Assembly: GCA_965222895.1 (NCBI GenBank)
Contig: CBDCVB010000002.1
Coordinates: forward strand, 1,005,608 to 1,069,607
Reading direction: 5' to 3'
Origin: Dehalococcoidia bacterium
GTDB taxonomy: Bacteria > Chloroflexota > Dehalococcoidia > Lucifugimonadales > UBA3495
DNA length: 64,000 bases
The notes under the pieces: model-generated
The model's database searches: none
What the model was told of the DNA's origin: nothing
The model's input: the letters and a program-made list of their open reading frames with translations, nothing else
Program-made: the position numbers and the translations under genes
Part shown: positions 1-64,000 of the stretch, piece by piece
How the letters are laid out: each line of letters starts with the position of its first letter
Position numbering within the stretch: the stretch's first letter is position 1

Positions 1-1118
1 TCGATGCGTCGGCACAGTTTGGCCTGGGTTGCCGAGGGGTCGTGAAGGAAGGGTTGGCAGATGGTCAGCAGCTGCCGTTCCAGAACCAGTTGTGCGGTGC
101 GCCGCCGCTTGGTCTGGGGATGGGCGCTGGCTTTGGCCCGGTCGTAAATCTCGTGGACGGCGTCGGCCCACTGCGCCAGCTTTCGGTCCTTCGGATAGAG
201 GACCTTCAGGTCGTGAATGTTCCGCAACAGATGAACCCAGCAGCGTTGCTTGGGGCCGTCGTAATGGTGGTAGGCGGCGTAGAAATCGCTGACCAGCACG
301 CCGGAGAAGGTGTCGCCCAGAGCTTCATCCACCACTTCCTTGTTGCGACCCCGCCGCAGGAAGTAGCGCGCCGATGGTGTGCTGAAAGTCCACACGTAGC
401 CGTTGTGGCCATCCTCACGCCAGCCGGTCTCGTCGGCGTGGACCACTGGGCTGGCGCGGATCTCGGCCAGGATCCGGTCCACTGCGGCCTGGGCCTTTTG
501 CGCGGTGCGATGCACCGCAGCCATGATGGCTCCCACGCTGAGGCTTAGCCCATGGATGGTGCGCAGATACCATTGGATGGCGCCAATGGGCAGTCGGGCC
601 TCCTCTCGCAGCGTGGCGATCAGACTGACCAGGTTGATACCCATGCGCTGCTGGCCCATCACCACGCCGTCCAGTTGCGCCGGGGGCACGCAGCGGCGTC
701 GGCACCCCGGACAATCCCTGGCGATGTAGACGTGCTCGGTAACTTCCGCCGGAACCTGGGGCAACTCGATGACCTCCCGCGTGCGCTGGGTCCAGCCGCC
801 GGATAACAGCGTTCCGCAGTCGGGGCAGTGGTCCACCACATGCTCCACCCGACGGGTGGGCGTCATGCGACGGCGGGCAAAGCCGTGGGGCCGGGGCTGG
901 CGTGGCGCTTTGGGCTGGGCCGGTTTCCGGCTGGCTTCGGGTTTGACACCGGGCATCCCCCGGGCGCCACTGGGTTTGGCCCGCCCTTCCAGCTGAGCAA
1001 TCCGCCTCTCCAGGCGCTCGTTGATCGCCTGCTGCCTGGCTATGATGGCCTCCTGCCGTATGACGATGGCGATGAGCACATCGCGGTCAGCGGTGGACAG
1101 GTCGATTTCCGGATTCAT
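1..1118 (-). CDS. IS66 family transposase (TnpC-like), partial at window edge
   Basis: Reverse-strand frame from ATG (cat 1116-1118) reads MNPEIDLSTADRDVLIA... and parallels ORF 10938-12329. Absent from the ORF track because no stop lies inside the window. Confidence 0.8.
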   Translation of the reverse strand, partial: MNPEIDLSTADRDVLIAIVIRQEAIIARQQAINERLERRIAQLEGRAKPSGARGMPGVKPEASRKPAQPKAPRQPRPHGFARRRMTPTRRVEHVVDHCPDCGTLLSGGWTQRTREVIELPQVPAEVTEHVYIARDCPGCRRRCVPPAQLDGVVMGQQRMGINLVSLIATLREEARLPIGAIQWYLRTIHGLSLSVGAIMAAVHRTAQKAQAAVDRILAEIRASPVVHADETGWREDGHNGYVWTFSTPSARYFLRRGRNKEVVDEALGDTFSGVLVSDFYAAYHHYDGPKQRCWVHLLRNIHDLKVLYPKDRKLAQWADAVHEIYDRAKASAHPQTKRRRTAQLVLERQLLTICQPFLHDPSATQAKLCRRI

Positions 1119-1206
1119 ACCCGTTATATGACATAACCACAACCCCTCGCGCCAGCCATCCCCGAACCTCTTTGAACCAATTCCCCCACCAAGTCTGAAC
1201 AGTTAC
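1..1206 (-). mobile_element. IS66-family insertion sequence, copy 1 (runs off window start)
   Basis: Clearly homologous but diverged relative to the complete copy at 10930-12381. Same terminal sequence ...CAAGTCTGAACAGTTAC, ending at 1206. Confidence 0.85.
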
Positions 1207-1352
1207 TCGGCAATGTGGCAATCCGCTCCCATTATGGTGGTTCGGCAGTGATGGTCCCGGTGCTTAGCGTGGGATGTTGACGCAATCGTCGGCCCGGGCG
1301 CGTCCGGCCAGGGGAGCCGCGGAGACGATGCCCGGGCCGTTGCCTTGGTCCT

Positions 1353-1823
1353 GTGTCAGGGCTTGATGAAGGTGATCACCTCCGCCACGTCGCTGAGGGG
1401 TATGCGGCGACGGCGGGCCAGGTTGTTTCGGTGGGCTTCACCACCGCAGCGGCCCTGGTCCACGAACTCATGGAGGCCAGGGACGACCGCAGGCTGCTCA
1501 ACCTGCAGCGGCAGCTATCCCGCCTCAATCTGCTCATCGTCGACGAATTGGGCTTCGTGCCTCTGTCCCCCACCGGTGCGGAACTGCTCTTCGAGGTCTT
1601 CAGCCAACGCTACGAACGGGGCTCCATCCCGGTCACCACCAACCTCCCCTTCAATGAGTGGACCGAGGTCATCGGGTCGGAAAGACTCACCGGCGCGCTG
1701 CTGGATCGTCTCACCCATCACGTGCACATCCTGAAGATGAACGGCGACTGCTACCGCCTCAAGGACAGCCGTCAGAGCGCCGCCGCGCTAGCGCCAGTGT
1801 CGGACCGGCCAGCCGCCGATTAG
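1353..1823 (+). pseudogene. IstB-like ATPase of an IS21-family element, N-terminally truncated or degenerate
   Basis: LLIVDELGFVP, FEVFSQRYERGS, NLPFNEWTEV and LDRLTHHVHILKMNGDCYRLK are IstB motifs. The Walker A position reads SGLDEGDH instead of GxxGxGKT. The N-terminal ~100 aa are missing, next to the IS66 end at 1206. Confidence 0.8.
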
Positions 1824-1953
1824 TGCCCCGCCAACCCGGCCCCGCTGTCCAGGCGGGGCCCCTCCCCACTGGCCAGGCCGTGACCGTCAGGCATCACCCC
1901 GGTGGTACAGTTTTCCTCCGCCACAGTGGTACGTTTTACCGCCGCCCTTGACA
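1800..1953 (+). repeat. IS21-type right terminal region (last istB codons plus multi-repeat end ...GGTGGTACAGTTTTCCTCCGCCACAGTGGTACGTTTTACCGCCGCCCTTGACA)
   Basis: Follows the IstB stop. A second related copy lies at 8513-8667. Confidence 0.7.
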
Positions 1954-2275
1954 GGTTGGCGGTCTGACGGTGCATCCGCTCGCGGCGTGCCTGCTCCAGG
2001 AGTGCGTTGATGTGCGAGTCCACATCCGGCGGGTCTTCGCCCGGTTCGTATTTCCTGCGGAGCATCATCCCCGCTCCCTCTTCCGGCGGACGAAACGGCG
2101 GCCAGGTGGGTTGACGCTGGCCGCTGGGGTCTGGCCGTCTCTCGCTGTCGTGGTAGTCGGGCAAGCGCTCGTACCCGACGTCCAGCTCACGCAGCCAGAA
2201 AGTTGTCTCGGTATGCCAGAACTCGTGCATCGACCAGCCCTCCGACGATTCACGGCGGTTCTGGTCACATGCCAT
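1820..2275 (-). CDS. hypothetical protein fragment whose 3' end runs into the IS21 end
   Basis: ORF 1820-2422, no recognisable domain. Boxed between the IS21 end and a truncated LLM gene. Confidence 0.2.
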   Translation of the reverse strand: MACDQNRRESSEGWSMHEFWHTETTFWLRELDVGYERLPDYHDSERRPDPSGQRQPTWPPFRPPEEGAGMMLRRKYEPGEDPPDVDSHINALLEQARRERMHRQTANLSRAAVKRTTVAEENCTTGVMPDGHGLASGEGPRLDSGAGLAGH

Positions 2276-2348
2276 CAGCCCGCCCAGGCTCAGATGCACC
2301 GCATCCCAATCGGCGGACGCCGCGCCCCAGCCGGGGACCAGCCGGTCG

Positions 2349-2729
2349 TCATCGGACCTCGCGCAGGATAAGCGACGCAAAGGCGACGCCCAGACGCAGC
2401 CTGCCGCCGCAGAGCACGTCAATCTCGGCGGCCTGCTTGGCCACCAAGGCGTTATGGCGTTGCGGCAGAATCAGGATACCGGTGGCGAACCCCATGCCGG
2501 GGACGATCGCCGACAAGTAGCCCATCAGGGTCAAGGACTTGTGCACCACGACCTGGTGGTTGTACATGCCGTACGAGGTGTGATTGTGGTGGTCGGGATC
2601 GGCTCCCAGCACGTGGTCGGCGATGAAGAAGTAGGAATATCCCATGTCCCGCGCCGCCTCGGCGGAGTCACGCACGGCGTGGCGATCCGGCTCGATCTCG
2701 GTCTGGGGAAATGTGACGCCTATTTCCAT
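2349..2729 (-). pseudogene. LLM-class flavin/F420-dependent oxidoreductase, N-terminal fragment only
   Basis: MEIGVTFPQTE...MGYSYFFIADHVLGA...LVAKQAAEIDVLCGGRLRLGV is the typical LLM N-terminus. Homology stops after ~115 aa. ATG at 2727-2729. Confidence 0.7.
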
Positions 2730-2788
2730 CTGCTCACTCTTTCCGTGTATCTGCCAGCGCAACTGTGCAGTTGCGCCACCCACCAGGC

Positions 2789-3972
2789 TTACAGGAGCCG
2801 GCCCTTTAGCGACTCGAACTCCTCGCGGGTTATGTAGCCTTGGTCCAGCAGACGTGCCAGGCGCTCCAGCTCGCCCACCACGCCGCCGGCGCTGTCCGGG
2901 CCCGGGTCCTGGGCAACGGCGCGATCTACCCGCTTCACGTCGGTCACGCCGCAGAGGCCCATGGCCACGCTGAGCTCGGTGCGCAGGATCTCCAGGCAGT
3001 GGCGGACGCCCTCTTCGCCGTTGACCGACAGCCCCCAGAAGATGGGCCGGCCCACGAAGACCGCCCGGGCGCCCAAGGCCAGCGCCTTCAGCACATCGGC
3101 ACCCTTGCGGACGCCGCCGTCGACATAGACCTCCAGCCGGTCCCCCACGGCGTCTGCGATCTTGGGCAACATCTCGATGGTGCCTTCGGTGCCCTGCAAC
3201 GCGTGGCCGCCGTGGTTCGAGACCACCAGCGCCTCGCAGCCGTACTCGGCGCAAAGGCGGGCGTCCTCGGCCGTTTGCACACCCTTGATGACCAGCGGCA
3301 TCGAGGTGATGGAGCGCAGCCACTCCAGGTCGGACCAGTTGAGGCCCGACTCGAAGCTCTCGGCGAAGTTCTCCCGCGTGGGCAGGTTGGGCAGCTCGAT
3401 TCCCTCGAAGTTCTTCAGGGTGCGTTCCTGGTCCAGAGTGTAGGCGTAACGGTACTCCCGCTCCCGGGAGTTGGCGCCCAGGTTGTCCACCGTGAGCATC
3501 ATGGCCTTGTAGCCCGCCTGTTCCGCCCGGCGCACCAGGATCTCGGCAGTTCCCGGTTCTCGAAGAAGTAGAGCTGAAACCAAAGCGAATTGGTGGCAAC
3601 CTCGGCCACTTCCTCAATGCTGTAGCTGGAGGCGGTGCTGAGCCCCAGGATGGTCCCCGCGCCGCCGGCGGCCCGGGTGGAAGCCAACTCGCCCATGGGG
3701 TGGGCGCGCTGGTGGGTGCCGGTGGGGGCCAGCATCACCGGCATGCTTATCTCTTCGCCCAGGACCGTGGTGGTCATTTCCCGCTGGGTGACGTCCACCA
3801 GGATCCGGGGACGCAGCTTGACTTCGCTCATGGCCTGGACGTTAGTGGTGTTGGTTATCCAGTCGTGCGCACCCAGGTCGCCGAACAGCCGGTCGAACAG
3901 GGCTTGGGGCATGGTCTGCTTGGCGCGGGCTTCGTAGTCGCCAATGGTCAGCAGGGTCGGCTGGGTAGTCAT
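2789..3972 (-). pseudogene. FMN-dependent alpha-hydroxy-acid dehydrogenase/oxidase (LldD/glycolate-oxidase family) with C-terminal SHOCT-like tail; one frameshift
   Basis: The N-terminal half (ORF 3499-4080 from MTTQPTLL, ATG 3972, GGAGG upstream) and the C-terminal half (ORF 2789-3583, SNHGGHALQG, GGVRKGADVLKALALGA) are in different frames. The switch lies near 3556-3569, after WFQLYFF. The tail reads ELERLARLLDQGYITREEFESLKGRLL. Confidence 0.8.
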
Positions 3973-4009
3973 GCGTCCTCCGTAGTGGATTGTGTGTGGC
4001 GGGCCGGCG

Positions 4010-4574
4010 TCAGCAGTCCGACCCGAACCCGTTGGGATGGTCCGGCCCGGCGGTGCGCTGCCGGAGCAGGTAGTAGCCAACAGCGAATATGGCGGCCAGG
4101 GCCAGCACTAGATAGGGCCAGGCAACAACGTGCGACATGTGGCCCAGGAAGGAAACGATCAGGAATACCCCGGCCAGCACCGGGATCATCAGCACCGGGA
4201 CCACCGCCGCTTCGGCCACCTGGGGTGGCCAGCGTGAAAATTGACTTCAGGCGCGAGCCGGACCACGGCTCCGGACGCGCTGCCGAGCGCTCTTCCGACT
4301 GCTGTTGCCAGATACGCCACACTAGGAGGACGAACATGAAGATGGCTACGGGCAGGGCGTACTGCCAGACGTCCCCCAGGAAGAAGCGGAAGAAGAACAG
4401 CATCGCCCCAGCCCGGGTGATGGAAGCCAACGCGCATAGTGCCACGGTGGGCAGCGCCATCCTGATCTCTTCGCGGTGAGCGCCGATGAAGGAGTTGGAA
4501 CGCAGGACTTCGAGGAAAGCCAGAACGGCCAGGCCGACTACTACGACTCCAATCCATACGGCTACTTCAAGCAT
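4010..4574 (-). CDS. hypothetical membrane protein(s), possibly one gene split by a frameshift near 4220
   Basis: Hydrophobic segments MLEVAVWIGVVVVGLAVLAF..., AMLFFFRFFLG and PVAIFMFVLLVW (start 4574). A second frame gives AAVVPVLMIPVLAGVFLIVSFLG and VVAWPYLVLALAAIFAVGYYL (4010-4219). Confidence 0.35.
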
Positions 4575-4740
4575 ATCGTCATGGCTGCCGGGGTCCGTAG
4601 TTTTTTGTGCGCTCCTCGCCAAGCCATGGTACGGATGATACGCAATTCTAACAGCAGCCCGGATATTTGCGAAGGGAGAAGCGGTTTCATGCCGGGAAGC
4701 GGGCGGCGTTTCACCACCGTCCCGCGGGGCCCGAGGGGAA

Positions 4741-5754
4741 CTACAGGGCGTGCAACGCCGGTATGACCTCTCGGCCCACCAGGTCGATATGCTCCAGCAC
4801 CTCGGCCTGGGACATCTCCGGGTAGAACAACCGCAGAGCCACATCGGTGAACCCCATTTCGTGGTAGGCGGCGATCTGCTCGACGCATTCCTCGGGGCTG
4901 CCCACCAAGAAGGTGTCGTCCATCAGCGTTTCCAGGTCGCCAGTCACCTTCCGGGTCAGCTCGTCGTCGGTGCCGTGGAGACCGTGATTGGCGTAGACTT
5001 CGTACTTCTTGGCGAAGTTGGCCTTTGCCCGCTCCAGCGCCTCCTCGTGGGTCGGGGCGCAGAAGAACTCGCGCACGATGACCATCTCCTCGGGAACGTC
5101 GTAGCCGTTTTCCTCGAGGGTCTGATGGTACAGCGATATCTGGCGCCGGATGGTGGCGTTGGACTGGGCGGGTCCGACGTAGAGGATGTCGCCGCCCCGG
5201 CCGACCCGGCGCACCGCGGGATCGCTCATCGCGGCCTGCCAGATCTTGGGGTGGGGTTTCTGGTAGGGCCGGGCGGTGGGCCGCGCTCCGGTTACGTTGT
5301 AGTAGCGGCCGTGGTGGGTCACCTCTTCGTCGCTCCACAGCCGGCGCATCAGGCCGAGAGCCTCGGTACAGCGGGCGCCGCGCTGGGACATCTTCGTTCC
5401 GAAGGCTTCACACTCCTCCGGGCGGTAACCCAGCCCGATACCGAGGATGAAGCGCCCTTCCGCGATGTGGTCGAGGGTCGCCGACTGCTCGGCGACCTCC
5501 ACGGGATTCAGCAACGGCAGCAATAGGACCGAGGTGGCCAGCTTCATGTTTCCCGGCTCGGCGGCCAACCGCGCCAGTACCGGCCAGGGCTGGAAGTGCT
5601 GGAAGGGGTCGATCAGGTAGTGGTGTGCCCAGCAATAGATGTCGAACCCGGCGTCGCGGGAGGCTCGGAACTGCTCCAGGTGGTTCCGCCACTGTTGCTG
5701 ATGGTCGATGCTGTCCCGCTGCACCACCTGCCCAACCTGATAACCAACGCGCAT
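4741..5754 (-). CDS. LLM-class flavin-dependent oxidoreductase (luciferase-like monooxygenase family)
   Basis: 337-aa ORF with LLPLLNPVEVAEQSATLDHIAEGRFILGIGLGYRPEE, typical of LLM. Confidence 0.85.
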   Translation of the reverse strand: MRVGYQVGQVVQRDSIDHQQQWRNHLEQFRASRDAGFDIYCWAHHYLIDPFQHFQPWPVLARLAAEPGNMKLATSVLLLPLLNPVEVAEQSATLDHIAEGRFILGIGLGYRPEECEAFGTKMSQRGARCTEALGLMRRLWSDEEVTHHGRYYNVTGARPTARPYQKPHPKIWQAAMSDPAVRRVGRGGDILYVGPAQSNATIRRQISLYHQTLEENGYDVPEEMVIVREFFCAPTHEEALERAKANFAKKYEVYANHGLHGTDDELTRKVTGDLETLMDDTFLVGSPEECVEQIAAYHEMGFTDVALRLFYPEMSQAEVLEHIDLVGREVIPALHAL

Positions 5755-5833
5755 ATCCTCACCCTGACCCGCCCCAACGCGGGCGGCCTGTCCCTCCAGA
5801 AAGAGCGGCTTGAACTTCCCCGCATACCGGGCT

Positions 5834-6727
5834 CTAACCTCCGACGTGGCGGTACTTGATCAGCCGCTCGCCTTCTAGGTTCTGGTTCACGTAGATGTCG
5901 CCGTGGGAGTCGACCCAGACGGCGTGGGCGCCGTTGCCCCACCCGGCGTCCGAGGGGCTGCCCCAGCGGGCCAGGATGTCGCCCTCGATGTCCAGAATGG
6001 TCATGAAACCGTCCAGCTCCGGCACGTACACCGCCTCGTCGTCGTCGATGTAGATGTCGCAGGGTCGAGCCAGGTTCAGCCACTGTTCCAGGTAGCTGCC
6101 CTCGGAGTCGAAGATCTGGATGCGGTTGTTCTCGCGGTCGGCCACGAACACCCGCCCGTCCGTGTGCACCCAGACCCCGTGGGGGACGTGGAATTCGCCG
6201 TGACCGGTCTTCCCCGGCGCGCCCCAGGAGTCCACCAGCTCGCCTTCGGGGGTGAATCGGTGCACCCTGGCGTTGCCGTAGCCGTCGGAGATGTACAGGA
6301 GACCGTCCGGAGAAATGGCGATGTCGCTGGGGCGGTTGAATGGCCCGGCCGCCCTGACGGCCGGGTCGCTGTAGTTCCCCGACCAGCCGGTGTCTGAGGG
6401 CTTGTCCCACTCGCCCATGGTCATCAGCAGGTTGCCCTTGGGGTCGTACTTGAGGACCACGTGGCTGTTCTTGACCGGCAGGTAGAGGTTCTGGTCCTCG
6501 TCAATGAACATGCCGTGGGCGTCGGTGAGAACACCCTCACCCCAGGAGGCGAGATAGTTGCCGTCCCGGTCAAGGACGATCAGCGGGTGTTCGCCGCGGT
6601 TGAAGAGATACACCCGGTCCTCGGAGTCGGTGACGATGGCCGTCTGCCCCAGCTCCCATCCCTCGGGCAGCTTCTCCCAATTCTCGACCTGCTCGTAGGT
6701 GTACTTGCCATTGCCGACGGTGATCAT
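5834..6727 (-). CDS. NHL-repeat six-bladed beta-propeller protein (peptidyl-alpha-hydroxyglycine lyase-like)
   Basis: 297-aa ORF with repeated motifs: RPSDIAISPDGLLYISD, HGVWVHTDGRVFVADRENNRIQIF, AHAVWVDSHGDIYV. Confidence 0.75.
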   Translation of the reverse strand: MITVGNGKYTYEQVENWEKLPEGWELGQTAIVTDSEDRVYLFNRGEHPLIVLDRDGNYLASWGEGVLTDAHGMFIDEDQNLYLPVKNSHVVLKYDPKGNLLMTMGEWDKPSDTGWSGNYSDPAVRAAGPFNRPSDIAISPDGLLYISDGYGNARVHRFTPEGELVDSWGAPGKTGHGEFHVPHGVWVHTDGRVFVADRENNRIQIFDSEGSYLEQWLNLARPCDIYIDDDEAVYVPELDGFMTILDIEGDILARWGSPSDAGWGNGAHAVWVDSHGDIYVNQNLEGERLIKYRHVGG

Positions 6728-6799
6728 GTCGTCGCCTCCTCGATCGCGCCCGGGGACCCGGGGGAGTAGGTTGTTGGTCGCTCTAGGTTGTTGGTCGCT

Positions 6800-7357
6800 C
6801 TAGTAGGTTGTCAGCGTATTGATAACCGCCTGTTCCAACTCCCCGGCGCGGACCGAGACTTGGTCGGCCGTCAGACTGCCCAAGGGATGGGGAATGCCCA
6901 GTGGGTGGAAGTCGCGGCGGCCAAAGGTGCGGGCGTGGCGGAAGGCCGAGTCCAGGAACGGGTCGGTGCAGATTACCACCGTGGGGATGCCGAGGTTCTC
7001 CAGGGTCATTGCGTCGTGCATACTGCACGCGGTGCAGGAGCCTCAATCGGCAATCGCGGTGACCACGAAGTCGCACCGCTCGGAGAGCTCGCTTATGATC
7101 TCATCGGCGGCCGGCCGGGAATAGACGTACTTGTCCACGGCGACGATGTCGCCCAGTTCCAGGTCCTTGGCCAGCCGCTCGCCCAGGTTCTGCAACAGGA
7201 GCTCGGCATTGGCCTTGCGGTTGCCCAAAAGGCCACCGACCTTGTTGTGTAGCGTGTCCAACCGGGGCGCGGCCCGCCAGCGGGACGCCGCCTCCGGATC
7301 GATGGGCAGGGCCAAACCCAGTTCCCTCATCCGGTCTCGGTAGTTAGTGACAGTCAT
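6800..7357 (-). CDS. UGSC-motif selenoprotein candidate (185 aa with in-frame UGA = Sec at 7043-7045)
   Basis: The tail of ORF 7043-7753 (from MTVTNYRD, ATG 7355-7357) and ORF 6800-7021 share one frame, separated by a single TGA. The junction reads FVVTAIAD-U-GSCTACSMHDAMTLENLGIPTVV. A hairpin lies immediately downstream. Confidence 0.7.
7023..7037 (-). promoter_or_regulatory. candidate bacterial SECIS hairpin
   Basis: mRNA reads UGA GGCUC CUGCAC-CGC-GUGCAG. This is a perfect 6-bp stem beginning 5 nt after the UGA. An overlapping alternative GUGCA-GUA-UGCAC follows. Confidence 0.45.
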
Positions 7358-7379
7358 CGTTCCCTCTACAATTCTCCAA

Positions 7380-8411
7380 TCAACGTTGGATCTTTCGCGT
7401 GACCCTGCGAGAGCCCCAGCCGGGCAAGTAGGCCGAGTGGGGGCCGCCGGCGCCACCCGCGACGAAAATGTTGATGCGGTCCGGGGCGCGGACCACCGGC
7501 ACCATCTGGTCGTCGTCGTCGGCGTCGATGTACTTGGGCCAGAAGTGGCCGCGGTGGGAGTCGCCTTGAGGCGGGCCGCCCTGGCGGAGTTTCCGTACCG
7601 GCTTGCGGGCGTGCTCGAAGAGGAACTGGCGGATGTCCCGTTTGTTCCAGCCGTCGCGGTGGAGGAACTTGGCGTGCTCGGGGCCAATGACCACGAAGGT
7701 GTCACCCATGACGTACATCTGGACGTTGCCCAAGGTGCACATGGTGTCGGCAAGAACGGTCAGGAAGTTCCGCGAGTGGGAGGCGTGGTACATGATGTTG
7801 TGGGGCGCCTCCGCCGGGAACACCGACACCGTGCTGTCGGTCGGGGCGAAGCCGAGCTCGACGTGCATCGGCTCCCAAGGGTTGGCGTCCTCGTCCTCGG
7901 CAACGCAGTAGGTGTAGGCGCCGGGGTGGCCGAAGGTGGCCTTGTTAGTCTCGCCAGGTATGGCGCCGCCCAGGTTGAGCAGGACCAGCTTGACCGCGCG
8001 GCCGATGGTGGCATTGGCCCGCCAACCGGAGCCGAAGCAGTTGTAGCCGCCGTTGATGTCCAGCTCCTTGACGATGGGGCCGTTGACGATCAACAGCGGA
8101 GTGTGGATGCCGGTGGAGCACATCACGCCCCGCAGGTTGAACCGCTCGTCCATCATCGCTTCGAGGGCGGTGATGACCACCGGCATGTGCTCCGGCAGGC
8201 AGCCCGCCATGGCAGCGTTGACCGCGATGCGCTCGACGGTGGCCCGTCCGCCCAAGGGCGGCAGCTCCGCGATGAGTTCGTCGCCCCCGCGGCCCGTGCT
8301 CTCCACGAACCGGCGGACCAAGGGTTCGGATGGCGGCACGACCGGCAGGCCATCGGTCCACCCGGTCTCGAACATCAATTCGATGGCATCAGATACGTCT
8401 ATGGAAAGCAT
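7380..8411 (-). CDS. conserved hypothetical protein, co-oriented directly upstream of the selenoprotein gene
   Basis: 343-aa ORF with coding-like composition and a 22-nt gap to the next start, carrying a GAGGGA RBS. No domain recognised by eye. Confidence 0.6.
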   Translation of the reverse strand: MLSIDVSDAIELMFETGWTDGLPVVPPSEPLVRRFVESTGRGGDELIAELPPLGGRATVERIAVNAAMAGCLPEHMPVVITALEAMMDERFNLRGVMCSTGIHTPLLIVNGPIVKELDINGGYNCFGSGWRANATIGRAVKLVLLNLGGAIPGETNKATFGHPGAYTYCVAEDEDANPWEPMHVELGFAPTDSTVSVFPAEAPHNIMYHASHSRNFLTVLADTMCTLGNVQMYVMGDTFVVIGPEHAKFLHRDGWNKRDIRQFLFEHARKPVRKLRQGGPPQGDSHRGHFWPKYIDADDDDQMVPVVRAPDRINIFVAGGAGGPHSAYLPGWGSRRVTRKIQR

Positions 8412-8512
8412 TATCGGCCCATAAGGGACGTTGGATTATCCGCAGTTCAGCCGGGGCGAGTGTAATCCTCGTAGATAGTGCTGTCAACGCGACAATCGCC
8501 CACAACCCCATT

Positions 8513-8667
8513 TCGGCCCGGCCGGCCGCCGATTAGCGGCCCCGCCAACGCCGGCCTTACCACCATCTCCATAGCCGTACCGTCCCTCCTGTAAGAGCCG
8601 TCAGGCATTCTGCCGGTGGTACAGTTTTCCTCCGCCACAGTGGTACGGTTTACCGCCGTCCTTGACA
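8513..8667 (+). repeat. solo IS21-type right-end remnant (second, diverged copy)
   Basis: TCGGCCCGGCCGGCCGCCGATTAG ... GGTGGTACAGTTTTCCTCCGCCACAGTGGTACGGTTTACCGCCGTCCTTGACA matches 1800-1953. No istA or istB body is present. Confidence 0.7.
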
Positions 8668-8729
8668 TTGACCGTGATTCCATCGGTGTGCAACATTAAT
8701 GCACATCTACAGAGGCATCGAGTTCACCC

Positions 8730-9005
8730 ATGGCCAAAGTGCTATTGATCATCCCCGACGAGAACCGGGATCGTTTCGTCGACCAGGCTCGCCGGGAAGG
8801 GATGACCCTGAGCGCCTGGTTGCGAGCCGCAGCCCACGGTAGGCTCGGTCAAGGATTTCGCCGAGGCGTGTTCGATTCCCCGGACACACTGGCGGCGTTC
8901 TTCCACCAATGCGATTTGGCGGCCGGCACCGGACCTGAGCCCTACTGGCAGGAGCATCTGGCGGAAATCGACCAAGCCCGCGAAGGCGGGGCCATCGGCC
9001 AGTGA
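8730..9005 (+). CDS. type II antitoxin (VapB/RHH-like)
   Basis: 91-aa ORF immediately upstream of a PIN-domain gene, with a GTGA stop/start overlap. Confidence 0.6.
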   Translation: MAKVLLIIPDENRDRFVDQARREGMTLSAWLRAAAHGRLGQGFRRGVFDSPDTLAAFFHQCDLAAGTGPEPYWQEHLAEIDQAREGGAIGQ

Positions 9006-9400
9006 TCTTCGTCGACAGCAACGTATTCATCTACGCGGTGGGCAATCCGCAGCCGCTGCGGGATCCCGCCCGAAAGTTCTTCGCAGATTGCCAGGCCGAG
9101 GGCGTTCGCCTGATCACCTCAGCGGAGATGCTCCAGGAACTGGTCCACGTCTACTTGAGGGTGGGGCGCTTGGATGTGCTAGATGCCGCCACCACCCTGG
9201 CGACGGATGCCTACGCCGAGATCTGGTCCTTGGAAGCGGCAGACGTCGCCTTGGCGCGACGACTCCATGAGCGGTACCCGCCGCTGACCTCCCGGGACCT
9301 TTGCCACTCGGCGTGCTGCCAGCGTCGGGGCCTCAGGAACCTGAAAACCTCCGACTCCGGACTCAGAGATGTGGTTGCAGAGCCGGATGAGTCCAGGTGA
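9002..9400 (+). CDS. vapC: PIN-domain toxin (VapC family)
   Basis: MIFVDSNVFIYA (acidic D5), LITSAEMLQEL and PPLTSRDLCHSA fit the PIN pattern. GTG start overlaps the antitoxin stop. Confidence 0.75.
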   Translation: MIFVDSNVFIYAVGNPQPLRDPARKFFADCQAEGVRLITSAEMLQELVHVYLRVGRLDVLDAATTLATDAYAEIWSLEAADVALARRLHERYPPLTSRDLCHSACCQRRGLRNLKTSDSGLRDVVAEPDESR

Positions 9401-9524
9401 CCTACTCCGGGCTGATGTCCGTTTTCCCGCACCCAGGTATCTATTGTCGGTCCGCTACCCTCCGATTTTCCGAAGGAAACTATCCGGATAAGTGGTCCGA
9501 CTGACGCATCTTGCCAACTCATCA

Positions 9525-9806
9525 ATGGCCCATTGCCTGTCCCCGGACCTGGAGGTTGGCGTCAAGGATGGCCGCATCCACGCGCTGGCCGGCGTGCGCG
9601 CCGATACCGGCGAGTGTTTGACTCTGAGTGTTACCCGCCTAAATTTGGCCAACGCCCTGACCCGTTTGCACGAGTTGGCTGATGGCGCAGGTTTCATGCT
9701 GGGCCACAACCTGATCGATTTCGACCTGCACCATCTGAGGGCCACCAACCCCGACCTGCGGCTATTGACGTTGCCAGCGGTGGACACCCTCCGGCTGAAC
9801 CCCTTG
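9525..9806 (+). pseudogene. N-terminal DEDD-type 3'-5' exonuclease (RNase H-like) domain of a larger protein, truncated by IS1595
   Basis: GFMLGHNLIDFDLHHL and LPAVDTLRLNPL resemble the exonuclease N-domain of large helicase-nuclease proteins. Homology ends at ~9806, where IS-type sequence begins. Confidence 0.5.
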
Positions 9807-10921
9807 CTTTGGGAATTATATACTTGTGTACACCAAACGCTTGACTGCTACCCTCTGCCGGTGTACACTGATGCTATAAATCAATTGGAAGGTTGAATGA
9901 TGGCTACTACACAATCCGGCCCCGGCAAGTCATATCGCAAGGGCGTTACTATCGTTGAAGCCGCGCAACGCTTTGGCAACGAAGTCGAAGCCGAAGCTTG
10001 GTTTGTCTCCCGTCGCTGGCCCGATGGCATCCGTTGCGCTTACTGCGATGGGGCTTCTATCACACCCCGCAGTAACGGTCGCCAAACCCCTGCCTATCGT
10101 TGCAATCCCTGCAAGCGGGATTTCACGGTAAAGACGGGAACGATTATGCACGATTCCAAACTGCCGCTTTCCAAGTGGGCGATGGCCTTGTACCTGTTTG
10201 CGACTAACCTGAAGGGCGTCAGCAGCATGAAGTTGCATCGGGATTTGGGTATCACCCAAAAGTCGGCCTGGCACCTGGAACATCGTATCAGGGAGACATT
10301 GAATGACGAAGCGCAAATGTTCCTCGGCCCGGTGGAAGCCGATGAGACCTATATCGGCGGCAAGGAAGGCAACAAGCACGAAAGCAAGAAACTGCACCAG
10401 GGGCGCGGGGCAGTCGGCAAGACCGCCGTGGCTGGGGTCAAAGACCGAAACACCAACACCGTTGACGCCGCCGTAGTAGCACGCACCGACGGCCCCACCC
10501 TGCGGACCTTCGTTCACGAGCACACTCAGCCAGATGCTACCGTCTATACCGACGAAGCGGCGGTCTATCGGCGGTTGAACCAGCCCCACGAAGCCGTTCG
10601 CCACAGCGCGGGCGAGTACGTCAACGGTATGGCCCACACCAACGGGATTGAATCCTTCTGGGCGATGCTGAAACGGGGTTACATCGGCATCTATCACTGG
10701 ATGTCGGCCAAGCACCTGCACCGCTATGTCAACGAGTTCAGCGGCCGGCACAACATTCGCCCCCTGGATACGCTGGGGCAGATGGCGGCAATGGTGCGTG
10801 GTATGGACGGGAAGCGGCTGACCTACGCCGCGCTGACCGGCCCTGCCCCCACACTCCAACCGCAGCTGATTCGGGAGTGATGCGAAAGGTCAAACAGAGG
10901 ATTAGCGGTTCAAGGAGTGGG
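9807..10921 (+). mobile_element. IS1595-family insertion sequence (boundaries approximate)
   Basis: Single transposase gene with its own promoter-like TTGACT-17nt-TACACT (9841-9869). The left boundary is inferred from the break in the exonuclease gene; the right end was not resolved. Confidence 0.6.
9897..10880 (+). CDS. IS1595 family transposase
   Basis: 327 aa with an N-terminal Zn-ribbon (CAYCDG...YRCNPCKRDFTVKTGTIMH), VEADETYIGGK, TVYTDEAAVY and NGIESFWAMLKRG. Confidence 0.85.
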   Translation: MMATTQSGPGKSYRKGVTIVEAAQRFGNEVEAEAWFVSRRWPDGIRCAYCDGASITPRSNGRQTPAYRCNPCKRDFTVKTGTIMHDSKLPLSKWAMALYLFATNLKGVSSMKLHRDLGITQKSAWHLEHRIRETLNDEAQMFLGPVEADETYIGGKEGNKHESKKLHQGRGAVGKTAVAGVKDRNTNTVDAAVVARTDGPTLRTFVHEHTQPDATVYTDEAAVYRRLNQPHEAVRHSAGEYVNGMAHTNGIESFWAMLKRGYIGIYHWMSAKHLHRYVNEFSGRHNIRPLDTLGQMAAMVRGMDGKRLTYAALTGPAPTLQPQLIRE

Positions 10922-10929
10922 TGTCGTAA

Positions 10930-12381
10930 GTAACTGTTCAGAGTTGCGGGGAAGTGAGCAGTTGTCGGCAAGCGGCGAGGGGATTCAGTCCTTGGGCGCG
11001 CCAGGTGCCGAAGAGGGAGGCCAGGGTCATCTTGCTGCTGCTGCCCCGTTCCGACCGGGTGCCGCCGCTGATCTTGCGACTGACGACCAGGTGGCGCAGG
11101 CTGCGTTCGGCGGCGTTGTTGTCCGGTGGCGCCTCCGGTTCGGCCACGAAGACGAACAGTTCTTTGATATGGCGCTCAATGCGTCGGCACAGCTTGGCCT
11201 GAGCCGCTGACGAGTCGTCCAAGCAAGGCTGGCAGAGGGCCAGCAACTGCCGTTCCAGGGCCAGTTGGGCGGCGCGTCGCCGCTTGGTCTGAGGATGGGC
11301 GCTGGCTTTGGCCCGGTCGTAAATCTCGTGGACGGCGTCGGCCCACTGCGCCAGCTTTTGGTCCTTCGGATAGAGGACCTTCAGGTCGTGAATGTCCCGC
11401 AACAGGTGGGCCCAGCAGCGTTGCTTGGGGCCGTCATAATGGTGGTAGGCGGCGTAGAAGTCGCTGACCAGCACACCGGCGAAGGTGTCGCCCAGAGCTT
11501 CATCCACCACTTCCTTGTTGCGACCCCGCCGCAGGAAGTAGCGCGCCGATGGTGTGCTGAAAGTCCACACGTAGCCGTTGTTGCCATCCTCACGCCAGCC
11601 GGTCTCGTCGGCGTGGACCACTGGGCTGGCGCGGACTTGGGCCAGAATCCGGTCCACGGCGGCCTGGGCCCTTCGCGCGGTGCGATGCACCGCAGCCATG
11701 ATGGCTCCCATGCTGAGGCGCAGCCCATGGACGGTGTGCAGATACCATTGGATGGCGCCGACGGGCAGGCGGGCCTCCTCTCGCAGCGTGGCAATCAGAC
11801 TGACCAGGTTGATACCCAGGCGCTGCTGGCCCATCACCACGCCGTCCAGTTGCGCCGGGGGCACGCAGCGGCGGCGGCAAGCCGGACAATCCCTGGCGAT
11901 GTAGACGTGCTCGGTAACTTCCGCCGGAACCTGGGGCAACTCGATGACCTCCCGGGTGCGCTGGGTCCAGCCACCGGACAACTGGGTTCCGCAGTCGGGG
12001 CAGTGGTCCACCACATGCTCCACCCGACGGGTGGGCGTCATGCGACGGCGGGCAAAGCCGTGGGGCCGCCGCTGGCGTGGCGCTTTGGGCTGGGCCGGTT
12101 TCCGGCTGGCTTCGGGTTTGAGGCCGGGCATCCCCCGGGCGCCACTGGGTTTGGCCCGCCCTTCCAGCTGAGCAATCCGCTGCTCCAGGCGCTCGATGAC
12201 GGCCTGCTGTCGGGCTATGATGGCCTCTTGTCGGGCTATGATGGCGATGAGCACATCGCGGTCAGCGGTGGACAGGTCGATTTCCGAATCCATACCCGTT
12301 ATATGACATAACCACAACCCCACGCGCAAGCCATCCCCAAACCGCTTTGAACCAATTCCCCCACCAAGTCTGAACAGTTAC
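10930..12381 (-). mobile_element. IS66-family insertion sequence, complete copy 2 (1452 bp) with 8-bp target duplication TGTCGTAA
   Basis: Terminal inverted repeats are GTAACTGTTCAGA (10930) and TCTGAACAGTTAC (ends 12381). Direct repeats TGTCGTAA lie at 10922-10929 and 12382-12389. Confidence 0.9.
10938..12293 (-). CDS. IS66 family transposase (TnpC-like)
   Basis: 463-aa ORF track entry. The likely start is MDSEIDL (cat 12291-12293). Contains the leucine-zipper-like N-terminus, CPDCG...CPACRRR Zn motif and DETGWRE...DFYAAY. Confidence 0.9.
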   Translation of the reverse strand: MDSEIDLSTADRDVLIAIIARQEAIIARQQAVIERLEQRIAQLEGRAKPSGARGMPGLKPEASRKPAQPKAPRQRRPHGFARRRMTPTRRVEHVVDHCPDCGTQLSGGWTQRTREVIELPQVPAEVTEHVYIARDCPACRRRCVPPAQLDGVVMGQQRLGINLVSLIATLREEARLPVGAIQWYLHTVHGLRLSMGAIMAAVHRTARRAQAAVDRILAQVRASPVVHADETGWREDGNNGYVWTFSTPSARYFLRRGRNKEVVDEALGDTFAGVLVSDFYAAYHHYDGPKQRCWAHLLRDIHDLKVLYPKDQKLAQWADAVHEIYDRAKASAHPQTKRRRAAQLALERQLLALCQPCLDDSSAAQAKLCRRIERHIKELFVFVAEPEAPPDNNAAERSLRHLVVSRKISGGTRSERGSSSKMTLASLFGTWRAQGLNPLAACRQLLTSPQL

Positions 12382-12397
12382 TGTCGTAAAACCCCGG

Positions 12398-12426
12398 TAG
12401 ACAATTTACGACACCCCCGCTATAAT
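12398..12426 (+). promoter_or_regulatory. sigma70-like promoter TAGACA-17nt-TATAAT upstream of the methyltransferase gene
   Basis: TAGACA at 12398-12403 and TATAAT at 12421-12426. The ATG lies 30 nt downstream, at 12456. Confidence 0.5.
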
Positions 12427-13420
12427 GCGGCGAGCGCAATCTGGCGAACCGTCTGATGACCAAGTTGAACGTTGCCAACCGCACCTTGTCTGTCATGGAC
12501 AACCTGCGGTTTATAAGGTCGCTCAACAACGAGTGCATTGACCTGATTGCCATTGACCCGCCCTTTGCCACCAACGAGACTTTCACCAGGAAGCCAAAGC
12601 CACCGGTCACCGAGGCGGAACTGGCGGAAGAAAAGGAACTGGCGGCGGCTCACGGCGCGGAGCACAACGAAGGGATTGGCGAAACCAGGGTACGAGACGT
12701 GTGGAGCTGGGACGCCGATGTGCATCCTGACTGGAAGGCTCGCATCGCCGATGATTATCCCAAGGTTCACGCCGTGATTGAAGCAGTGGAAGCCTGCGCC
12801 AGCGAAAACGATGCTGCTTACATTGCATTTATGGCCGCCAGGTTGCTGGAATGCCGGCGGGTGCTGAAGCCGGACGGCAGTATCTATGTCCATTGTGATG
12901 ACCGGGCCAATAGTTACCTGCGGATGCTGATGGACGCGATCTTTGGCGCAGCCAACTTGCGCAATCAGATTGTGTGGCGGCGCGCCATAGCTCACAATGA
13001 TGCCACTCGGTACGGAAATATCACCGACACGCTTCTGTACTATGCTATGTCAAAGAATTGCACGTGGAACGGGAGTGAGATTGCCGACCCCAAGACAGTT
13101 GAACAATTACTTACTGCTTACCCACAAGAAGACGCGCGTGGGCCGGTCAGGTTCTCCGACCTGACCGGCCCAGGTCCCACTAACGGGGAATCGGGGCAAC
13201 CTTGGCAAGGTTATGACGTAGCGGCCAGAGGAAGACATTGGGCTCCACCCAAAGCATCCGACTATGCCAATTGGATAGAACGCAACATCATTCCTTGCTA
13301 CACCAAACTGACCGGCGTTCATGCCCGGCTTGACGCACTGGACAATGCAGGATTGATCACGCATCCAAAGAAGGGAGTATGGCCTGGATTGAAACGGTAT
13401 GCCACGGCAGATAGAGGCAG

Positions 13421-13534
13421 GTAACAGTTCAGACTTGCAGGGACCTGCCGACTATTCGGCTAGCTGTGGAGGGGCGACCAAACACGGAATTTCCACTGCA
13501 AACCGCTTCCGTCCCATCAAACGTGAACAGTTAC
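13421..13534. mobile_element. 114-bp MITE with IS66-type terminal inverted repeats and an 8-bp target duplication
   Basis: Ends are GTAACAGTTCAGACTTG... and ...GTGAACAGTTAC. Flanking direct repeats are AGAGGCAG (13413-13420) and AGAGGCAA (13535-13542). Confidence 0.8.
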
Positions 13535-13593
13535 AGAGGCAACCCTCCCCAAAACTTGGTACTGCATCCTACGGGTTTTACCAACTACAGCAC

Positions 13594-13603
13594 GGGGGGG
13601 GGG
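13594..13603 (+). repeat. homopolymeric G10 tract inside the methyltransferase reading frame
   Basis: Counted directly. With the MITE removed, G11 or G8 would be in frame and G10 is not. Confidence 0.9.
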
Positions 13604-14399
13604 AGTTCGTCGGCTACGCCACGCAGAAGCCGTTAGCGCTGTACGAGCGCATCATCAAGGCCAGCAGCAACCCCGGCGACGTGGTATTGGACATCTTCGC
13701 CGGCTGCGCGACTACCGCAGTTGCCGCCGAGCGGCTGGGGCGGCAATGGATTGCCTGCGATATGGCCTACCGGAGCTGGACGATGCTCAAACGTCGTTTC
13801 TACCTCAATGGCATTGCGCTGGAAGGCACTACCGACGCCACCAAAGAGGCGCTGGCATCGGTCAAAAAGGACCAGGTGTTTCAGGAACCCCAGCAGTGGA
13901 CGACCAGTTGCGTCATTGGCCCCGGCAACTTGCCGGAGCGGGATGATGTTGACCCGGAGCCACATCATCAGTTACGGCAATCACGCGGCAAGAACCGAAC
14001 CAACCAAAATGCCAATTGGTCGGGTCGCATCTCCAAAGAGGACGCCAAAGAACTGTTGGTCAAGCGATTTGGCCCGGTCTGCTGGGGCTGTGGGTACGAA
14101 CCGCGCCGGCCCAACAGCACCTGGGATCTAACGCTGTTGGAAGTAGACCACATCCGGGCGCGTAATGCGGCGGAGGGAATGTCTGGCAATGACGAACTTT
14201 ATAACCTGGCCTTGTTGCATCGCACCTGCAACATCGTCAAAGGCAACCGTCTGACGTTGCGCGAACTGCGTCAACACAATGCAGAGCAGATGATGCTGTA
14301 CGTGCAAAAGGTGAGCGACTTGGTTGACATCTTCCAGGCCCAGGAATTTGCGATGGAAGAAATTATGCGACGGGGTGTACAAGGGTCACTGGTCGCCTG

Positions 14400-14585
14400 A
14401 TGCCAGAGGAGAGCAAAATGCCGCAGAAGAAGGAACGGGGCCGGCCCAGCCGTCCAATGCCGGAAGTGAAAGTTTCATCCATTACGCCCGAAGATTTGGC
14501 GGATATAATCGTGCGGGCCAAACCCAAGAAAACATGGCGATACTTAACCGAAGCGCGGGAAGCGCGTGATAAGGGCAAGCCGTAA
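14400..14585 (+). CDS. small basic hypothetical protein (AT-hook-like KKERGRPSRP)
   Basis: 61-aa ORF whose start overlaps the MTase-HNH stop (TGATG). Confidence 0.3.
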   Translation: MPEESKMPQKKERGRPSRPMPEVKVSSITPEDLADIIVRAKPKKTWRYLTEAREARDKGKP

Positions 14586-14624
14586 TGGTCGCGCTGGTGT
14601 ACACAGGTATGTAATTCCCCTAAT

Positions 14625-15518
14625 TTACGAGGCCGGGTAATTGCCCAGCCACCACCGCGCGATGTCGATGCGACGGGGCAGCCAGACCTCGGGCTTGCCC
14701 TTCACATATTCCAAGAACCGGCGTAACGCCGCCGCCCGGGCCGGCTTGCCGATGATGCGGCAATGGAGTCCTACGGACATCATCTTGGGGTGGGTTGCTC
14801 CCTCCCGGTAAAGAGTGTCGAAGCAGTTGCGAGCCGCCTCGAAGAAGTCGTTGGGCGTTGACAACTGGCCGCGCCAAAATCCGTAGTCGTTGACCTCCAA
14901 CGAGTAGGGCACCACCAGCCACGGGTTGCCGTGGACCTCAGTGTAATAGGGCAGGTCGTCGTTGTAAGCGTTGCAGTCGTAGACGAAACCGCCCTCCTCT
15001 ACCACCAGCTCCCGGGTGTTCACGCTGGGTCCATAACGCGTGTACCAACCCAGAGGTCGCTGCCCGGTAGTGCGGGTGATGGAGGCCACGGCCTGATTGA
15101 TGGCCTCCCGTTCAGCGTCCCGATCCATCCTGTAGTATTCTTCCCATCGGTTGCCGTGGCCCATTACCTCGTGTTCCCGGCGAACCAACTCCGGCCCCAC
15201 TTCCGGGTTGCGTTCCAAGGCCAGGGCGCAGGCGAAGAAGGTCGAGTTGACTCCATACTCATCCAACAGGTCCAGGATGCGCCAGACACCGACCCGGCTG
15301 CCATACTCGAAGAAGGACTCATTGGCCAAGTCCCTCTCACCTCTGGCTACCGGCGACGGCGACTCGCCAACCGTCTCGCCGTGAGGATCCCCATCCAGGA
15401 TGGAATTTTCGGACCCCTCCTCGTAGTTGACGACAAACGATACGGCAATCCGGGCGCCGTTGGGCCATTCAACCGCCGGCGGGTTGGGGCCGTAGCCGAT
15501 CAGGTCGCGTCCTGCCAT
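14625..15518 (-). CDS. puuE: polysaccharide-deacetylase-family protein, PuuE-type allantoinase-like
   Basis: 297 aa with IAVSFVVNYEEGSE, GSRVGVWRILDLLDEYGV and MMSVGLHCRIIGKPAR, typical of PuuE. Confidence 0.75.
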   Translation of the reverse strand: MAGRDLIGYGPNPPAVEWPNGARIAVSFVVNYEEGSENSILDGDPHGETVGESPSPVARGERDLANESFFEYGSRVGVWRILDLLDEYGVNSTFFACALALERNPEVGPELVRREHEVMGHGNRWEEYYRMDRDAEREAINQAVASITRTTGQRPLGWYTRYGPSVNTRELVVEEGGFVYDCNAYNDDLPYYTEVHGNPWLVVPYSLEVNDYGFWRGQLSTPNDFFEAARNCFDTLYREGATHPKMMSVGLHCRIIGKPARAAALRRFLEYVKGKPEVWLPRRIDIARWWLGNYPAS

Positions 15519-15618
15519 GAGATTGCTCCTCCTTCTCCCCGGTACGGCAGCCCGGCCTACTCAGAGAACCACGAACGGACTGGAATCTGCGGACGCTTAT
15601 GTAAACGGAAAGGGCCGG

Positions 15619-16524
15619 TTAGCCGCCCCGCCAAGGGTTGATCCCTGTGGTCTTCATCCGCATTCGGTAAACTGAGCTACGGGCGGTGAAGTACATGGTG
15701 CGGTAGTCAGAGTCACCCCAGGCGCAGTTGGCCGGAATCTCGGGCAACCGTATGATACCCACCAGGGAACCGTCAGGCTCAAAGACCCAAACTCCGCCCG
15801 CGCCGGTGCAGTATACCCGGCCGTCGGTATCAACCTTCATCCCATCGGGGACGCCGTCCTCCGCCGAGTGCATATTGGCGAACAGCCGACTATTGCTCAC
15901 CGAGCCATCTGGGGCCACGTCGTAGGCCCGCATGTACTGGTGGGTACAAACCTCCCCATGTTCTTTCTCCGCGGCGCATTCGTCGCCGCGGCGGGTGTTG
16001 TCGGCGTACAGGATAGTTTCGTCGGGAGAGAAGGCCAGGCCGTTGGGCGATTCCAGGTCGGTGACCACGGCGGATACCGTGCCGTCGGGGGCGATGCGGT
16101 GGATGCCGTGGAAGTCGATTTCCCGCTCTTCCGGGGGCAGGCGAAGGCCGGGGCTGGTGAAGTAGATGCTTCCGTCGGAGCGGCACACCACATCGTTGGG
16201 ACGGTGCAACCGCTTGCCCTCCCAACGGTCGGCGATTACGGTGATGGAGCCGTCGGGTTCCCAACGGGTCATCTGCCGGTCGTCCCCGTCGCACATTATG
16301 ATTCTGCCCTGGAGGTCGAAGGTCAGGCCGTTGGCGCCCCCACTGTTTCCCCGTATGACCTCTGGTTCGCCGCCGGGCGCCAGGCGATAGATGACGTTGA
16401 TGCGGTTGTTCACGAACAAAAGATAGCCGTCCGGGTGCCACAGTGGCCCCTCGGTAAACTCGAACCCGGTGGCCAGCCGTTCCGCCTCGGAGGATTCTAC
16501 GATTTGATCCAAATTATCGGGCAT
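15619..16524 (-). CDS. SMP-30/gluconolactonase/LRE family protein
   Basis: 301 aa with FTEGPLWHPDGYLLF, GANGLTFDLQGRIIMC, RPNDVVCRSDGSIYFT and PNGLAFSPDE. Confidence 0.85.
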   Translation of the reverse strand: MPDNLDQIVESSEAERLATGFEFTEGPLWHPDGYLLFVNNRINVIYRLAPGGEPEVIRGNSGGANGLTFDLQGRIIMCDGDDRQMTRWEPDGSITVIADRWEGKRLHRPNDVVCRSDGSIYFTSPGLRLPPEEREIDFHGIHRIAPDGTVSAVVTDLESPNGLAFSPDETILYADNTRRGDECAAEKEHGEVCTHQYMRAYDVAPDGSVSNSRLFANMHSAEDGVPDGMKVDTDGRVYCTGAGGVWVFEPDGSLVGIIRLPEIPANCAWGDSDYRTMYFTARSSVYRMRMKTTGINPWRGG

Positions 16525-16804
16525 AGTGGCCTCCTGATGCTGGTTAGTCGGAATCGTGGTGCTTCACCGATGGACTGATGGACGTCTCCCTCAGCCTTTC
16601 GGCGATTTGCCGGATGGCGTCGTACAAACGCCGGTGCAATTGCAACCTATGCAGTTCGTTGGCTCGTATCTGCCGCTGACTATATCATGCTGAACAAGCC
16701 GGAAGCCGTATAAACAACGGTCCGGCGAGACTGATGCTCACGAAGGACGACTCGGATATTTAGATCTCGGATGTCCAGGATGGCGGTTGCGGAATGGCGA
16801 GGTT

Positions 16805-17857
16805 CTATTGCCGGAACTTGGGCATCACTTCCTTGGCGAAAAGCTCCATTGAACGCAATACCCTGGAGTGCTCCATGCTGCCGAAGGACATGCTGGCGCC
16901 AAAGTACCCGATGCCGTGTTCGTCGCGTAACTTGGTGATTCGCTGCACACATTGCTCCGGCGTGCCAAAGTAAGCAGTAGTCTCCAGTTCCGATTCATAA
17001 GTGGCCGGTTCGACAGTGCGGGTTCGACGCCAGTGGTCCAGGTCCACATTGATTTCATCGCCGTGGGTCAAAGTGCGCCGATAACCACCCAGATCCCGTA
17101 CCCAGGTCAGAGACTGGCGCGGGTATTCCCGAGCTGTCAGTTCGTCTTCGTCCAGGTACACAAACCGGAAGTAGGGCATTTCCTCCAGGGGCAGATCCTT
17201 TCCGGCAGCAGCGCAACGTTCGGCATAAAGGGAAAACAGGCCCAGATTATCGGCCTCCGGGGTAGAAAAGCTGGTCAGGATGGGCAGGTCTCGCGATACG
17301 GCAACGTCCACACTGGCGGGGGTACGGGATACGGCCAGATACACCGGGGGATGGGGCCGTTGTACGGGTTTGGGAGCTATCGTAAGGTCTCTCACCTGAT
17401 AAAACTCGCCCTGAAAAGTGAAATCGTCCTCGGTCCACAACCCCAGGATAATGTCCAGGGCCTCCTGGGTTCGCGCGTCCCGGGTGTCAAAGTCGACATT
17501 GAAGTTGCCATATTCGTAATCTGCCGAACCGCGTCCAACCCCGAAGTCCAGCCGGCCGTGGCTTAGAACGTCCAGCATGGCGCTCTCTTCAGCCAGGAAA
17601 ATGGGGTTGTGGAAAGGCAGGACGCTGACGCCGGCCCCGATCCGAATCTTCTTCGTACGTGCCGCGATGTTGCAGAGCAGCGGCATCAGGGAAGGGCAGA
17701 TGCCGTACCGGCTGGAGTGATGCTCCGCAATCCAGATCGAATCAAAGCCCAACTCCTCGGCGTATTCAACCTGTTCCAGCATCTCACCAAAGATCCGGCT
17801 TTGAGCGCTGGTCTCCGGCTCCGTCCAGGAACCCAGCAAAAACAGGGCAAACTTCAT
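16805..17857 (-). CDS. LLM-class flavin-dependent oxidoreductase
   Basis: 350 aa with GFDSIWIAEHHSS and LDVLSHGRLDFGVGRGS. Confidence 0.85.
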   Translation of the reverse strand: MKFALFLLGSWTEPETSAQSRIFGEMLEQVEYAEELGFDSIWIAEHHSSRYGICPSLMPLLCNIAARTKKIRIGAGVSVLPFHNPIFLAEESAMLDVLSHGRLDFGVGRGSADYEYGNFNVDFDTRDARTQEALDIILGLWTEDDFTFQGEFYQVRDLTIAPKPVQRPHPPVYLAVSRTPASVDVAVSRDLPILTSFSTPEADNLGLFSLYAERCAAAGKDLPLEEMPYFRFVYLDEDELTAREYPRQSLTWVRDLGGYRRTLTHGDEINVDLDHWRRTRTVEPATYESELETTAYFGTPEQCVQRITKLRDEHGIGYFGASMSFGSMEHSRVLRSMELFAKEVMPKFRQ

Positions 17858-18070
17858 AATGGATGTGGGCCTCCTTCAAGCTAACCTGGAGCGATTCTAC
17901 AGGTTTTGGAGAAAGTTTGCTCGCTGGTGCCTATCTTGCCGGCCAATTTGGGGCGGCGATATGGCGGGACGGTCAGCTTGGTCGGGGCAGGGAGCTACTC
18001 CGGGCCTGCATATGCAAAAGCCCGATCAAAGGCGTAAGCCATAACAGCCTGGCTGGAAGGGTGAGACCGT

Positions 18071-19141
18071 TCACCCCATAATCCGCCTAAAAAATGCCAA
18101 GGCGTTGCCGCCGCCGATTTTCTTGATGTCCTCATCAGAATACCCACGGGCTATCAGGCCACGGACGATGTTCTTGCCGTCGGCAGGGGACTCCAGACCG
18201 TTCAGATAGGGCGCCGGCGCGGGATTGGTGCGGCCCATCACCACCCGCCCCACTCCCACCGTGTCGCCAATGCTGGCATCTGTGCCGATGGCGACATGGT
18301 CCACCCCCACCAGTTTGACCATATAAGCGTACTGGTCCAGCACGCTTTCGATACTTTGCTCCGGGTCGTTGCTGAGCCGGTTGGGTACGGCGGTTATCCC
18401 GATGATGCCGCCTTTCTGAGCGCAGGCCAGCAACTCCTCGTCCTTTCTCAACCTTCGGGCTTGAAAACTGTCGCTGGCGAGGGTGTAGGAACCGTCGTGG
18501 CTGAAGGCAACCGGAGTTTTTGATGCGTCGATCGCGTCCATCGCAGTTCGGAAGGAGGCGTGGGACACGTCGACAACCATCCCCAGTTCATTCATACGTT
18601 GAACAACCTCCAGCCCGAACTCACTAAGGCCCCCGTCGTTGCGCTCGAAGATGCCGTCCCCAATGTAGGCCTTGCGACTATAGGTCAGGCCAGCCAGCCG
18701 TATTCCCGTGTTATAGAGGACGTCCACCAGGTTTAGCCCATTGCCAATGGCCAGGTGCTCCACCGTGGGCAAGAACCCCACCTTACCCTGCTGCTTGGCC
18801 GACTCTATATCGGCGGCATTACTGACCTGGAGCACGTCGTCATGTCGCGAAATGTCCGAGATCATCATGCTGATCTCGTCCAGCAGATCGGAGAATCGGA
18901 TGAAGGACATCTCGTTGGTGTGCAGCATTCCGCGAAAGACGTTGGCTGTTCCCACGGCGGTAAAACCGCCTTCTCTTACCGCATCGTACCCCCAAACGTA
19001 GCTGTCGCTGCGCAGGTACTCCCAATATTGGCTGAAGTCTTCGGGCAGGACCATCGGATGCTGGTGAAGGTCGATCATTATCGACTCCTCCATCAAGCGT
19101 TGAAACCTGACTTCCTGCTGCCCGTCCAGCCGCACGGTCAT
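18071..19141 (-). CDS. membrane dipeptidase (peptidase family M19)
   Basis: IDLHQH, GLTYSRKAYIGDG, MVVDVSHAS and HVAIGTDA are M19 motifs. An alternative upstream start lies at 19192. Confidence 0.8.
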   Translation of the reverse strand: MTVRLDGQQEVRFQRLMEESIMIDLHQHPMVLPEDFSQYWEYLRSDSYVWGYDAVREGGFTAVGTANVFRGMLHTNEMSFIRFSDLLDEISMMISDISRHDDVLQVSNAADIESAKQQGKVGFLPTVEHLAIGNGLNLVDVLYNTGIRLAGLTYSRKAYIGDGIFERNDGGLSEFGLEVVQRMNELGMVVDVSHASFRTAMDAIDASKTPVAFSHDGSYTLASDSFQARRLRKDEELLACAQKGGIIGITAVPNRLSNDPEQSIESVLDQYAYMVKLVGVDHVAIGTDASIGDTVGVGRVVMGRTNPAPAPYLNGLESPADGKNIVRGLIARGYSDEDIKKIGGGNALAFFRRIMG

Positions 19142-19372
19142 GGATGGGACGCGGCCCACTTGACTGACGAGGTGAAATCGGCCAGGCGTCATAATGCAAC
19201 TCCGTTCCAGGCGACCAGTTGGATCACTCTCGAAATGTAATTGGAATCGGGCCCTCTAGCAGCAGTTGCAGACGGAACGCAATGCAACCGCGCCAGTCCC
19301 CGCAGGGTTCTACCTGCAGGACGAGGATCCGTGTTCCATGTATGATCCGTCCGGACCGAACGCATCTAGTAC

Positions 19373-20527
19373 TCAATCAATCTTGGAATTGAAGGGATAT
19401 AGGCGATGCAGTTTGGCTCGGGCGTCCTGGGTGTTGAACCGCCAGTTGATGGTGGCCCTCGCCGCATTGCGCTCGGCCGCATAGGCGTTGATGGCTTGCT
19501 GTAGGGCAGTCTCGTCGGGATTACGCCCTTGGAGACAAGCCCGGGTCAACACGCTGAACTCGATCTCCGCCATCCCTTCGGCAAGCTCAGGACAGGATTG
19601 AGCCAACTGGCGTGCTTGGGCGTGTGGTGAAACTCGAGGCGCTTCACGATGCGCCGAGCTTCGGCGGCGTCGCAGGTCTCATAGAGGGAAGCCATGCGGT
19701 GCGTGTTCAAATTGTCCAGAACCACCCGCACCACCGGGGCATCGGGGTAAGCCTCATCCACCAGCCAGCGCATCCGGTGGGCACAGTCCTCCATAGTGCG
19801 GCGCTCGGTAATCGCCACGTGTCGCCAGCCCGCCAGGGGCTCGCAGGTCAGGAAGATGTTGCGCGTGCCGGCGCGGCGATATTCGTAATCCTGACGCCGC
19901 GGTTGTCCCGGTTGCACTGGGATGGGCGCCCTGGTGTCGGCCAGCAACTGGGTGGAAGTCTCATCGAAGCAGACCACCGGCCGGTCCGGGTCGTAGGGCT
20001 CAGCATACAAGTCCAGCACGTCCTCCATCGCCGCCACGAATTCGCCGCCTACTTTCGGGATGCACCACTGCTGCTTCCGCCACGGCTGGCGGACGTTTTT
20101 TGAGCCTCAACCGCACCGTCTCATGGGACAGGGACTCCACCAACCCCAACTCCACCACTCGGTCGGCCAGCAGCTGCAGGGTCCAGTGGTCGTGGCCAGC
20201 GGGCGCTGGGCTGCACGCCAGGGCAATCAGGTGGGCCTCGCCCTTGTCGTCCAGCTTGCGATACCGGTTGGCCTGGACCCGATCCTGCAACACGCCATCC
20301 AAACCTTCCTCAGCGTACCGCCTTTTGGCCCGGTACACCGTACCCTTGGACACGTCCAAAGCGGCCGCCACCTGAGGTGCGTTCCATCCCTCATCAACTT
20401 TAAGTAGAATGCGCGCCCGGGCGACGATACGAGCCAAACTTTTGCCGCTACGTAGCAGTCGGCTCAGTTGCTCCCGCTCCTCCGGCGTCAACCGTACTGC
20501 GTATTGCTCCAGGGCCATGTTTGCCAC
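19373..20527 (-). pseudogene. IS630 family transposase, three frames (A6 run plus 23-nt insertion)
   Basis: ORFs 20000-20527 (HTH), 19546-20037 (DDE core, VLDNLNTH) and 19373-19606 (MAEIEFSVL...). Confidence 0.85.
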
Positions 20528-20581
20528 ACCTCCCCACCATTCGATCTTGCGGTCAGCGTAGCATTTGTAGGCCTTTCACTA

Positions 20582-21690
20582 ACTGATGTTACGCAGCCTT
20601 GAGGAGTTGGAGTTCGTCAAAGGCCTGGCGAACCGCCTTGAGATATATCCGGGTTCGCAAGGCAAAATGATTCAGCTGGTGGGTCATACTGAGCCATTCC
20701 AAGCGACAGGCCGAGTAGATTGCCATGAAACAGTGGTTGCTTTGAGTTCGGACGGTCTTCCCCGGCGACTTGGCCAGCGCGGCGTTGCCCTTGAGCGTCT
20801 TGTGAAACGTCTCCACTTTCCACCTTTGTTGGTAGATCGTTCTAATGCTCTCGCCTTCACTGTCCAATTCGCTGCAAGCCAGATAGAGAGTCCCAGTGCT
20901 GCCGTCTTTGTTCTTAAAGATCTGGCGCAGCAGCAGGACCGGAAAGTCCAGTCCCCGCAGCCAGCCGCGCACTGGTTGACCTTCCGGCAGGTCCAGCGTG
21001 TCGATCCGGTGAAAGCTGCCCTGAAGTTTCGCTGCATGGCTCAATGCTGCTGTCCGGTTGGATTTGAGCGCGATAATGAACTCCTTGTTCAAGTCCTTGT
21101 GGCTGAAACTCAGGTTTTCTTTGGACGAAAACCAACTGTCGGCCAGCACATAGCGATACTCCAGCCGGTTCTGCTGACACACCTTGAGCATCCGGCGCAT
21201 CAGTTCGTTCTTGGAGACCGCGCTCCTGCGCTTGAGCCGACCGGTGTTCGCATCCTTGAACATATTGGGCTTGCGGATGATTTCGTAGGCCACTGGCAGC
21301 GTTATACTCTGCGCGTGGTAAACGCAGTTGAGGATGTTAATGCCCTTGATGGTTCGGTTCTTGCTGTGATCGAAGTGCCAGGTGACGATCTCGTTCTCGT
21401 CGGTATAGGGCTTTTCCTCAATGGTATCGTCAAATATCAGCGCGCCATTGGGCGGTTCGATCTTTCGCACCATGAGCTTGACCAGCTGCCAGAGGGTCCT
21501 GGAGTCGTAGCCCTCCTGGGACAGCAAGCGGGTTATCCGGTCATGGCTGACTTCCCCTTCCAGCATATTGGACAGGCCGGTGGCTGTCGCCGCCCCAAAG
21601 GAGCTCAGCAGGTAATCGCTATAGAGTTCGGTCAGTTCTTTATTCATGCTTCAAAGATAGCAGTTTCTGCAGCCGGTGCGTAAGGTCAGT
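20582..21690 (-). mobile_element. IS4/IS701-like insertion sequence (1109 bp) with 5-bp target duplication CACTA
   Basis: Inverted repeats are ACTGATGTTACGCAGCC and the reverse complement ACTGACCTTACGCACC. CACTA lies at 20577-20581 and 21691-21695. The uninterrupted paralogous site in IS630 copy B carries a single CACTA. Confidence 0.85.
20589..21647 (-). CDS. DDE transposase, IS4/IS701-like
   Basis: 352 aa with FDDTIEEK, YVLADSWFSS and the Y-2-R-3-E-6-K motif YQQRWKVETFHKTLK. Confidence 0.85.
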   Translation of the reverse strand: MNKELTELYSDYLLSSFGAATATGLSNMLEGEVSHDRITRLLSQEGYDSRTLWQLVKLMVRKIEPPNGALIFDDTIEEKPYTDENEIVTWHFDHSKNRTIKGINILNCVYHAQSITLPVAYEIIRKPNMFKDANTGRLKRRSAVSKNELMRRMLKVCQQNRLEYRYVLADSWFSSKENLSFSHKDLNKEFIIALKSNRTAALSHAAKLQGSFHRIDTLDLPEGQPVRGWLRGLDFPVLLLRQIFKNKDGSTGTLYLACSELDSEGESIRTIYQQRWKVETFHKTLKGNAALAKSPGKTVRTQSNHCFMAIYSACRLEWLSMTHQLNHFALRTRIYLKAVRQAFDELQLLKAA

Positions 21691-21729
21691 CACTAATATA
21701 ACTTACAATACTGATTTGAACCAGTACTA

Positions 21730-21890
21730 GTACTACAGCCGCACACCAAACACTAACTCGCTACTCTTAGCTTCGATCCATCACTGGATTTAGCCTTGCT
21801 CACTTAAGAGCAAAGCCAGTACGCCATAGCTGGACATTGCGATTTTCAATACCGCCCGACCCTCTGGGCGGTCATGTGCGACTGTAGTAC
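21730..21890. mobile_element. 161-bp IS630/Tc1-type MITE flanked by TA
   Basis: 15-bp inverted repeats are GTACTACAGCCGCAC (21730-21744) and GTGCGACTGTAGTAC (21876-21890). TA lies on both sides. Confidence 0.65.
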
Positions 21891-21892
21891 TA

Positions 21893-22338
21893 GTACTCGG
21901 TCAACATTGGAAAGGCAGATGAAGGATGAAACGGGCGATGGTTGCCACGCTGGCGGTCAAACAGCGGTGCGGTAGGTGCGGCATCCATGGTTGCGGAGAA
22001 ATATGCGGTACGGTTGTCGTCGGAAGATCGGGCCCAACTGGAACGGTTGATCCGTAGCGGTCAGCGCTCAGATCGGATCATCAATCGGGCGCGCATCCTG
22101 CTCAAGACTGACGACGGATGGAGCGCCTCACGGGTGGCCGCAGCCTTGGACACGTCGCCGCGCACGGTGTTCCGCACCAAACGCCGGTATTGGGAGGAGG
22201 GATTGGACGGCGTGCTGCACGACCATCCCCAAGCCAACCGGTATCGCAAGCTGGATGATCGGGGTGAAGCCATCTGATTGCCTTCGCGTGCAGCGACGCC
22301 CCCGAGGGCCATGAACACTGGACCCTGCGGTTGCTGGC
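21893..22338 (+). mobile_element. third, diverged IS630-family element (copy C), 5' fragment only
   Basis: Starts GTACTCGGTCAAC after a TA. It encodes MVAEKYAVRLSSEDRAQLERLIRSG...ANRYRKLDDRGEA, then frameshifts. It ends at 22338, where copy B is inserted. Confidence 0.75.
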
Positions 22339-22340
22339 TA

Positions 22341-23586
22341 GTACTGGTTCAGATCAGTATTGTAAGTTGTATTAGTGAAAGGCTTCCAAATGCTACGCTG
22401 ACCGCAAGATCGAATGGTGGGGAGGTGTGGCAAACATGGCCCTGGAACAATACGCGGTACAGTTGACGCCGGAGGAACGCGAGCGACTGAGCCGACTGAT
22501 ACGTAGCGGCAAAAGTTCGGCACGCATCGTTGCCCGAGCGCGCATCCTGCTCAAAGTAGTTGAGGGATGGACCGCACCACAGGTGGCGGCCGCTTTGGAC
22601 GTGTCCAAGGGTACGGTGTACCGCGCCAAACGACGGTACGCTGAGGAGGGATTGGCGGGAGTCATCCAGGATCGGGTCCAGGCCAACCGATACCGGAAGC
22701 TGGACGATCGGGGCGAGGCCCACCTGATTGCCCTGGCGTGTAGCCCAGCGCCCGCTGGCCACGACCACTGGACCTTGCAGCTGCTGGCCGACCGAGTGGT
22801 GGAGTTGGGGTTGGTGGAGTCCCTGTCCCATGAGACGGTGTGGTTGAGGCTCAAAAAAACGTCCCCCAGCCGTGGCGGAAGCAGCAGTGGTGCATCCCCA
22901 AGGCAGGGGGTGAATTCGTGGCGGCGATGGAGGACGTGCTGGACTTGTATGCTGAGCCCTACGACCCGGACCGGCCGGTGGTCTGCTTTGATGAGACTTC
23001 CACCCAGTTGCTGGCCGACACCAGGGCGCCCATCCCAGTGCAACCGGAACCACCGCGGCGTCAGGATTACGAATATCGCCGCGCCGGTACGGGCAACATC
23101 TTCCTGACCTGCGAACCCCTGGCGGGCTGGCGACACGTGGCGATTACCGAGCGCCGCACCATGGAAGACTTCGCCCACCAGATGCGCTGGCTGGTGGATG
23201 AGGCTTACCCCGATGCCCCAGTAGTGCGGGTGGTTCTGGACAATTTGAACACGCACCGCATGGCTTCCCTCTATGAGACCTTCCCCGCCGCCGAAGCCCG
23301 GCGCATCGTGAAGCGGCTGGAGTTTCACCACACACCCAAGCACGCCAGTTGGCTCAATCCTGTCCTGAGCTTGCCGAAGGGATGGCGGAGATCGAGTTCA
23401 GCGTGTTGACCCGGGCCTGTCTCCAGGGGCGTAATCCCGACGAGACTGCCCTACAGCTAGCCATCAACGCCTATGAGGCCGAGCGCAATGCGGCGGGGGC
23501 CACCATCAACTGGCGGTTCAACACCCAGGACGCCCGAGCCAAATTGCATCGCCTATATCCCTTCAATTCCAAGATTGATTGAGTAC
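22341..23586 (+). mobile_element. IS630-family element copy B (1246 bp), TA-flanked
   Basis: Starts GTACTGGTTCAGATCAG and ends ...GATTGAGTAC. TA lies at 22339-22340 and 23587-23588. Confidence 0.9.
22427..23582 (+). pseudogene. IS630 family transposase with an A7 -1 frameshift site and a 23-nt insertion before the catalytic-E motif
   Basis: ORFs 22427-23107, 22840-23409 and 23349-23582. LRLKK then -1 gives NVPQPWRKQQWCIP at CTCAAAAAAAC (22853-22859). SWLN and MAEIEFSVL are separated by 23 nt (23359-23381). Confidence 0.85.
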
Positions 23587-23606
23587 TAGTAGTGACACAT
23601 TACCAG

Positions 23607-24137
23607 TCAGGAATCAGTCCGGGGACGCTGATTCCCCCAACGTCCCGACATCCAGATTAGTGCCGCGCTGACCACAAAGTACCCCGCGAACACTCTGAAA
23701 GCAACATCGTAGCTTCCGAAATGGTCGTAAACTAACGCAGCGAACATTGGCCCGCCAATGCTGGCGATGACGTAGAACGGGCTCATCACTCCTCTGATCG
23801 CGCCTTGGTGCCGTCGGCCAAAATGCGCCGCCCACAGCAGAGGCCCAATCACGACCAACGAACCTCCGGTGAGCCCGTACATCACTCCGAATGTTCCGTG
23901 GAACTGCCAAACACTCGTTGAGCCCACGCCAGGAAAGATGCTGATTGCGCTGCCAATTAAAGCGATTATGGCCAGCAGCCAAATCGAGTAACGGTCTGCC
24001 AAAAATCCCCAGGCCAGTTTGGCCGCGAATGCGCAAGCGCCGTAGATCCCAAACGAGATCCCCGCTTGCACATCTGAAAAGCCGAGATCAGTTGCGTACG
24101 GGATCCTGTGGATTATCAGAGCGCCTATCGGCGTCAA
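23607..24137 (-). pseudogene. MFS transporter, C-terminal half only
   Basis: 176-aa ORF with about 6 TM segments, paralogous to the C-terminal half of the MFS gene at 25565-26899. The N-terminal half is replaced by the repeat array. Confidence 0.7.
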
Positions 24138-24149
24138 CTCGGATTAATT

Positions 24150-24975
24150 TCTCACGCGTACCCACTTTGTCAAACCAAACCAATCTACTGTCATGGCGAC
24201 CAGCGCCCACCTCACTTGTCATTGCGAGGAGCGTAGCGACGTGGCAATCTCGTTGGGGTTGAGTACGCGTCGGTGAACCATCATTGCTGCGGCGACCATT
24301 GCTACGGTAACGAGATTGCCACGCTCTGCGCTCGCAATGACAAAAGTGGGTACGCGTGAGAACCAACCTACTGCTATTGCGAGGAGCGTAGCGACGTGGC
24401 AATCTCGTTGGGGTTGAGCACACGTTAGTGAACCATCATTGCTGCGGCGACCATTGCTACGGTAACGAGATTGCCACGCTGCGCTCGCAATGACAAAAGT
24501 GGGTACGCGTGATAAACCAACCTACTGCCATTGCGAGGAGCGTAGCGACGTGGCAATCACGTTGGGGTTGAGCACATGTTAGTGAACCATCATTGCTGCG
24601 GCGACTATTGCTACGGTAACGAGATTGCCACGCTGCGCTCGCAATGACAAAAGTGGGTACGCGTGATAAACCAACCCACTGCCATTACGAGGAGCGTAGC
24701 GACGTGGCAATCTCGTTGGGGTTGAGCATATGTTAGTGAACCATCATTGCTGCGGCGACCATTGCTACGGTAACGAGATTGCCACGCTGCGCTCGCAATG
24801 ACAAAAGTGGGTACGCGTGAGAACCAACCTACTGCCATTGCGAGGAGCGTAGCGACGTGGCAATCTCGTTGGGGTTGAGCACACGTTAGTGAACCATCAT
24901 TGCTGCGGCGACTATTGCTACGGTAACGAGATTGCCACGCTGCGCTCGCTATGACAAAAGTGGGTACGCACGAAA
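24150..24975. repeat. tandem array of 5 units (~154-bp period) of a composite palindromic repeat
   Basis: The CATTGCGAGG landmark recurs at 24220, 24375, 24529, 24683 and 24836. Each unit holds the arm CATTGCGAGGAGCGTAGCGACGTGGCAATCTCG, a ~57-nt loop, the arm CGAGATTGCCACGCTGCGCTCGCAATG, then the linker ACAAAAGTGGGTACGCGTGAGAACCAACCTACTGC. Confidence 0.9.
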
Positions 24976-25119
24976 TCGCCTCTTGGCTTGACGATCATAG
25001 CTTCCGTCCTCCTGCTTGGTGATAGGATGGGGACTCCATTGCATTCCCGCTGTATTGGGAATGCCGGTTGCGAAGGAAACCAATGTTTCATGCCAAACTC
25101 AAAACAGGAGACTTTGCCG

Positions 25120-25497
25120 ATGAACATCCAGACTTTGGAGCGGAGCCCACAGAACCACCGGGGCGGGCAGGTGTCGCACTTGCTTTTGGCCTCGGGGCAG
25201 TTTGGATCGGAGAACCTGGCCGTAACATGGGTTGAAGGTGAACCCGGCAGCGAACAAGCGGCCCACTCCCACGAAGGTCGGGAACAGGTGTACGTCATTG
25301 TCCAGGGACGGGGTGCGATGCGGGTTGGGGACGAGGTGGAAGAGGTCGGGCCGGGCACGGCCATTTTAGTGCCGCCGGGCACTAATCACTTCATACGCAA
25401 CATTGGGGAGGATAAGTTAATCTACGTCTCTGCCACTTCCCCGCCCTTTGCGATGCAGGAGGGCAACACCAACTGGTCGGCTCCGGCCGGGCAGTAG
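25120..25497 (+). CDS. cupin domain protein
   Basis: HSHEGREQVYVIVQGRGAMRVGDE...GTAILVPPGTNHFIRN. AGGAG RBS at 25106-25110 and ATG at 25120. Confidence 0.75.
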   Translation: MNIQTLERSPQNHRGGQVSHLLLASGQFGSENLAVTWVEGEPGSEQAAHSHEGREQVYVIVQGRGAMRVGDEVEEVGPGTAILVPPGTNHFIRNIGEDKLIYVSATSPPFAMQEGNTNWSAPAGQ

Positions 25498-25564
25498 GAA
25501 GCCCTTACCCCGGTGTAGGGGTCTTGTTTCAGGTGACTTGGCCAACCAGTGATGGTTCGGCAGA

Positions 25565-26899
25565 TTACGGCATTCGTGGGGCCGCCAGTGGTGTCCGCCG
25601 CTCCGGACGCCGCGCCAGCAACATCAGGCACATCGCCATCCCCTGCACCGCCGCCGAGAAAAGGATCAGGATGGTGTAGCTGCCCGTCAGGTCGTACACC
25701 ACTGGCCCCACAATCTGTCCCAGTCCCAGCCCGCCGGCCTCGAAGGGACGCATCGCACCGACGATGGCTCCGTAGGAGTTCCGCCCGAAATAGTCCGCCA
25801 ACACCATGTACAGCAGCACTTCCAGCGCGCTGTGGAACAGCCCCCAGAACACCCCGAAGGCATACGCCGCCGCCAGCGAGTTGACCTGCAGTAAGGCCAT
25901 CGTCGCCAGCGTCGCTACTGCCATAGCGCCGACGATGCACCATCGGGGCGTCAGCTTTCCCGCCACCTGTCCCCACACCAGGCTGCTCAATGCCAGGAAT
26001 GTGCTCACGCTCAGCACCCCTGCCGCCTGCGGAGTGGTCAACCCCGCAAACTCGTGCAGATAGGGCACCAGGCTGAACCCCAGGCCGGAACTGCCCGTCA
26101 CATTGAGAAAAGCGACCATGGAAACCATCCAGAAGGCCCTGGACCGCATTGCCTCTCTGGACGTCCAGCTCACCTCTGCTGCCACCGTCCCGCGCGGCGC
26201 CCCGTGCCCGCCCCGTCCCGCCGGAACAGGGTCTGATGGTCCCGTTGCAGGCGGAGCCCGGGCGCCGTCGGGCAGCAGACCGATGTCCTCCGGCCGCCGG
26301 CGCATGACGATTAGCATGGGGACGGCCAGGAACAGGCTGAAAACCCCCATCAGCCGGAAGGCCATGCGCCAGTCCGCCAACAGGGTGATGACCGAGAACG
26401 CCTGGATGATCAGCGCCCCGCTGACGGGGCGATAGACCCCGGTGATGGCCAACGCTATATTGCGGCGCCGGTTGAAGAAATTGACCGCCATGGTCCGCGG
26501 CACCACACCGATGAGGAAGGGCTGGCTGATGGCCCGCCCGATGACCGCCGCCAGGAAAAATTGCCAGGCGGCATGCACCCCGCCGATGGCCACCATGGAC
26601 AGCCCCAGGACAATCACCCCGACGGGCATCAGCCATCGGGGGCCATACCGGTCAGCCAGCCGTCCGGCGAAGGGAGCGAAGACCCCCGACATCCAAACGC
26701 CGCAGCTGGAGGCCAGCCCGATGCTGGTCCGGGGCCAGTTGGTGTCCTCCAGAATGTAGCTCTGCACTCCTCCCAGCACCACCCCCGCCACCGCCGTAGC
26801 CACGAAAGCCCCAATGCCCGAAAGTCCGAGCACCAGCCAGCCGTAGTAAAAGGGGGTGTTGGGACGCCGGTTGAGGAGAGCCGACAAAGAGGACGCCAT
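25565..26899 (-). CDS. MFS transporter
   Basis: 444 aa with 12 predicted hydrophobic segments and GRLADRYGPRW between TM2 and TM3. Confidence 0.85.
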   Translation of the reverse strand: MASSLSALLNRRPNTPFYYGWLVLGLSGIGAFVATAVAGVVLGGVQSYILEDTNWPRTSIGLASSCGVWMSGVFAPFAGRLADRYGPRWLMPVGVIVLGLSMVAIGGVHAAWQFFLAAVIGRAISQPFLIGVVPRTMAVNFFNRRRNIALAITGVYRPVSGALIIQAFSVITLLADWRMAFRLMGVFSLFLAVPMLIVMRRRPEDIGLLPDGARAPPATGPSDPVPAGRGGHGAPRGTVAAEVSWTSREAMRSRAFWMVSMVAFLNVTGSSGLGFSLVPYLHEFAGLTTPQAAGVLSVSTFLALSSLVWGQVAGKLTPRWCIVGAMAVATLATMALLQVNSLAAAYAFGVFWGLFHSALEVLLYMVLADYFGRNSYGAIVGAMRPFEAGGLGLGQIVGPVVYDLTGSYTILILFSAAVQGMAMCLMLLARRPERRTPLAAPRMP

Positions 26900-26974
26900 A
26901 CGTCCTGTTCTTATATCAGACCACTGTTATTGGGACAAGCAGCCGTGTCCCCGCCACGCGTGTTCATTTTAATC

Positions 26975-27090
26975 TGTCATTGCGAGGAGCATAGCGACGC
27001 GGCAATCTCGATGACGTTGAACACGCGCCGGCGCACCGCCGTTGCTACGGCGACGAGATTGCCACGCTACGCTCGCGATGACAAAGTGGT
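26975..27090. repeat. single copy of the palindromic repeat family
   Basis: TGTCATTGCGAGGAGCATAGCGACGCGGCAATCTCG ... CGAGATTGCCACGCTACGCTCGCGATGACAAAGTGG. Confidence 0.85.
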
Positions 27091-27372
27091 TAGGCATGAT
27101 GCCCTGTGCGGCCACAACCCCAATCGAAGCGCACTCCAACTCCTCCCCCTCCATTGTCCAGTAGTTCCTATAGAATGCTACCGAGCAGTCTGTTGACGAT
27201 CGCGTAACAGGCGGGTGAGCAAGATGGCTAAACAAGGGCTACTGACAACAATACGAGATCGCTGCCGGGCTTGCTCCACGAAGGACATGCGCCGCCACCT
27301 TCCCGAGCATTGGCAATCTGAGCGCCAGTCCTTTGGACCAAGTTGTTTTGACGACACCACCCAGGAAGGAGA

Positions 27373-28515
27373 GTGAGGGTTATGGCCAACGCCCACGGCA
27401 AGATAATCGCCAACGTAGAGCGGCTGCACCGGCTGATGGACGAAGCCGGCATTTCGGCCATAGTCGCCCGGTCAGGCAAGAACTTCACCTACCTGGCTGG
27501 GTTCGCATATCCTGGCACACTGGCTCGGCACCTGGAATTCCCGGACTCGCCGCGGGAGGTGATGCTAGTGTGGCCGCGCACGGGCGAGCCGGTAATGGTG
27601 CTGAACTCCTACGCTGCTCCGCTGGCCCGCCGCGACTCGTGGCTGGAACGCATCGAGGTGGTCGACGACTACGCAGAGTCGCCCTACGCAAGGGCCGCCG
27701 ATGTGCTCCGGCAACTGGGGCTGGCCGAGGAGACCATCGGGTTCGAGAAGAGCTACGTCAGCGCGAATCGTTGGGAGGAAATTGGCGGGCTGCTGCCCAG
27801 GGCGCGTATCGTCGACAGCACTGAGTTGATGGACCGGGTGCGTTGGATCAAAACTCCCGAAGAGGTGGCGGCGCTCGAAGCCGGTGCCCGGCTTTTGGAC
27901 GAAGCGTACCTGGAGGTTCTGCCCACGGTTCGGCCCGGCGACACGGAACGGCTGGTGCATAGCCGCATCATCGAGAGCTGCCTGCGCCGGGGCGCCAACT
28001 GGGCCCACGGCATCCTGAACTCCAGCCGCAACACCGTGGCCTACGGCGGCGAAAGCGACATGGCATTTGAGGCGGGTGACATCATCCGCAACGATTATGT
28101 CGCATACCTCAACGGCTATCCCGGCCACCAGTCGCGGAGCGTCTGCGTGGGTGCGCCTTCAGAGGAACAGCAGCGGATTTACCGAGTTACGAGAGACATC
28201 TACCGCGCCACTATCGAACGGTGCCGCGCCGGGGCGCGGACGGCGGACATCTACCACTTTGCCAACGACAGCTTCCACGAAGCCGGGTTCCAGGGCAATG
28301 TGTCCCTGGCCGGGCATGGCGTAGGCCCCTGGTGGCACCAGCAGGAGCCGTACATGGTGCCGTCGAGCACACGCGTCCTGGAGGAGGGCATGGTGGTGGC
28401 CCTGGAGCCGCACATCGGCTACTGGCACCTGCAAGACATGGTGCTGGTCACTGACGACTCCCCCAGATTGCTGTCGCCCCTGTTCAACACCGACGAGATG
28501 CTGGTGGCCGGGTAA
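27373..28515 (+). CDS. M24 family metallopeptidase (Xaa-Pro aminopeptidase/creatinase-like)
   Basis: 380 aa with a creatinase-like N-domain. The C-domain carries FEAGDIIRNDYVAYLNGYPGHQSR, GHGVG and VVALEP. Confidence 0.8.
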   Translation: MRVMANAHGKIIANVERLHRLMDEAGISAIVARSGKNFTYLAGFAYPGTLARHLEFPDSPREVMLVWPRTGEPVMVLNSYAAPLARRDSWLERIEVVDDYAESPYARAADVLRQLGLAEETIGFEKSYVSANRWEEIGGLLPRARIVDSTELMDRVRWIKTPEEVAALEAGARLLDEAYLEVLPTVRPGDTERLVHSRIIESCLRRGANWAHGILNSSRNTVAYGGESDMAFEAGDIIRNDYVAYLNGYPGHQSRSVCVGAPSEEQQRIYRVTRDIYRATIERCRAGARTADIYHFANDSFHEAGFQGNVSLAGHGVGPWWHQQEPYMVPSSTRVLEEGMVVALEPHIGYWHLQDMVLVTDDSPRLLSPLFNTDEMLVAG

Positions 28516-28567
28516 TGCTGGTGTGCGGAGGCGCGCCAATGGCGGCAGCTAGCCTGCTCCCAAGGCG

Positions 28568-28642
28568 GGTCGAAGACCCTGAAAATCCCGGTCAAAGACT
28601 GTGAAAATTTCGCGGTTTACCGGGTCAAAGTCGGTGAAAAAT
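28568..28642 (+). repeat. three phased direct repeats GGTCRAAGWCNNTGAAAAT between convergent genes
   Basis: GGTCGAAGACCCTGAAAAT (28568), GGTCAAAGACTGTGAAAAT (28590) and GGTCAAAGTCGGTGAAAAAT (28623). Start-to-start spacing is 22 and 33 nt. Confidence 0.7.
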
Positions 28643-28722
28643 GACAGGCATGGTACCTAGTATTCGCTACGGCAAGCGGCTCAGACCAACATTCTTGGCA
28701 ACCCTCGATCACTTCGCATTTC

Positions 28723-29985
28723 CTATCCCCAGTCCAGGATGAGTTGGGTCCATCGTTTGCGTACCACAACCTCGCCGGCCGTCGGGCGATAATCTGTGTC
28801 AATGGGGTATGCCCTCAGGCGGATCCGGTCGTTGGCTGGGCGGCCGGCGGCTTCCCAACGTCGCACCTGCCGGATCAGGCGCTCGGCATGCTCAGTCCAT
28901 GATCCGTAGCCTTGTACATACCGCTCGAAGGCTTGAGGAACGCCCGGCTGTTCCGAAGAAGAATGATCGGGAGGGCGGGCAAACACACAAAGGCAATCAT
29001 CCCCAAGCAGTCCATTAGTCCAACATCTTCTCCACTCTCCTGATAATTCCATCAAATTTGGCACGATGCCGCGGTCTGCCATCTGACCCTCGGCGGATAG
29101 GACGCAAAAGCCGGGCTCGTGCAAACTGAGCCAGAGAGCCAGTCCGCCAAAGATGACCTCACCCGGAGTTGCATATATCCCGGTGGACGCATATTCAGAC
29201 GGGCCTGACAGTAGGCGATAAACAACCTCTCCATCCACTTTTTCTGGATCGTCAACGGACACACCGAGCCCCGGATCCGGGCCCAAAGGAATGTACTCCA
29301 GGGGCCGGGCGAAGTCTCCCCTGAGGGGCATGAACCCGCAATCCTTGACCGATGCGCTCTCCAGTTGGTCGCCTGTTTTATCGAAGGCGATCGATTTCTG
29401 AACGCTTCGACCAACTTCCAACGGTAAGAGCAACCGTCCCCCCGGTTTCAACTGCTCTTTCCAGGCGGGAGCGATATCCCATGCTGCTACCGTCAGAATT
29501 ATCCGGTCGTAAGGTGCGTGGTCGGGGTGGCCGAACCCTCCGTCCTGATAAACGACGGTTACGGCGTCCCGGCCGGCCTCCCGCAAGCCATTTCGGGTGC
29601 CTTCGACGAGGTCTTCATCGATGTCAATCGTTGTGACCTGCCCCGAACCGCCAACTATGTGCTCCATCAAACCCGCGTTATAGCCTGAACCGGCGCCCAC
29701 CTCCAATACGCGGTGCCCCGGTTGCAATCCCAGTTGCTCCAGCATAATGGCCATCATGGCGGGCTGCGAAGACGAACTGACTAGCTGTCCGTTCTGGAGC
29801 TTGGTAAGAATCGCTTCATCACTGTAGACCCTTTCCAAAGGAACGCCGGGTAGGAAAAGGTGCCGAGGGACAGCTCTGAAGGCTTCTTCGACCTCGGGGG
29901 ACTGGATGTGACCCTTGATCTTCAGATCCTCCACATATTGATCGTGGAGTCGGGTGATTTGGTTGGCGCCCAACGACCCTGACAT
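28723..29985 (-). CDS. long protein-L-isoaspartate O-methyltransferase (PIMT)-like methyltransferase with a ~200-aa C-terminal extension
   Basis: 420 aa with VPRHLFLP, SSSQPAMMAIMLEQL, VLEVGAGSGYNAG and YDRIILTVAA (PIMT core), followed by an unassigned C-terminal domain. Confidence 0.75.
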   Translation of the reverse strand: MSGSLGANQITRLHDQYVEDLKIKGHIQSPEVEEAFRAVPRHLFLPGVPLERVYSDEAILTKLQNGQLVSSSSQPAMMAIMLEQLGLQPGHRVLEVGAGSGYNAGLMEHIVGGSGQVTTIDIDEDLVEGTRNGLREAGRDAVTVVYQDGGFGHPDHAPYDRIILTVAAWDIAPAWKEQLKPGGRLLLPLEVGRSVQKSIAFDKTGDQLESASVKDCGFMPLRGDFARPLEYIPLGPDPGLGVSVDDPEKVDGEVVYRLLSGPSEYASTGIYATPGEVIFGGLALWLSLHEPGFCVLSAEGQMADRGIVPNLMELSGEWRRCWTNGLLGDDCLCVFARPPDHSSSEQPGVPQAFERYVQGYGSWTEHAERLIRQVRRWEAAGRPANDRIRLRAYPIDTDYRPTAGEVVVRKRWTQLILDWG

Positions 29986-30037
29986 AGATATCTCCCTCCT
30001 ATGGAGACCGTATGCTGTGTTCCTGGTTCGGTCTCCC

Positions 30038-30934
30038 TTATGGCAGGTACTTGTCCTCCATCTCCCGAATGCGCTGCGCCCCCAGGATACCTCCGTTGCT
30101 GGCCACGCCCCACCTGCTTTGGGCGGCCGTCGCCAGGAAATCGTCGATGGCGCCGGTGCCGCGTTCCTGGAAATCGCTGAGAAAGTCCCAGGACGCCTGG
30201 AGCCCCGCCATGGTAGTCAGGCCGGGATACCAGGCCGCGGCGGCCCCCGCTTCCTGCAGCTCTTCCAAAGTGGGATGAGTCTGGCTCCCGTGGGTGAACA
30301 GTGGCAGCACCGGACCGGGTATCCGCCGGATGGCTTCCTGGTTGTCCTCCCAGGACGCGACGGCGGGGCAGACTACGTCTACGTTGGTCTGGCTCTTGTA
30401 AGCCAGGCAGCGTTCCATCACCTCCTCGAAGGTCGCTCCCGGGACGCCGGCGTAATCGCATCGGGCCACAATTACGAAGTCCGGGTCCAGCTCCATCTTG
30501 GCGTCCATCGCGGCCCTCAGCTTGCCCACCATCTCTTCGATGGAAACGCACCTGCGGCGGGGACCGCTCTTGGGAGGGTAGGTCTGGTCCTCCAGGTGGG
30601 TGCCCGCTATCCCGGCCCGGATGTATTCCTTCACGGTCTCGTAAACCATAACGGCATCCCCGTAGCCGGTATCCATGTCAACGAACGCCGGAATGTCCAC
30701 CGTGTTTACGATGCGCCTGGCATTGTCCACCATGTCTCGCATACTGGTCCCGCCCTCGGTCCAACCCAGGAGTTGGGCCGAGGTATTTCCGCCGGACATG
30801 TAAAAGGCCTCGAACCCCAGCGCCTCGGCCATCTTTGCGCCCATGGCGTTCATCCCGCCGGCCAGAACGAAAATCTCCGGACGCTCAAACAGCTCCTTGA
30901 GCCTGGTGGTCATACGTTTCTTCTCTTGCATCAC
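30038..30934 (-). CDS. isocitrate lyase/PEP mutase superfamily protein with an atypical active-site loop
   Basis: 298 aa with DMDTGYG and GTHLEDQTYPPKSGPRRR. The superfamily fold motifs are present, but neither KRCGH nor EDKxxxxxNS is. Confidence 0.75.
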   Translation of the reverse strand: MMQEKKRMTTRLKELFERPEIFVLAGGMNAMGAKMAEALGFEAFYMSGGNTSAQLLGWTEGGTSMRDMVDNARRIVNTVDIPAFVDMDTGYGDAVMVYETVKEYIRAGIAGTHLEDQTYPPKSGPRRRCVSIEEMVGKLRAAMDAKMELDPDFVIVARCDYAGVPGATFEEVMERCLAYKSQTNVDVVCPAVASWEDNQEAIRRIPGPVLPLFTHGSQTHPTLEELQEAGAAAAWYPGLTTMAGLQASWDFLSDFQERGTGAIDDFLATAAQSRWGVASNGGILGAQRIREMEDKYLP

Positions 30935-31032
30935 TCTTCCCCCTTTCGGTATTTCGTGTATTGCCCAACCGTCCCGCCTTCCGGGTTGGTTTCAATCAAG
31001 AAATGGGATCGCCGGCCGTCGGACCTATTCCG

Positions 31033-32370
31033 TCACGAAACGGACGCTATGGCGTGGTCCAGTATGTCCGCGGCAAGGTCCATTTGGGCTTCCGTCGTGG
31101 TGAACGGCGGCACAAACCGCAGCGTCGAACCACGCCGGCGAACGCTTACGATCAGCCCGTTCTCCAGGCACAATCGCCCAATCTGTTGGCCCTGCTCATA
31201 AGCAGGATTCTTGCTTACCCGGTCGGAAACGAACTCGATTCCCTGGAGCAGCCCTCGACCGCGAACATCGCCCACCAGTTCGTGCCGCTCCTTCAATTGA
31301 AGCAGGTGCCCCTGCCAATACTTCCCAATCCGGTCGGCAACGTCAACCAAACTTTCTTCGAGAATTATGTCCAGGCTTGCGATGGCAGCATTGCAGGTCA
31401 TTGGGTCGTTGGAGTGGGAGTGCGCCACGACCAGGCCGGTTTCCACGGCCTTCTCCTCAATTGCATCGGTGGTTATGGTGGCGCTGATAGCGATACCACC
31501 ACCGAAGTGCTTTGAGATGGTGAAAATGTCGGGCACGACGCCTTCCTGCTCGAAGGCCCACATCGATCCCAATTTGGCCAATCCAGTCTGCGCTTCGTCG
31601 AGAATCAGGAGCATTCCCCGCCGCTCACAGCGTAGTTTCAACTCCTGCAGCCAACCAGGAGGTGGTTCTATCACGCCGCCAGCGCTGAATAACGGCTCGG
31701 TAATCACTGCCGCCATACGACCGTCGGCCTGCGCGTCCAGCAACTCAAAGCTGGTGTCCAGGCAGGTGTAGTCGCACGCTGGTTGATTCTGGCAAAAAGC
31801 GCACCGGTACCGATAAGGGGCGATGATGGGGTAGTTGCCGGGCGCGTAAGGGCCATACCCCTGATGCCAACCGGAAAAGGTAACGGCCCGGGTGGCGTCG
31901 CTCATGCCGTGGAAACTGACCACCGGGCTGGCTATTTCGTAGCCGCCGGTGTAGCGTTTGGCAATTGCCATCGCAGCTTCGTTGGAATCGCTGCCCGAGG
32001 TGAGGAACATGCTCCGGTTCATGCCGGAAGGTGTAATCTCCGCCAGTCGGCTCGCGAGAATAATCTCCCGATCGTTGAACATCGTCATGTGACTGTGAAT
32101 CAGCGACTCGCAGCTTTCCTGGAGGGCCTGTACGATCCGGGGATGATTATGCCCCAATGCGGCGCACATCTGGCCGGAATTGAAATCCAGGTACTCCTTT
32201 CCGTTGATGTCGCGGACCACTGAACCGCGACCCCAAACGAATATGGGGCCGGTGACGATGTTCCGGTCCATCCGACTGCGGAAGCTGTACTTCCGCGCCA
32301 GGTCCAGCAGTTCCTCTTCAGAGTATGTATCTGCCACCAACAACCTCCCTGAACTTCGGGTACGGGTCAT
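31033..32370 (-). CDS. class-III (omega) aminotransferase
   Basis: LDFNSGQMCAALGHNHP, LTSGSDSNEAA, LILDEAQTGLAKLG and FTISKHFGGG (PLP lysine). An alternative upstream start lies at 32448. Confidence 0.85.
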   Translation of the reverse strand: MTRTRSSGRLLVADTYSEEELLDLARKYSFRSRMDRNIVTGPIFVWGRGSVVRDINGKEYLDFNSGQMCAALGHNHPRIVQALQESCESLIHSHMTMFNDREIILASRLAEITPSGMNRSMFLTSGSDSNEAAMAIAKRYTGGYEIASPVVSFHGMSDATRAVTFSGWHQGYGPYAPGNYPIIAPYRYRCAFCQNQPACDYTCLDTSFELLDAQADGRMAAVITEPLFSAGGVIEPPPGWLQELKLRCERRGMLLILDEAQTGLAKLGSMWAFEQEGVVPDIFTISKHFGGGIAISATITTDAIEEKAVETGLVVAHSHSNDPMTCNAAIASLDIILEESLVDVADRIGKYWQGHLLQLKERHELVGDVRGRGLLQGIEFVSDRVSKNPAYEQGQQIGRLCLENGLIVSVRRRGSTLRFVPPFTTTEAQMDLAADILDHAIASVS

Positions 32371-32659
32371 TCTAGCCCGGCGACCAAACCTGTCAATGCT
32401 GACATACTCGTCGGCGTCCCACGGCGCGTGCCGATCTCCGCGCCCCACGCCCGGGCAAAGCTGCTGATCCTTCTCCAGTGACGGGCCGGCCCGTGGGTGT
32501 CCGAGGCCCTGCCGTTGGAAAGCGCGACCTGTTCCCGGAATCGGATCGTCCGACCCTGCGAGCGGGGCGGGGCAAGGGGAACGACTGATCGAGTCCTACA
32601 GGACAACGGCCTGGCGGCGGGTGCAGGCGGCAGCGGAGTTGGCGGAGGGACGGGCACAG

Positions 32660-32830
32660 TTGGCACCCGGCCGGCACGTTGGGACGCACACGCTGAGACA
32701 TAGCTACACCCGGAACCTTATGAAGAACGTCACGCCGCTAAACTACCAGAGTCAGGGGCCGGGCCATTCCGACATCAAGACGACGCTAATTTACTGGAAC
32801 CGCTGCCTGATCCGAGGGGTATCTTGGTAA
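32660..32830 (+). pseudogene. tyrosine recombinase C-terminal remnant
   Basis: GTHTLRHSYTRNLMKN...GHSDIKTTLIY retains the HxxR and terminal Y box. There is no upstream catalytic core. Confidence 0.5.
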
Positions 32831-32837
32831 TGGTGGC

Positions 32838-33110
32838 CTAACTTTGTTCCTCGTCTGGCCACCGCCGGGTAAAATCCTTGGCCCTGGCCAGGTTTTCCGC
32901 AGAAAATTGCTGTAACCCTTCTGTCGGGCCACGTGATTGTTCGTCCAATTGGTCCTGGTAGTCGTCGTAGCTACCCGACCGAAGGAAATCGACTTCTTTC
33001 GTCGAGTTGGAATCGTCCGGTGCTTTTGGCAGCCCCTCCGGATCCACTGCGTACCGGATTCGATTTTCTTCGTCAGGATCGGGGCTTTCGTACCAGGACC
33101 TCAGCGACAT
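32838..33110 (-). CDS. acidic hypothetical protein downstream of the Panacea-domain gene
   Basis: About 90 aa. Its ATG overlaps the upstream stop (TGATG). Confidence 0.35.
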   Translation of the reverse strand: MSLRSWYESPDPDEENRIRYAVDPEGLPKAPDDSNSTKEVDFLRSGSYDDYQDQLDEQSRGPTEGLQQFSAENLARAKDFTRRWPDEEQS

Positions 33111-33493
33111 CAATTGTCCCGCTTGCTAATGATGCCGGCGTAGTAGTCCCGGATGACGTCGTTGTGAATGATTTGGGTCCGGGCATCGCGGCTATAAGTC
33201 TGGTGCCACAGGGTGCCATATGCATGGGTCATTCTTCACAGTGCAAGGCCATCTATCACGCCATAGCGATTCCACACCGCCGCCATAATCTTGTCTTCGG
33301 CAGGGCTGAAAACAGCTGCCGATTCTGACAGCGGTTCAGTGATAGGGTCGCCCCCGTAGGGCTTTAGAGCGTAGTACACCGAACGGATGACAGGCCCCTG
33401 CTGGCACGACTCCACTGCATCCCGGAACAACGGGCCATATCCCAACCCCAAAGACCAGGCGTGGCAGAAATAAGCGAGTTTCTGTACCTGCAT
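33110..33493 (-). pseudogene. Panacea/DUF4065 (SocA-like antitoxin) domain protein with an in-frame TGA
   Basis: KLAYFCHAWSLGLGYGPLF...GPVIRSVYYALKPYG. A TGA at 33236-33238 is followed in frame by RMTHAYGTLWHQ... Confidence 0.55.
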
Positions 33494-33665
33494 AGGGGTG
33501 ATCGGGGTTTCGTCTTCACGAGACTACCGGGTCAATTGGTCCGCGACTGACAAGGCGGTGTGTTGTGCCCCCACGCTGCACCTCCGAGTTCAAGGTCGCG
33601 CGGCACTCTACCACAATGGAGCATCGCGCCAGAACGACATCCGTTCACGGTGTATCAAGTATCGC

Positions 33666-34544
33666 TTATCTTGGGAAATACAATCCAGGTGAATTGCCCC
33701 GTTGTGATTGGTTACAGGCCATTCGGGAGGATTGCATTCCACATCGAGGGCAGCGAAAAGGCGGCATCGCGCCGTTTTCGCACCTACTGACTCGCCTCCA
33801 CTCTCGAAGGCGGGAGAGGATGCCGCTCGTGATGGTCGGCTGCGGAAACAGATCCGTCTCGGCTGGATACCCCACCAGGTACAGGTCGCTGCCGATGGTC
33901 AAGTCTTCACCGTCAGACAAGGTTAACGAGGGCGCTGACACGTCTATGGGTCCCAACACGGCAAGATCGGCCAGCGGGTCGGAATTGAAGACAGGCACTC
34001 CCTCAAGCTCGGTACCATCGGTCAGAACGACCCGCACGTCGTCGTAGGGCCAAACGACATGGTTGTTGGTAAGGACGTACCCACCCTCGATTAAGACTCC
34101 GCTCCCCATTTTAAGGTCGGTGTTTAAGAACACGACCGATGGAGAAATGCGGGTGAACAATTCGGATGGGTGCAAAGCGGTTTCGGCGGGAGGCACGGTA
34201 GGCACGACTGCGGAAACAGTCGGTTGTGGTGTGGCGGTTTCCGCGGGCTTGCTTGTAGCCAAAGGAACTTCCGTCGTTGGGCTAACGGTCGGCAAGGCTA
34301 CAGAAGCTGTCGGTTCTGGAGTGATGCTTGCTGGGGGCTCACTCGTAGCCATCGGCACTTTTGACGTGGGAGCAGTCGTTGGTTTTGACGTAGCTGTAGG
34401 TGTGGGCTGCAGCTCCCCGGTACATGCTGACAGGAGGGCGACCATCAAGCATATCGATGTGCTCCATACGAGCCAACGAACGATTCCTAGCCAGTTGACC
34501 TGAATAGCGAGAGCGGAGTCAATCTTGTACCTTCGCATTGGCAT
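33666..34544 (-). CDS. trypsin-like serine protease domain lipoprotein with a Pro/Thr-rich linker; 3' end probably frameshifted
   Basis: Lipobox LLSAC and PT-rich repeats. GSGVLIEGGYVLTNNHVV (His box) and ADLAVL (Asp box). The region after GILSRLREW loses homology in this frame. Confidence 0.55.
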   Translation of the reverse strand: MPMRRYKIDSALAIQVNWLGIVRWLVWSTSICLMVALLSACTGELQPTPTATSKPTTAPTSKVPMATSEPPASITPEPTASVALPTVSPTTEVPLATSKPAETATPQPTVSAVVPTVPPAETALHPSELFTRISPSVVFLNTDLKMGSGVLIEGGYVLTNNHVVWPYDDVRVVLTDGTELEGVPVFNSDPLADLAVLGPIDVSAPSLTLSDGEDLTIGSDLYLVGYPAETDLFPQPTITSGILSRLREWRRVSRCENGAMPPFRCPRCGMQSSRMACNQSQRGNSPGLYFPR

Positions 34545-34576
34545 CTCCTATCTTATTTTTTGACCATATTCAACTA

Positions 34577-35808
34577 CCGGTGTCCTGTATCCAAAGTACG
34601 TTGGCAATAGCGTGCTACGTTGGCTAGAATCTGATCAGCGGTCTTGGTCCAGACAAAGGGTTTGGGGTTTTCGTTGGTAATGTCCAGGTATCGGTAGATG
34701 GCGGCTTCCAGTTGACTGCTGCTCTGGCGCACTCCCCGGCGCAGCTGTTTGTCGGTGAGCATTGCAAACCAGCGCTCCACCAGGTTGAGCCAGGAGGCGC
34801 TGGTGGGTGTGAAGTGAACATGGAAGCGGGGCCGCTTGGCGAACCAATTCCGGATGAGGGCCGTCTGGTGGGTAGCGTAGTTGTCCACGATCAGGTGTAC
34901 GTCCAGGTCGGCGGGCACCTGGGCCTCGATGGTATCGGGCGGTCTGGGTATCGAGGAACTTGCGGAACTCCACGGCCCGATGGCGCCGGTGGCATTGGCC
35001 AATTACCTTGCCCGTCCCGGTGTCCAGCGCGGCGAACAGCGACGTGGTGCCGTGGCGAACGTAATCATGGGTGCGCCGCTCGGCCTGTCCCGGTCCCATC
35101 TGGCCCAGTCACATGGGCAGCAGGGGCCTGGTGCGATCCAGGGCCTGAATCTGGGACTTCTCATCAACGCACATCACCAGTGCCCGCTCCGGCGGGTTGA
35201 GGTAAAGCCCCACTACGTCCCGTACTTTTTCAGTCCGGCACTTTTTCGATGAACCGGGGATCCGCCGACAACTTGAAGGTTTCGGTTACATTTCCCGTTG
35301 GGGCAACATGAGGCTGCAGCCCGAAGGCACGCCAGACGCGACTGATGGTGTTGTGGCTCAAACCGGAGCGCTGGGCCATGGACCGAGTGCTCCAGTGGGT
35401 GGCATCCCGGGGCGTGGTCTCCAGGGTCAACGCCAAAACCCGCTCCACGTCAGCGTCGGTTACCACCCGGGGTCGACCACTGCGCGGCCCGTCCAGCAGA
35501 CCGTCCAGTCGTTGCGCCAGGAATCGGGAACGCCACTTCCCCACCGTCGGTTTGGACACTCCCAACTGAGCGGCTACCACGGTATTGGCCAGGCCGTCGG
35601 CACAGCTGAGGATGATTCTGGCCCGCAGGGCTATCGCTTGTGCGTTTTTGGGCCGGCGGCCCCACTGTTCCAGGGTTTCCCGTTCCCCATCGTCCAGTAT
35701 CAACGGCGGGATTGGTCGCCCTATCGCCATTTTGGTCCTCCTGCTGCCAGTGATGAGCAGGATACCCCACGCCTGAATCTAATTCAACTAACTTCAGATA
35801 CATGACAC
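34577..35808 (-). mobile_element. IS630-family element D (different subgroup), transposase in at least 3 frames
   Basis: Inverted repeats are GTGTCCTGTATCCAAAGT (34580) and the reverse complement GTGTCATGTATCTGAAGT (ends 35808), TA-flanked. ORFs are 35230-35730 (HTH), 34635-35099 and 34574-35002 (DNYATH...[12 protein letters not shown]). Confidence 0.8.
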
Positions 35809-35958
35809 TAGATAGGGCAGTGGCCCTGCCTACCGGCCTGCCTGCGAACCTCATTTGATCTGCAGCGGGCTGTTCCTGCATGGATGGCTCAAGCAGCAGG
35901 AGAGATCGTACGTCGATTGGCCGTCCTATTCGAACAACTGATGGGCATACCACTCTGT

Positions 35959-37698
35959 TCACGCGGTTTGCACGCCGGCGGCTGTTTGCAGGGCCAACTC
36001 TTCCACTGCCATCTCGCGCATGCGGAACTTCTGGATCTTGCCGGTTACGGTCATAGGGAACTCGTCGGTGAACTTGACGTAACGGGGGACCTTGTAGTGG
36101 GCGATCTGGCCACGGCAGAAGTCGCGGATGGATTCTTCGGTGGCGTCCGCGTCAGGCTTGAGGCGGACCCACGCCATGACCTCCTCGCCGAACCGCACGT
36201 CAGGCACGCCGATGACCTGCACGTCGTCGATCTGCGGGTGGGTGTACAGGAACTCCTCGATCTCGCGGGGGTAGATGTTCTCGCCGCCGCGGATGATCAT
36301 GTCCTTTAAGCGGCCAGTTATCTTGTAGTAGCCGTCCTCGTCGACGGTGGCGAGGTCGCCGGTGTGGAGCCAGCCGTCGGCGTCGATGGCGTCGGCGGTA
36401 GCCTCGGGCATGTTGAAGTAGCCCTTCATCACCATGGTGCTGCGAGTTTGAAGCTCGCCCTGCTGGCCCGGGCCGACCACGAGGCCGGTCTCCGGGTCGA
36501 CCAGCCTGACCTCCACGCCGGGCAGAACCTTGCCCACGGTGGAGACACGACGCTCGATACTGTCGTCGGCGAGGGTCTGGGTAACCACCGGCGAGGCCTC
36601 GGTTTGGCCGTAGGCGATGGTGATGCGGTCGGCGCCCATGCGGTCGATGACCTCACGCATAACCTCGATGGGACAGGGGGAACCAGCCATGATGCCGGTG
36701 CGCAGGGACGAGAGGTCGAGGTTGGTGAACTCGGGATGGCCGAGCTGGGCGATGAACATGGTGGGCACGCCGTGGACGGCGGTGCACCGCTCAGCAGAGA
36801 TGGCGTGCAGGGTCTGGAGGGGATCAAAGTGCTCGGCGGGAATGATCATGGTGGAGCCATGGACAACGCAGTTGAGGCTGCCCATGACGCAACCGAAGCA
36901 GTGGTAGAAGGGAACCGGGATGCACAGGCGGTCGTGTTCGTCCATCTCCATGGCGTCGCCGACGTGGCGGGCGTTGGATACCAGGTTGTGGTGGGTGAGC
37001 ATGGCGCCCTTGGGGTTGCCGGTGGTGCCAGAGGTGTACTGGATGTTGACCACGTCGTCGGGGCCGCACTGGGCCTGGCGGTTACGGAGGTCGTCCGGGC
37101 TCGTCTGCTCGGCGAGGGTCAGCAGGTCGTCCCAGCGCCACATGCCGGGGGGTGTGGGAGTGGAAACGTCGTCGTGGGGCGGGATGAATATGACGTCGCG
37201 CAAGTGGGGGAAGCGAGTGGAGTTGAGCTCGCCGGCCGCCGCCGCCGCCAGCTCAGGGACCACCTCGTTGACCATGCCCACGTAGTCGGAGGTGCGGCCT
37301 GTCAGGGACGGGACGCGGAACCGGCCGATCAGGATGAGGGCGCCAATCTGCGCCTGCTCCAGCACGTAGGCGAGTTCGCGGGTGCGGTAGGCCGGGTTTA
37401 CGGTGACGAGGACGGCGCCGATCTTGGCGGTGGCGAACTGGGCGATCACCCACTCGGTGTAGTTGGTGGCCCAGATGCCGACATGCTGGCCCTTTTCGAT
37501 GCCGATGGACAGGAGGCCACGGGCCACGCGTTCCACCTCGGCATGAAACTCGCGGTAGTTGAAGCGGTCGCCGGTGGTCGCATGGACAACGGCTTCCCGT
37601 TCGGCGAAGCGTTGGGTCTGGATGTCCAGGATGTCGCCGATGGTGCTGCGCGTGTCGATGTTGTGAGTCATGGTCAACCTCCTGCCGGTTTGGTCCAA
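35959..37698 (-). CDS. AMP-dependent acyl-CoA synthetase/ligase
   Basis: 579 aa with [47 protein letters not shown] and GKIQK. Confidence 0.9.
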
Positions 37699-37933
37699 GC
37701 GATTAGGCCGCGGCCAGGTCGTGCTCGATCATAGACCAAGGCGTGACGTCCGTCCCGCCGGTTTCGACTTCCTGTTCCATTGTAGCGATGCGGGGGCGGT
37801 TCAGCGCAAGGGATCGGCGTAGATCTGGCCGCCCTTGGGGCATTCGACGCAGGAGGCGTAGTCGTAGAGGACATGCGAGGCTATCTTGTCCGACGAAAGG
37901 AATGTCAACGTCGGCACCACAACAGCTGCACAA

Positions 37934-38143
37934 TCAAACCGGCGCAAGCCGGGTGTTCATTGAACTAGATGTTTTTACCCCGAATCCACCGAAGGAGGGC
38001 GTTGGGTCAGTTGTAGAGGCCGGCAGTTGGTGTACCCAGCTTTCGGTGGTCCCGGAGGCAGCGTGGAGGAAAATCACCGGTGTGTCGGAGCCGCCGGTGT
38101 CCTCGTACCACAGATAGACTCCGGTGAGGGTTAAGTGTGGCAT
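37934..38143 (-). pseudogene. alpha/beta-hydrolase N-terminal fragment
   Basis: LWYEDTGGSDTPVIFLHAASGTTESWVHQLPA, after which homology is lost. Confidence 0.4.
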
Positions 38144-38147
38144 CAGG

Positions 38148-39038
38148 TCATCCTTGCCAGTGGGGCGGCAGGCTGGGTTCCGACATGCCGAAGCGATGGG
38201 ACAACCATTCCTGGCTGCGACGGCCGTCCTTATAGCCTGAGTGTTCCGCTTGGTGGACCTCGGTTTCGCCCGGCATGGACTGTACCAACGGGTCGAGGGC
38301 AGCGTCCAGCGCCGCCCTGTGCGCGCCGGCCATGAGCAGGGTGGTTGAGTTAACCCGAGGCGCGAACCAGCGGAGATCGAAGTTGGACAGAGTGCCTCGC
38401 ACCATCTACTCCCGTTCCGGATTCAGGCGTAAGTAGTCGTTGATCTCCTCCAGCGGGTACGCGCTGGTGCGCCGTGCCAGGTCGGCGGTGCCGTATAGGA
38501 GGGCCGGCGTGCACACCAGGTGCGTAACCTGCGGACACAGCGCCGCCGTGGTGTACGCCAGGTCATTGCCGATGGTGGCGATGCGCGCGCCGCCAACTTC
38601 GGGCCGGCTGGCCAGTATTCCAGCCCGCGGACGGAGTCGGACACAATGCCCCGGTACACGTAGCCCGCCGGGTCAACCATGCCGTCGGTGAGCAGGCGGC
38701 CGGGATAACCGGGATTGAATTGCCGGTTGCTCCGGAGCTTGCCCGTGGGGCTACGCTGAACGCCGCTTAGCCTTTGCGCGCCCAGACCTTGGGCACCGGC
38801 GGTTCCATGTTGTAGCCCGGCACCTGTAAAAGGCCCGGCAGTTTGCCTTCCCTCTCGCGTGGCGCCGCGCCGCGTACCAGCCGGCAATCCTGACCCGGTC
38901 TAGGCTGGTGAAGAAGACCTCGTATACATCGATCTGTTCGGTGGACCGCAATGGGTCGTGGACTACCTCGGGCTCCAGTGGATTCTTCGCGGTTTCTACC
39001 AGATCTTCCCCCCAGAACAAGTCAATGTCTTCCGGCAT
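38148..39038 (-). pseudogene. acetylxylan esterase (AXE1/cephalosporin-C deacetylase) family gene broken over several frames
   Basis: N-terminus MPEDIDLFWGEDL...VYEVFFTSLDRVRIAGWY (frame a). Middle LTDGMVDPAGYVYRGIVSDSVRGLEYW (frame b). C-terminus LLMAGAH...EVHQAEHSGY (frame c). Confidence 0.65.
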
Positions 39039-39330
39039 CCGGACCTTGGATACGTACTGGTCACCGCTACCCTGGGCATATCGCCTCCCGGACCGCATTG
39101 CGATGGCGGTGGGACATCCCGCCGAAACTTGCAACGGCAAGGAATGGGTTCACTCCACAATGATGCCGTAATGCAACATGGGCGACCCGCGCAGGTCTAC
39201 GGCGCGCAAGAACGAGTGGGGGCAATCTCAACTTGGTCCAAACTTTCGGGGCAGGCCCAATCCTGGGGATTTCGTACACACACCGCCATGTTTACTCGAT
39301 CCGAGATGGCAGGATGGCGGTTTCTCCGAG

Positions 39331-39885
39331 TCATCGCTCACCATCGTCGTTGTCAGGGGCCAGTTCCAAAAGGCGCATGCCCCGCTGCACCTGCTGACCG
39401 GGCTCAACCGCCACGCGCCGCACTACTCCGCTGCGGGGAGCCGTGATCACCAACTCCATTTTCATGGACTCCATCAACACTACAGTCTGGTTTTGCTCCA
39501 CCCGGTCACCCTCGCTGACCAGCACCTCCAACACCGACCCAGGCATGGGAGCCAGGACATCGCCCGGACCTTCGGTGGCCGATGCGCTCCCTCGACGCCT
39601 GGCCTCCGCCCGCTGGAACACGAACAAAGAACCATCCAGCCAAAGGTGTAACTCAGGACCCACCCATGCCCAGGCGAAGCGGTAAAAGCGGCCCGACTCA
39701 GTTCTACACAGCGCTCCACCAGCCTCACGGGACTCAATGCTGAGAGCAATCGTAGATTCCAAGCCGGTCGGAACCGAACCTTCCAGATCGAAAATCAGAT
39801 GACCTTCGCTCTCTTCCAGCCGGTAGCGATAGGGTTCCTGCGTCGCCGGGTACGTCTCCCGCATCTCGCCCTGGCTCTGGGTCAT
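39331..39885 (-). CDS. biotin carboxyl carrier (BT + BCCP) polypeptide of an acyl-CoA carboxylase
   Basis: APMPGSVLEVLVSEGDRVEQNQTVVLMESMKMEL biotinylation motif. The ATG overlaps the biotin carboxylase stop (ATGA). Confidence 0.85.
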   Translation of the reverse strand: MTQSQGEMRETYPATQEPYRYRLEESEGHLIFDLEGSVPTGLESTIALSIESREAGGALCRTESGRFYRFAWAWVGPELHLWLDGSLFVFQRAEARRRGSASATEGPGDVLAPMPGSVLEVLVSEGDRVEQNQTVVLMESMKMELVITAPRSGVVRRVAVEPGQQVQRGMRLLELAPDNDDGER

Positions 39886-41384
39886 GGGAGCCTCCGCTGT
39901 CCGGCGGACTGCCAGGGATTGGCGCTAACCGGCCTATCGCTGCCAGCCGGTTGAGATGCTTGACCAACAGGCTGACGCGACGCCCAGGCCGCCAGCGCGC
40001 GGGCCATCATGCGGGAGTCACCCGAAATGAACGGACTGGTAACCGCCGGGTTCCACTCCAAGAAGCCGGTGTCGTATTCGCCCTGCTGAAACTGGGCATG
40101 CCCCACCACCGCCCGGAGCAGCGGAATGTTGGTGACAACTCCCAACACCAGGAACTGGGAAAGGGCGACCTCCATCCGGCGCAAGGCCAGGTCGCGCTCA
40201 GGAGACCAGGCGACGAGCTTCGCCAGCATGGAGTCGTAGTAGATGGACACCTCCTGACCTTCGGACACGCCGCTGTCCAGCCGGAGCCCGGGCCCGCTGG
40301 GGGGCCGCCAGCGCAGCAGCGTACCGGTGGACGGAACGTAATTGCGATACGGATCCTCGGCGTATATGCGGCACTCGATGGCGTGGCCCCGGGGTTGGAT
40401 GTCCTCCTGTTGAAGCGTCAGGGGTTCCCCTCCGGCGATGCGGATCTGCCATTCCACCATGTCCAACCCCAGGACGGCCTCGGTCACCGGGTGTTCAACC
40501 TGGAGCCGGGCGTTCATTTCCAGGAAGTAGAATTCGCCGCTCCTTGGGTCCAGCAGGAATTCAACCGTCCCGGCGTTGACGTATCCGGCCTCGCGGGCCA
40601 CAGCGATGGCGGCGTCGCCCATGCGCCGGCGCAACTCCGGCGTCAGGGCCGGCGATGGGGTCTCCTCAATGATCTTCTGGTGGCGGCGTTGGATGCTGCA
40701 CTCACGTTCGCCCAGGTGGATAGTGTGCCCGGACCCGTCGGCCAGCACCTGGATCTCCACGTGGCGCGGGTTGGCAACGTAACGCTCCAGGAACATCCGG
40801 CCGTCGCCGAAAGCAGCCTGCGCTTCCCGGCTGGCCGTCTCCATATCCCCGCCCAAATCGGCCTGGCGGTTGACCAGGCGCATGCCGCGACCGCCTCCTC
40901 CGGCGGCTGCCTTGACCATCAGGGGAAACCCCCATCGGTCAGCAAACTCTACGGCGGCTGGATCCCCAGGAAGACACGCGGGCGTACTGGGGACCACCGG
41001 GACGCCCGCGGCCAGCGCGATGTCCTTGGAATGCAGCTTATCCCCCAGCGCGGCCATGCTTTCCGGCGTAGGTCCGATGAAGGTTATGTGCGCGTCCCGG
41101 CAGGCCCGGGCAAACTCCGGATTCTCCGACAGGAAACCGTAGCCCGGGTGGATCGCGTCGACCCCGCAATCCCTTGCAGCTTGCACCAGTTTGAAGATGC
41201 TCAGGTAAGTCTCCTCGGCAGTGCTGCCGGGCAGGGCCACCGCCTGCTCCGCCATGAGCACGTGGGGAGTTCCGGCGTCAGGGTCGGAATAGACCGCGAC
41301 CGGCACAATGCCCATAGCGTGCAGCGTCTGGTTAATGCGGACCGCGATTTCTCCGCGATTGGCTACCAGAACTTTGGAGAACAT
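39882..41384 (-). CDS. biotin carboxylase subunit (methylcrotonyl/propionyl-CoA carboxylase alpha-like)
   Basis: MFSKVLVANRGEIAVRI, ATP-grasp GGGGRGMR and EMNARLQVEHPVTE. Start chosen at 41384; the ORF track extends to 41480. Confidence 0.9.
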   Translation of the reverse strand: MFSKVLVANRGEIAVRINQTLHAMGIVPVAVYSDPDAGTPHVLMAEQAVALPGSTAEETYLSIFKLVQAARDCGVDAIHPGYGFLSENPEFARACRDAHITFIGPTPESMAALGDKLHSKDIALAAGVPVVPSTPACLPGDPAAVEFADRWGFPLMVKAAAGGGGRGMRLVNRQADLGGDMETASREAQAAFGDGRMFLERYVANPRHVEIQVLADGSGHTIHLGERECSIQRRHQKIIEETPSPALTPELRRRMGDAAIAVAREAGYVNAGTVEFLLDPRSGEFYFLEMNARLQVEHPVTEAVLGLDMVEWQIRIAGGEPLTLQQEDIQPRGHAIECRIYAEDPYRNYVPSTGTLLRWRPPSGPGLRLDSGVSEGQEVSIYYDSMLAKLVAWSPERDLALRRMEVALSQFLVLGVVTNIPLLRAVVGHAQFQQGEYDTGFLEWNPAVTSPFISGDSRMMARALAAWASRQPVGQASQPAGSDRPVSANPWQSAGQRRLP

Positions 41385-41436
41385 CGGAAAACGTGCTGCG
41401 CGGGATCGTGTGGCCCGAGCGGGAACAGGCTGGGCA

Positions 41437-43047
41437 TCACATTCGGAAGACGCCGCGCTTCTGCTCTGGGAACGGGGCATTTATCGAGGCGGCGATTCCC
41501 AGGCCCACCACATCGCGCGTGTCCACCGGGTCGATGATCCCGTCGTCCCACAGGCGGGCGGTGCTGTAATAGGGATCGCCCTCCAACTCGTACTTTTCCA
41601 GAATGGGACGTTGCAGGTCGTCCCGCTCCTCCTGCTCCATGGTACGTCCCTGCCGCTCCAGCTGTTGCAACCTGATTGTGAGCAGCACCTCCGCTGCCTG
41701 CTGCCCGCCCATCACCGAAATGCGGGCGTTGGGCCACGTCCACAGGAACCGCGGCTGGTAGGCCCGCCCGCACATGCCGTAGTTTCCCGCCCCGAAGGAA
41801 CTGCCGATGATCACGGTGAACTTGGGTACGGCTGCGTTGGACACTGCCATGACCATCTTGGCCCCGTCCTTGGCAATACCACCATGCTCGTACTGGCTGC
41901 CCACCATGAAGCCGGTGATGTTCTGCAGAAACAGTAGTGGGATCCCCCGTTGGCTGCACAGCTCTATGAAATGGGTACTCTTCAGAGCGCTCTCGGAAAA
42001 GAGGACTCCGTTGTTGGCGACCACTCCCACCGGATACCCCCAAATACGCGAGAAGCCGCAGACCAGGGTTCCCCCGTACTCGGCCTTGAACTCGTGGAAC
42101 CGGCTCCCGTCCACAATGCGGGCGATTACCTCACGCACGTTGTATTGCCGCCGGTTGTCGGGGGACACTATGCCGTAGAGCTCGGCCGGATCGTAGGCTG
42201 GCGGTTCCGGGGTGGAGACCTGGAACGGAAGGTCTCGCCTCTTCACGAAGTTCTCGATGATGTCTCGGGTGATGGCCAGGGCGTCTTCATCGTCAACGGC
42301 CTGGTGGTCGGCCACGCCGGATATTCGGGTATGCACGTCCGCGCCGCCCAGAGTCTCCGGGTCCACCTCCTCGCCAGTGGCCGCCCTCACCAACGGCGGC
42401 CCGCCCAGGAAGATGGTGCCCTGCTCCCGAACCATGACCACCTCATCGCTCATGGCCGGAATATACGCGCCGCCGGCCGTGCAAGACCCCATGACTACCG
42501 CCACCTGCGGTATGCCCAGGGCCGACATCTGCGCCTGGTTGTAGAAGATGCGCCCGAAGTGGTCCCGGTCGGGGAATACCTCCGCCTGCAATGGCAAAAA
42601 GGCTCCGCCGGAATCCACTAGATAGATGCAGGGCAGGTGGTTTTCCAGGGCAATTTCCTGGGCGCGCAGGTGCTTCTTGACGGTGATCGGATAATACGTT
42701 CCGCCCTTGACCGTGGCGTCATTGGCGACCACCACCACCTCTTTTCCCTGGACGACACCGACGCCGGTCACGATTCCGGCGGACGATTCCTCACCATCGT
42801 ACATGTCCCAAGCCGCCAACGGGCTCAGTTCAAGGAAAGGTGTGTTGGCGTCCACGAGGGCATCGATCCGCTCCCTGACCAACAGCTTGCCGCGGCTGCG
42901 GTGCAACTCCACCTGCCGCTCACCCCCGCCGGCCCGAACTTGGGCCATCCGGTCTTTCATGTCGCGCACCAGGGGCCCCATCCGGGCCTGGTTATCCCGA
43001 AAATCAGGGTCAGAGGTTCGCAGGTTGGAGGCGATTATTTCCATCAC
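41437..43047 (-). CDS. acyl-CoA carboxylase carboxyltransferase (beta) subunit, methylcrotonyl-CoA carboxylase-like
   Basis: 536 aa with [28 protein letters not shown] and [16 protein letters not shown]. Confidence 0.9.
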
Positions 43048-43622
43048 TATTCCGTGGGCAGCGTGCCCTGGGGTTTCCGGACTTATGAACCAAATGGGCG
43101 CAGTCTCCCGGCGGAGAGCGCATAGCCAACTTGTTGCACAGGTTGTCCTAGGATCGGACCGATCTTGTAGGCATGCGGGACATGCAATTCCGCCTACCGG
43201 TTTGGAGCGGCGTGCCGTTCCAATAGGACAGGCTTATCGATGATAACACGACGCGGATTGTGGCGCGGGTCGCGGATGTAGTCTCGGATTCGGGCTCGGC
43301 ATCGATCGGTATCGTGAGCCACCCCAACCCTGTGTCGGAAGTCCAACTAGTAGTTGAACTCACACCGTCCGTCCGGCATATCTATGGTGTAGCCATGCCC
43401 GTCGATGATCATCACTTGTCCGTGCCCGTGCTCCGAAGTGGCGGCATACCGTTCATGGACACTACAATAAGGGTGCCGTTGGCAACCTCATAGTCGCAAC
43501 ATCCTACTCCATCGGCGACCATTTGCATTGACAGAATCGTTACGTACTCGGATATACTACCGCCGCTTGAAACTATCCAATTCCTTTGTGGAATGAACCT
43601 TGACTGATGCGGGACGGATTAG

Positions 43623-44463
43623 GGGGTGTCGTCAAAATGGCGGCAGGGTGGTAAATTGCTGGAAATGGGGAGAGTGTGGGAGGTGAGGGTATGACGGCAG
43701 CGCACCGGCGCCACGATATGACCGATGACGTTTGGGAGCGGTTGAGGCCGCATTTGCCCGGGGGAGCGGGCAAGAGAGGCCGACCGGCCCAGGACAACCG
43801 GCGGTTTATCGACGCCGTGTGCTGGATACTGCGCACCGGCGCGCCTTGGCGCGATTTGCCCCCGGACTACGGAGACTGGAAGAACACCCACCGCCGCTGC
43901 TGCCGCTGGCGGGACCGGGGCGTGTGGGCCGGACTGTTGGAGGCAGTGATTGATGACCCTGATTTCGAGTGGCTGATGATAGACGCCAGCTATATCAAGG
44001 CCCATCCCCACAGCGCCGGAGCCCCAGGCGGAAATCAGTCCATTGCCCGCACCAAAGGGGGCTGAACAGCAAGCTGCACCGGGCGGTGGACGCCCACGGA
44101 ATGCCGGTAAGGCTGGCGGTGACCGCGGGTACGGTTGCCGACTGCTCCCAGGCGTTGCCCCTGATTGAGGGCATAGCAGCGGAGTGCCTGCTGGCGGACA
44201 AAGCCGATGACACCAATGAAATCATAGCCACCGTCCGGGAATTGGGAATGGACCCGGTGATACCGCCCAAAAGCAACCGGAGAGAAAAACGGGACTATGA
44301 CCGGGGGCTGTACCAGCTGCGGCGCCTGGTGGAGAACGGATTCCTGGAATTCAAGCAGTGGCGCGGAGTGGCAACCCGGTATGCCAAAAAGACGGCGTCA
44401 TACTTGGCGGCCTGCCAACTCCGCGCAGTGATGATCTGGAGCAAACTCTTTTGACGACACCCC
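43623..44463 (+). mobile_element. IS5-family (IS427-group-like) insertion sequence, 841 bp, TAG-flanked
   Basis: Inverted repeats are GGGGTGTCGTCAAAA (43623) and CTTTTGACGACACCCC (ends 44463). TAG lies at 43620-43622 and 44464-44466. Confidence 0.85.
43676..44454 (+). CDS. IS5 family transposase, two ORFs joined by a -1 frameshift in the AAAGGGGG run (~44053-44060)
   Basis: ORF 43676-44065 (DDVWERLRPHLP...APWRDLP) and ORF 43969-44454 (GLNSKLHRAVD...ADKADD...RRLVENGFLEFKQWRGVATRY). Confidence 0.85.
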
Positions 44464-44660
44464 TAGAGCGAAAAGTAACGAAAGACTGACGGATACAGAC
44501 CGACGCAGCCTGCCGGCACAAAGCCGGCGGGCTGCTCTTTGCTTGTTACCGCCGGGCAATGGATGGCACCAACACCGGCAGCAACTAGGTTCACCGAACC
44601 ACAAGGGGGCGGCCATGCTCGTTGCAGAACCGCTGTTCCCTGCTCCGTAGGAGGAATCTA

Positions 44661-44795
44661 ATGGAACATCGGAACGAAGCCACTATTTTGGTGAAGGATT
44701 GGCTGTCCCGATGGCTTGACGAAAAAGTTAGACGGGACCGCAAGCTCAACACCCAAGAGCGCTACGAAATAATCATCCGTTGCCGCGCTCAGTAA
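44661..44795 (+). pseudogene. tyrosine integrase N-terminal stub (44 codons)
   Basis: AGGAGG RBS, then MEHRNEATILVKDWLSRWLDEKVRRDRKLNTQERYEIIIRCRAQ and a stop. It resembles the SAM-like N-domain of phage integrases and lies next to the tRNA 3' end. Confidence 0.45.
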
Positions 44796-44954
44796 TCTAG
44801 CACGCTCGGCTGAGGAATAGCGCTGGAAATGGCGAAACCACCAGAACATCAGGCGCGTGGATTGAGGCAGCAGAATGGTTACCAAATCGGACCGTTTGCG
44901 AGGGAAGGTAACCATTTTGTAACCATTTCGCCGTAAGAGAGTTCGTGAAATAGC

Positions 44955-44978
44955 AAATCCCCGCCTCGTGCGGGGGTT
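44955..44978 (-). terminator. rho-independent terminator after tRNA-Thr
   Basis: Minus strand reads CCCCGC-ACGAG-GCGGGG followed by ATTTGCTATTT. Confidence 0.6.
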
Positions 44979-44989
44979 GTTGAAAGTAA

Positions 44990-45064
44990 TGGAGCCGATG
45001 AAGGGAATCGAACCCTTGACCTGCGGTTTACGAAACCGCTGCTCTACCGCTGAGCTACATCGGC
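44990..45064 (-). tRNA. tRNA-Thr (anticodon CGU)
   Basis: Hand-folded 75-nt cloverleaf: GCCGATG TA GCTC AGCGGTA GAGC A GCGGT TTCGTAA ACCGC AGGTC AAGGG TTCGATT CCCTT CATCGGC T CCA. Confidence 0.9.
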
Positions 45065-45247
45065 AACCTTTTGGCGTTTACCCGGTTGGTTTTTACATTG
45101 TAACGCCGTATTTGCTTATTTCCAAGATTGCGGCCTCACCAGGCACCTCTATTTACGCTAAAATACCGACGACCGCGGCCGTCGCAACCGCAATTGGCCC
45201 GGTCGCAATGTACGCCAAATCAAACTACGATAACCTGGAGGTACAGC

Positions 45248-45616
45248 ATGATGTTCACGCGAATCTATACTGGAGACGACGGCCAGACCCATTTTGAGGA
45301 TTTGGACCTTCCCGGCGAGCGGGCCATCCACAGCGGAATGCAAGTTACTCCGGGCGTGAATTTCCGCAGGTTCGAGCCCGGCTACTTCTCCGACTGGCAT
45401 ACCGCCCCCCGTCGGCAATACGTCATCACGCTGGCCGGCGAGATGGAAGTCGGCATCGGCGACGGCACCAAGCGGCGTTTCGGAGCCGGCGATGTCCTGA
45501 TGGCAGACGATCTGACCGGTCAGGGACACACCACCGCCGTGGTGGGCGATCAGCCGCGCGTGTCGGTGACGATTCCGATTACCCTCTGGTCTCCCTGGTT
45601 GCCCGCCGGCGAATAA
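45248..45616 (+). CDS. cupin-like small protein
   Basis: GGAGG RBS, then MMFTRIYTGDDGQTHFEDL...WHTAPRRQYVITLAGEMEV...GDVLMADDLTGQGH. Confidence 0.6.
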   Translation: MMFTRIYTGDDGQTHFEDLDLPGERAIHSGMQVTPGVNFRRFEPGYFSDWHTAPRRQYVITLAGEMEVGIGDGTKRRFGAGDVLMADDLTGQGHTTAVVGDQPRVSVTIPITLWSPWLPAGE

Positions 45617-45664
45617 ATTACCAACCGGCGCAACCACTGCACTACCCAGGCCGGGCGGATGTTC

Positions 45665-46657
45665 TCACCCAGGAGCATTCGCCCGGATAATCAGTTGCGC
45701 AGTGGCGAAAGCGTCATTACCCCCAAGCCGCGGCGCGATGATGGGCAGCGTGATACCAGCATCGCGGAATTCGGCCAACCGCTCCCGGCGCGCTCCGGCA
45801 TCAGCGGGGAGGGACATATTCCGGATGAGTCCCTCCGGCACCAGACGCTCAGCCTCCGCGATGTTGCCCTGCCGCCACGCTTCACGCACCAGCTGAACTT
45901 CATCGGCATAGCCCGCCTCGGCCATCAAACGGCGGTAGCGCGGGAACCGGCCCGCGTAGGCGGCAGCCGTGCGACGCATTCCAGCGCCGTCATCGCCGGG
46001 CGCAGACATCGACAGCAACGTTGCCAACTCCAGGTCTGCAGGACTGCGACCGGAGCGCGCGGCGCCGATGGACACGTGGTGCGCTGCTGTACGGGCGTGT
46101 TCCGGAGTGCTCCAGGTTAGCAGTACGCCCTCGCTGATTTCGCCGGCGATTTCCAGCATCTTGGGAAAAACCGCTGCCAGATATATCGGCAGTCGCGGAC
46201 GGAATGTCGGAAAGTGCAGGTCGAACGAACGGATGTCGATGGCCTCGCCCACGTAATCAGTTACCGCGCCATCTCGGATCAACTGGCGCACTATGTTGAC
46301 GGTATCTCGAACTCGTGGAATCGCTCCCGAAAACTCCAGTCCATGTTCCGGTTCAACCTGTACCTTGTGGCTGCTGCCCAATCCCAGAATGAACCGCCCG
46401 TTGGAGTAGCTATCCACGCAAGCCGCCGCCATCGCGATGGTGGGTGCGCTGCGGACGAACACGCTGCTGATGCTGGTGCCCAGCAGTATCCGTTCGGTAC
46501 TCAACGCGCAGGCGGTCAGAATGGAAAACTGGTCGCCGCCGTGCCCTTCCGCCACCCACGCCGACTCGTACCCCAGCTCCTCCGCCAGCCGGACGCACTC
46601 CACAACCTGCGGCGGCGACATACCGCCGCCGGCGAATGCAACGCCAAGTCTTTCCAT
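45665..46657 (-). CDS. LLM-class F420/flavin-dependent oxidoreductase
   Basis: MERLGVAF...GYESAWVAEGHGGD...GRFILGLGSS. Start chosen at 46657. Confidence 0.85.
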   Translation of the reverse strand: MERLGVAFAGGGMSPPQVVECVRLAEELGYESAWVAEGHGGDQFSILTACALSTERILLGTSISSVFVRSAPTIAMAAACVDSYSNGRFILGLGSSHKVQVEPEHGLEFSGAIPRVRDTVNIVRQLIRDGAVTDYVGEAIDIRSFDLHFPTFRPRLPIYLAAVFPKMLEIAGEISEGVLLTWSTPEHARTAAHHVSIGAARSGRSPADLELATLLSMSAPGDDGAGMRRTAAAYAGRFPRYRRLMAEAGYADEVQLVREAWRQGNIAEAERLVPEGLIRNMSLPADAGARRERLAEFRDAGITLPIIAPRLGGNDAFATAQLIIRANAPG

Positions 46658-46704
46658 CTGAAATCTCCCGTCCCTCGCGAGGCAGAACCGGCAGCCCGAA
46701 CGCC

Positions 46705-47544
46705 CTACGCCGGCAACGGGTTGCCGCCCGTTTCCCAGGTTAGCAGCACTTCGCGCGCTGACGTGAGCCACCTCGGAGACAGCCCGGCCGAGTCTCGCTG
46801 GAATAGCAGGTCAAATTTGGTTTCGATTAGATTACGGGCGTCTTCGTCGTCAGTGTCCAGCGCCGACAACGCAAACGCCAGCGCATCATCATGCGAAAGC
46901 CCGCCCAAAGCTTCGGGATACCACCACGGCAAGTCCGGAAGTGGTCGAATATCCGGCAGAATTCCCAGCTCCCACAACACCGGCGCCAACTGCGGCAGCC
47001 CGGGTAACGGCACGGGAGCCTTGCCGTGCAACGCGCGAAACAACCCACCGTGCATATCCCCGGGTGTCGGGTGCCACACGGTAATCATCACCCGACGGGC
47101 GGCGCTGTTGTGCAACTTGGCGATGAACGGCGCAATGTCCCGCACGAAGTAGGTTACGTCCGACAATGTGATAACGTCGCCGGTGGCCGCTGATTCCATC
47201 CACCAGTCACCGCTGGCCTGGGCATTAGTGATGCCGGCCTCATCTCTAGCCGCGATGAATTGGGCCCGCATCCCATCGGAGGGTTCCACCAATTCCACGT
47301 GGGAGACGCGTGATGCCAAAGCCAGCGACACTCGGCCGGCTCCCCCGCCGACATCCACCAAGCGGTCGGTTTCCCGCACGTACTCGGACAGCGCCGCCAG
47401 GTTCCCTTCCAACGGACGGAGCGGATCCAGACGAAACAGCTCGGCCATTTCACCCCATGGATCACCGGGCCCACTTACGCCGGACAGCCATTCTCGTGCC
47501 ATGGCAGCATCGTAGACAGCCGCGTAAAGGTCAACGGCGTTCAT
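46705..47544 (-). CDS. class I SAM-dependent methyltransferase
   Basis: Motif I is LVDVGGGAGRVSLAL. 279 aa. Confidence 0.75.
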   Translation of the reverse strand: MNAVDLYAAVYDAAMAREWLSGVSGPGDPWGEMAELFRLDPLRPLEGNLAALSEYVRETDRLVDVGGGAGRVSLALASRVSHVELVEPSDGMRAQFIAARDEAGITNAQASGDWWMESAATGDVITLSDVTYFVRDIAPFIAKLHNSAARRVMITVWHPTPGDMHGGLFRALHGKAPVPLPGLPQLAPVLWELGILPDIRPLPDLPWWYPEALGGLSHDDALAFALSALDTDDEDARNLIETKFDLLFQRDSAGLSPRWLTSAREVLLTWETGGNPLPA

Positions 47545-47581
47545 AGAAATCCTCGAGGGTTCCGCACTACCAGGTACGGCA

Positions 47582-48553
47582 TTACGGAGTGAGAATTACC
47601 TTGCCCCTAGTTCCGCGAGATGCCAGGTGCTGGTGTGCGTTACCCGCTTCGCCCATCGGTAGCACACGGTCAACGACCAGCTTCAACCGGCCATCTGTAA
47701 TCATGGGGCCCAATTCCTGCATCGCTCCCTGGTGGTCCAGCGAACCGATGGGAGAGCGACCCATACTGAATCCAATGACGGAGCGATTCAACGTGGTGAT
47801 GTCGGCGGCGGAGAGACTGGCCAGTTGCCCGCTGGCGTTACCGTAACTGACCAACCGACCGTAGGACGCAACACATCGCACCGATTTTTCCAGGACTGCC
47901 CCACCGACGCATTCCAGCACCAACGGCACACCGCGTCCGTCGGTCAGGGATTTTATCTCGTCCTCAAAATCTACTTCCGTGTAGTTGATGGTTTCGTCGG
48001 CTCCCAACGACCGGCACAACTCCAGCTTGTCTGCGGTGGACGCAGTAACCACAACCCGCGCGCCCCACTCTTTTGCCAGCTGAATGGCGATGGTTCCCAC
48101 ACCCGACGCGCCGGCCTGGATGAGCACCGTGTCGCCCGGCTGCATCGCCCCTCGCGTTTTCAACAAGTGATATGAAGTCAGGAACGTGATGGGCATTCCG
48201 CCAGCGTGTATGGGGTCGATACCGTCGGGATACGGAAAAACGAAGTTGGAATTTACCGCCACGTACTCCGCTTGACCCTGCGGCCCCATGGCCATCACGC
48301 GCTGGCCAACCGACAACCGCCCGTCGGTCACGTCAGACCCAAGTGCGGCGACGGTGCCGGCTGCTTCCAGACCCAACGTGGCCGGCAGATCCGGGCCCGG
48401 ATAGTTCCCCTGGCGACGCATGATGTCAGCATAGTTGACGCCTGCCGAATCGACCTTGATTAACACTTGATGCGCGCTGGGATGCGGCTCGGGCACGTCT
48501 TTCCATTGCAACACGTCCACGCCGCCGTATTCTTCGATGCGCAAGGCTTTCAT
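47582..48553 (-). CDS. NADPH:quinone oxidoreductase (zeta-crystallin/MDR family)
   Basis: GVNYADIMRRQGNYP, GLEAAGTV and IQAGASGVGTIAIQLAK. Confidence 0.85.
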   Translation of the reverse strand: MKALRIEEYGGVDVLQWKDVPEPHPSAHQVLIKVDSAGVNYADIMRRQGNYPGPDLPATLGLEAAGTVAALGSDVTDGRLSVGQRVMAMGPQGQAEYVAVNSNFVFPYPDGIDPIHAGGMPITFLTSYHLLKTRGAMQPGDTVLIQAGASGVGTIAIQLAKEWGARVVVTASTADKLELCRSLGADETINYTEVDFEDEIKSLTDGRGVPLVLECVGGAVLEKSVRCVASYGRLVSYGNASGQLASLSAADITTLNRSVIGFSMGRSPIGSLDHQGAMQELGPMITDGRLKLVVDRVLPMGEAGNAHQHLASRGTRGKVILTP

Positions 48554-48620
48554 TGCGAGTTTCTCCTGCTACTTTATGAGGGATTGTTTAGATGCGAGAT
48601 GGTTTAGTATGAGAGTTTGT

Positions 48621-49610
48621 TTAGGCGGGACCACGCAGGTTGCCGGCTTCCATCACCTCCGGATTAATCACGCGCACCGCCTCGCCAGCGGCAAAGGCCC
48701 GAATATTCTCAACCACACCGGCGTAGAACGCACGGTAGCCGTCATCTGTAACGTAGCCAACGTGCGGTGTAATCAGGGTGTTGTCCAGTGTCAGGAAGGG
48801 ATGATTGACCGGCAACGGTTCAACATCGAATGTATCCAGCGCCGCGCCGCCAATCGCCCGCCGTTCCAGCGCGCTGACCAGCGCCGGTTCGTCCACGATT
48901 GGCCCCCGGGAGATGTTGACCAAAATGGCCGACGGTTTCATCAGGCCGATCTCGTGGGCGCCAACCAAGCCCCGGGTGCGGTCGCTGAGGCGCACGTGCA
49001 CCGACACCACGTCACCTTCGGAGAAAAGTGTGTCTTTATCTACCAGAGTGGCTCCGCATTCAGCAGCGCGTTCTGCCGTCAGATTCTGGCTCCAGGCGAT
49101 GATGCGCATATCGAACGCTACACCCACGCGCGCCACCAGCGAGCCGATGTGCCCCAGTCCCAGCAACCCCAGCGTCTTGCCCTTCAGTCCGGCGCCGACG
49201 TATGCTCCCCACTTGCCTTCAGCGCGGGTGGTTCGATCCTCTTCGGCGATGCGGCGCAGCAGCCCAATAATCAGGCCCCAGGTTAGCTCCGTTGGCCCTT
49301 CACCAGCGCCTTGCGTTCCGCACACGGTGATGCCGAACTCGGTGGCCGCATCAATATCAAACGACGCATTTCTGGCGCCGGTCGTAATCAGGCAACGCAG
49401 GTTGGGCAGCCGGGCCAGGAGGGAGCGGGGAAACGCCGTTCGTTCACGCATCCCCATCACAATGTCAAAGCCGGCCAACCGCTCCGCCAGCGTATTCTCA
49501 TCGCTCAAATGGTCGGCAAAGAAGGACACTTCTATACCCGACGGCAGCGACGACCAGTCGGCCATTTCAGCGGCCACGCTTTGGTAATCATCAAGAATGG
49601 CTACTTTCAT
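48621..49610 (-). CDS. D-isomer-specific 2-hydroxyacid dehydrogenase
   Basis: MKVAILDD..., GKTLGLLGLGHIGSLVA, NISRGPIVDE and ITPHVGY. Start chosen at 49610. Confidence 0.85.
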   Translation of the reverse strand: MKVAILDDYQSVAAEMADWSSLPSGIEVSFFADHLSDENTLAERLAGFDIVMGMRERTAFPRSLLARLPNLRCLITTGARNASFDIDAATEFGITVCGTQGAGEGPTELTWGLIIGLLRRIAEEDRTTRAEGKWGAYVGAGLKGKTLGLLGLGHIGSLVARVGVAFDMRIIAWSQNLTAERAAECGATLVDKDTLFSEGDVVSVHVRLSDRTRGLVGAHEIGLMKPSAILVNISRGPIVDEPALVSALERRAIGGAALDTFDVEPLPVNHPFLTLDNTLITPHVGYVTDDGYRAFYAGVVENIRAFAAGEAVRVINPEVMEAGNLRGPA

Positions 49611-49743
49611 ATCAGACCAATCCTTAGGGCGAGACGAATCGGCGCGTGCTGTGCTGCCGTAACGCGCCACCGCAGGAAGTAAAGCACAGGCCCACCGGGC
49701 GGTCAAGAAAATACCCGCCTCGCAGTTACTCGACCCGCGTCGC

Positions 49744-49908
49744 TCACGCGTACCCGCTTTTGTCATTGCGAGCGCAGCGTGGCAATCTCGTTCCAGTGGC
49801 GATGGTAGTTCGCCGACGTGTGCTCAACCTCATCAAGATTGCCGCGTCGCTACGCTCTTCGCAATGACAGTAGGCCAGTTGGGTTTGACAAAGTGAGTAC
49901 GCGTAAGG
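49744..49908. repeat. full-length single copy of the palindromic repeat family (outer and inner arms)
   Basis: TCACGCGTACCCGCTTTTGTCATTGCGAGCGCAGCGTGGCAATCTCG ... AGATTGCCGCGTCGCTACGCTCTTCGCAATGACAG ... TGACAAAGTGAGTACGCGTAAGG. Confidence 0.85.
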
Positions 49909-50082
49909 ATTCACACGGACAGCGAATTCGCTGCTCTACTCGGTGGCAATCGACCGATTTCAAAAATGGCGGAAATTGGATTAGTTTTATAATTGACATA
50001 AAAATTATCGTTTCGCTACGCTTATGTAAATTTAGTAACGTCACACGAACCGCAACACGGTTCAGGTTATGGAAACAGTGAC

Positions 50083-51105
50083 ATGATCGGTTGGTGCGGA
50101 TACCGTGGAGGAGTCAACGTCGTAGTGGCGGTTCTGGTGGTTGGGGCTTTGCTGGCGATTGGAGTTCCAACCCATACCGCCGACAGCTTCCACGTTGATC
50201 CGTCGGCAGTCATCGGGTTTGAACTCTCGCAACCTTCCTCTGGATTCGCCGCCGCCGCCAACAGCGATGACACCGGTTTTCCGGAACAAGACGCGGGATT
50301 TTCAGCATACTACCAGGTCCCTGCCCCCGCAGATTCAACCGGCAACGCTACCACGTCGCCACGGCTCGACGTGATAGCAACTGCAATAGCGCTGGAGACG
50401 CCGCCGGCAGCGGAGGATCCAGTACGGGACGGCGCGGGAACCGTCGTCGATTTGGGCAGCAATTTCGCCATAGTAACGTTGCCGCTGCGCCCCGCACTCG
50501 ACCAACGGTTGCCTCCCACCAACGTGAATGTTTATTTCGACGATCAGGGATGGGTGGTAGCATACCTGCCGGCCGGACATCCGGCGGCGGCCATCTGGCG
50601 GTACAGTTCAGCGCACGCTGACAACGATGATGAATATGATTCCAACGCAGACCTAGCAAACAATCTCCTCGTCCTCGCCATCAACGCGACCTTGACCGCC
50701 GCTAAGGCAGACATCCCTAAAGTCACTTACTCCATGGTCGGTTACTACGATTGGCAAAATCCTGATTGTGATGCCTACGTGCTGTTCAGCAACACGGCTA
50801 AAGGGCGCGAATCCAATCCGGTGGGGTTCCTGGTCCCTTCCACCATCAAGGACTTGCACGCTTCGGGGGCGGTGCTAATCACCAGCCATACCGAGGGTGG
50901 CAGCGCCAGTTCCGCGGAGTTGCGAGTTGACGGGGAGGTAGAAGCAACCGCGCAAGCTGAGAAAACAATCCTGGCAACCACCAAATTCGACCTGAATCGC
51001 CCTGACGCCGTAGTGAGTCAGCATCAGATGTCGATCATAGTTACGGAAGAAAATATGACTGCGGCCGGCGTCGTAATGCTGCTGTATAACAAGCCCGGAT
51101 CCTGA
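50083..51105 (+). CDS. secreted or membrane-anchored hypothetical protein upstream of the giant CARDB gene
   Basis: 340 aa with an N-terminal hydrophobic segment VNVVVAVLVVGALLAIGV. There is a 27-nt gap to the next gene. Confidence 0.55.
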   Translation: MIGWCGYRGGVNVVVAVLVVGALLAIGVPTHTADSFHVDPSAVIGFELSQPSSGFAAAANSDDTGFPEQDAGFSAYYQVPAPADSTGNATTSPRLDVIATAIALETPPAAEDPVRDGAGTVVDLGSNFAIVTLPLRPALDQRLPPTNVNVYFDDQGWVVAYLPAGHPAAAIWRYSSAHADNDDEYDSNADLANNLLVLAINATLTAAKADIPKVTYSMVGYYDWQNPDCDAYVLFSNTAKGRESNPVGFLVPSTIKDLHASGAVLITSHTEGGSASSAELRVDGEVEATAQAEKTILATTKFDLNRPDAVVSQHQMSIIVTEENMTAAGVVMLLYNKPGS

Positions 51106-54100
51106 TTCCGACACTATACGGCGACAAATACCATGACCGCATTGGCTCTCCGATCGGCCAAACTGCAGGTATTAATCGCAGTTGCCGGTATAGCAGTCGC
51201 CAGCATCGTGGTTGCCGATTACTACGCGCTGGCTCCAGTAGCATCGGGGTCGAATGAACCTGTGCAACACGAACATCGCACACACGAGATGGTTGCTGCC
51301 CAAGATGACTGTATCGACGATGTGAGCATTGCGAACTGGGGCCCAATCGATTCGAGTTTCCAAGGTGTTAAAGACCCGCCGGACTATTCAGGCGATGACG
51401 AAATCTGGATTTACTACGACCTCGAAAACTACAGCTGCCAGGAAGTCGAAGTTATGGTGGAAGTTCGGGGTTCGCAGACCGGGGCTATTATCCGCAACTC
51501 GGACGACACTCTGGCGGATTGCGTGTCAGGATGCGAAGTTCCGGCTCGGAACAACAACGGAGCAGGCTATTACGGCGGCAGCATGAAGTGGGACTTGGCT
51601 AATCATTCCGCAGTTAATGGAGAGTACGTAGTTATCACGGTAACGATTACCGGGCCGGCTGATTTCACCGATTCGGATTTGTCGAACAACACCAGGACAT
51701 CAGAAGATTTCATCAATGTCATGTCTGATGAGCCGGCTGTCCCCGAGGTGGACGTTGCCCTCACCGTGGTAACCCTTTCGCATACAAATGCTCCCATCGG
51801 AACGACCATAGAATTCTCGGCAACGGTGGCCAACAATGGCACAGCAGCCGTTGCGCCAACCCTGGCGCTATTCACTGCTGATGGCGATACTGCGGTGGCT
51901 TCGATCAACATTGATGCGATTGAGCCCGGCAAACCCCGCTCTGTCGATTTGCGCTGGGACACCACCGGGGCAGTGGCCGGAATCTTCAAACCGCGTGTAG
52001 TCCTAACCGCAGCCGATGATGCCTCGGCTGATGACAACGAATGGTCGGCATCCATCACGCTGCGCAATGCAATTGTCGATGTGAGGCTGGAGTCAGTTGC
52101 CCCAACCGCAGTCACGGCGCCGGCGGGAGAATCGGTTGGATTCGCCGTTACCGCTTCCAACCGCGGCGATTTTGCTGCTGTCCCGATGGTTGAGTTGTAC
52201 ATCGAAGATGGACTGGTTCCGGTAGTTTCTGTTCCCATGGCATCAATTGCACCGGGCAATGAGGGAACAGTGAAACTGACCTGGGACACCACAGCAATGG
52301 CGGCCGGCGCCTACCAACTCATGGTCTCGGTCAGGCCGGATGCGGCCACTGCGGAGCCAACGGACAGCCTGCACGTGGCCGCGGTCTTATACGACCCCGT
52401 GGATGTGGCCGTGACATCTGCGGTAGTGGCGAACCCGCCGGCCATCGCGGGTAAATCGGTAACCGTCCGGGCGACGGTGGAGAACCTCAGCGAAAACGAC
52501 GCCGAGAATATTGCCGTGGCGATGACAATTCGAGGTGAAACAGAGCCGGCAGAAACCCGAATCATTGCGTCGCTGCCCGCCGGAAACTCGACTGTGCTGG
52601 ACCTGGTTTGGGATACCACCGGTCGCGTCCCAGCCCAATATGATCCGCGGGTGGTAGCCACCACGAAATGGGACACTGACGATTCAAACGACAGTCGGTC
52701 TGTCAGCATCATCCTGCGCAACTGGGCAACGATGACCGAGGCCAGCACCCGCAACGCAACCGGCGTCATTGGCGACACCATCCAGCTATTCGCTCACGTG
52801 CTGAATCACGGGCCATCTGCCCTGAAAAATCTGACCGTCGGTCTGTATAAGTCCGACGGCACTGCGCTGGCGACCACCACCGTATCAAGCATCGACGCCG
52901 GCGACACGGAAGTTGCAACCCTGAACTGGGACACCACCGGGCAAGATGCAGGAATCCACCAGGAGCTGCAAGTATCGGTCGATTCGCCGGATTTTTCCAG
53001 TGATGTTGACGACACCACTCTGGTAACCGTGGCGTTGAACAACGAGATTGCCCTGAGCAACGTGTGGCAATCCCCCGACGATGCCGTGATTGGCCGGTCG
53101 GTGGCGGTCGTCGCTGAACTGGTCAATCAAAGCAACCATGCGGTGGCCCTGACGACGGTTCTATTACTTGGGTACGAATTCGATGTGATTGCGAAATCCT
53201 ATAACGAGATTGAGATTACCACCGCAACGGTTGCAAACCTGGCGTCCGGCGCATCGCAGCAGGTATCGCTGGGTTGGGACAGCTCGGGGAGCACTGCCGG
53301 GACTCACCGGTTTCGCGTGAAGGTAGTGGTGCCCGAGCGCGGCGGCGACGCAAACGATGAACGGCCCATCACCGTAACCCTGCGCCACCCGGTGGTTGAT
53401 GTTGCCCTGACCCGTGCCCAATCTTCCCACAACATCGCCGTCATCGGGCAGAGCATTACCATCGCGGCCACGGTCGCCAACAATGGTGAAGCCCCGCGGT
53501 CCGTGCCGGTGTCGCTATTCGTTGATCCCCCCACAAAGCCAGGCAGCACGCCCACGCCCACCCCCAGGGTCGTTATCAACACTCCGGTCATCCAACCCGG
53601 CGTCAGCGAAACCGTTGACCTGATTTGGGACACCGCTGGGCTGAATGGGATCGGCGAATATCCTCTGAAGGTAGTGGTCGAGGTTCCCGGAGACGTTAGC
53701 GACGACAACAACGAAATAACTCTCGTTGCCGAGCTGATTCACTCCGCTTTTCAGCCGGACAGTTCCGTCCGTGAGTGCGTTGACGATGTGGGCGTTGAGT
53801 TGGCCGGCATTCACGACCATGTAGATGTGATGCATCTCAACACTCCGCCCATCTATTTGCGCGAGGATACGCTCGTCATTGCTTACCGAATCTTCAACTA
53901 CAGTTGCGATAAGGACGTTACTGCCGGGCTAACCCTCACCGGATCGGTGAGCGAAACTGCAATTAATGACCGGATTGACCCGTGCCTATCGGGGTGCCCC
54001 ATACCGGCGGGCGGTATGGTCAACCGTTTCGTCAGGTGGCAGCTTCTCGACCATCCGGTGGTAATAGGGGAGATAGTCAATGCACAGGTTTCGGTAATAT

Positions 54101-56783
54101 CGCCAGCAGGGTTTGCAGAATCCGACGCAACGAACAACGCCCATTCGTCCAGCGAGGCAATCACCGTCGGGGACTTGTCGGACGTTCACGTGCAATTCAG
54201 TAAGAATGACGCGCGCCGTGCCCGTGTTGCCGGCGCATTGCTGCTTGCAGCGTTCGACCCGGATTACCCCGCAACTTCTCCAGCGGACCAGGGCGCTCAA
54301 ATCGCCGGTTTCGTGGTTGTCCCTGGCGATTTGGTGATTGGATCGTCCGTCATAATTCACGCCTACGTGTTGAATCGGGGCGACGTTGCAACCGCGATAC
54401 CGGTGGCTCTGCACGTTGACGACGATAGCGCCCCCGTTTACGAAGGACGAACCGGAACTCTGGGGCCAGGCGAATTCCAGCGATTGAAACTCTGGTGGCC
54501 CATACCGGCGGACCTGGCCGTCGGAAGCCACCAGTTGACGGTGTCGGTGCCTGATCCCGACTTGGCGGCTGCCACCGGCGCCAAGAAGAGCAAAACCGTG
54601 GTGGTGCGGCAACCGGAGCTCGAGGTCAATATCGTGGACGTATCTGCTCCGGTGCAGGCATTGGCTGGCGATAACATCACGGTAAACGTGGCAGTACGGA
54701 ACACTGGTCAAACCGGCCTCAAGGTGCAGGTGGAGTTGTTCGTTGCCGCCGGCAATGCTCCGGTCAATAAGGTAACGACGGAGCCGATTGAACCCGGCGC
54801 AACCGGCACGGCAACATTGGTGTGGGACAGCCCGATTGGTGTGCCAGCGGGAGCATATCTGCTGCGAGTGCGCGCCGGCGGCAGTGAACGGTCGCAGACC
54901 ATTACCCTGCGCCAACCCACCACCGCCATATTGGCCACCGGCATCACCGCATCGCCAACCGTTATCATCCTGGGTCAACAGGATCAGGTTGCAGTGAGCG
55001 CCAAATTGAAAAATGCCGGCGAGGCCGTTGTTGACGTTGTGGCAACTCTCAGTTTAGACGGCGTACAGGTTCCGGGCGCAACGGTCTCCTCAATGCGCGT
55101 ATTGCCCGGCAAAACCCGTGACATCACCCTGACGTGGCACATCCCTCCCAATGCGGAGTTGCGCACCTACGACCTGCAAGTCGTGGCTTCCGTGCCGGAC
55201 GTTCCTGATGCCGTGGCTACGTTCGACATCATCGCCGTAACGGTTCGCGAGCCATACACGGACGCGGAACTTCTCTCAGCAGTAGCAACGCCATCCCCGG
55301 CCTATGTTGGTGAACCTGTATCGGTTGATGTTACTGTCCTCAATCCCGAAAACAGCGCTTCCAATATCCTGTTATCGCTTGAATTCCCCGGGGAATCTCG
55401 ACAGGACGAGCGTTGGAACCCGCGCGTCCGCCCACACCAATCAGTCTCACGCCGGATTGAATGGCGCACGGGCGACCTGGCTCCGGGTACGTACACCTTC
55501 CGCGCTGCGGCGGAAATCGCTGGCCGCACCATCACTGCGGCCACAAATATCACGTTGCAAGTGGACGCCGAGATACTCTCCATAACATCCAATCCCGCCG
55601 CTACCGCGATGCAAGGGCAGCCGGTCACAATTCTGGTTCAAGTTCGCAACAACGGCAGAGCCGCTATCAATGTGCCGGTCGAACTCAATTTTCCATCCCC
55701 AGACAAAACGCCCGAACGACGGTCGCCGCGCGTTGATGCCGGGGGACAGGCAACGGCGGCCTTCGTGTGGAAGACCGGCAATTATCCGGTCGGTGTACAT
55801 ACGTTACGGGCTGAATTGGTCGCTGCGGACAACCATACCGCCGGGAAAACCACCGCGGACGTGCAAGTTGAACTGACGGCTGCGCCCCTGGTAGCCACAA
55901 TCACCAGCGTCCGGTCAACTCCGGATGCGCCAATGGTGGGAACCCCGGTCGAAATCATGGTTGCTGTCCGCAACGATGGGCCGGTGGCCGTGTACGTTCC
56001 CGTTACCCTGCACTACCCGTCTGCCGACAAGCAGCCGGCAACGCGTCGCCCACGCGTCGCCTCCGGTGAAACCACGATTGCGACGTTCAAGTGGCTTACC
56101 GGCAACCACCGGCCCGGCACTCATTCTTTCCGAGTGATGATAGGCAGTGATGAAAGCGCTGAGCGGGTTTTTGAGTTAACGCTGCTGTCCCCGCCGGTGG
56201 ACGCTGAGATACTCTCCATAACGTCCAATCCCGCCGATACCGCGATCCAAGGGCAGCCGGTCACAATTCTGGTTCAAGTTCGCAACAACGGCAGCGCCGC
56301 TATCAATGTGCCCGTCGAACTCAGTTTTCCGTCCCCAGACAAAACGCCCGAACGACAGTCGCCGCGCGCCGATGCCGGGGGACAGGCAACGGCGGCCTTC
56401 GTGTGGAAGACCGGCAATTATCCGGTTGGCACACATATGTTACAGGCTGCATTGGTCGGTGCGGACAACCATACCGCCGGGAAAACCACCGCTGACGTGC
56501 AAATCGAACTGACGGCTGCACCCTTGACGGCCACAATTACGAACGTCCGGTCAACTCCAGCTGCGCCAATGGTGGGAACCCCGGTTGAAATCATGGTTGC
56601 CGTCCGCAACGACGGGCCGGTGGCTGTCAACGTTCCGGTTACCCTGCACTACCCGTCTGCCGACAAACTACCGGAAACGCGTCACCCACGCACCGCCCCA
56701 GGTGAATCGGGGTTAGCGACGTTCGAGTGGCGGACCAGTCGTTATGCACCGGGAACCCACTCCTTCAGAGCCGTCATACCCAA

Positions 56784-58239
56784 TCTCGACTTTGTACAAA
56801 AGCTAGATAAATTATAAGAACAGGGTAAGCTCGACCAAATCACCACAAGAGGTCGAGTATGCCTACCCTGCCCGCAGTCATAGTAACCCTGCTGCTGCCC
56901 TTTGAGCACCTGTTTGACCCCAGGACCTGGCGCAAAGCCCAACTCCTGGCCATGGGAGCGATCCTGTCTCCCGGCAAACGCACCGTGTCCTCCGCCCTCA
57001 ACATCCTGGGGATTGGGCAGCACGGCGACTTCGCCGTCTATCACCACGTGCTCAACCGCGCCCGATGGTCGCCACTGCAACTGAGCCGGGCGCTGTTGCT
57101 GCTGGTGGCCGGGCGCCTTGGTTCGTCCACCGAGCCGTTGGTGTTCGGCATTGACGAGACGGTGGAGCGACGCTGGGGCCGGAAGATTGCGGCCAAGGGG
57201 TGGTATCGGGATCCGGTGCGGTCCAAGGACGACCAGGTGGTGATGACCCCCGGATTGCAATGGGTGAGCCTGATGTTGCTGACGCGTATCGGGTGGGCGG
57301 GTCGATACTGGGCGCTGCCGTTTTTGACCGCGCTGGTGGTGTCGGCCCGCTACGACCGGCGCAAAGGCCGCCGGCACAAGACGGTAACCGACTACGCCCA
57401 GCAGATGCTGGTCTGCCTGCGCCGTTGGCTGCCGGAGAGGGACCTGGTGGTGGTGGCCGATGGCGGCTACGCCAAGCGCGAGTTCCTGCGGCATTGCCAG
57501 AGTATGTCAAAGCCGATTGTCGTCGTCACCAAACTGCGCAAGGACGCGTCCCTGTACCAGCCCGCGCCAGCGCGGCGGCCCGGCCAGATCGGGCGGCCCC
57601 GGGTGGTCGGCGCGCGACTGCCCAGTCCCACGGCGGTGCTGGACGATCCCGCTACACAATGGATTCCCTACCGCGCCACCGGTTCCGACGGCAGTACCGC
57701 CATGGTCGAGCTCGCTTCGGGCGTAGCGCTGTGGTACCACGGCGGGCCGCCGCGCCTTCCCATACGTTGGGTCGTCATCAGATACCTGGCGGAGCGCCGC
57801 GGGCCCTATGCTTTACTATGCACCGACACCGAGGCGGAACCCCTGCGGATACTGCAGTGGTATCTGCTGCGGTGGCAGGTCGAGGTGACCTTTGAGGAGC
57901 TGCGGGCTCACCTGGGCATGGAAACCCAGCGCCAGTGGTCGGAACGAGCCATCGCCCGAACCACCCCCGCGCTCTTTGGCCTGTTCAGCGTGGTGACGCT
58001 GGCCGCGGATATCCTGATCGAACAGCGTGGCGCCATGGCGCCGCGCACCGCGGCGTGGTATGACAAAACCAGCCCTTCCTTCGCCGACGCCATCGCCATG
58101 GTCAGACGACACCTCTGGGTGCAGCAGGGAACTTTTATGCCGTCCGAGCGCGAGCACGAATCGATAAAAGTCCCGCGCCTCTTGTACCACAGGATGCTCG
58201 ACACGCTAGCCTATGCCGCTTGATTGTACAAAGCCGAGA
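56784..58239 (+). mobile_element. IS4/IS701-like insertion sequence (1456 bp) with 5-bp target duplication CCCAA
   Basis: Inverted repeats are TCTCGACTTTGTACAA (56784-56799) and TTGTACAAAGCCGAGA (58224-58239). CCCAA lies at 56779-56783 and 58240-58244. Confidence 0.85.
56859..58223 (+). CDS. DDE transposase, IS701/IS4-like
   Basis: 454 aa with FGIDETVERRWG, VVVADGGYAK and YLLRWQVEVTFEELR (Y-2-R-3-E-6-R). Confidence 0.8.
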   Translation: MPTLPAVIVTLLLPFEHLFDPRTWRKAQLLAMGAILSPGKRTVSSALNILGIGQHGDFAVYHHVLNRARWSPLQLSRALLLLVAGRLGSSTEPLVFGIDETVERRWGRKIAAKGWYRDPVRSKDDQVVMTPGLQWVSLMLLTRIGWAGRYWALPFLTALVVSARYDRRKGRRHKTVTDYAQQMLVCLRRWLPERDLVVVADGGYAKREFLRHCQSMSKPIVVVTKLRKDASLYQPAPARRPGQIGRPRVVGARLPSPTAVLDDPATQWIPYRATGSDGSTAMVELASGVALWYHGGPPRLPIRWVVIRYLAERRGPYALLCTDTEAEPLRILQWYLLRWQVEVTFEELRAHLGMETQRQWSERAIARTTPALFGLFSVVTLAADILIEQRGAMAPRTAAWYDKTSPSFADAIAMVRRHLWVQQGTFMPSEREHESIKVPRLLYHRMLDTLAYAA

Positions 58240-59011
58240 CCCAATCAGAGTCCCAAGAAACCCCCGTTGGCGTTACTGGTTTTCGACGTGGTTCTGCTCC
58301 CGCCACTCGCAGACTTCGCGGTGGGCAACATCACCGTCCCAGATATCGGTCGCCCATTCGTGCAAGGCGAATGGATTCCGGTAGCGGCCCTAGTGCGTAA
58401 TCTCGGCCCGTCTCCGGGACGCGGGACATTGACATTGAAAGACGCGACTGACGGTACCCATCGGGCGAACATGTACGAGCGCTCAATATCCCTGGAACCG
58501 GGCGAATCCCGTTGGGTGGAATTCACCTGGAAATCGTTGCGCTACGATCCGGGTGAGCGCCACCTGCGTATGGTAGCGGACGGGCATTACGATCCAACCC
58601 GCCACAACAACCGCAGCCAGCTGGCGACCGTAGCGCTGCTTCCGAACAAGGACATCATCATCGGTTTCGGCGACGATTCCGCCGATGCCCTTGTCTTCAA
58701 AGACGCCAGACCACCCGCCCTGCAAACCACCGGAGATGCCCTCGACCAGATTGTGGCATTGGACACCGGCGCATACCAAGCTCTACGCCTCGCTGTTCCG
58801 GAAATCAGTTCGCCAATGCTCGCCGCCCACAATCCGGTCTCAGGTCGGGATTTCGCAGCTACCGCCCAAGTTGTCATGGCAATGCATCGTTTGCATCGAG
58901 CCGCTTACCGGTCGGCACGCCATTGCTCTGACTTGCAACGTCGCCTGGGCAACAGCCACCCGAGGGCCGTTTTGTGTCCTGCCGCGCCGGCCTTGTTGCG
59001 TTGAACCTTTG

Positions 59012-61930
59012 CTATACGACGGCGTCCCGCAGCACCTCGACCAGATGGCGAGCGCGGCGGCCGGTGCCGTGTTCGACCTGTTGGCGACAGGAAACACCCA
59101 TCACCGCCACTTCCCAATCCGGTTTGGCTTCGATGGCGGGGAAGAGCGAAAGCCTGCCAATCTGCATCGATATATCGTAGTGCTCCCTCTCGAAGCCGAA
59201 CGACCCAGCCATCCCGCAGCAACCGGCGTTGATTAATTCCACCTCGTAGCCAGGCGGCATTGCGAGCGCTGACAGCGAGTTGGCAGTGCCGACCATCGCC
59301 TTTTGATGACAGTGCCCGTGGAACAGCACCCGCTTGGTCAGATCGGAAAAGTCCAGATCCAGCCGGTTCTCGGCCTGGGCATTGGCCAGGAATTCGTCGA
59401 TCAAGAACGAATTATCTGCCACCAGTTTGGCCTCTGCGCCGGGGATGAAATCCGGATATTCGTCGCGGAGCGTCAGCAGGCAACTGGGTTCACAGCCGAT
59501 GATGGGCACTCCTCGGTTGGCGAGGGCCACCAGCGGAGCCATGTTTTCGCGGGCTTGCTGACGCGCCTGATCCAGCAAACCCTTGGAAATCATGGGCCGA
59601 CCGCAACACCCGCCGTTGACCAGCTCTACGCCATATCCCCCGGCTTCCAGCAACTCCACGGCGGCGATGCCAATTTCCGGGTAGTTGTAATTCATAAAGG
59701 TATCATTGTAGAGGGCCACGGTGCCGTATTTCGCCGGCGCCGTATCCTTGCGTTGGCGCTGGGCAAACCATTCCGGGAGCGCCTGTCGCGCGAATGGCGG
59801 CTGCTTCCGTTGCCCGCTGATACCCAGCATGGCAGACGCCAACCGCCGGCCAATTCCGGTGCCGGCCAGCCAGTTGGTCACTGGCGCATAGCGGCTGCCC
59901 AGCTTGTTCAGGCTGTTGATATTCGCAAACACCCGCGACCGCAGCGGCACTCCGTGTTTCTGGTGATAGTGATTCAGAAACTCGTACTTCAGCTTGGCCA
60001 TGTCCACACCGGACTCGCACTCCGCCTTGCACGCCTTGCATTCGAGGCATAAATCCAGCGCCTGATGCAGCCGCTGGTCGGTGATCGACCCCTCGGCGCC
60101 TTCCGGCATACGTCCCGACAGCGCCGCCCGCAGGAGGTTGGCGCGTCCGCGGGTGGAATGCTCCTCGTCTCGCGTCGCCATGAACGACGGGCACATCGTC
60201 CCGTCCAGCTTGCGACACGCCCCCATGCCATTGCACATTTCAACCGCGCCTGAATAACCAAAGTCCGACGTGAAATCCAGCGTGGTTTCCAGCGCCATCG
60301 GTTGGTAGGTTGGCCCGTAGCGCAAATTCTCAGTCATCGGTGGCGTGTCGATAATCTTGCCGGGATTCATTATGTCTTTGGGATCCCAGGTATGCTTCAG
60401 TTCACGGAACGCGTTGTAGATTTGGTCTCCAAACATCTTGCGGGTCCAGACGCCGCGCACGATGCCGTCTCCGTGTTCGCCGCTCATGGAGCCGCCAAAC
60501 TCCTTGATCAGGTCGGACACCGCGTCGCCGATGGATACCATCTTGTCCACGCCATCCTGGCTCTTGAGGCTGATCATGGGGCGGATGTGGAGACAGCCCA
60601 CGGCGGCGTGGCCGTAGTAACCGGCGGTAGTTCCGTGGTCGCTGACAATCTCGTCGAACCGGCGCACGAAGTCGCCCATTACTGATGGGTCAACGGCTGG
60701 GTCTTCCACGAAGGGAATGGGTTTGGCGTCCCCGCGTATGCTCATCAGCAGGCCCAGACCTCCCTTCCGGACATTCCAGACGGCTGCCTGGCCGGCCTGA
60801 TCAGAAATGTTGGCGCAAGCGTAGGCCAACCCGATATCGGACTCGAGGGCGTCCATCTTGGCCCGCAACTCGGCGTCCGATTCCCCGTAGAACTCGACAA
60901 TCAGCATCGCCCCTGGGTCGCCTTCAATGAAGGACAACAGTCGCGACTGGCCCAACGCTTCGCGACACCGGTCCAGCACCATTTTGTCAATCATCTCAAC
61001 CGATGATGGATCGTGTTGGAGCACGCGCATGGTGGCTTCGCTGGCGTCGAAAACGCTGCGGAAGTGCAGCACTGACAACGCGGTCATGGTGGGCCGCTGC
61101 ACCAGGTTGACCTTGGCCTCAGTTACCACGCACAGCGTGCCTTCCGAACCCACCACCATCCGTGCCAGGTTCACCGGGCCGTTGTTTCGTTCGTCGCCCA
61201 GAATGAATTCGTCCAGGTTGTACCCGCTCACCCGGCGCTGAATCTTGGCATAGGTGCGGTCAATCTCCTCCTTCTGCTCGCGGGCAATGCGCAGCACGCC
61301 CCGGTAGATGTCGCCCTCCAGCCCGCCGCCGCTGAGCCGGGCTTCCAGTTCGGATGCGCTCAAAGCCCCAAAGTGGGCGGAAGAACCGTCCGAAAGAATG
61401 ACGTCCAGTTCCCGGATGTGGTCCAGGGTCTTGCCGTAGATGACCGAGTGCGCGCCGCAGGTGTTGTTGCCGATGCCGCCGCCGACGCAAGCCCGGTTGG
61501 CTGTGGTTGGGTCAGGGGCGTACTGTAGGCCGTGGGCAGCCACCTGCCTGGTCAACTGCTCCAGGATGATGCCGGGCTCAACCCGCGCCCACTGTTCCTC
61601 GGCGTTGACCTCCAGCACCTTGTTGAGATACTTGCTGAAGTCCATCACTATGGCGTGGTTGACGGTCTGGCCGGCCAGGCTGGTTCCTCCGGAACGCGGC
61701 AGCACGGGGATGCCTTCCGTCGCGGCAAACTCCACCACCGCCTGCACGTCCTCAACGGTACGCGGAATGACTACGCCGATGGGCTCCATCTGGTAGATAC
61801 TGGCATCGGTGCTGTAGAGCAGGCGGGTGTACGGGTCAAAGCGCACCTCGCCGGCCACGCGCCGCTCCAGTTCGTCGGCAATGTCCTGGCGTTCCTTGCC
61901 CCGGATCCTGCGCTGCGTTGCCGTCACCAT
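59012..61930 (-). CDS. FAD-linked oxidase fused to an Fe-S/CCG-domain oxidoreductase (GlcD-GlcF-type, D-lactate/glycolate dehydrogenase-like)
   Basis: 972 aa with an FAD-binding PCMH domain (PRSGGTSLAGQ). Ferredoxin-type CxxCxxC motifs are LCLECKACKAEC and MCNGMGACRK. C-terminal CCG repeats are present. Confidence 0.85.
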   Translation of the reverse strand: MVTATQRRIRGKERQDIADELERRVAGEVRFDPYTRLLYSTDASIYQMEPIGVVIPRTVEDVQAVVEFAATEGIPVLPRSGGTSLAGQTVNHAIVMDFSKYLNKVLEVNAEEQWARVEPGIILEQLTRQVAAHGLQYAPDPTTANRACVGGGIGNNTCGAHSVIYGKTLDHIRELDVILSDGSSAHFGALSASELEARLSGGGLEGDIYRGVLRIAREQKEEIDRTYAKIQRRVSGYNLDEFILGDERNNGPVNLARMVVGSEGTLCVVTEAKVNLVQRPTMTALSVLHFRSVFDASEATMRVLQHDPSSVEMIDKMVLDRCREALGQSRLLSFIEGDPGAMLIVEFYGESDAELRAKMDALESDIGLAYACANISDQAGQAAVWNVRKGGLGLLMSIRGDAKPIPFVEDPAVDPSVMGDFVRRFDEIVSDHGTTAGYYGHAAVGCLHIRPMISLKSQDGVDKMVSIGDAVSDLIKEFGGSMSGEHGDGIVRGVWTRKMFGDQIYNAFRELKHTWDPKDIMNPGKIIDTPPMTENLRYGPTYQPMALETTLDFTSDFGYSGAVEMCNGMGACRKLDGTMCPSFMATRDEEHSTRGRANLLRAALSGRMPEGAEGSITDQRLHQALDLCLECKACKAECESGVDMAKLKYEFLNHYHQKHGVPLRSRVFANINSLNKLGSRYAPVTNWLAGTGIGRRLASAMLGISGQRKQPPFARQALPEWFAQRQRKDTAPAKYGTVALYNDTFMNYNYPEIGIAAVELLEAGGYGVELVNGGCCGRPMISKGLLDQARQQARENMAPLVALANRGVPIIGCEPSCLLTLRDEYPDFIPGAEAKLVADNSFLIDEFLANAQAENRLDLDFSDLTKRVLFHGHCHQKAMVGTANSLSALAMPPGYEVELINAGCCGMAGSFGFEREHYDISMQIGRLSLFPAIEAKPDWEVAVMGVSCRQQVEHGTGRRARHLVEVLRDAVV

Positions 61931-62011
61931 GCTGCGTCCCTCCCGATGCTAAACCACGTGAGCGCAGACAGGTTAGCGCACCGGGCCAACCGGGGCAACT
62001 TGGGCGCCCAC

Positions 62012-62034
62012 TCACGTGTACCCGCTTTGTCATT
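62012..62034. repeat. left part of a palindromic-repeat copy split by IS110
   Basis: TCACGTGTACCCGCTTTGTCATT matches the outer arm plus the first bases of the inner arm (compare 49744-49770). Confidence 0.7.
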
Positions 62035-62276
62035 TGTATGTTGCAAGTGTCCCGCGAATGGGCCAATTTGCGGGGTAGGTGGGAGGGGCGCGTCGTCTGT
62101 CATTAGGTGGGCCAGGCTTGGCAGCTGGGCTGCACCGTCTCGCAGTAGGACACCCCTCCCATAAGGCGCTGGGCTGCTCCGAACGGATACATGGGTGGTT
62201 GTCCCGCAATGCAAGTGTGGAGGGTCCCAGCGCCGCCATTATCACACATATCACACCAGGATCAGGGAGGCGACCG
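62035..62276 (+). ncRNA. candidate bridge-RNA-encoding 5' non-coding region of the IS110 element
   Basis: 242-nt non-coding leader upstream of the recombinase gene. It contains CGCAATG (62205-62211, complementary to the CATTGCG target junction), TGTCATT (62098-62104) and a duplicated GCAAGTGT. Confidence 0.3.
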
Positions 62277-63221
62277 ATGATGCAATCGACGGCAGGGATT
62301 GACGTGGGCAAAAGGGAACTGGACGTGTCGGTGGACGGAGATCGCGCGCGATGCTTTGCCAACACGATGGCTGGGGTTGCTGAGTTAGTGGGTTGGTTGG
62401 GGTCCCAGGGCCCGCTGCTGGCGGTTTGTGAAGCCACTGGGGGATATGAAGGATTGGTGGTGGAGGCGTTGCGCCAAGGTGGAGTACCGGTGCATATCGC
62501 CCATCCCAACCAGGTGCGAGCCTTTGCTCGGGCCTGTGGTTATCAGGCCAAGACCGACGGTTTGGACGCCATGGTGCTGTCTCGGTATGGCCAGGTCTTC
62601 CAACCGGCACCCACCCTGGCCCAGGAGGCGGACCGAGGCCAGTTGCAGGATCTGCTGCGCCGACGGGAGCAGTTGGTGGGCCAGCGCACCCAGGAGAAGA
62701 ACCGGTTGTCCCGGGTTCACAATCCAGCGGCCCAGGATTCCGTACGAAGGCACATCGCCTGGCTGGACCAGGAGATCGGGATGCTGGATGATCAGTACCA
62801 GGAACTCCTGGAGCAGAACGTGGAGTTTCGGCGACAGGTTGAGGTGTATCGCAGCGTGCCGGGTGTGGGTGTCCAGACCGCCGCCGCCCGGGTCGCCTGG
62901 TTGCCCGAGTTGGGCCGGTGTGACGGAAAGGCATTGGCCGCCCTGTGTGGCGTGGCGCCCTGGTCTCGGGACAGCGGTCAAAAGCGGGGCTACCGATCCA
63001 CCCGTGGCGGACGCCGGCCAGTACGACGCGTGCTGTACTTGGCCAGCATGGCCTCAATCCGCAGCGCCGCGGGGTTGGGACACTTCTACCGGCAACTGCG
63101 TCAGCGGGGCAAACCGGGCAAAGTGGCCCTGGTGGCAGTGATGCGGAAGTTGTTGCTGCAACTCAACGCCGTAGCTCGTCGCGGTACCCCTTGGACCGCC
63201 CAATTCCCACCCACCACCTGA
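62277..63221 (+). CDS. IS110 family transposase/recombinase (DEDD + Ser)
   Basis: MMQSTAGIDVGKRELDV, VCEATGGYE, AKTDGLDA, SVPGVGVQTAA and GLAPWSRDSG-like CGVAPWSRDSGQKRG. GGGAGG RBS at 62265-62270. Confidence 0.85.
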   Translation: MMQSTAGIDVGKRELDVSVDGDRARCFANTMAGVAELVGWLGSQGPLLAVCEATGGYEGLVVEALRQGGVPVHIAHPNQVRAFARACGYQAKTDGLDAMVLSRYGQVFQPAPTLAQEADRGQLQDLLRRREQLVGQRTQEKNRLSRVHNPAAQDSVRRHIAWLDQEIGMLDDQYQELLEQNVEFRRQVEVYRSVPGVGVQTAAARVAWLPELGRCDGKALAALCGVAPWSRDSGQKRGYRSTRGGRRPVRRVLYLASMASIRSAAGLGHFYRQLRQRGKPGKVALVAVMRKLLLQLNAVARRGTPWTAQFPPTT

Positions 63222-63249
63222 TCCTCTCTTGACACACAACACAGATACT

Positions 63250-63352
63250 GCGAGGAGCGTTGCGACGTGGCAATCTCGTTCCGGTAGCGACGGTCGTATC
63301 TTCTGCTTCGAGATTGCCACGCTTCGCTCGCAATGACAGTTTACGTAAAGGT
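63250..63352. repeat. right part of the palindromic-repeat copy split by IS110
   Basis: GCGAGGAGCGTTGCGACGTGGCAATCTCG ... CGAGATTGCCACGCTTCGCTCGCAATGACAG. Confidence 0.8.
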
Positions 63353-63464
63353 ATCCGCCGGAAGATGGGACGGGGGTGAAGGCATACCCAACCCGGCTAA
63401 TCTGATCCAAAAAAGGGGCGGCTCTACGAGCCGCCCAGGTAATTATCGGCCAAAGACCGAGGCG

Positions 63465-64000
63465 CTACGGCGTCTCGAATCTGCCCGTGGATACGATGGC
63501 TCCATCCGAAACCTGCCAGATTTCGATGGGACCCACCACGTCGCCGTGCTCATCGAAATCCACCGGGCCGGCGGCTCCCTGGTAGTTTATATCCTGCCCG
63601 GCGGCAATTAGCGCCAGGGCGCGAGCGATGCCCGCCACACCGGCCCCGACCTCTTCGCCGGGTGCATTGGAAATGGAACGCACCGCGTCCCGGATGGCCG
63701 TCGGATCAGTTGTGTTGCCAGCCTTGGCCGCGGCCAGGGCAATCAGAACCACCGCATCGTAGGTTTCGGCGGTGAATGGATGCTCCGGTTCGCCGGCGCC
63801 AAAGGAGTCGGCGTAGGATTGATTGAACGTAGCCAGCGCATCCGTCAGGGGCGAATCCTGGGCTGTGCCGAATGTGCCGTCGAGCGCTTCCCAACCGACT
63901 ACTGCCATCATCTCCGGCGACTTGGTGGCGTCGACAAACAGGAAGGTGTCAGCATAACCGCCCTCGATGGACTCCCTGAGGTAGATTTCGGCCTGACCGG
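63465..64000 (-). CDS. ABC transporter substrate-binding protein (type I PBP, branched-chain-amino-acid-like), partial at window end
   Basis: TAETYDAVVLIALAAAKAG and INYQGAAGPVDFDEHGDVVGPIEIWQV. The frame stays open to position 64000. Confidence 0.7.
   Translation of the reverse strand, partial: GQAEIYLRESIEGGYADTFLFVDATKSPEMMAVVGWEALDGTFGTAQDSPLTDALATFNQSYADSFGAGEPEHPFTAETYDAVVLIALAAAKAGNTTDPTAIRDAVRSISNAPGEEVGAGVAGIARALALIAAGQDINYQGAAGPVDFDEHGDVVGPIEIWQVSDGAIVSTGRFETP

Follow-up and report, generated by a model that had tools for sequence, protein, structure and literature searches.

The two overlapping open reading frames, ORF1 and ORF2 (Table 1), found in the 64-kb stretch of DNA that was analysed (hereafter the window) are best explained, with a probability that we put at about 0.7, as the remains of a recently inactivated, solitary, single-chain gene for a Mod-like methyltransferase joined to an HNH nuclease, which was broken by a MITE and by a -1 slip that left a run of ten G residues (G10). 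A sequence-only reading of this DNA had proposed that the two ORFs are pieces of one gene and that an intact fusion should be sought in related genomes. Such fusions were found, the ORF list gives the same ORF boundaries, and the native state is one gene rather than two because the homologues consist of one ORF of about 600 aa in which a methyltransferase and an HNH domain are joined. Judged from these alignments, the locus is an ordinary pseudogene of a methyltransferase-HNH fusion gene.

One gene in two reading frames

The ancestral reading frame was reconstructed by removing the 114-bp element together with one 8-bp target-site copy and by adding one G to the run. The resulting protein of 607 aa is 60–74% identical, over 98–100% of its length, to more than 110 intact proteins of 595–625 aa from Dehalococcoidia MAGs. 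Across both lesions the reconstruction reads ...ADRGNPPQNLVLHPTGFTNYSTGGGEFVGYATQKP and a homologue ...ADTGNPPQNLVLDPIGFTNYSTGGGEYSGYSTQKP; hence the repair put forward earlier (122 bp removed and G11) reproduced the homologue sequence. Relative to the intact homologues the frame is broken twice, by an in-frame TAA within the insert (13422–13424, insert bases 2 to 4) and by a -1 shift at G10, and the gene segment between the two lesions is out of frame with both present-day ORFs. The 68-codon 5' extension of ORF2, whose ATG start gives a 26-nt overlap with the end of ORF1, showed no homology to any member of the fusion family and is evidently an artefact of the two lesions.

With the 122 bp removed but G10 retained, translation continues as ...NYSTGGGSSSATPRRSR* and ends at a stop codon at 13634–13636, whereas either G11 or G8 restores the reading EFVGYATQKP, in agreement with the frame arithmetic of the sequence-only reading. 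Since close homologues read ...GNPPQNLVLDPIGFTNYSTGGGEYSGYSTQKP at this site, G11 is the in-frame length. The homologues carry STGGGE here, encoded by mixed codons (e.g., ACCGGTGGCGGGGAA), and a homopolymer was absent from the site in all 36 homologous loci; runs of at least seven bases occurred within the gene in two of these loci, both of them 7-base runs near the 3' end. G10 is the sole homopolymer of at least eight bases in the 64 kb, the next-longest G or C runs being six. In related genomes, long C/G runs were also observed within intact housekeeping ORFs. Exact-protein look-ups with ORF1, PuuE and SGL returned no close strain with another G length or an empty site, a metagenome DNA scan with the tract and its flank gave only one chance eukaryote-like match (L037), and the best hit of a genome scan for a closer homologue was 74% identical. 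The G10 lesion is real in the sequence as given, and it may reflect a miscalled homopolymer or a tract that varies in phase instead of a fixed lesion.

Among 195 positions that are invariant in 18 homologues, four were changed in the reconstruction, all conservatively; the same test applied to intact homologues gave 0–16 differences. Because the reconstructed protein is nearly undecayed, loss of the gene appears to be recent.

Table 1. Coordinates in the window of the gene, its two lesions and the adjoining element.
Feature	Position	Strand	Basis or remark
IS66-family IS of the ISBst12 group, 1452 bp, ends GTAACTGTTCAGA	10930–12381	-	transposase, ends, duplication
Sigma-70-like promoter TAGACA-17-TATAAT	12398–12426	+	11/12 consensus positions
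ORF1, N-terminal piece of gene	12456–13424	+	open reading frame
N-terminal gene part, residues 1–321	12456–13420	+	DPPF, catalytic-half motifs, variable target-recognition region
Motif IV DPPF, residues 34–37	12555–12566	+	sequence
ORF2, C-terminal piece of gene	13399–14400	+	open reading frame
ORF2 5' extension, 68 codons	13399–13602	+	out-of-frame gene sequence plus MITE
Left target-site duplication AGAGGCAG	13413–13420		last base unlike right copy
114-bp putative MITE, inverted ends GTAACAGTTCA...TGAACAGTTAC	13421–13534		ends, flanking duplication
Right target-site duplication AGAGGCAA	13535–13542		ancestral Asn codon kept
Gene segment between both lesions, codes (G)NPPQNLVLHPTGFTNYS(T)	13535–13593	+	homologue alignment
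G10 run	13594–13603	+	in-frame state G11, ACG GGG GGG GGG GAG = TGGGE
C-terminal gene part, residues 343–607 plus stop	13603–14400	+	motifs X and I, linker, HNH
Motif X YATQKP, residues 347–352	3' of G run	+	sequence
Motif I FAGCATT, residues 374–380	13696–13716	+	sequence
HNH domain	about 14080–14250	+	CWGC, DH, N543, H548, C551, N552

Domain architecture, relatives and neighbourhood

A Pfam search with the reconstruction identified an N6_N4_Mtase domain (PF01555, E 2.7e-38, 132.6 bits, cut-off 26.7) that covers residues 28–396 and so spans both lesions, and an HNH domain (PF01844, E 3.5e-5, 24.3 bits, cut-off 21.4) at the C-terminus of the same polypeptide, where it had been placed from the letters alone. 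All of the motifs named in that reading (DPPF, YATQKP, FAGCATT, CWGCGY, DHIRAR and HRTCNIVKGN) are present in the sequence; CWGCGY begins at 14080 and is followed by the DH of DHIRAR at 14146–14151 and then by HRTCNIVKGN. The motif order on the reconstruction, IV, X and I, is that of the beta permutation. Residues D34-P35-P36, F374-A375-G376-C377, C502 and C505 are invariant in an alignment of 114 sequences, as are the HNH residues D524-H525, N543, H548, C551 and N552, the last metal ligand being Asn (the HNN variant). An AF2 model based on these 114 sequences (pLDDT 79.8) was used, and one based on 19 sequences (pLDDT 46) was set aside as too poor. The former displayed a strand-strand-helix arrangement at residues 521–525, 544–548 and 549–555, and the C-terminal domain is predicted to be an HNH (beta-beta-alpha-metal) nuclease.

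The best PDB matches were the EcoP15I Mod subunit and 6k0w, with MboIIA, RsrI and CcrM next; a structure search by sequence matched only methyltransferases and nothing beyond the methyltransferase domain. The beta class assigned by the sequence-only reading is upheld by the PF01555 match, but its choice between N6-adenine and N4-cytosine, which had been left open, can be narrowed: N6-adenine is most likely the target, because DPPF and the structural neighbours, which are Type III Mod-like and m6A methyltransferases, favour it. With the Type III Mod subunits (EcoP15I Mod, 4zcf; the Helicobacter pylori Mod-like methyltransferase, 6k0w), which are matched in sequence as well as in structure, the fusion has in common the beta-class order IV ... 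X-I and a target-recognition region in the middle of the protein; unlike them, it has no Res partner gene and carries an HNH nuclease at its C-terminus instead. M.MboIIA (1g60), M.RsrI (1eg2) and CcrM (6pbd) share with it the PF01555 fold, DPPY/F and TQKP ... FxGxG, but these stand-alone enzymes are of about 230–370 aa without a nuclease domain, whereas the fusion has a long insertion after motif IV and some 190 extra C-terminal residues with the HNH. Type IIC/IIG/IIL enzymes such as MmeI, BpuSI and AcuI/Eco57I hold nuclease and methyltransferase in one chain with no separate partner gene, their nuclease being an N-terminal PD-(D/E)XK domain and their methyltransferase of the gamma class. The fusion resembles them in its single chain, lack of a partner gene and divergent recognition regions among members, and differs in that a predicted beta-class methyltransferase comes first and the HNH last.

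Clustered at 90% identity, the intact full-length fusions of Dehalococcoidia fall into more than 110 groups, with up to three paralogues in one genome. In every one of these proteins, as in the reconstruction, a single polypeptide holds a beta-class N6_N4 methyltransferase (DPPF ... FAGCATT) followed by an HNH domain at the C-terminus. Alignment ran along the full length in a single reading frame in 31 of the 36 recovered genomic loci; three others gave two aligned blocks in one frame with a divergent middle region between them, and two were broken. Split copies elsewhere are damaged, by an IS3-family insertion (L023), by a 1-nt deletion (L024) or as a fragment pair (L038). The C-terminal module had 142 matches among 1.84 billion representatives of 50%-identity clusters, and none of the phage and plasmid records carried the fusion. 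The family appears to occur only in Dehalococcoidia and in further MAGs of the Chloroflexota. The description of the layout as uncommon therefore holds across these databases but not within Dehalococcoidia: the fusion is common there, rare overall and uncharacterised. Ten members that were looked up had no functional name in any source, and a literature search on methyltransferase-HNH fusions found no paper on such an architecture. One further family match is labelled only 'hypothetical protein'.

The promoter that had been pointed out upstream of ORF1 is present; since the IS target-site copy is 9 bp to its upstream side, the promoter is native rather than supplied by the IS. The block 14631–19207 is common to relatives whose PuuE is 89–94% identical; synteny with them ends exactly at 14631 and they lack a copy of the gene, which evidently sits in an IS-rich variable (accessory) region missing from the closest relatives. 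The window neighbours PuuE, SGL, luciferase-like and M19 are intact. All-against-all clustering of the flanking ORFs of the 36 loci yielded no conserved partner gene, the flanking families being housekeeping ones (luciferase-like oxidoreductases, NHL and SGL propellers, ABC transporters), and no Res helicase-nuclease gene adjoins this gene or any of the 36 homologues. A truncated DEAD-box helicase (9492–9896) was considered as a Res remnant and rejected, because its full-length relative (L040) looks RecQ-like, with an exonuclease-like N-terminus, and has no adjoining methyltransferase. A 61-aa ORF overlapping the stop codon had no family match and does not occur beside the homologues.

The insert, the G run and competing explanations

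The 114-bp insert is without coding capacity, and its 8-bp target-site copies agree at seven of eight positions. Its 13-nt end motif, allowing up to two mismatches, occurs at four sites in the 64-kb window against 0.63 expected, and the remaining three each mark the end of a copy of an IS66-family IS. Compared with the IS immediately upstream of the gene, the insert ends agree at 12 of 13 positions, or 19 of 22 on extension. A perfect 8-bp duplication (TGTCGTAA, 10922–10929 and 12382–12389) flanks that IS, which has one transposase ORF of 463 aa (10938–12329; PF03050, E 4.7e-44; NF033517, 277 bits, cut-off 180). In layout and ends the IS is like ISDge4, a copy-and-paste element with ends GTAACTGCTCAGCA and an 8-bp repeat (PMC12898284), and it shares with the ISBst12 group (ISDge4, ISBst12) a single transposase of about 450–460 aa, GTAACTG.TCAG ends and the 8-bp repeat (PMC12898284). 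By its ends and repeat length, which are those of the ISBst12 group, the insert is a MITE derived from an IS66-family element of that group, which sharpens the origin given by the sequence-only reading (a 114-bp MITE), and the IS is its probable autonomous parent. Unlike the MITEs of this group, the insert has an interior only loosely similar to the IS ends and was seen as one copy; no second copy was found in the window or in 42 fetched loci.

The series of events that we favour would begin with a Type III Mod-like beta-class methyltransferase joined to a C-terminal HNH nuclease and presumably active as an enzyme. The MITE inserted at codon 321 and generated the 8-bp duplication typical for IS66/ISBst12; the transposase that presumably mobilised it in trans is that of the intact IS lying 1 kb upstream. 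The GTAAC of the MITE end provides an in-frame TAA, so that ORF1 stops before the AdoMet-binding motifs X and I–III and the nuclease. Sixty bases downstream of the MITE, G11 would have become G10 by a -1 slip, probably as the later event; G10 alone, without the MITE, would lead to a stop 10 codons past the run. Expression of the fusion would presumably have ceased. The AF2 model places both lesions in a loop, predicted to be flexible, that connects the target-recognition region to motif X.

How far the second lesion is to be trusted is a separate matter. It is somewhat unlikely, though with an appreciable chance, that the MITE is the sole real lesion and that G10 is a sequencing or assembly error in an organism that has G11. 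As the only run longer than seven bases in the window, G10 belongs to the sites at which a long-read consensus is most prone to error; contigs from related MAGs are low-coverage long-read assemblies (records ctg..._6x_l and _9x_l), in one of which several housekeeping genes are split, puuE and DAO into two pieces each, and the remainder of our gene is undecayed. On the other hand, the four intact neighbours listed above indicate that the assembly of the window is not generally error-prone, and a slip in an 11-G run is expected soon after inactivation by the MITE.

Runs of at least nine G or C residues are hypermutable and underlie the phasevarions of Helicobacter, Campylobacter and Neisseria, and phase-variable repeats are classically found in mod genes. 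The G run could by this precedent be a switch, ON at G11 and OFF at G10, acting before or independently of the MITE: as in phasevarions, a long homopolymer whose length sets the frame lies inside the ORF of a methyltransferase that resembles Type III Mod, the length of the tract is far out of the ordinary for the genome, and the tract falls in a variable, low-confidence loop tolerant of length change. We nevertheless regard this as improbable, since, unlike in phasevarions, the tract is kept in no relative among the 36 loci (the two 7-base runs lie elsewhere in the gene), long C/G runs likewise occur in intact housekeeping ORFs of related genomes, and a switch would be ineffective with the MITE present. 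Still more doubtful, to the point of being very improbable, is a working split enzyme in which ORF1 supplies the catalytic and recognition half and a translationally coupled ORF2 the AdoMet-binding and HNH half. Split methyltransferases exist and offer a precedent, ORF2 runs without a stop over 68 upstream codons that cross the MITE, and its ATG overlaps the end of ORF1. However, no homologue is so organised by design, the other split copies being plainly damaged; ORF2 begins with 68 residues that come from out-of-frame reading and from the MITE; and the family-conserved segment NPPQNLVLHPTGFTNYS is missing from both products.

Significance of the locus and its family

As a recently inactivated fusion gene, the locus is a routine case of decay, by a mobile element and a homopolymer, in which an accessory DNA-modification gene has been lost within an IS-rich patch; beyond that, it is useful in drawing attention to a methyltransferase-HNH family that is uncharacterised. 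It is possible, and we put it forward tentatively, that this family represents an undescribed single-chain restriction-modification or selfish methylase-nuclease system, Mod-like but with Res exchanged for an HNN-type HNH, which is present as several paralogues with divergent recognition regions in marine and sponge-associated Dehalococcoidia, is often inactivated by IS elements or frameshifts, and would here be phase-variable through G11. If its members do cut and methylate in one chain, an HNH-based, Mod-derived architecture would join the catalogue of restriction enzymes, and such fusion enzymes might be one reason why gene flow is restricted in these uncultured symbionts.

Reconstruction of the fusion gene

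Deleting 13413–13534 (the 114-bp insert plus one 8-bp flank) and adding one G to the G10 run joined ORF1 and ORF2, which overlap by 26 nt in frames that differ by one, into a 607-aa protein (the reconstruction). A single N6_N4_Mtase match (Pfam, E 2.7e-38) spans residues 28–396 across both lesions, and an HNH match at residues 515–558 exceeds the gathering score. A search of 5.8 billion proteins identified more than 110 clusters of 595–625 aa, with 60–74% identity and covering 98–100% of the reconstruction. The sequence-only reading had taken the two ORFs for halves of one gene and had named an intact fusion in relatives as a check; the Pfam match crossing both lesions and the full-length homologues establish both points. 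The sequence features that it listed, the promoter included, are present as described (Table).

Table. Features of the fusion gene and the elements upstream of it.
Feature	Position	Strand	Size	Details
134-aa ORF	9492–9896		134 aa	N-terminus only of a relative's 841-aa RecQ-like helicase, 62% identity
IS1595-type transposase gene	9897–10880			Abuts the 134-aa ORF
IS66-family IS, intact	10930–12381		1452 bp	Ends GTAACTGTTCAGA; perfect 8-bp duplication TGTCGTAA
Promoter TAGACA-17-TATAAT	12398–12426	+		11/12 consensus positions
ORF1	12456–13424	+	322 aa	
DPPF motif	12555–12566	+		In ORF1
ORF2	13399–14400	+	333 aa	
Insert	13421–13534		114 bp	Ends GTAACAGTTCA and TGAACAGTTAC; flanks AGAGGCAG and AGAGGCAA
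G10 run	13594–13603	+		Between insert and YATQKP

Alignment of the lesion junctions (reconstruction ...RYATADRGNPPQNLVLHPTGFTNYSTGGGEFVGYATQKP; closest homologues ...RYAEADTGNPPQNLVLDPIGFTNYSTGGGEYSGYSTQKP) placed the insertion at codon 321, showed that the ancestral flank copy is the right-hand one (Asn codon AAC), and gave G11 (T-G-G-G-E) as the in-frame tract length. Without the added G, the reconstructed frame stops at TAG 13634–13636. Codons 1–68 of ORF2 consist of gene sequence read out of frame and of the insert, with no match in the family; past the G run, ORF2 reads EFVGYATQKP ... FAGCATT ... CWGCGY ... DHIRAR ... HRTCNIVKGN.

The reconstruction departs at 4 of 195 positions that are invariant in 18 homologues (I/L, V/I, D/E and S/G), while intact homologues showed 0–16 departures in the same test. 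Since these departures are few and, in the 114-sequence alignment, neither domain has lost a catalytic or metal-binding residue, the inactivation is recent. Judged from its sequence, the locus holds a methyltransferase-HNH fusion gene that was killed recently, and both the original observation and its interpretation hold.

The insert and the G tract

The intact IS66-family element sits upstream of the methyltransferase promoter, 9 bp from its –35 box, and encodes one 463-aa transposase (PF03050, E 4.7e-44; NF033517, 277 bits, cut-off 180). At window 1–1206 lies a further copy of 93% identity, cut by the window start. The layout of the intact element (ends, 8-bp repeat, single transposase) matches the ISBst12 group of the IS66 family. 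One member of the group, ISDge4, has ends GTAACTGCTCAGCA and an 8-bp repeat, encodes a transposase of 449 aa and transposes by copy-and-paste (PMC12898284). The ends of the insert agree with those of the IS at 12 of 13 outer positions (19/22 when extended), and the 13-nt end motif occurs at four sites in the window versus 0.63 expected by chance (≤2 mismatches). Because the insert also shares the 8-bp repeat length, has ends that pair in a fold-back structure, and is non-coding, the most apt description is a MITE of this ISBst12-group IS, in agreement with the earlier claim. It was presumably moved in trans by the transposase of the adjoining IS. Only one copy was seen, with no others in the 64-kb window or the fetched loci. 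Since the family transposes by copying, the insertion is probably irreversible.

The G10 run is the sole homopolymer of at least 8 bases in the 64 kb, where the next-longest G/C runs are of six. The 36 homologous genomic loci all lack a homopolymer here, so the tract is lineage-specific rather than a family device; in those loci, Gly-Gly-Gly is written in mixed codons, e.g. ACCGGTGGCGGGGAA, and runs of at least 7 occur in only two of the 36 genes, each of 7 bases and near the 3' end. The site falls in a variable alignment stretch and, in the structural model, in a loop of low confidence (residues 327–341), and three-base changes in the tract would probably be tolerated.

The proposed second lesion stands as a –1 change from G11 in the sequence as given, with three candidate readings. 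G10 may be a real –1 slip from G11. It may be an assembly miscall of the homopolymer, as related MAG records resemble long-read assemblies of low coverage and several housekeeping genes are split in one of them, but the genes adjoining the fusion gene in the window are intact. G10 may also represent a hypermutable tract that is switched OFF; against this, a C10 run lies inside an intact 564-aa ORF of a related genome (L030), so long runs need not be switches. C runs of 10–13 bases were observed in related Dehalococcoidia genomes (L004:111, L006:3226, L030:5193 and L035:8586). An ISBst12-group MITE broke the fusion gene and, in the sequence as given, a –1 change of the G11 tract breaks it as well.

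Genomic neighbourhood

Relatives with 89–94% identical PuuE carry a block of M19 peptidase, luciferase-like oxidoreductase, SGL and PuuE, to which window 14631–19207 is 84–91% identical in nucleotides. Synteny breaks exactly at 14631, beyond which those relatives have a DAO-type oxidoreductase and no copy of the fusion gene at the breakpoint. There the window instead runs from a 61-aa ORF through the broken fusion gene and the IS66-family element to an IS1595-type transposase, a truncated helicase gene and a VapBC-like pair. The synteny break and its IS-laden far side indicate that the fusion gene is accessory and lies in an IS-rich variable patch.

The ATG of the 61-aa ORF (14400–14585) overlaps the fusion gene's TGA stop (TGATG); the ORF contains an RGRP (AT-hook-like) motif, had no Pfam or NCBIfam match, and was absent beside every homologue. 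The IS1595-type IS seems to have cut the helicase gene short. Overlapping 91-aa and 132-aa ORFs at 8730–9400 look, by eye and by comparison with an RHH-PIN pair beside the helicase in related locus L040, like a candidate antitoxin and PIN-type toxin. An IstB-like (IS21 helper ATPase) fragment at 1353–1823 adjoins the truncated IS66-family copy, a further sign of an IS-dense region. Two inverted copies of a ~1.1-kb element (19366–20372 and 21891–23589) flank an ORF at 20586–21683 in a composite-transposon-like arrangement, and a single DDE_3/NYN region of relative L041 matches both copies at 77–79% identity.

The intact protein and its family

An AlphaFold model built from the 114-sequence alignment (pLDDT 79.8, pTM 0.69) best matched Type III Mod subunits (EcoP15I 4zcf, and 6k0w), followed by the stand-alone m6A methyltransferases MboIIA, RsrI and CcrM; PDB sequence searches agreed. 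We take DPPF in motif IV, as opposed to SPPY/F, to favour adenine-N6. In alignment and model, the C-terminal 90 residues form a strand-strand-helix with ligands CxxC ... DH ... N ... HxxCN, a predicted HNN-type HNH domain with a CCHC zinc site. Conservation peaks in the catalytic motifs and HNH (mean column identity 0.83–0.88) and drops to its minimum, 0.67, over the middle region (residues 201–340), which is shorter or poorly aligned in three loci (L026, L028 and L030); divergent target-recognition domains would give such a pattern.

Other members are damaged or partial: one is broken at residue 255 by an IS3-family insertion (L023 4660–6000), another has lost 1 nt around residue 70 (L024, about 6190–6200), and a fragment pair has lost the middle region (L038 2806–4573). 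In the protein database, the C-terminal module also matches 76 short proteins, which comprise C-terminal fragments and some stand-alone HNH proteins. A 232-aa protein (P0164; L039 4001–4699) consists of the family's C-terminal HNH module only, with no methyltransferase fragment alongside on any of its 16 contigs, and may represent either a stand-alone nuclease or a remnant that has been conserved.

The C-terminal module gave 142 matches (E ≤0.001) among 1.84 billion cluster representatives, and all eight of the longer matches tested had the same MTase-plus-HNH architecture at 33–46% identity. The layout had been called uncommon, which is true overall; it is not unusual within Dehalococcoidia, although rare and unstudied elsewhere. 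Some genomes have two or three paralogues; no conserved partner gene was found beside family members, the fusion is absent from phage and plasmid records, and the ten members looked up all lack a functional name. The predicted product is most likely a single-chain modification-plus-nuclease enzyme, possibly a restriction enzyme and possibly a selfish methylase-nuclease. The locus itself is ordinary; the family behind the fusion gene is the more interesting lead.

Follow-up and report, generated by a model that had tools for sequence, protein, structure and literature searches.

A five-unit tandem array of palindromic repeats beside a decaying MFS gene, probably grown from one resident copy

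The 64-kb window (the whole stretch of DNA analysed here) contains, between positions 24150 and 24975, five tandem units of a palindromic repeat. Taken as a whole, the array is best explained, with reasonable confidence, by the local tandem amplification of a single resident element of about 190 bp, an event that was most likely neutral. It is a BIME/NIME/REPIN-cluster-like amplification of a common bacterial palindromic repeat that flanks Ssn-type GIY-YIG genes, and the origin by amplification proposed in the first-pass annotation is borne out by the orthologous locus of a relative, L122, which has one copy versus the five of the window. This one-versus-five difference between close relatives, together with a readable junction, provides a clean example of the growth of a palindromic cluster, and the finding ties the repeat of the window to two published frameworks, that of the CGTC-tagged REPs and that of the Ssn nucleases and associated hairpin motifs. 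What remains of greater interest is the arm class, which is nearly invariant across phyla and brackets a GIY-YIG gene wherever the gene is present.

The five-unit array of about 154 bp, at first read from the letters alone, was confirmed by Tandem Repeats Finder, which reports 24220–24969 as a tandem repeat with a period of 154 bp, 4.9 copies, 95% matches, and a score of 1352; the copy number of five is the count in one assembly. A period of 307 bp scores slightly better in the same program, hinting at a weak two-unit higher-order periodicity. Each unit is a long bulged hairpin composed of a 33-nt long arm, a loop of ~55–58 nt, a 27-nt short inverse arm, and a linker of ~36 nt containing the outer arm AAAGTGGGTACGCGTGA; the long arm differs from the short one by two additional 3-nt bulges, GAG and ACG. 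On the left side, a cap (TCACGCGTACCCACTTTGTCA, 24152–24172) repeats the linker arm perfectly in inverted orientation, and the anatomy is thus the one originally described, namely units that form hairpins, linkers that contain an outer arm, and a left cap in inverted orientation. The landmark 10-mer CATTGCGAGG, said to recur at five positions, is exact at 24220, 24529, and 24836 and is one base off at each of the other two, which read TATTGCGAGG at 24375 and CATTACGAGG at 24683. The 33-nt left arm is found in the five array copies with 0–1 mismatch, none being expected from shuffles, and in three further copies in the window at 26978 (+), 49834 (−), and 63246 (+). The components of the array are the following:

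24150–24172, plus strand: cap TCTCACGCGTACCCACTTTGTCA (left outer arm), inversely complementary to the outer arm of each linker and present in L122
24173–24222, plus strand: left spacer (AACCAAACCAATCTAC...) and the 28-bp segment 24195–24222 between TGTCAT direct repeats
24218–24374, plus strand: unit 1, with the long arm GTCATTGCGAGG...GCAATCTCG at 24218–24252; its left part matches the orthologue L122
24375–24528, plus strand: unit 2, tag GTC changed to GCT
24529–24682, plus strand: unit 3, tag GTC changed to GCC, stem mismatch CTCG to CACG
24683–24835, plus strand: unit 4, tag GCC, stem mismatch CATTACG
24836–24975, plus strand: unit 5, tag GCC, with the right outer arm ...GGGTACGCACGA and a flank that match the single copy of L122

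In unit 1 the loop carries a 15-nt internal duplication at 24283–24312, and the short inverted arm ends at 24341, followed by the outer arm and the linker. The 28-bp segment is ancestral, being present in L122, and is missing from units 2–5, whose left arms read GCCATT or GCTATT while their right arms keep GTC. The four full-length units differ from each other at 5–12 aligned positions, 1–2-nt indels included; unit 5 was left out of these pairwise counts, its right end being unique flank. The RNA fold of one unit with the cap has an energy of -106.9 kcal/mol (z = -9.3), that of the array a z of -12.2, and the core hairpin folded as single-stranded DNA gives z = -3.6 and -4.1 on the two strands; the predicted fold of a unit, suggested earlier as a check, is in this way far stabler than that of shuffles, both as RNA and as ssDNA (z about -4).

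The origin of the array can be followed by comparison with L122, a locus on a 3.6-Mb ENA contig found via homologues of the truncated MFS gene, in which MFS444, cupin, element, and MFS are syntenic with the window at 91–93% nucleotide identity and in which the element is present in a single copy. In the alignment, the cap, the left spacer, the 28-bp segment, and the left half of unit 1 match L122 and, at the other end, so do the right outer arm of unit 5 (GCACGA) and its flank. Moreover, a 15-nt insertion in the loop is common to the five units and L122; it is a small tandem repeat (x2 in the window, x2.7 in L122), and the other copies of the window and L003 are without it. Since the left end with unit 1, the right end of unit 5, and the loop insertion all match L122, the resident copy was the starting point of the array. 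The internal junction, ...GCGTGAGAAC/CAACCTACTGCCAT, combines the right flank (L122 ...CGAGAAC/GTCGC) with the left spacer (L122 GTCAAAC/CAACCTA), and their AAC overlap points to a duplication across a 3-bp microhomology.

On this reading, the internal left spacer (CAACCTACTG…) was joined, across AAC, to the DNA lying immediately past the right end (…GCGTGAGAAC). One daughter copy, the founder of units 2–5, subsequently lost the 28 bp between the TGTCAT direct repeats and acquired the GTC to GCC change in its tag, and unequal recombination or replication slippage expanded the daughter copy to five units, possibly with the help of hairpin-induced fork stalling. The sharing of SNPs among units is mosaic (GAGAACC in units 1 and 4, GATAAACC in units 2 and 3, ACTATT in units 3 and 5), which points to later unequal exchange. 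One feature is left unexplained by this scheme: GCGTGA, which is the family consensus and perfectly complements the cap, is read in all four internal outer arms, while the right end reads GCACGA in both unit 5 and L122. The internal GCGTGA is not predicted by a simple duplication and needs two substitutions or a gene conversion with the cap or another copy as donor.

This same feature would be in keeping with the repeated site-specific insertion of the element beside itself by an Ssn-type nuclease or another ssDNA transposase comparable to IS200/IS605-like enzymes, in which case the array would record transposition. The resemblance of the arm-gene-arm layout to an insertion sequence (PMC11893778) and the position of another array, at L129, directly beside a GIY-YIG gene, as REPIN clusters lie beside RAYT genes, are also consistent with this mechanism. 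It is nevertheless unlikely: the repeated unit starts inside the element and is without the left outer arm, which argues against the serial insertion of whole elements, the 3-bp microhomology of right flank and left spacer accounts for the junction, the locus-specific loop insertion is found in all units as in L122, and no transposition activity has been demonstrated for Ssn proteins (PMC11893778). It is very unlikely that the copy number is an artefact of assembly, with the repeat expanded or collapsed. A 154-bp period at 95% identity is indeed hard for short reads; however, private SNPs or indels are present in each unit, and the array ends are distinct and both match the orthologue, features that a simple mis-join would not give, and the weak two-unit periodicity of 307 bp also speaks against it.

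The arms themselves are not specific to one lineage. In a scan of one genome per species, the arm 30-mer CATTGCGAGGAGCGNAGCGACGNNGCAATC matched at least 120 genome stretches, which represent about 14 phyla; among the matches listed, the arm-bearing groups are Alpha-, Beta-, Gamma-, and Deltaproteobacteria, Bacillota, Bacteroidota, Chloroflexota, and Planctomycetota, as well as Spirochaetota, Nitrospirota, Armatimonadota, Verrucomicrobiota, Omnitrophota, Patescibacteria, Acidobacteriota, and Marinimicrobia. The 30-mer is followed by an imperfect inverse arm of the short form in 44 of 129 cases, of the long form in 5/129, and of another form in 37/129; the inverse arm usually lies 15 to ~100 nt downstream, the commonest being the short form of the window, and the loop between the arms ranges across copies from ~15 nt up to a whole gene. 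Two metagenome scans, one with the lineage-specific outer arm and the other with the loop family, returned 0 matches each, and the closest copy of the element with the loop included, among the matches listed, is L003 in the Dehalococcoidia MAG OZ253540.1. This copy and the only named MFS homologue, which is likewise from a Dehalococcoidia MAG, place the source of the window probably in the Chloroflexota, close to Dehalococcoidia. A blastn search with one unit gave no match in plasmids and, in phages, arm-length matches only, in 9 unannotated gut phage records; a search of the literature with sequence strings retrieved only chance primer matches.

When the loop is a gene, the gene encodes a GIY-YIG protein. 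A six-frame ORF profile search located single-domain GIY-YIG ORFs of ~97–101 aa between a forward and an inverted arm in L011, L077, and L099, and in two independent loci reached via homologues, L129 and L137, the GIY-YIG gene is bracketed likewise, so that the association of arm and gene holds in 5/5 independent loci. The arm-flanked proteins match Pfam PF01541 (E = 1e-16) and, weakly, the UPF0213 protein 1ZG2; one of them has at least 7970 homologues at E <= 1e-10, many on contigs <1 kb. The search with the GIY-YIG protein recovered mostly gut Oscillospiraceae and, among the matches listed, none from large contigs of the relatives of the window; the six-frame ORF profile search, for its part, detected no such ORF within the 64 kb of the window.

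CGTC-tagged REPs are characterized by a CGTC/TGTC tag, A/T at stem positions 1–2, and a 3-nt tail, and occur mainly as inverted dimers (Di Nocera et al. 2013, PMC3733652); their tag variants are CGTC, TGTC, and CCTC, and the tail consensus is CCA (PMC3733652). No dedicated transposase was known for them in 2013, tyrosine transposase genes are not flanked by them, their clusters are rare, and Chloroflexi are not among the reported hosts (PMC3733652). The repeat of the window is built from an oriented motif, (T/C)GTC-ATTGC-GAG-(variable)-CG(TG/AA)-GCAAT-C, present in two inverted copies, which in this lineage are wrapped by an extra 23-bp terminal inverted repeat. Judged by its sequence, this motif belongs to the CGTC-tagged REP superfamily. 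In fact, an unpaired TGTC tag is present in unit 1, in all right arms, and in the solitary copies; the stem is ATTGC/GCAAT, the window copies have the 3-nt tail CTC and alphaproteobacterial copies the tail CCA, and the motifs are mostly arranged in inverted dimers folding into larger hairpins, with a broad distribution among phyla. The families CGTC-1 to -4, in contrast, have a stem of 8–9 bp and a loop of 4–5 nt, whereas here the stem is of 5 bp and the interior of 17–23 nt.

The second framework is that of Ssn, small single-domain GIY-YIG proteins (CDD cd10448) that bind oriented hairpin repeats (Chenal et al. 2025, PMC11893778), the NTS CGTCATTCCCGCGMAVGCGGGAATCYRG in Neisseria and, in general, the "SRM" (PMC11893778). 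These proteins bind single-stranded DNA only and cut a few nucleotides upstream of the motif; cleavage depends on the GTC triplet and binding on the C that follows the palindrome, and the NTS-ssnA-NTS layout was likened by the authors to an insertion sequence (PMC11893778). The arm class of the window resembles this system in that its inverted arms bracket a small GIY-YIG gene (5/5 loci) as in NTS-ssnA-NTS, the bracketed gene encoding about 95-100 aa with a single GIY-YIG domain, in the many gene-less intergenic copies scattered over many phyla, and in the oriented motif, which has a 5' (C/T)GTCATT and a 3' AATC plus tail, the published flanks being GTCATT...AATC(Y)(R)G (PMC11893778). The oriented flanks GTCATTGC...GCAATC(TCG/CAG) were found in the window and in at least 120 loci, with the left-arm GTC mutated in units 2–5. 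A bridge between the two classes is provided by the units of L129, in which one arm is of the form GTCATTGC...GCAATC and the other, NTS-like, of the form GTCATTCC...GGGAATC.

The differences from the Ssn targets are also clear. The SRM pattern HGTCWYN(0-2)YYVSBRHN(0-5)WNVSBRGN(0-2)RNCYNB, which matches the NTS used as positive control, found nothing (0 matches) either in the window or in L011, L077, and L099. Single arms of the window, folded as ssDNA, have dG = -3.6 and -3.5 kcal/mol (z = +0.8 and +0.3) and are not stably folded alone, in comparison with -9.0 kcal/mol (z = -5.1) for the Neisseria NTS; the arms of L003, L129, and L137, with a GC-rich insert, look foldable. The outer stem in the window is of 5 bp around a conserved GAG/CGTG internal loop plus a variable insert, the stable structure is the two-arm hairpin with its two 3-nt bulges and not the single arm, and the 64 kb yielded no ssn-like gene. 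The element shares the tags and the frame of both published kinds and departs from both definitions, and is therefore filed as a variant of the CGTC-REP/SRM kind; by analogy it probably works like an SRM, outside the formal SRM pattern. Since this pattern misses the arm class, censuses of Ssn targets may be incomplete and the class may be under-counted.

If the analogy with Neisseria SsnA and its NTS holds, a cognate Ssn would recognize the arms in single-stranded form and cleave them, on one strand only, a few nucleotides to the 5' side of the GTC tag, and the GTC to GCC or GCT changes in units 2–5 would be expected to weaken the cleavage of the left arms. Because the same motif also brackets GIY-YIG genes, the short elements look like gene-less miniatures of an arm-ssn-arm cassette. 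From here it is possible, though doubtful, that the GTCATTGCGAG...GCAATC two-arm elements are pan-bacterial non-autonomous mobile elements, moved or copied by Ssn-type GIY-YIG nucleases via single-stranded hairpins. Were this true, they would constitute a GIY-YIG counterpart of the RAYT/REPIN system, the array described here and the one beside the ssn-like gene of L129 would be footprints of its activity, and a near-identical 30-mer in ~14 phyla would reflect strict recognition by a protein combined with the horizontal spread of the cassette.

Returning to the local amplification, there is no sign of selection on the stems; rather than a functional device, the array is in all likelihood a neutral by-product, and it is probably inert. 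All four stem substitutions are uncompensated (n = 4: C to T in unit 2, T to A in unit 3, G to A in unit 4, and A to T in unit 5), and the density of substitutions is ~5 in 60 nt for the arms and ~10 in 92 nt for the loop plus linker, counts too small to distinguish the two. The array was earlier thought of as a possible structured-RNA array, and the very stable RNA folds of unit and array would suit a multi-hairpin RNA, regulatory or a processing substrate, encoded in the cupin-MFS intergenic region. There is, however, very little probability of this, as the stability is simply due to the inverted repeats and the uncompensated SNPs disfavour it. Rfam gave no match, neither for the whole window at the gathering threshold nor for the array at the E-value threshold, except for a tRNA elsewhere and a chance miRNA match, and no promoter-like sites were found at the array. 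In addition, the loop varies from ~15 nt to a whole gene across copies, the oriented motif is identical on both strands, which fits recognition as DNA, and SsnA does not bind RNA (PMC11893778). Intrinsic terminators were considered and rejected, because no T-run follows the hairpins, and no terminator-like sites were found in the array.

Besides the array, the family is represented in the 64-kb window by three solitary copies, one of which is split by an insertion sequence, for a total of 4 loci in the nhmmer profile search; these comprise 16 arms (10 in the array and 6 in the solitary copies), 12 of which conform to the strict pattern. The solitary copies and the insertion are:

26955–27099, plus strand: solitary copy with degenerate outer arms, without the 15-nt loop duplication, between an intact MFS gene and an M24 peptidase gene
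49744–49906, minus strand: solitary copy with both outer arms present
62012–62034, plus strand: left piece of the IS110-split copy, consisting of the outer arm plus GTCATT
62035–63249, plus strand: IS110-family insertion sequence (DEDD_Tnp_IS110 and Transposase_20; ORF 62079–63221; site GTCATT/GCGAGG)
63250–63348, plus strand: right piece of the IS110-split copy, comprising what remains of the long arm, followed by a short loop and the short inverted arm

As to whether the element could be a MITE of a DDE transposon, it is surrounded by an outer terminal inverted repeat (TIR) of 21–23 bp; a consistent target duplication was not seen at the 3 copies, and no IS sharing the outer TIR was present in the window or in 126 loci. 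The IS110 at 62035 had been described as repeat-targeting, and in agreement with this it is a family member inserted exactly at GTCATT/GCGAGG of a solitary copy. Parallel insertions of IS110-family elements in REPs, which are known targets of the family, are described (PMC12288879), and dRS3 is a target of IS110-like phage recombinases (literature). It was further suggested that the array could be a landing pad for this element. That it functions as such, or is kept for this reason, is highly improbable: the array arms bearing the site or a near variant of it are possible targets and are all unoccupied, the left arms of units 2–5 are altered to GCCATT or GCTATT, the IS110 of L122 is unrelated and outside any arm, and being a possible target is a by-product and not a selected function.

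The tandem arrangement had been considered unusual. It is uncommon but not unique, since among ~125 independent arm-bearing loci three arrays or clusters were seen. In particular, L129 has 3.3 x 144 bp hairpin-pair units with 93% identity, directly upstream of the GIY-YIG gene, L090 has 8.5 x 53 bp of single arms, and L107 is a six-arm cluster; a census of arrays through a protein search with a 75-aa ORF spanning two array units gave no matches. Taken together with the documented REPIN clusters, BIMEs, NIME arrays, and CGTC-REP clusters, these loci indicate that arrays are uncommon but recurrent and of a kind already described, and the one of the window, being comparable to the clusters known in E. 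coli, Pseudomonas, and Neisseria, is a tidy example and not a new kind of element.

The NIME arrays of Neisseria (dRS3/NTS plus RS) show the same alternating orientation of Ssn-type motifs with spacers of 50–150 bp; their repeat number differs between strains at syntenic sites (literature), as copy number varies here between related genomes, and in both cases IS110-like recombinases target the motif. In contrast, many RS spacer families are mixed in NIME, whereas here one unit is amplified almost identically and no link to transformation or surface-protein genes is evident at the array. In P. fluorescens SBW25, 16 tandem REPIN clusters are known, the largest with 4 REPINs over >700 bp (literature); these clusters and the BIME-2 of E. 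coli are similar to the array in size and in the head-to-tail repetition of a hairpin doublet with its flanking sequence, and some REPIN clusters adjoin the associated nuclease or transposase gene, as at L129. REPINs differ in the tag, GTAG versus CGTC, and in the enzyme, an HUH tyrosine transposase versus a GIY-YIG nuclease. Therefore, in spite of the same doublet-hairpin architecture and tandem clusters, a reading of the units as classical REPINs, with a RAYT (IS200/IS605-type tyrosine transposase) as the mobilising enzyme and the array as a REPIN cluster in the strict sense, is extremely unlikely, the tag being CGTC/TGTC, CGTC repeats not flanking tyrosine transposase genes (PMC3733652), and the arm-flanked genes being GIY-YIG in 5/5 loci.

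The array is placed in a decaying region, with a dead MFS gene beside a run of insertion sequences (IS630, DDE_5, and IS630 copies) that the locus adjoins. Its neighbours are:

23607–24137, minus strand: MFS transporter remnant, C-terminal half, 176 aa, Pfam MFS_1, aligning to residues 348–437 of the intact paralogue
24121–24149, no strand assigned: retained ancestral intergenic flank ATTAATCCGAGTTGACGCCG, with the deletion junction at 24128/24129, where the flank is joined to mid-MFS
25120–25497, plus strand: cupin gene, the other neighbour of the array, syntenic with L122

The claim that the array replaces the 5' half of the MFS gene has to be abandoned, given that in L122 the element sits in the cupin-MFS intergenic region. 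The MFS gene of L122 is nearly full length but frameshifted (9558–10843), whereas in the window the flank ATTAATCCGAGTTGACGCCG is followed by a jump to mid-gene ATAGGCGCTCTG...; a separate deletion of ~850 bp took the MFS promoter and the 5' half, with its junction 21 bp outside the outer arm. In L121 the same MFS gene is truncated by a different IS, and all the MFS homologues found are fragments of 96–306 aa, the only named one being from a Dehalococcoidia MAG; the gene thus appears, from these sequences, to be decaying across the clade. The other loci with MFS fragments (L121 and L123–L126) are not syntenic on the array side and have no element. For annotation purposes, the region should be marked as a repeat cluster beside an MFS pseudogene, and not as a coding sequence or an RNA gene.

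Among the matches listed for the arm-bearing genome loci (L001-L120), the usual partner of the 33-nt long arm is a 27-nt short arm without GAG and CGA/ACG; this long-short bulged hairpin is kept from Bradyrhizobium to Chloroflexota, and perfect long-long palindromes are rare (5/129). The loop of the element contains a 15-nt mini-tandem repeat, CATTGCTRCGGYGAC, located at 24283-24312 in the window and at 8712-8751 in the syntenic relative locus L122, with the consensus CGTAGCAATGGTCGT on the other strand (TRF). The solitary copies and the Dehalococcoidia copy L003 carry a single 15-nt repeat, whereas every array unit carries two and L122 has 2.7.

All four internal outer arms of the array (24343-24360 and equivalents) are GGGTACGCGTGA and perfectly complement the cap, the inverted outer arm on the left of the array, whereas the terminal outer arm (24960-24972) is GGGTACGCACGA, the same as in the orthologue L122; the cap or a different copy might have converted the internal arms. 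Elsewhere in the window, the outer arm of a solitary copy (49744-49766) includes the predicted start (49766) of a 2-hydroxyacid dehydrogenase ORF (48621-49766, minus strand), whose real start codon is probably located further downstream.

The MFS remnant is adjoined by a series of insertion sequences (window 19362-23592), and an IS110-family element is found in a solitary copy:

19362-20582, IS630-like copy
20589-21647, DDE_5/IS4-like gene
21943-22328, partial IS630
22338-23592, frameshifted IS630
62035-63249, IS110-family element (flanks 62012-62034 and 63250-63348)

The IS630 copies of the 19362-23592 run share about 89-90% identity with an IS630 copy in L121, another locus with an MFS fragment. 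The IS110-family element interrupts its solitary repeat copy exactly at GTCATT|GCGAGG, and its 5' non-coding end carries, around 62095, CTGTCATTAGG, which is similar to the left half of the target and could be a bridge-RNA guide. At the orthologous locus, L122 bears an insertion of ~570 bp (8885-9455) with terminal inverted repeats of roughly 20 bp (GATTAGTAACTGTTCAGAG / CTCTGAACAGTTACAGAGATTA) and an apparent target duplication, GAGATTA; the corresponding empty site in the window is GAGAAATTAATCC.

In gut metagenomes (L127-L136), an arm-flanked GIY-YIG gene is fixed in the gyrB-gyrA interval of a Ruminococcaceae/Oscillospiraceae population; this cassette has the same spacing in 10/10 contigs and a 3.3-unit hairpin array is located upstream of the gene (e.g. 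L129 965-1852). In a Sphingopyxis MAG (L099 1600-2500), the arm-flanked GIY-YIG gene is broken by a frameshift or stop, a disruption that suggests in-place decay of these cassettes. Another tandem array occurs in a Bacteroidetes MAG (L090 142-594), where a 53-bp unit is present in 8.5 copies, each unit containing one forward arm variant, GTCACTGCGAGGAGCGCAGCGTCGACGCAATC.

Follow-up and report, generated by a model that had tools for sequence, protein, structure and literature searches.

A gene for a giant, putative surface protein with CARDB repeats, interrupted by an IS701-family insertion sequence in a Dehalococcoidia bacterium

Two open reading frames (ORFs) of a Dehalococcoidia bacterium, at 51133-56817 and 58213-59004 on the plus strand, are two halves of one gene interrupted by one IS701-family element. 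Positions refer to the window, the whole stretch of 64,000 nucleotides of DNA that was analysed. An insertion of this element into a surface-protein gene is in our view the best explanation of the locus as a whole, with a probability of about 90%. We regard it as a genuine disruption, mechanistically ordinary, in a genome full of insertion sequences. One copy of a high-copy element (1454 bp) appears to have transposed into a gene of 6411 nt, with the 7-bp duplication ACCCAAT at the target.

The 5' part of the gene was located at 51133-56784 (codons 1-1884) and the 3' part at 58246-59004 (codons 1885-2136 plus the stop), both on the plus strand. The upstream ORF encodes 1894 aa and runs into the element, where it ends as …RAVIPN-LDFVQKLDKL-stop; its product thus comprises 1884 native residues and 10 residues encoded by the element (LDFVQKLDKL). 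Because the element sits precisely between two codons, after Asn1884, in the linker that joins repeats 14 and 15, this product is left without repeat 15 and the C-terminal tail. The 252 codons stranded behind the element share their frame with an ATG at 58213, within its right end, which opens the downstream ORF of 263 aa. The same two products are found in the database as P0036, identical to that of the upstream ORF, and P0034, that of the downstream ORF. The first-pass annotation had described the 1894-aa ORF ending within an insertion sequence and had claimed that excision restores the frame, and both statements were confirmed. Deletion of 56784-58239 together with one CCCAA gave 6411 nt, read as 2136 codons with one stop, at the end. 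The corrected boundaries of the element given below leave the excised total unchanged (1454+7 = 1456+5).

The claim of a split gene was further supported by orthologues that are uninterrupted across the junction. P0035 (2132 aa) is 94% identical over its full length, and its first 400 aa are 100% identical; P0001 (2119 aa) is 88% identical. In both of them the junction is intact and reads …FRVVIPNQSPSEPPLALLVF… (…VIPNQSP…). The empty site was also seen in DNA. In the syntenic loci L083 and L002 the gene is continuous across the site and the target heptamer is present once, in L083 as a single ACCCAGT. Elsewhere in L083 a frameshift splits the gene into ORFs of 1969 and 1502 aa. In an independent orthologue from another species homology is lost at the very nucleotide of the insertion in the window; the truncation in L001, which has a 5' frame break too, is at this site. 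The shortest orthologue has 1235 aa and the longest about 3470 aa; their end modules are the same, and the number of two-repeat units varies greatly. The family layout is kept, the cysteine modules lying near aa 50 and near aa 860 and the tail at the very C-terminal end. The N-terminal 200 aa of the window protein are an allelic replacement, being 27-48% identical to P0001, whereas the remaining protein mostly reaches approx. 90% or higher. This pattern hints at diversifying pressure.

Comparison with 76 other copies set the ends of the element, which share the conserved termini CTCGAC…GCCGAG, at 56785-58238 on the plus strand (1454 bp). It is bordered by direct duplications of ACCCAAT at 56778-56784 and 58239-58245. 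The terminal inverted repeats lie at 56785-56799 (CTCGACTTTGTACAA) and 58224-58238 (reverse complement CTCGGCTTTGTACAA), with 14 of their 15 positions matching. The window contains just two occurrences of the end motif TCTCGRCTTTGTACAA, inverted relative to each other, against a chance expectation of 0.05. An insertion sequence with inverted repeats and a direct duplication had been recognised correctly from the letters; the comparison with the other copies shifted its limits from 56784-58239, shortened the repeats from 16 bp to 15 bp with one mismatch, and extended the duplication from the 5-bp CCCAA to 7 bp.

Between the repeats the element carries an intact transposase gene of 454 aa (56859-58223, plus strand). 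The transposase scored 318.4 bits against the NCBIfam model NF049999 (transpos_IS701_3; cut-off 170), covering model positions 3-398 of 412, and matched Pfam DDE_5 at 7e-33. This identifies the element as a genuine member of the IS701 family. On the same protein NF033540, an older IS701 model, gave 62.9 bits, under its cut-off of 150, and we therefore concluded that the element belongs to a distinct subgroup. It resembles members such as IS701, ISAba11 and ISDge5 in its single DDE transposase ORF, in its length of approx. 1.45 kb, in having short inverted repeats at its ends and direct duplications of the target, and in its multi-copy expansion and disruption of genes by insertion. Classical members make target duplications of 4-5 bp, whereas those found here are variable and mostly 7-9 bp long. 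As the transposase matches the IS701 model, we took the duplication length to mark a variant subgroup and not an exclusion from the family. For the member ISDge5, active gene-disrupting transposition has been reported (PMC8944449).

Related copies are abundant. A total of 428 related loci were confirmed by tblastn in Dehalococcoidia genomes; a single genome, CAXXPD01, carries more than 50 copies. The 76 other copies that have the same termini include 36 with duplications of 6-10 bp; lengths of 7, 8 and 9 bp were found in 12, 12 and 11 copies, the window copy counted. In related assemblies, roughly one copy in three has no duplication. The nearest copy, L020, is 98.3% identical to the window element at the nucleotide level, and copies across genomes are 94-98% identical. 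Many copies in related genomes lie in the loops of REP-like palindromic repeats, the loop being duplicated, as in TCCG-GTTCTGCGT-CGGA and GTCGGGG-TTCAA-CCCCGAC. IS1397 and ISKpn1 of the IS3 family are insertion sequences that target REP sequences. The many relatives' copies in palindromic-repeat loops resemble these, but the window element has a transposase of another family and the window copy lies in coding DNA. No hairpin was detected at its target (-0.3 kcal/mol), and a crude folding-energy test revealed no general enrichment. The preference of the element for REP-like targets is not absolute.

The reconstructed protein was described by the first-pass annotation as a CARDB array, and profile searches bore this out. 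Against Pfam CARDB (PF07705) the whole protein scored 221.5 bits (cut-off 22.7, E = 1.4e-66), and a self-built HMM resolved 15 repeat units, all at E ≤ 1e-20. When the units were scored singly against Pfam CARDB, 8 of the 15 reached 22.7 bits or more, 6 gave 14-20 bits and unit 7 gave no match. The order of modules is an N-terminal hydrophobic segment, a four-cysteine module (aa 57-200), repeats 1-6, a second four-cysteine module (aa 872-1012) and nine further repeats, with repeats 7-14 in the 5' part as well. Repeats 11-12 and 13-14 form a tandem duplication of a 636-nt two-repeat unit (55561-56731, plus strand) that is approx. 90-93% identical; this duplication is recent. Repeat 15 (aa 1922-1999 by the self-built HMM) falls in the 3' fragment, as had been proposed for an additional CARDB-like domain there. 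It was the only repeat modelled with AlphaFold, which predicted a confident beta-sandwich of seven strands (block pLDDT 72-88).

Repeat 15 is followed by a predicted disordered linker and a conserved tail of 30 residues with two invariant cysteines. The C-terminal 130 aa had been left unassigned; structure prediction now describes them mostly as linker plus a short conserved helical tail and not as a globular domain, confidence being low in this region (pLDDT <50 for fragment residues 137-209 and 236-253). The tail motif, …HCxxLQxxxGNxxPRAVxCPxAPALxR, has 14 invariant positions across the family, both cysteines included. It was found in 37 of 1.84 billion cluster representatives and is C-terminal in every one. 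Exactly 10 cysteines (4+4+2) are present in the protein, the composition is acidic, and the only hydrophobic segment is N-terminal (aa 8-38, Kyte-Doolittle 2.26), with Arg and Lys before it. The protein contains no LPXTG motif, and the Pfam matches included no SLH or other recognised wall-anchor family and no recognised adhesive domain. Neither the cysteine modules nor the tail had a match in Pfam or NCBIfam, and no PDB sequence relative was found for a segment of cysteine module 1 plus the first two CARDB repeats.

This architecture resembles that of the CARDB 'fibrillar adhesin-like' proteins of bacteria and archaea, which likewise combine a long array of approx. 100-aa Ig-like beta-sandwich repeats with an acidic composition and a repeat number that varies between strains, and whose N-terminal export/anchor segment may have its counterpart in the hydrophobic segment here. 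It differs from them in lacking a recognised adhesive tip, LPXTG, SLH or other recognised wall anchor, and in having two family-specific four-cysteine modules, the two-cysteine tail and an obligatory upstream partner. We infer that the protein would extend from the surface as a fibre or stalk, with its N-terminus anchoring it in the membrane. The partner is a gene of 340 aa at 50083-51105 on the plus strand, with an N-terminal hydrophobic helix, whose stop lies 28 nt before the start of the giant gene. It is located directly upstream of the giant gene also in L001, L002, L082 (as two paralogues), L083 and L085. The partner had no match in Pfam or NCBIfam, and none of its 116 homologue clusters is annotated. 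AlphaFold modelled it with a pLDDT of 81.6 and a pTM of 0.81, and Foldseek against the PDB gave nothing beyond weak, partial similarity to jelly-roll domains of the CBM6/CBM36 and C1q types. The tail and the cysteine modules may carry a specific function, perhaps together with this protein; if they do, the insertion most likely produced a loss-of-function or altered-function allele.

A split of this kind could also arise in assembly, if copies of the repeat were mis-joined in a genome whose real gene is intact. The element is indeed highly repetitive in the lineage, and the copies that lack a duplication show that rearranged or mis-joined copies exist. Mis-joining would not, however, produce a duplication of the target, and the one found here is direct, perfect and of the same length class as in 36 other copies. 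The two flanks moreover continue one orthologous sequence exactly, to the left and to the right of the element, and the same split (P0036 + P0034) is on record in a contig of 2.4 Mb. We therefore consider an assembly artefact extremely improbable. The insertion might instead be ancient and fixed, the gene being functionless and decaying in the lineage. The truncation and frame break of L001 and the frameshift of L083 show that the gene is disrupted elsewhere too, and the element differs by at least 25 nucleotides from its nearest available copy, which belongs to another genome. Several observations speak against great age. Neither half is broken anywhere in the 6411 nt, and the alignment with intact alleles, at 94%, runs from one end to the other. 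The tail in the 3' fragment is 96-98% identical to that of intact orthologues, the two copies of the duplication are the same in every base, and the transposase ORF has its full length. An old pseudogene thus seems unlikely. The insertion is probably recent, as judged from the sequence, since no damage is seen in the transposase, in either half of the interrupted gene, or in the inverted repeats and the duplication.

It was also considered whether the truncated form is functional, either because loss of the tail was selected (e.g. as an escape from phage or predators) or because both pieces are made, the 263-aa ORF being started from the ATG of the element. As the break separates two codons in a linker between domains, the 1894-aa product could fold, and the right end of the element does supply the in-frame start at 58213, although an in-frame ATG has a chance expectation of about 1 in 3. 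The loss of homology at the same nucleotide in the independent orthologue fits this explanation as well, as would diversifying pressure of the kind at which the N-terminal 200 aa hint. No promoter-like site was found in 49700-59300, however, and the invariance of the tail at 14 positions across the family argues that the tail is needed. Selected truncation or production of both pieces is accordingly judged very unlikely, and we retain an ordinary interruption of the gene by transposition.

For annotation, the two ORFs should be merged as one interrupted gene. The locus also documents the expansion of an IS701 subgroup in long-read Dehalococcoidia genomes, which is massive, leaves 7-9-bp duplications and frequently involves insertion into REP-like sequences. 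It further points to a narrowly distributed, uncharacterised family of envelope proteins whose partner gene is conserved; the cell envelope of this class of bacteria is poorly understood. The wider value of the finding is modest. A more far-reaching proposal is that the giant protein, its tail and the 340-aa partner constitute an undescribed, lineage-restricted envelope system of soil-type Dehalococcoidia, e.g. a surface-layer-like fibre with the tail docked to the jelly-roll domain of the partner, and that the linker after repeat 14 is a hot spot of breakage and insertion, where the recurring loss of the tail (window, L001) would act as a crude on/off variation of the surface. We regard this combined proposal as unlikely. 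If tail and partner did form a docking pair, or if the breakpoint were a shared hot spot, the locus would open a way to study how the cell surface varies in uncultured Chloroflexota.

The host, a Dehalococcoidia bacterium, is known only from metagenome-assembled genomes. On the far side of the giant gene a convergent gene of 972 aa on the minus strand (59012-61930) encodes a fusion of FAD-linked oxidase, Fe-S and CCG domains, as identified with Pfam. It is absent from L001 and follows the giant gene in L002, L082, L083, L084 and L085, with 83-97% amino acid identity; this gene is a synteny marker and stands outside the system.

Direct reading and an ORF listing of the window gave three reading frames in succession: a 5' ORF (51133-56817) of 1894 aa, ending …RAVIPN and then LDFVQKLDKL-stop, a middle ORF (56859-58223) of 454 aa encoding a transposase, and a 3' ORF (58213-59004) of 263 aa. 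When 56784-58239 and one CCCAA were deleted, in silico translation gave 6411 nt, equal to 2136 codons, with the sole stop at the end. The first-pass annotation had described both split ORFs at these coordinates and a single 2136-codon frame after excision, and both were found. The terminal motif TCTCGRCTTTGTACAA occurred twice in the window, in inverted orientation, against a chance expectation of 0.05.

Uninterrupted orthologues were found in a protein search and at fetched loci of other genomes. P0001 (2119 aa) showed 88% identity across 98% of the reconstructed query, and its cluster-mate P0035 (2132 aa) 94% identity end to end; both contain …FRVVIPNQSPSEPPLALLVF… over the junction. At the loci L002 and L083 the gene order was the same as in the window, i.e. 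a 2-hydroxyacid dehydrogenase gene (-), a 340-aa gene (+), the giant gene (+) and an FAD-oxidase/CCG gene (-). The giant gene was continuous in both, with a single heptamer, which reads ACCCAGT in L083. The one-gene interpretation of the first reading was thereby upheld, and we concluded that both ORFs belong to a single gene interrupted by the element. A perfect duplication, together with flanks that are contiguous in orthologues, is not what a chimeric assembly would produce. Two further members of the cluster of P0001 and P0035 are the database entries for the two ORF products: P0036, which has 1894 aa and does not differ from the window ORF, and P0034, of 263 aa. The split allele is thus on record, on a 2.4-Mb contig. 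The JGI metagenomes contained no match to a 28-mer common to the empty and the filled allele, and a profile scan of them detected only two loci of the family, both distant.

The exact ends of the element were taken from a comparison of 76 copies, in which CTCGAC…GCCGAG is conserved and the bases immediately outside vary. The IS701-family element in the window accordingly spans 56785-58238 (1454 bp), with inverted repeats of 15 bp matching at 14 of 15 positions, and the target duplication is the 7-bp ACCCAAT (left copy 56778-56784, right copy 58239-58245). The insertion and the excision arithmetic first proposed were retained, as was the presence of a duplication, but not the boundaries 56784-58239 or the length of CCCAA. 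The start of the element coincides exactly with the boundary after codon 1884. Clear duplications were present in 37 copies including that of the window, mostly of 7, 8 or 9 bp (n=12, 12 and 11). About one third of the copies had no duplication and non-matching flanks, which points to later rearrangement and suggests that recombination between copies may have occurred. A literature search on the duplication length of IS701 elements gave nothing bearing on the locus.

The transposase matched Pfam DDE_5 (7e-33) and, over nearly its full length, the IS701-family model NF049999 of NCBIfam with 318.4 bits (cut-off 170). With the older IS701 model NF033540 it scored 62.9 bits, under the cut-off of 150, and was therefore assigned to a distinct IS701 subgroup. 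When one genome per species was scanned, relatives of the transposase were found at 428 loci, all in Dehalococcoidia metagenome-assembled genomes, and 79 of these loci were fetched for comparison. The closest copy, in L020, was 98.3% identical to the window copy at the nucleotide level, and one relative, CAXXPD01, carried more than 50 copies. Many of the copies in the fetched loci L003-L081 share one insertion position within palindromic, REP-like repeats, with the loop duplicated, as in CCATATATCCGG-TTCTGCGT-CGGACAGTGAAA and TCAACTGTCGGGG-TTCAA-CCCCGACAGTTGA. Folding revealed no hairpin at the insertion site in the window. Hairpin-loop targeting as a general rule was rejected, as 37 empty sites, reconstructed and folded in what is a crude test, had energies not below those of control segments. 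What stands of hairpin targeting is only that particular REP-like families were used repeatedly.

A self-trained HMM resolved 15 homologous units of ~75 core residues each in the reconstructed protein, six at aa 220-853 and nine at aa 1068-1999. Their initial naming as CARDB domains held for the whole protein (221.5 bits against Pfam CARDB) and for 8 of the 15 units, which passed the gathering score; six others stayed sub-threshold at 14-20 bits and unit 7 gave no match. Two cysteine modules of ~140 aa (aa 57-200 and aa 872-1012) share 33% identity and four invariant cysteines each. The modules may or may not be divergent CARDB domains, profile-profile comparison with the CARDB units (hhalign) having given 6% probability. 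A PDB sequence search with a segment that spans module 1 plus repeats 1 and 2 returned no match. All members of the family share a conserved stretch at their very C-terminal end, here the last 137 aa, with 14 invariant positions including C-x16-C and the PR and CPxAP motifs. In the AlphaFold model of the 3' fragment repeat 15 was confident, and the next ~70 residues and a short helical hairpin were of low confidence. The protein is acidic in composition, with exactly 10 cysteines (4+4+2) and one hydrophobic segment, which is N-terminal; no LPXTG motif was found in it. When the tail profile was run against 1.84 billion cluster representatives only 37 proteins matched, and all full-length tail matches terminate at the protein C-terminus. 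A literature search for CARDB in Dehalococcoidia gave nothing bearing on the locus.

The number of repeats varies widely, and orthologues range from 1235 aa to ~3470 aa. Within the window gene a two-repeat segment of 636 nt is duplicated with ~90-93% identity. Compared to P0001 the first 200 aa were 27-48% identical and most of the remainder ~90% or more, whereas the first 400 aa were 100% identical to P0035. The giant gene is thus a mosaic, in which the signal/anchor and first cysteine module (codons 1-200, window 51133-51750) have undergone allelic replacement, a sign of recombination inside the gene. The L083 orthologue (OZ253455.1, 7001-17411; ~3470 aa) was called as two ORFs of 1969 and 1502 aa with an 8-nt overlap, and this break reflects a real frameshift or else a long-read error in the repeat region. 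Repeat expansion in L083 is very large.

Directly upstream of the giant gene lies the 340-aa partner gene (50083-51105, +), whose product has an N-terminal helix. The same order, partner then giant gene, is seen in L001, L002, L083 and L085, and in L082 with two paralogues of the partner. The 116 homologue clusters of the partner all lack annotation and Pfam domains, and the libraries searched gave no family assignment. Its AlphaFold model is confident (pLDDT 81.6, pTM 0.81) and has two domains, and in a Foldseek comparison with the PDB only the C-terminal half resembled, weakly and partially, jelly-roll carbohydrate-binding modules and C1q domains.

Repeats 14 and 15 are separated by a linker, and it is there that the element is inserted. 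What the upstream product retains is therefore 1884 native residues, without repeat 15 or the invariant tail. An ATG within the right end of the element is in frame with the 3' fragment. No sigma-70-like promoter was detected by a scan of 49700-59300, a negative that is uninformative for this phylum. The intact protein may be an N-terminally anchored surface fibre, and the tail, possibly with the partner, would be required for its function. On this reading the insertion allele would represent a loss or alteration of function. The lack of damage in the duplication, the inverted repeats, the transposase and both halves of the gene argues for a probably recent insertion.

A second break at almost the same position was found in L001, a locus from a different species, where the orthologue P0005 is 76% identical. 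Here (ena:ERZ21829562:ctg257610l, 10820-10900) the sequence reads …CATACCCAAT|C where homology is lost, no more than 1 nt from the left junction in the window. Unrelated DNA follows, in which a gene for an M10-like peptidase and elements of IS1380-like and IS630-like type were seen; over 6 kb it contained neither a copy of the IS701 element nor the 3' fragment of the gene nor the FAD-oxidase gene. An element end was searched for at the breakpoint and not found. The peptidase gene could not be placed in its native context either, the comparison locus bearing its own IS5-like insertion there. The coincidence is possibly the result of a hot spot with subsequent element-mediated deletion, of mis-assembly or of chance. 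The locus as a whole is of known kinds, an IS701-family element within a CARDB-repeat envelope gene; features to note are a tail restricted to the lineage, a partner gene that is obligatory, the expansion of the element and the breakpoint shared with L001.

Further repeats were observed elsewhere in the window. In a tandem array at 24220-24969 a 154-nt unit, itself a long palindrome (CATTGCGAGGAGCGTAGCGACGTGGCAATCTCG…CGAGATTGCCACGCTGCGCTCGCAATG), is repeated 4.9 times with 95% matches; the array region had no Rfam match, and 2 kb away, at 26975-27054, there is a single isolated copy of 80 nt with 83% identity. Two inverted repeats of 1218 nt (19366-20582 and 22372-23589, 94% identical) with an IS630-like HTH ORF flank a second, different DDE_5 transposase ORF (20589-21647, -), and the region 19366-23589 looks like nested or composite insertion sequences. 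A direct repeat of 1208 nt (1-1207 and 11176-12382, 93% identical) overlaps an IS66-family transposase ORF (10938-12329, -). The window starts inside another copy, and is thus rich in insertion sequences overall. The only Rfam or ARAGORN match in the window was a tRNA-Thr (CGT) at 44990-45064 (-).

What the first reader, a model, noticed from the sequence alone, without database searches (positions are those of the whole stretch)
62012..63352. IS110-family element inserted precisely inside a palindromic repeat, with a 242-nt leader that could encode its bridge RNA
The repeat reads ...CCCGCTTTGTCATT up to 62034 and resumes GCGAGGAGCG... at 63250. This is exactly the GTCATT|GCGAGG point that is uninterrupted in the other copies. 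IS110-family elements lack inverted repeats and are known to target REP-like palindromes. Work on IS621 published in 2024 showed that they encode a bispecific 'bridge' RNA in the non-coding end upstream of the recombinase gene. Here the leader 62035-62276 is non-coding. It contains CGCAATG (62205-62211), complementary to the CATTGCG that spans the insertion point. It also contains TGTCATT (62098-62104), identical to the left target flank, and a duplicated GCAAGTGT (62043-62050 and 62211-62218). These 7- and 8-nt matches are weak on their own, but this is a natural donor-plus-target pair from which guide rules for a new ortholog could be read.
Basis: partly seen in the sequence, partly recalled or inferred. 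Interest (0 to 1): 0.65.

Follow-up and report, generated by a model that had tools for sequence, protein, structure and literature searches.

The report
IS110 insertion sequence with bridge RNA
This is an ordinary but complete RNA-guided jumping gene of the IS110 family, sitting in a palindromic repeat of a Dehalococcoidia-like genome, and its guide RNA spells out both the repeat it inserted into and its own joined ends.

Summary
A 1,215-bp element (window 62035-63249) interrupts a palindromic repeat exactly between GTCATT and GCGAGG. The window holds eight uninterrupted GTCATTGCGAG sites (0.08 expected by chance). The element has no terminal inverted repeats. It encodes a 314-aa IS110 "RNA-guided transposase" with the five IS621 catalytic residues.

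The leader is non-coding and folds as a 5' stem-loop plus two internal-loop hairpins. The fold is kept in 27 distinct relatives (97.6% of cells paired; 13 compensatory pairs against 6.0 in shuffles).
- Loop 1 carries UCUGUCAUU, identical to the left flank, and UCUCGCAG, complementary to CT+GCGAG.
- Loop 2 carries ACGGAUACA and AUGCAAG, which match the joined ends ...ACAGATACT|TGTATG.

Across eight guide classes, guides match their own flanks (80 matches against 36.8±7.3; only 1 of 40,320 permutations reaches this). Joining the ends creates a TTGACA-17-TATGTT promoter.

CGCAATG overlaps the donor guide and is not a target guide. The GCAAGTGT duplication is coincidence.

One small twist: the target core is TT while the donor core is CT, bridged by wobble-capable guide bases.

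Verdict: a new member of a known kind, of low to moderate interest.

The parts
62012..62034 (+). Left piece of the interrupted palindromic repeat. It ends in the left target TTTGTCATT (positions 1-9, with target core TT at 62033-62034).
   Evidence: colinear with the uninterrupted copies (for example 49744-49772 ACGCGTACCCGCTTTTGTCATTGCGAG).
62035..63249 (+). Complete IS110-group insertion sequence, 1,215 bp. Ends are TGTATGTTG... and ...AACACAGATACT. It has no terminal inverted repeats and makes no target-site duplication.
   Evidence: ends shared by more than 30 related copies; no terminal inverted repeat; precise interruption.
62037..62042 (+). -10 half (TATGTT) of the promoter that exists only when the right end is joined to the left end.
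   Evidence: the joined ends give TTGACA-17 nt-TATGTT (10 of 12); no sigma-70-like site in the integrated, linear context.
62049..62234 (+). Predicted bridge RNA, about 186 nt. The 5' end is inferred from the -10 box and the 3' end from the last conserved helix.
   Evidence: conserved fold; z = -3.27; own model, 182 bits, 62048-62229; colinear with the IS621 bridge RNA.
62049..62076 (+). 5' stem-loop: 11 bp with loop GGGCCA (IS621 has CGGCCA).
   Evidence: helix 1: 6 of 11 pairs have compensatory changes..
62081..62160 (+). Target-binding loop hairpin. Outer stems are 62081-62088/62153-62160 and 62092-62094/62149-62151; the inner stem is 62106-62116/62125-62136.
62096..62104 (+). Left target guide UCUGUCAUU. 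It is identical to the top strand of the left flank (8 of 9 at this copy) and so pairs with the bottom strand. Its last two bases, UU, read the TT target core.
   Evidence: It lies in a hypervariable block between invariant GCGTCG and GGTG.
62138..62145 (+). Right target guide UCUCGCAG. Its reverse complement is CTGCGAGA, that is core plus GCGAG(A). The G opposite core position 8 wobbles with the target T and pairs with the incoming donor C.
   Evidence: The geometry follows.
62146..62147 (+). Handshake guide UA of the target-binding loop, complementary to donor positions 6-7 (TA of ...GATACT).
   Evidence: Inference from the position rule, applied to the sequences.
62165..62234 (+). Donor-binding loop hairpin. 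The outer stem is 62165-62180/62219-62234 and the inner stem is 62193-62195/62203-62205.
   Evidence: (I4).
62183..62191 (+). Left donor guide ACGGAUACA against the right-end terminus ACAGATACT. It has one G-T wobble at position 3 and an A at position 9, as in IS621 (ACAGUAUCA against ACAGTATCT).
62209..62217 (+). Right donor guide AUGCAAG, which pairs with CT+TGTAT of the joined ends with a G-T wobble at donor position 12. It is followed by handshake guide UG, complementary to target positions 6-7 (CA).
Evidence: A G:dT12 pair is also seen in the IS621 structure.
62265..62270 (+). Shine-Dalgarno-like GGGAGG, 6 nt before the start codon.
   Evidence: read directly from the sequence.
62277..63221 (+). 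Recombinase gene, 314 aa. It has a RuvC-like DEDD domain and a Tnp domain, with catalytic residues D9, E52, D94, D97 and S233.
63229..63234 (+). -35 half (TTGACA) of the junction promoter, in the 28-nt non-coding right end.
   Evidence: TTGACA is conserved in the right ends of relatives.
63248..63249 (+). Donor core dinucleotide CT at the right terminus.
   Evidence: the right end finishes in ATACT in every copy where it was located.
63250..63337 (+). Remainder of the interrupted palindromic repeat. It begins with the right target GCGAGG. Its far arm carries a second, unoccupied target on the minus strand (63327-63337).
   Evidence: (I7, arms 63266-63278/63309-63321).

Best explanation
Window 62035-63249 is an intact insertion sequence of the IS110 group of the IS110 family, the group that contains IS621. 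It is a bridge-RNA-guided recombinase element.

Shown here:
- It encodes a DEDD/serine recombinase.
- Upstream of the gene lies a structured RNA of about 186 nt with a 5' stem-loop and two internal-loop hairpins.
- Loop 1 is the target-binding loop. Its 5' side (UCUGUCAUU) is identical to the top strand left of the insertion point. Its 3' side (UCUCGCAG) is complementary to the top strand right of it.
- Loop 2 is the donor-binding loop. Its two sides match the element's own right terminus (ACAGATACT) and left terminus (TGTATG).
- The same loop positions change in step with the flanks in relatives that insert elsewhere.

Inferred from the IS621 mechanism:
- The element excises as a circle. Joining the ends creates a TTGACA-17-TATGTT promoter that transcribes the bridge RNA and the recombinase.
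- The RNA holds the circle junction and a GTCATT|GCGAG site of the host's palindromic repeat in one recombinase tetramer.
- Top strands are cut after core position 9 and exchanged.
- This leaves the target core (TT) at the left junction and the donor core (CT) at the right junction, as seen in the copies of this clade.
- The C/T difference at core position 8 is bridged by wobble-capable guide bases: U in the left target guide and G in the right target guide.
For: Protein:
- PF01548 (3.1e-24) and PF02371 (5.1e-14).
- NF033542 'IS110 family RNA-guided transposase', 208 bits against a cutoff of 140.
- IS621 transposase 8wt6, E=2.4e-38.
- D9/E52/D94/D97/S233 align with IS621 D11/E60/D102/D105/S241.

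Boundaries and target:
- Identical termini in more than 30 copies.
- The repeat is restored when the element is removed.
- 17 of 18 left junctions read GTCATT| and 15 of 15 right junctions read |GCGAG in about 20 independent sites.
- 8 unoccupied sites in the window against 0.08 expected.

RNA:
- The consensus fold has 44 pairs; 97.6% of cells are paired.
- 13 pairs have compensatory changes, against 6.0±1.5 in shuffles (0 of 500) and 2-5 in slid controls.
- The window's minimum free energy has z = -3.27.
- A model built from the relatives finds one copy upstream of the gene in every locus that keeps its 5' part (51 hits).
- With filters off, the same model aligns end to end with the IS621 bridge RNA as the top hit at that locus (15 bits, E about 0.004). 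Guide segments fall on IS621's guide segments.

Guides:
- Across 8 guide classes, cognate guide-flank matches total 80 against 36.8±7.3 for permuted pairings. Only the true pairing, 1 of 40,320 permutations, reaches 80.

Promoter:
[quoted passage not shown] None is found in the integrated context.

Geometry and definitions come from PMC11208160 and PMC11208158.
Against: - There is no expression or activity data. The RNA ends are inferred, not mapped.
- No circle junction was found in the metagenome contigs. No empty allele of this exact locus was found. Mobility of this particular copy is therefore unproven.
- The match of the model to the IS621 bridge RNA is weak (15 bits), needed filters off, and was scored over only 3.8 kb.
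- At this copy the left target guide mismatches the flank at position 2 (C against T).
- The target core (TT) differs from the CT that Durrant et al. report as strongly preferred for IS621.
- Rfam gives no hit. This is uninformative, because Rfam does not detect the IS621 bridge RNA either.
Confidence: 0.9

Rival explanations
1. The element is correctly identified, but this copy is an immobile relic. It keeps the sequence of an IS110 element and no longer transposes.
For: There is only one copy in the 64-kb window. Eight perfect target sites nearby are unoccupied. No circle junction and no empty allele were found. The exact protein is not on record elsewhere.
Against: The open reading frame is full length with all five catalytic residues. 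All helices of the RNA are intact, and the outer stem of the second hairpin pairs better than in the 98%-identical copy L011. Both halves of the junction promoter are intact. Near-identical copies sit at other sites in a related genome (L010 and L011). The negative scans covered collections that may not contain this organism.
Confidence: 0.12
2. Site choice is made mainly by the protein recognising the palindrome's structure or sequence. The leader's matches to the flanks are incidental, or play only a secondary role.
For: The target lies at the base of a long palindrome. A 2026 preprint reports that ISPpu10 also needs a hairpin in the target DNA. All copies of this clade use a single site, so within the clade RNA and protein recognition cannot be told apart.
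Against: Relatives with different loop sequences insert at different sites that match their loops, and several of those sites are not in this repeat. The guide blocks are the only hypervariable segments between invariant RNA columns. A structural requirement could still exist in addition to RNA guiding.
Confidence: 0.06
3. The leader is coding. The recombinase would start at GTG 62079 and be 380 aa long, so there would be no RNA gene.
For: An open frame runs from 62079 to 63221. Some database homologues are annotated at 376-411 aa.
Against: Relatives have in-frame stops 3-141 nt upstream of the ATG, and their leader lengths differ by non-multiples of three. The Pfam domain starts at residue 6 of the 314-aa form. 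A Shine-Dalgarno-like GGGAGG lies 6 nt before ATG 62277. Variation in the leader follows base pairing, not codons.
Confidence: 0.01
4. It is an IS1111-group element whose guide (seekRNA) is encoded in the right end.
For: Both groups share the same protein domains.
Against: The non-coding right end is only 28 nt, against 242 nt for the left end. There are no 7-17-bp subterminal inverted repeats. The structured RNA is in the left end.
Confidence: 0.01

Closest known systems
IS621 of Escherichia coli (IS110 group), with its 177-nt bridge RNA (Durrant et al. 2024, PMC11208160; Hiraizumi et al. 2024, PMC11208158)
   Same: - Same protein domains and catalytic residues.
- Same element layout: a long non-coding left end that holds the RNA, a short right end, no terminal inverted repeats, and termini TGTAT... 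and ...ATxCT.
- Same promoter geometry: a -35 box 15 nt from the right terminus and a -10 box starting 2 nt into the left end.
- Same RNA plan: 5' stem-loop with a GGCCA loop, then a target-binding loop, then a donor-binding loop.
- The same unexpected A at position 9 of the left donor guide, and a G-T pair at donor position 12.
- Both insert into host palindromic repeats.
   Different: - Only 32% protein identity. The RNA similarity is weak (15 bits).
- The right target guide is about 7-8 nt instead of 4.
- The right donor guide pairs contiguously, without the two flipped-out U residues.
- About 40 nt separate the RNA from the start codon.
- The target core is TT while the donor core is CT.
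- The host is a Dehalococcoidia-type genome with high G+C content.
ISPpu10 and other REP-targeting IS110 elements of Pseudomonas (Tobes and Pareja 2006, cited in PMC11208160; bioRxiv 10.64898/2026.03.19.712850)
   Same: These are IS110-family elements that insert at one fixed position in a multi-copy intergenic palindrome, guided by a bridge RNA.
   Different: The ISPpu10 RNA is reported to lack the 5' stem-loop and to need a hairpin in the target DNA. The element here keeps the 5' stem-loop. Whether the palindrome itself is required was not tested.
IS1111 group (IS4321, IS5075, IS1111) with a seekRNA in the right end
   Same: Same recombinase family and the same principle of RNA-guided site choice.
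   Different: In IS1111 elements the RNA is in a long right end and there are 7-17-bp subterminal inverted repeats. Here the right end is 28 nt and the RNA is in the left end.

Membership tests
IS110 family, IS110 group (bridge-RNA recombinase elements) | Recombinase with an N-terminal RuvC-like DEDD domain and a C-terminal Tnp domain carrying the catalytic serine | tested here: met
   PF01548 and PF02371. NF033542, 208 bits against cutoff 140. D9/E52/D94/D97/S233 aligned with IS621 D11/E60/D102/D105/S241. IS621 structure 8wt6, E=2.4e-38.
IS110 family, IS110 group (bridge-RNA recombinase elements) | No terminal inverted repeats and no target-site duplication; insertion at a fixed sequence | tested here: met
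   No inverted repeat joins the termini. The repeat is restored exactly when 62035-63249 is removed. About 20 independent copies sit at GTCATT|GCGAG.
IS110 family, IS110 group (bridge-RNA recombinase elements) | Left non-coding end much longer than the right, with the structured RNA in the left end | tested here: met
   The left end is 242 nt and the right end 28 nt. The RNA model hits 62048-62229. In 51 related hits the RNA is always upstream of the gene on the same strand.
IS110 family, IS110 group (bridge-RNA recombinase elements) | RNA architecture: 5' stem-loop followed by two hairpins, each with a large internal loop | tested here: met
   RNAalifold consensus. 97.6% of cells paired; 13 compensatory pairs against 6.0±1.5 in shuffles. 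End-to-end colinear alignment with the IS621 bridge RNA (weak, 15 bits).
IS110 family, IS110 group (bridge-RNA recombinase elements) | First loop: the 5' side is identical to the left target including the core; the 3' side is complementary to the core plus the right target; both covary with the flanks | tested here: met
   UCUGUCAUU against TTTGTCATT, and UCUCGCAG against (C/T)TGCGAGG. Permutation test over 8 guide classes: 80 against 36.8±7.3, reached by 1 of 40,320 permutations.
IS110 family, IS110 group (bridge-RNA recombinase elements) | Second loop matches the joined right end-left end (donor) sequence | tested here: met
   ACGGAUACA against ACAGATACT, and AUGCAAG against CTTGTAT, with one wobble each. 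Partial covariation is seen: L028 has AACAGAUAC with right end ACAGATACT, and L026 has ACGGAUAC with ACGGATACT. The donor is nearly invariant, so the statistical power is low.
IS110 family, IS110 group (bridge-RNA recombinase elements) | [quoted passage not shown] | tested here: inconclusive
   The donor core is CT in every copy where the right end was located. The target core is TT in this clade (17 of 18 left junctions, and all uninterrupted repeats). It is CT in the sister clades. The invariant second T is kept. Hiraizumi et al. state that the first position is less conserved and that TT supports recombination.
IS110 family, IS110 group (bridge-RNA recombinase elements) | Sigma-70 promoter reconstituted across the joined ends | tested here: met
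   TTGACA-17-TATGTT only in the joined sequence. None in the linear context. This is a sequence match only; transcription was not measured.
IS110 family, IS110 group (bridge-RNA recombinase elements) | The RNA is expressed, binds the recombinase, and directs recombination | not testable with these tools
   This needs RNA sequencing and recombination assays.
IS1111 group | Long right end encoding the RNA, and subterminal inverted repeats of 7-17 bp | tested here: not met
   The right end is 28 nt. No such repeats are present.

The most novel reading that the evidence does not exclude
This clade may have evolved to recombine a donor and a target whose cores differ (donor CT, target TT). It would do so by placing wobble-capable bases at core position 8 of the target guides. 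U in the left guide can pair with A or G on the bottom strand. G in the right guide can pair with T or C on the top strand.

In the copies of this clade, the left junction keeps the target's T (17 of 18) and the right junction keeps the donor's C (15 of 15). If position 8 lies in the heteroduplex region, this is natural-genome evidence that only the top-strand product survives. That would fit single-strand transfer or copy-and-paste models of IS110 transposition.
Probability: 0.3. Interest if true: 0.4.

Novelty: new member of a known kind. Interest (0 to 1): 0.27.

Why it matters
It adds a fully decoded natural bridge-recombinase system from a Dehalococcoidia-type, high-G+C host. The decoded parts are the recombinase, an RNA of about 186 nt, an 11-nt effective target (GTCATT|GCGAG) and the donor sequence. 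Sister elements already show at least eight different natural guide sets on the same scaffold. That makes a ready comparative set for anyone mining orthologues, and it includes a longer right target guide and a natural TT-target/CT-donor core pair.

For genome annotation:
- The 380-aa open frame is a mis-call risk.
- The 242-nt "intergenic" leader is an RNA gene.
- The palindromic repeats act as landing pads that keep the element out of genes.

It does not change how these elements are understood to work.

Tried and rejected
- **Rfam scan of the region.** Only chance-level hits. The control showed Rfam 15 does not detect the IS621 bridge RNA either, so this test says nothing.
- **Exact-protein look-ups.** The recombinase and the neighbouring 972-aa dehydrogenase are not on record, so no second assembly of this locus was available.
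- **Metagenome scan for the unique left flank.** Intended to find an empty or filled allele; no match.
- **Metagenome scan for the circle junction AACACRGATACTTGTATGTTG.** No match.
- **Short contigs of about 1.2 kb carrying homologues.** I suspected assembled circles. They are ordinary partial or complete copies with repeat flanks, and they add two more insertion sites.
- **RNA model against IS621 with default filters.** This missed IS621. Only the unfiltered search found it.
- **CGCAATG as a target guide.** Rejected, because it varies among copies that share the same target.
- **The GCAAGTGT duplication as functional.** Rejected, because only one of the two copies is conserved.
- **A coding leader and an IS1111-type RNA in the right end.** Both considered and rejected.
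Full report
**1. What is in the sequence**

Window 62012-63352 holds a palindromic repeat split by a 1,215-bp insert. The left flank ends ...CACGTGTACCCGCTTTGTCATT at 62034. The repeat resumes GCGAGGAGCGTTGCGACGTGGCAATCTCG... at 63250, and its second arm ends ...CGAGATTGCCACGCTTCGCTCGCAATGACAG.

The same repeat occurs uninterrupted elsewhere in the window. There is a five-unit tandem array at 24218-24955, and single units near 26976 and 49762. With 62035-63249 removed, the sequence aligns colinearly with those copies straight through TGTCATTGCGAGGAGCG. The 11-mer GTCATTGCGAG occurs eight times exactly in the window, against 0.08 expected by chance.

**2. The insert is an IS110-family element with sharply defined ends**

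- The only long open frame with homologues is 62277-63221 (+), 314 aa.
- It matches PF01548 (DEDD_Tnp_IS110, 3.1e-24) and PF02371 (Transposase_20, 5.1e-14).
- It scores 208 bits against NCBIfam NF033542, "IS110 family RNA-guided transposase", cutoff 140.
- Its best solved-structure relatives are the IS621 transposase (8wt6, E=2.4e-38) and ISCro4.
- It is 32% identical to IS621. D9, E52, D94, D97 and S233 align with IS621's catalytic D11, E60, D102, D105 and S241.

A genome scan returned 52 related loci, all in Dehalococcoidia or Chloroflexota metagenome-assembled genomes. In more than 30 of them similarity to the window starts exactly at TGTATGTTG and stops exactly at AACAC(A/G)GATACT. This fixes the element at 62035-63249. 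No inverted repeat joins the termini. The left non-coding end is 242 nt and the right one 28 nt. That is the IS110-group layout rather than the IS1111 one (definitions in PMC11208160).

**3. The repeat is the target**

Copies whose recombinase is about 70-98% identical to the window's lie at about 20 different genomic places: the window, L001/L002, L003-L012, L031, L032, L034, L039, L043, L051, L055 and L056.
- 17 of 18 visible left junctions read GTCATT|. L043 reads GTCATC|.
- 15 of 15 visible right junctions read |GCGAG.
- The right junction is usually followed by the ...GCGACGTGGCAATC(T/C)CG arm of the palindrome.

**4. The leader is an RNA gene, not coding sequence**

An open frame from GTG 62079 could extend the protein to 380 aa. 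Three things argue against it. Relatives carry in-frame stops 3-141 nt upstream of the ATG. Their leader lengths are 215, 217, 218, 221, 233, 234, 238 and 242 nt, so they differ by non-multiples of three. A GGGAGG lies 6 nt before ATG 62277.

The 27 distinct leaders align well (A1) and give this consensus fold:
- a 5' stem-loop (window 62049-62076);
- a hairpin with a large internal loop (62081-62160);
- a second hairpin with a large internal loop (62165-62234).

On that fold 97.6% of cells are standard pairs. 13 of 44 pairs show changes on both sides, against 6.0±1.5 in column shuffles (0 of 500 reach 13) and 2-5 when partners are slid by 1-3 columns. The window's own minimum-free-energy fold reproduces the three elements, at -97.4 kcal/mol with z = -3.27.

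A covariance model built from 21 of these leaders (R1) gave the following.
- It scores the window at 182 bits over 62048-62229.
- It gives 51 hits in the related loci. Every locus that keeps its 5' part has one copy upstream of the gene on the same strand, and sequences left out of the model are found too.

**5. Relationship to the IS621 bridge RNA**

I recalled the 177-nt IS621 bridge RNA sequence from memory and checked it. It matches E. coli genomes at 100% identity, immediately upstream of genes annotated "IS110-like element IS621 family transposase".

With filters off, model R1 aligns end to end (model positions 1-180) with L054:1875-2050. This is the best hit at that locus, at 15 bits and E about 0.004 over 3.8 kb. 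The shared GGCCA loop aligns, and the four guide blocks fall on IS621's AUCGGGCCU, GCGUAG, ACAGUAUCA and AUUUGCAAG. The match is weak but colinear.

Rfam 15 finds nothing in the window. It also finds nothing for IS621 itself, so it has no model for this RNA class.

**6. Reading the guides**

Durrant et al. define four guides. [quoted passage not shown] The two donor guides do the same for the joined right end-left end. [quoted passage not shown]

| Guide | Window coordinates | RNA | DNA partner | Note |
|---|---|---|---|---|
| Left target guide | 62096-62104 | UCUGUCAUU | left flank TTTGTCATT | 8 of 9 here; the usual flank elsewhere is CTGTCATT |
| Right target guide | 62138-62145 | UCUCGCAG | reverse complement CTGCGAGA = core + GCGAG(A) | G opposite core position 8 |
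| Left donor guide | 62183-62191 | ACGGAUACA | right terminus ACAGATACT | one G-T wobble; A at position 9, as in IS621 |
| Right donor guide | 62209-62215 | AUGCAAG | CT+TGTAT of the joined ends | G-T wobble at donor position 12, also seen in the IS621 structure |

The two bases 3' of each right-hand guide fit the "handshake" rule of Hiraizumi et al.. UA at 62146-62147 is complementary to donor positions 6-7 (TA). UG at 62216-62217 is complementary to target positions 6-7 (CA). This last point is inference from position, and the UG is conserved in clades whose targets differ.

**7. The guides covary with the flanks**

The guide blocks are the only hypervariable stretches between invariant RNA columns. 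Sister elements carry other guides and sit at matching sites:

| Locus | Left guide | Left flank | Reverse complement of right guide | Right flank |
|---|---|---|---|---|
| L026 | AGGCAACU | AGGCAACT | CTGTTCGA | GTTCGG |
| L033 | CAGGUACU | CAGGTACT | CTTGGGCT | TGGGCA |
| L037 | UCACCACU | ACACCACT | CTTGACGC | TGACGT |
| L028 | GGGACACU | GGGACACT | CTACTTG | ACTTTG |
| L041 | (not listed) | (not listed) | CTGTCCAG | GTCCAG |

Scoring 13 non-core positions for eight distinct guide classes, cognate pairs total 80 matches, a mean of 10.0 per pair. Non-cognate pairs average 3.8. Only the true pairing, 1 of all 40,320 permutations, reaches 80; the permutation mean is 36.8 with sd 7.3.

**8. The promoter**

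No sigma-70-like site is found in the integrated context. Joining the right end to the left end gives TTGACA (63229-63234), a 17-nt spacer and TATGTT (62037-62042), which is 10 of 12 matches. The geometry is the same as in IS621, TTGCAG-17-TATTAT. TTGACA and TGTATGTTG are conserved in the relatives. A start about 7 nt after the -10 box would fall at the base of the 5' stem-loop, near 62049. That start site is inferred.

**9. How it most likely works**

Steps shown here: the recombinase type, the element ends, the target, the RNA fold, and the guide complementarity with its covariation.

Steps inferred from IS621:
- The element excises to a circle.
- The junction promoter transcribes the bridge RNA.
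- The RNA's two loops hold the circle junction and a GTCATT|GCGAG site in one recombinase tetramer.
- Top strands are cut after core position 9 and exchanged, and the Holliday junction is then resolved.

**10. The one unusual detail: the cores differ**

Sister clades have CT at both junctions. This clade has TT at the left junction (the native repeat sequence) and CT at the right terminus.
- The left target guide has followed the target: it ends in UU instead of CU.
- The right target guide keeps G opposite position 8. It can wobble with the target T, and after exchange it forms a Watson-Crick pair with the incoming donor C.

Top-strand cleavage after position 9 predicts exactly the junctions seen, GTCATT|TGTATG and GATACT|GCGAG. 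Hiraizumi et al. note that the first core base is less conserved and that TT supports recombination. This is therefore a variation within the known scheme.

The left junction keeps T and the right junction keeps C in the copies examined. This agrees with top-strand-determined products, and with a recent preprint proposing single-strand, copy-and-paste behaviour. It does not prove either.

**11.

- TGTCATT (62098-62104) is part of the left target guide. This assignment is correct.
- CGCAATG (62205-62211) overlaps the right donor guide. It differs among copies with the same target (CGCATGA in L005-L009, CGCATTA in L039), so it is not a target guide. The real right target guide, 62138-62145, was missed.
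- GCAAGTGT: the copy at 62211-62218 belongs to the invariant CAAGUGUGGAG of the second loop. The copy at 62043-62050 lies in a segment that varies freely. The duplication is coincidence.

**12. Limits**

There are no expression or activity data. Scans for an empty allele and for a circle junction were negative, but the collections may not contain this organism. A requirement for the palindrome's structure in addition to RNA pairing, as reported for ISPpu10, cannot be excluded.

**13. Verdict**

This is a textbook IS110-group bridge-recombinase element, intact and fully decoded, in a new host lineage. It is a new member of a known kind. Its interest is low to moderate, mainly as a well-documented orthologue set with natural guide diversity and a TT/CT core pair.

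Noticed in passing
window 24218-24955: There is a tandem array of five units (period about 154 bp) of the same palindromic repeat family. It contributes five of the eight unoccupied GTCATTGCGAG target sites in the window. Further single units lie near 26976-27082 and 49744-49870.
   Followed up: partly
L054 1773-1872 (E. coli NZ_CP024240.1, IS621 locus): A partial second copy of the IS621 left end (TGTATTATCCCTCCAGTGCAGAG...ATCGGGCCT) is joined to a full copy exactly after the DNA that encodes the left target guide (ATCGGGCCT|TGTATT). It looks as if IS621 had inserted into another copy's guide-coding sequence, which mimics its target.
   Followed up: no
L042 2281-3488 and L040: In this relative the left target guide (GUACCCAC) matches ACGCGTACCCAC, the outer-flank motif of the same repeat family (compare window 24157-24172). 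Its right target guide matches only 2 of 6 bases of its right flank. This may be an insertion guided by one half-site only.
   Followed up: no
L003 (right end displaced to about 4914) and L040 (RNA at 24-204, gene fragment from 2501): These related copies are interrupted by about 1.4-2.3 kb of other DNA. They may be nested insertions into the element.
   Followed up: no
L031 and L043, start of the recombinase gene: The leader is about 30 nt longer (271-272 nt), and there is a duplicated VAGIDVAGIDV at the start of the open frame. This looks like a small tandem duplication at the start of the gene.
   Followed up: no
window 62079-63221, and database proteins P0027, P0033, P0071, P0081, P0108: The leader is open in the recombinase frame in some copies. 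Several database homologues are annotated at 376-411 aa, so their N-termini probably run into the bridge RNA gene.
   Followed up: partly
window 63416-63436 (-): A strong terminator-like hairpin (GGGCGGCTC...GAGCCGCCC followed by a T run) lies downstream of the converging minus-strand gene that ends at 63465. It gave a sub-threshold Rfam hit to suhB/mmgR (19.7 bits, gathering score 41).
   Followed up: no
window 59012-61930 (-): The neighbouring gene encodes a 972-aa fusion of an FAD-linked oxidase and an Fe-S/GlpC-like domain. It is similar to, but scores below the cutoff for, D-2-hydroxyglutarate dehydrogenase YdiJ (621 bits, cutoff 1350). Its start codon lies about 100 bp from the element, so the insertion sits in its upstream region.
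   Followed up: no
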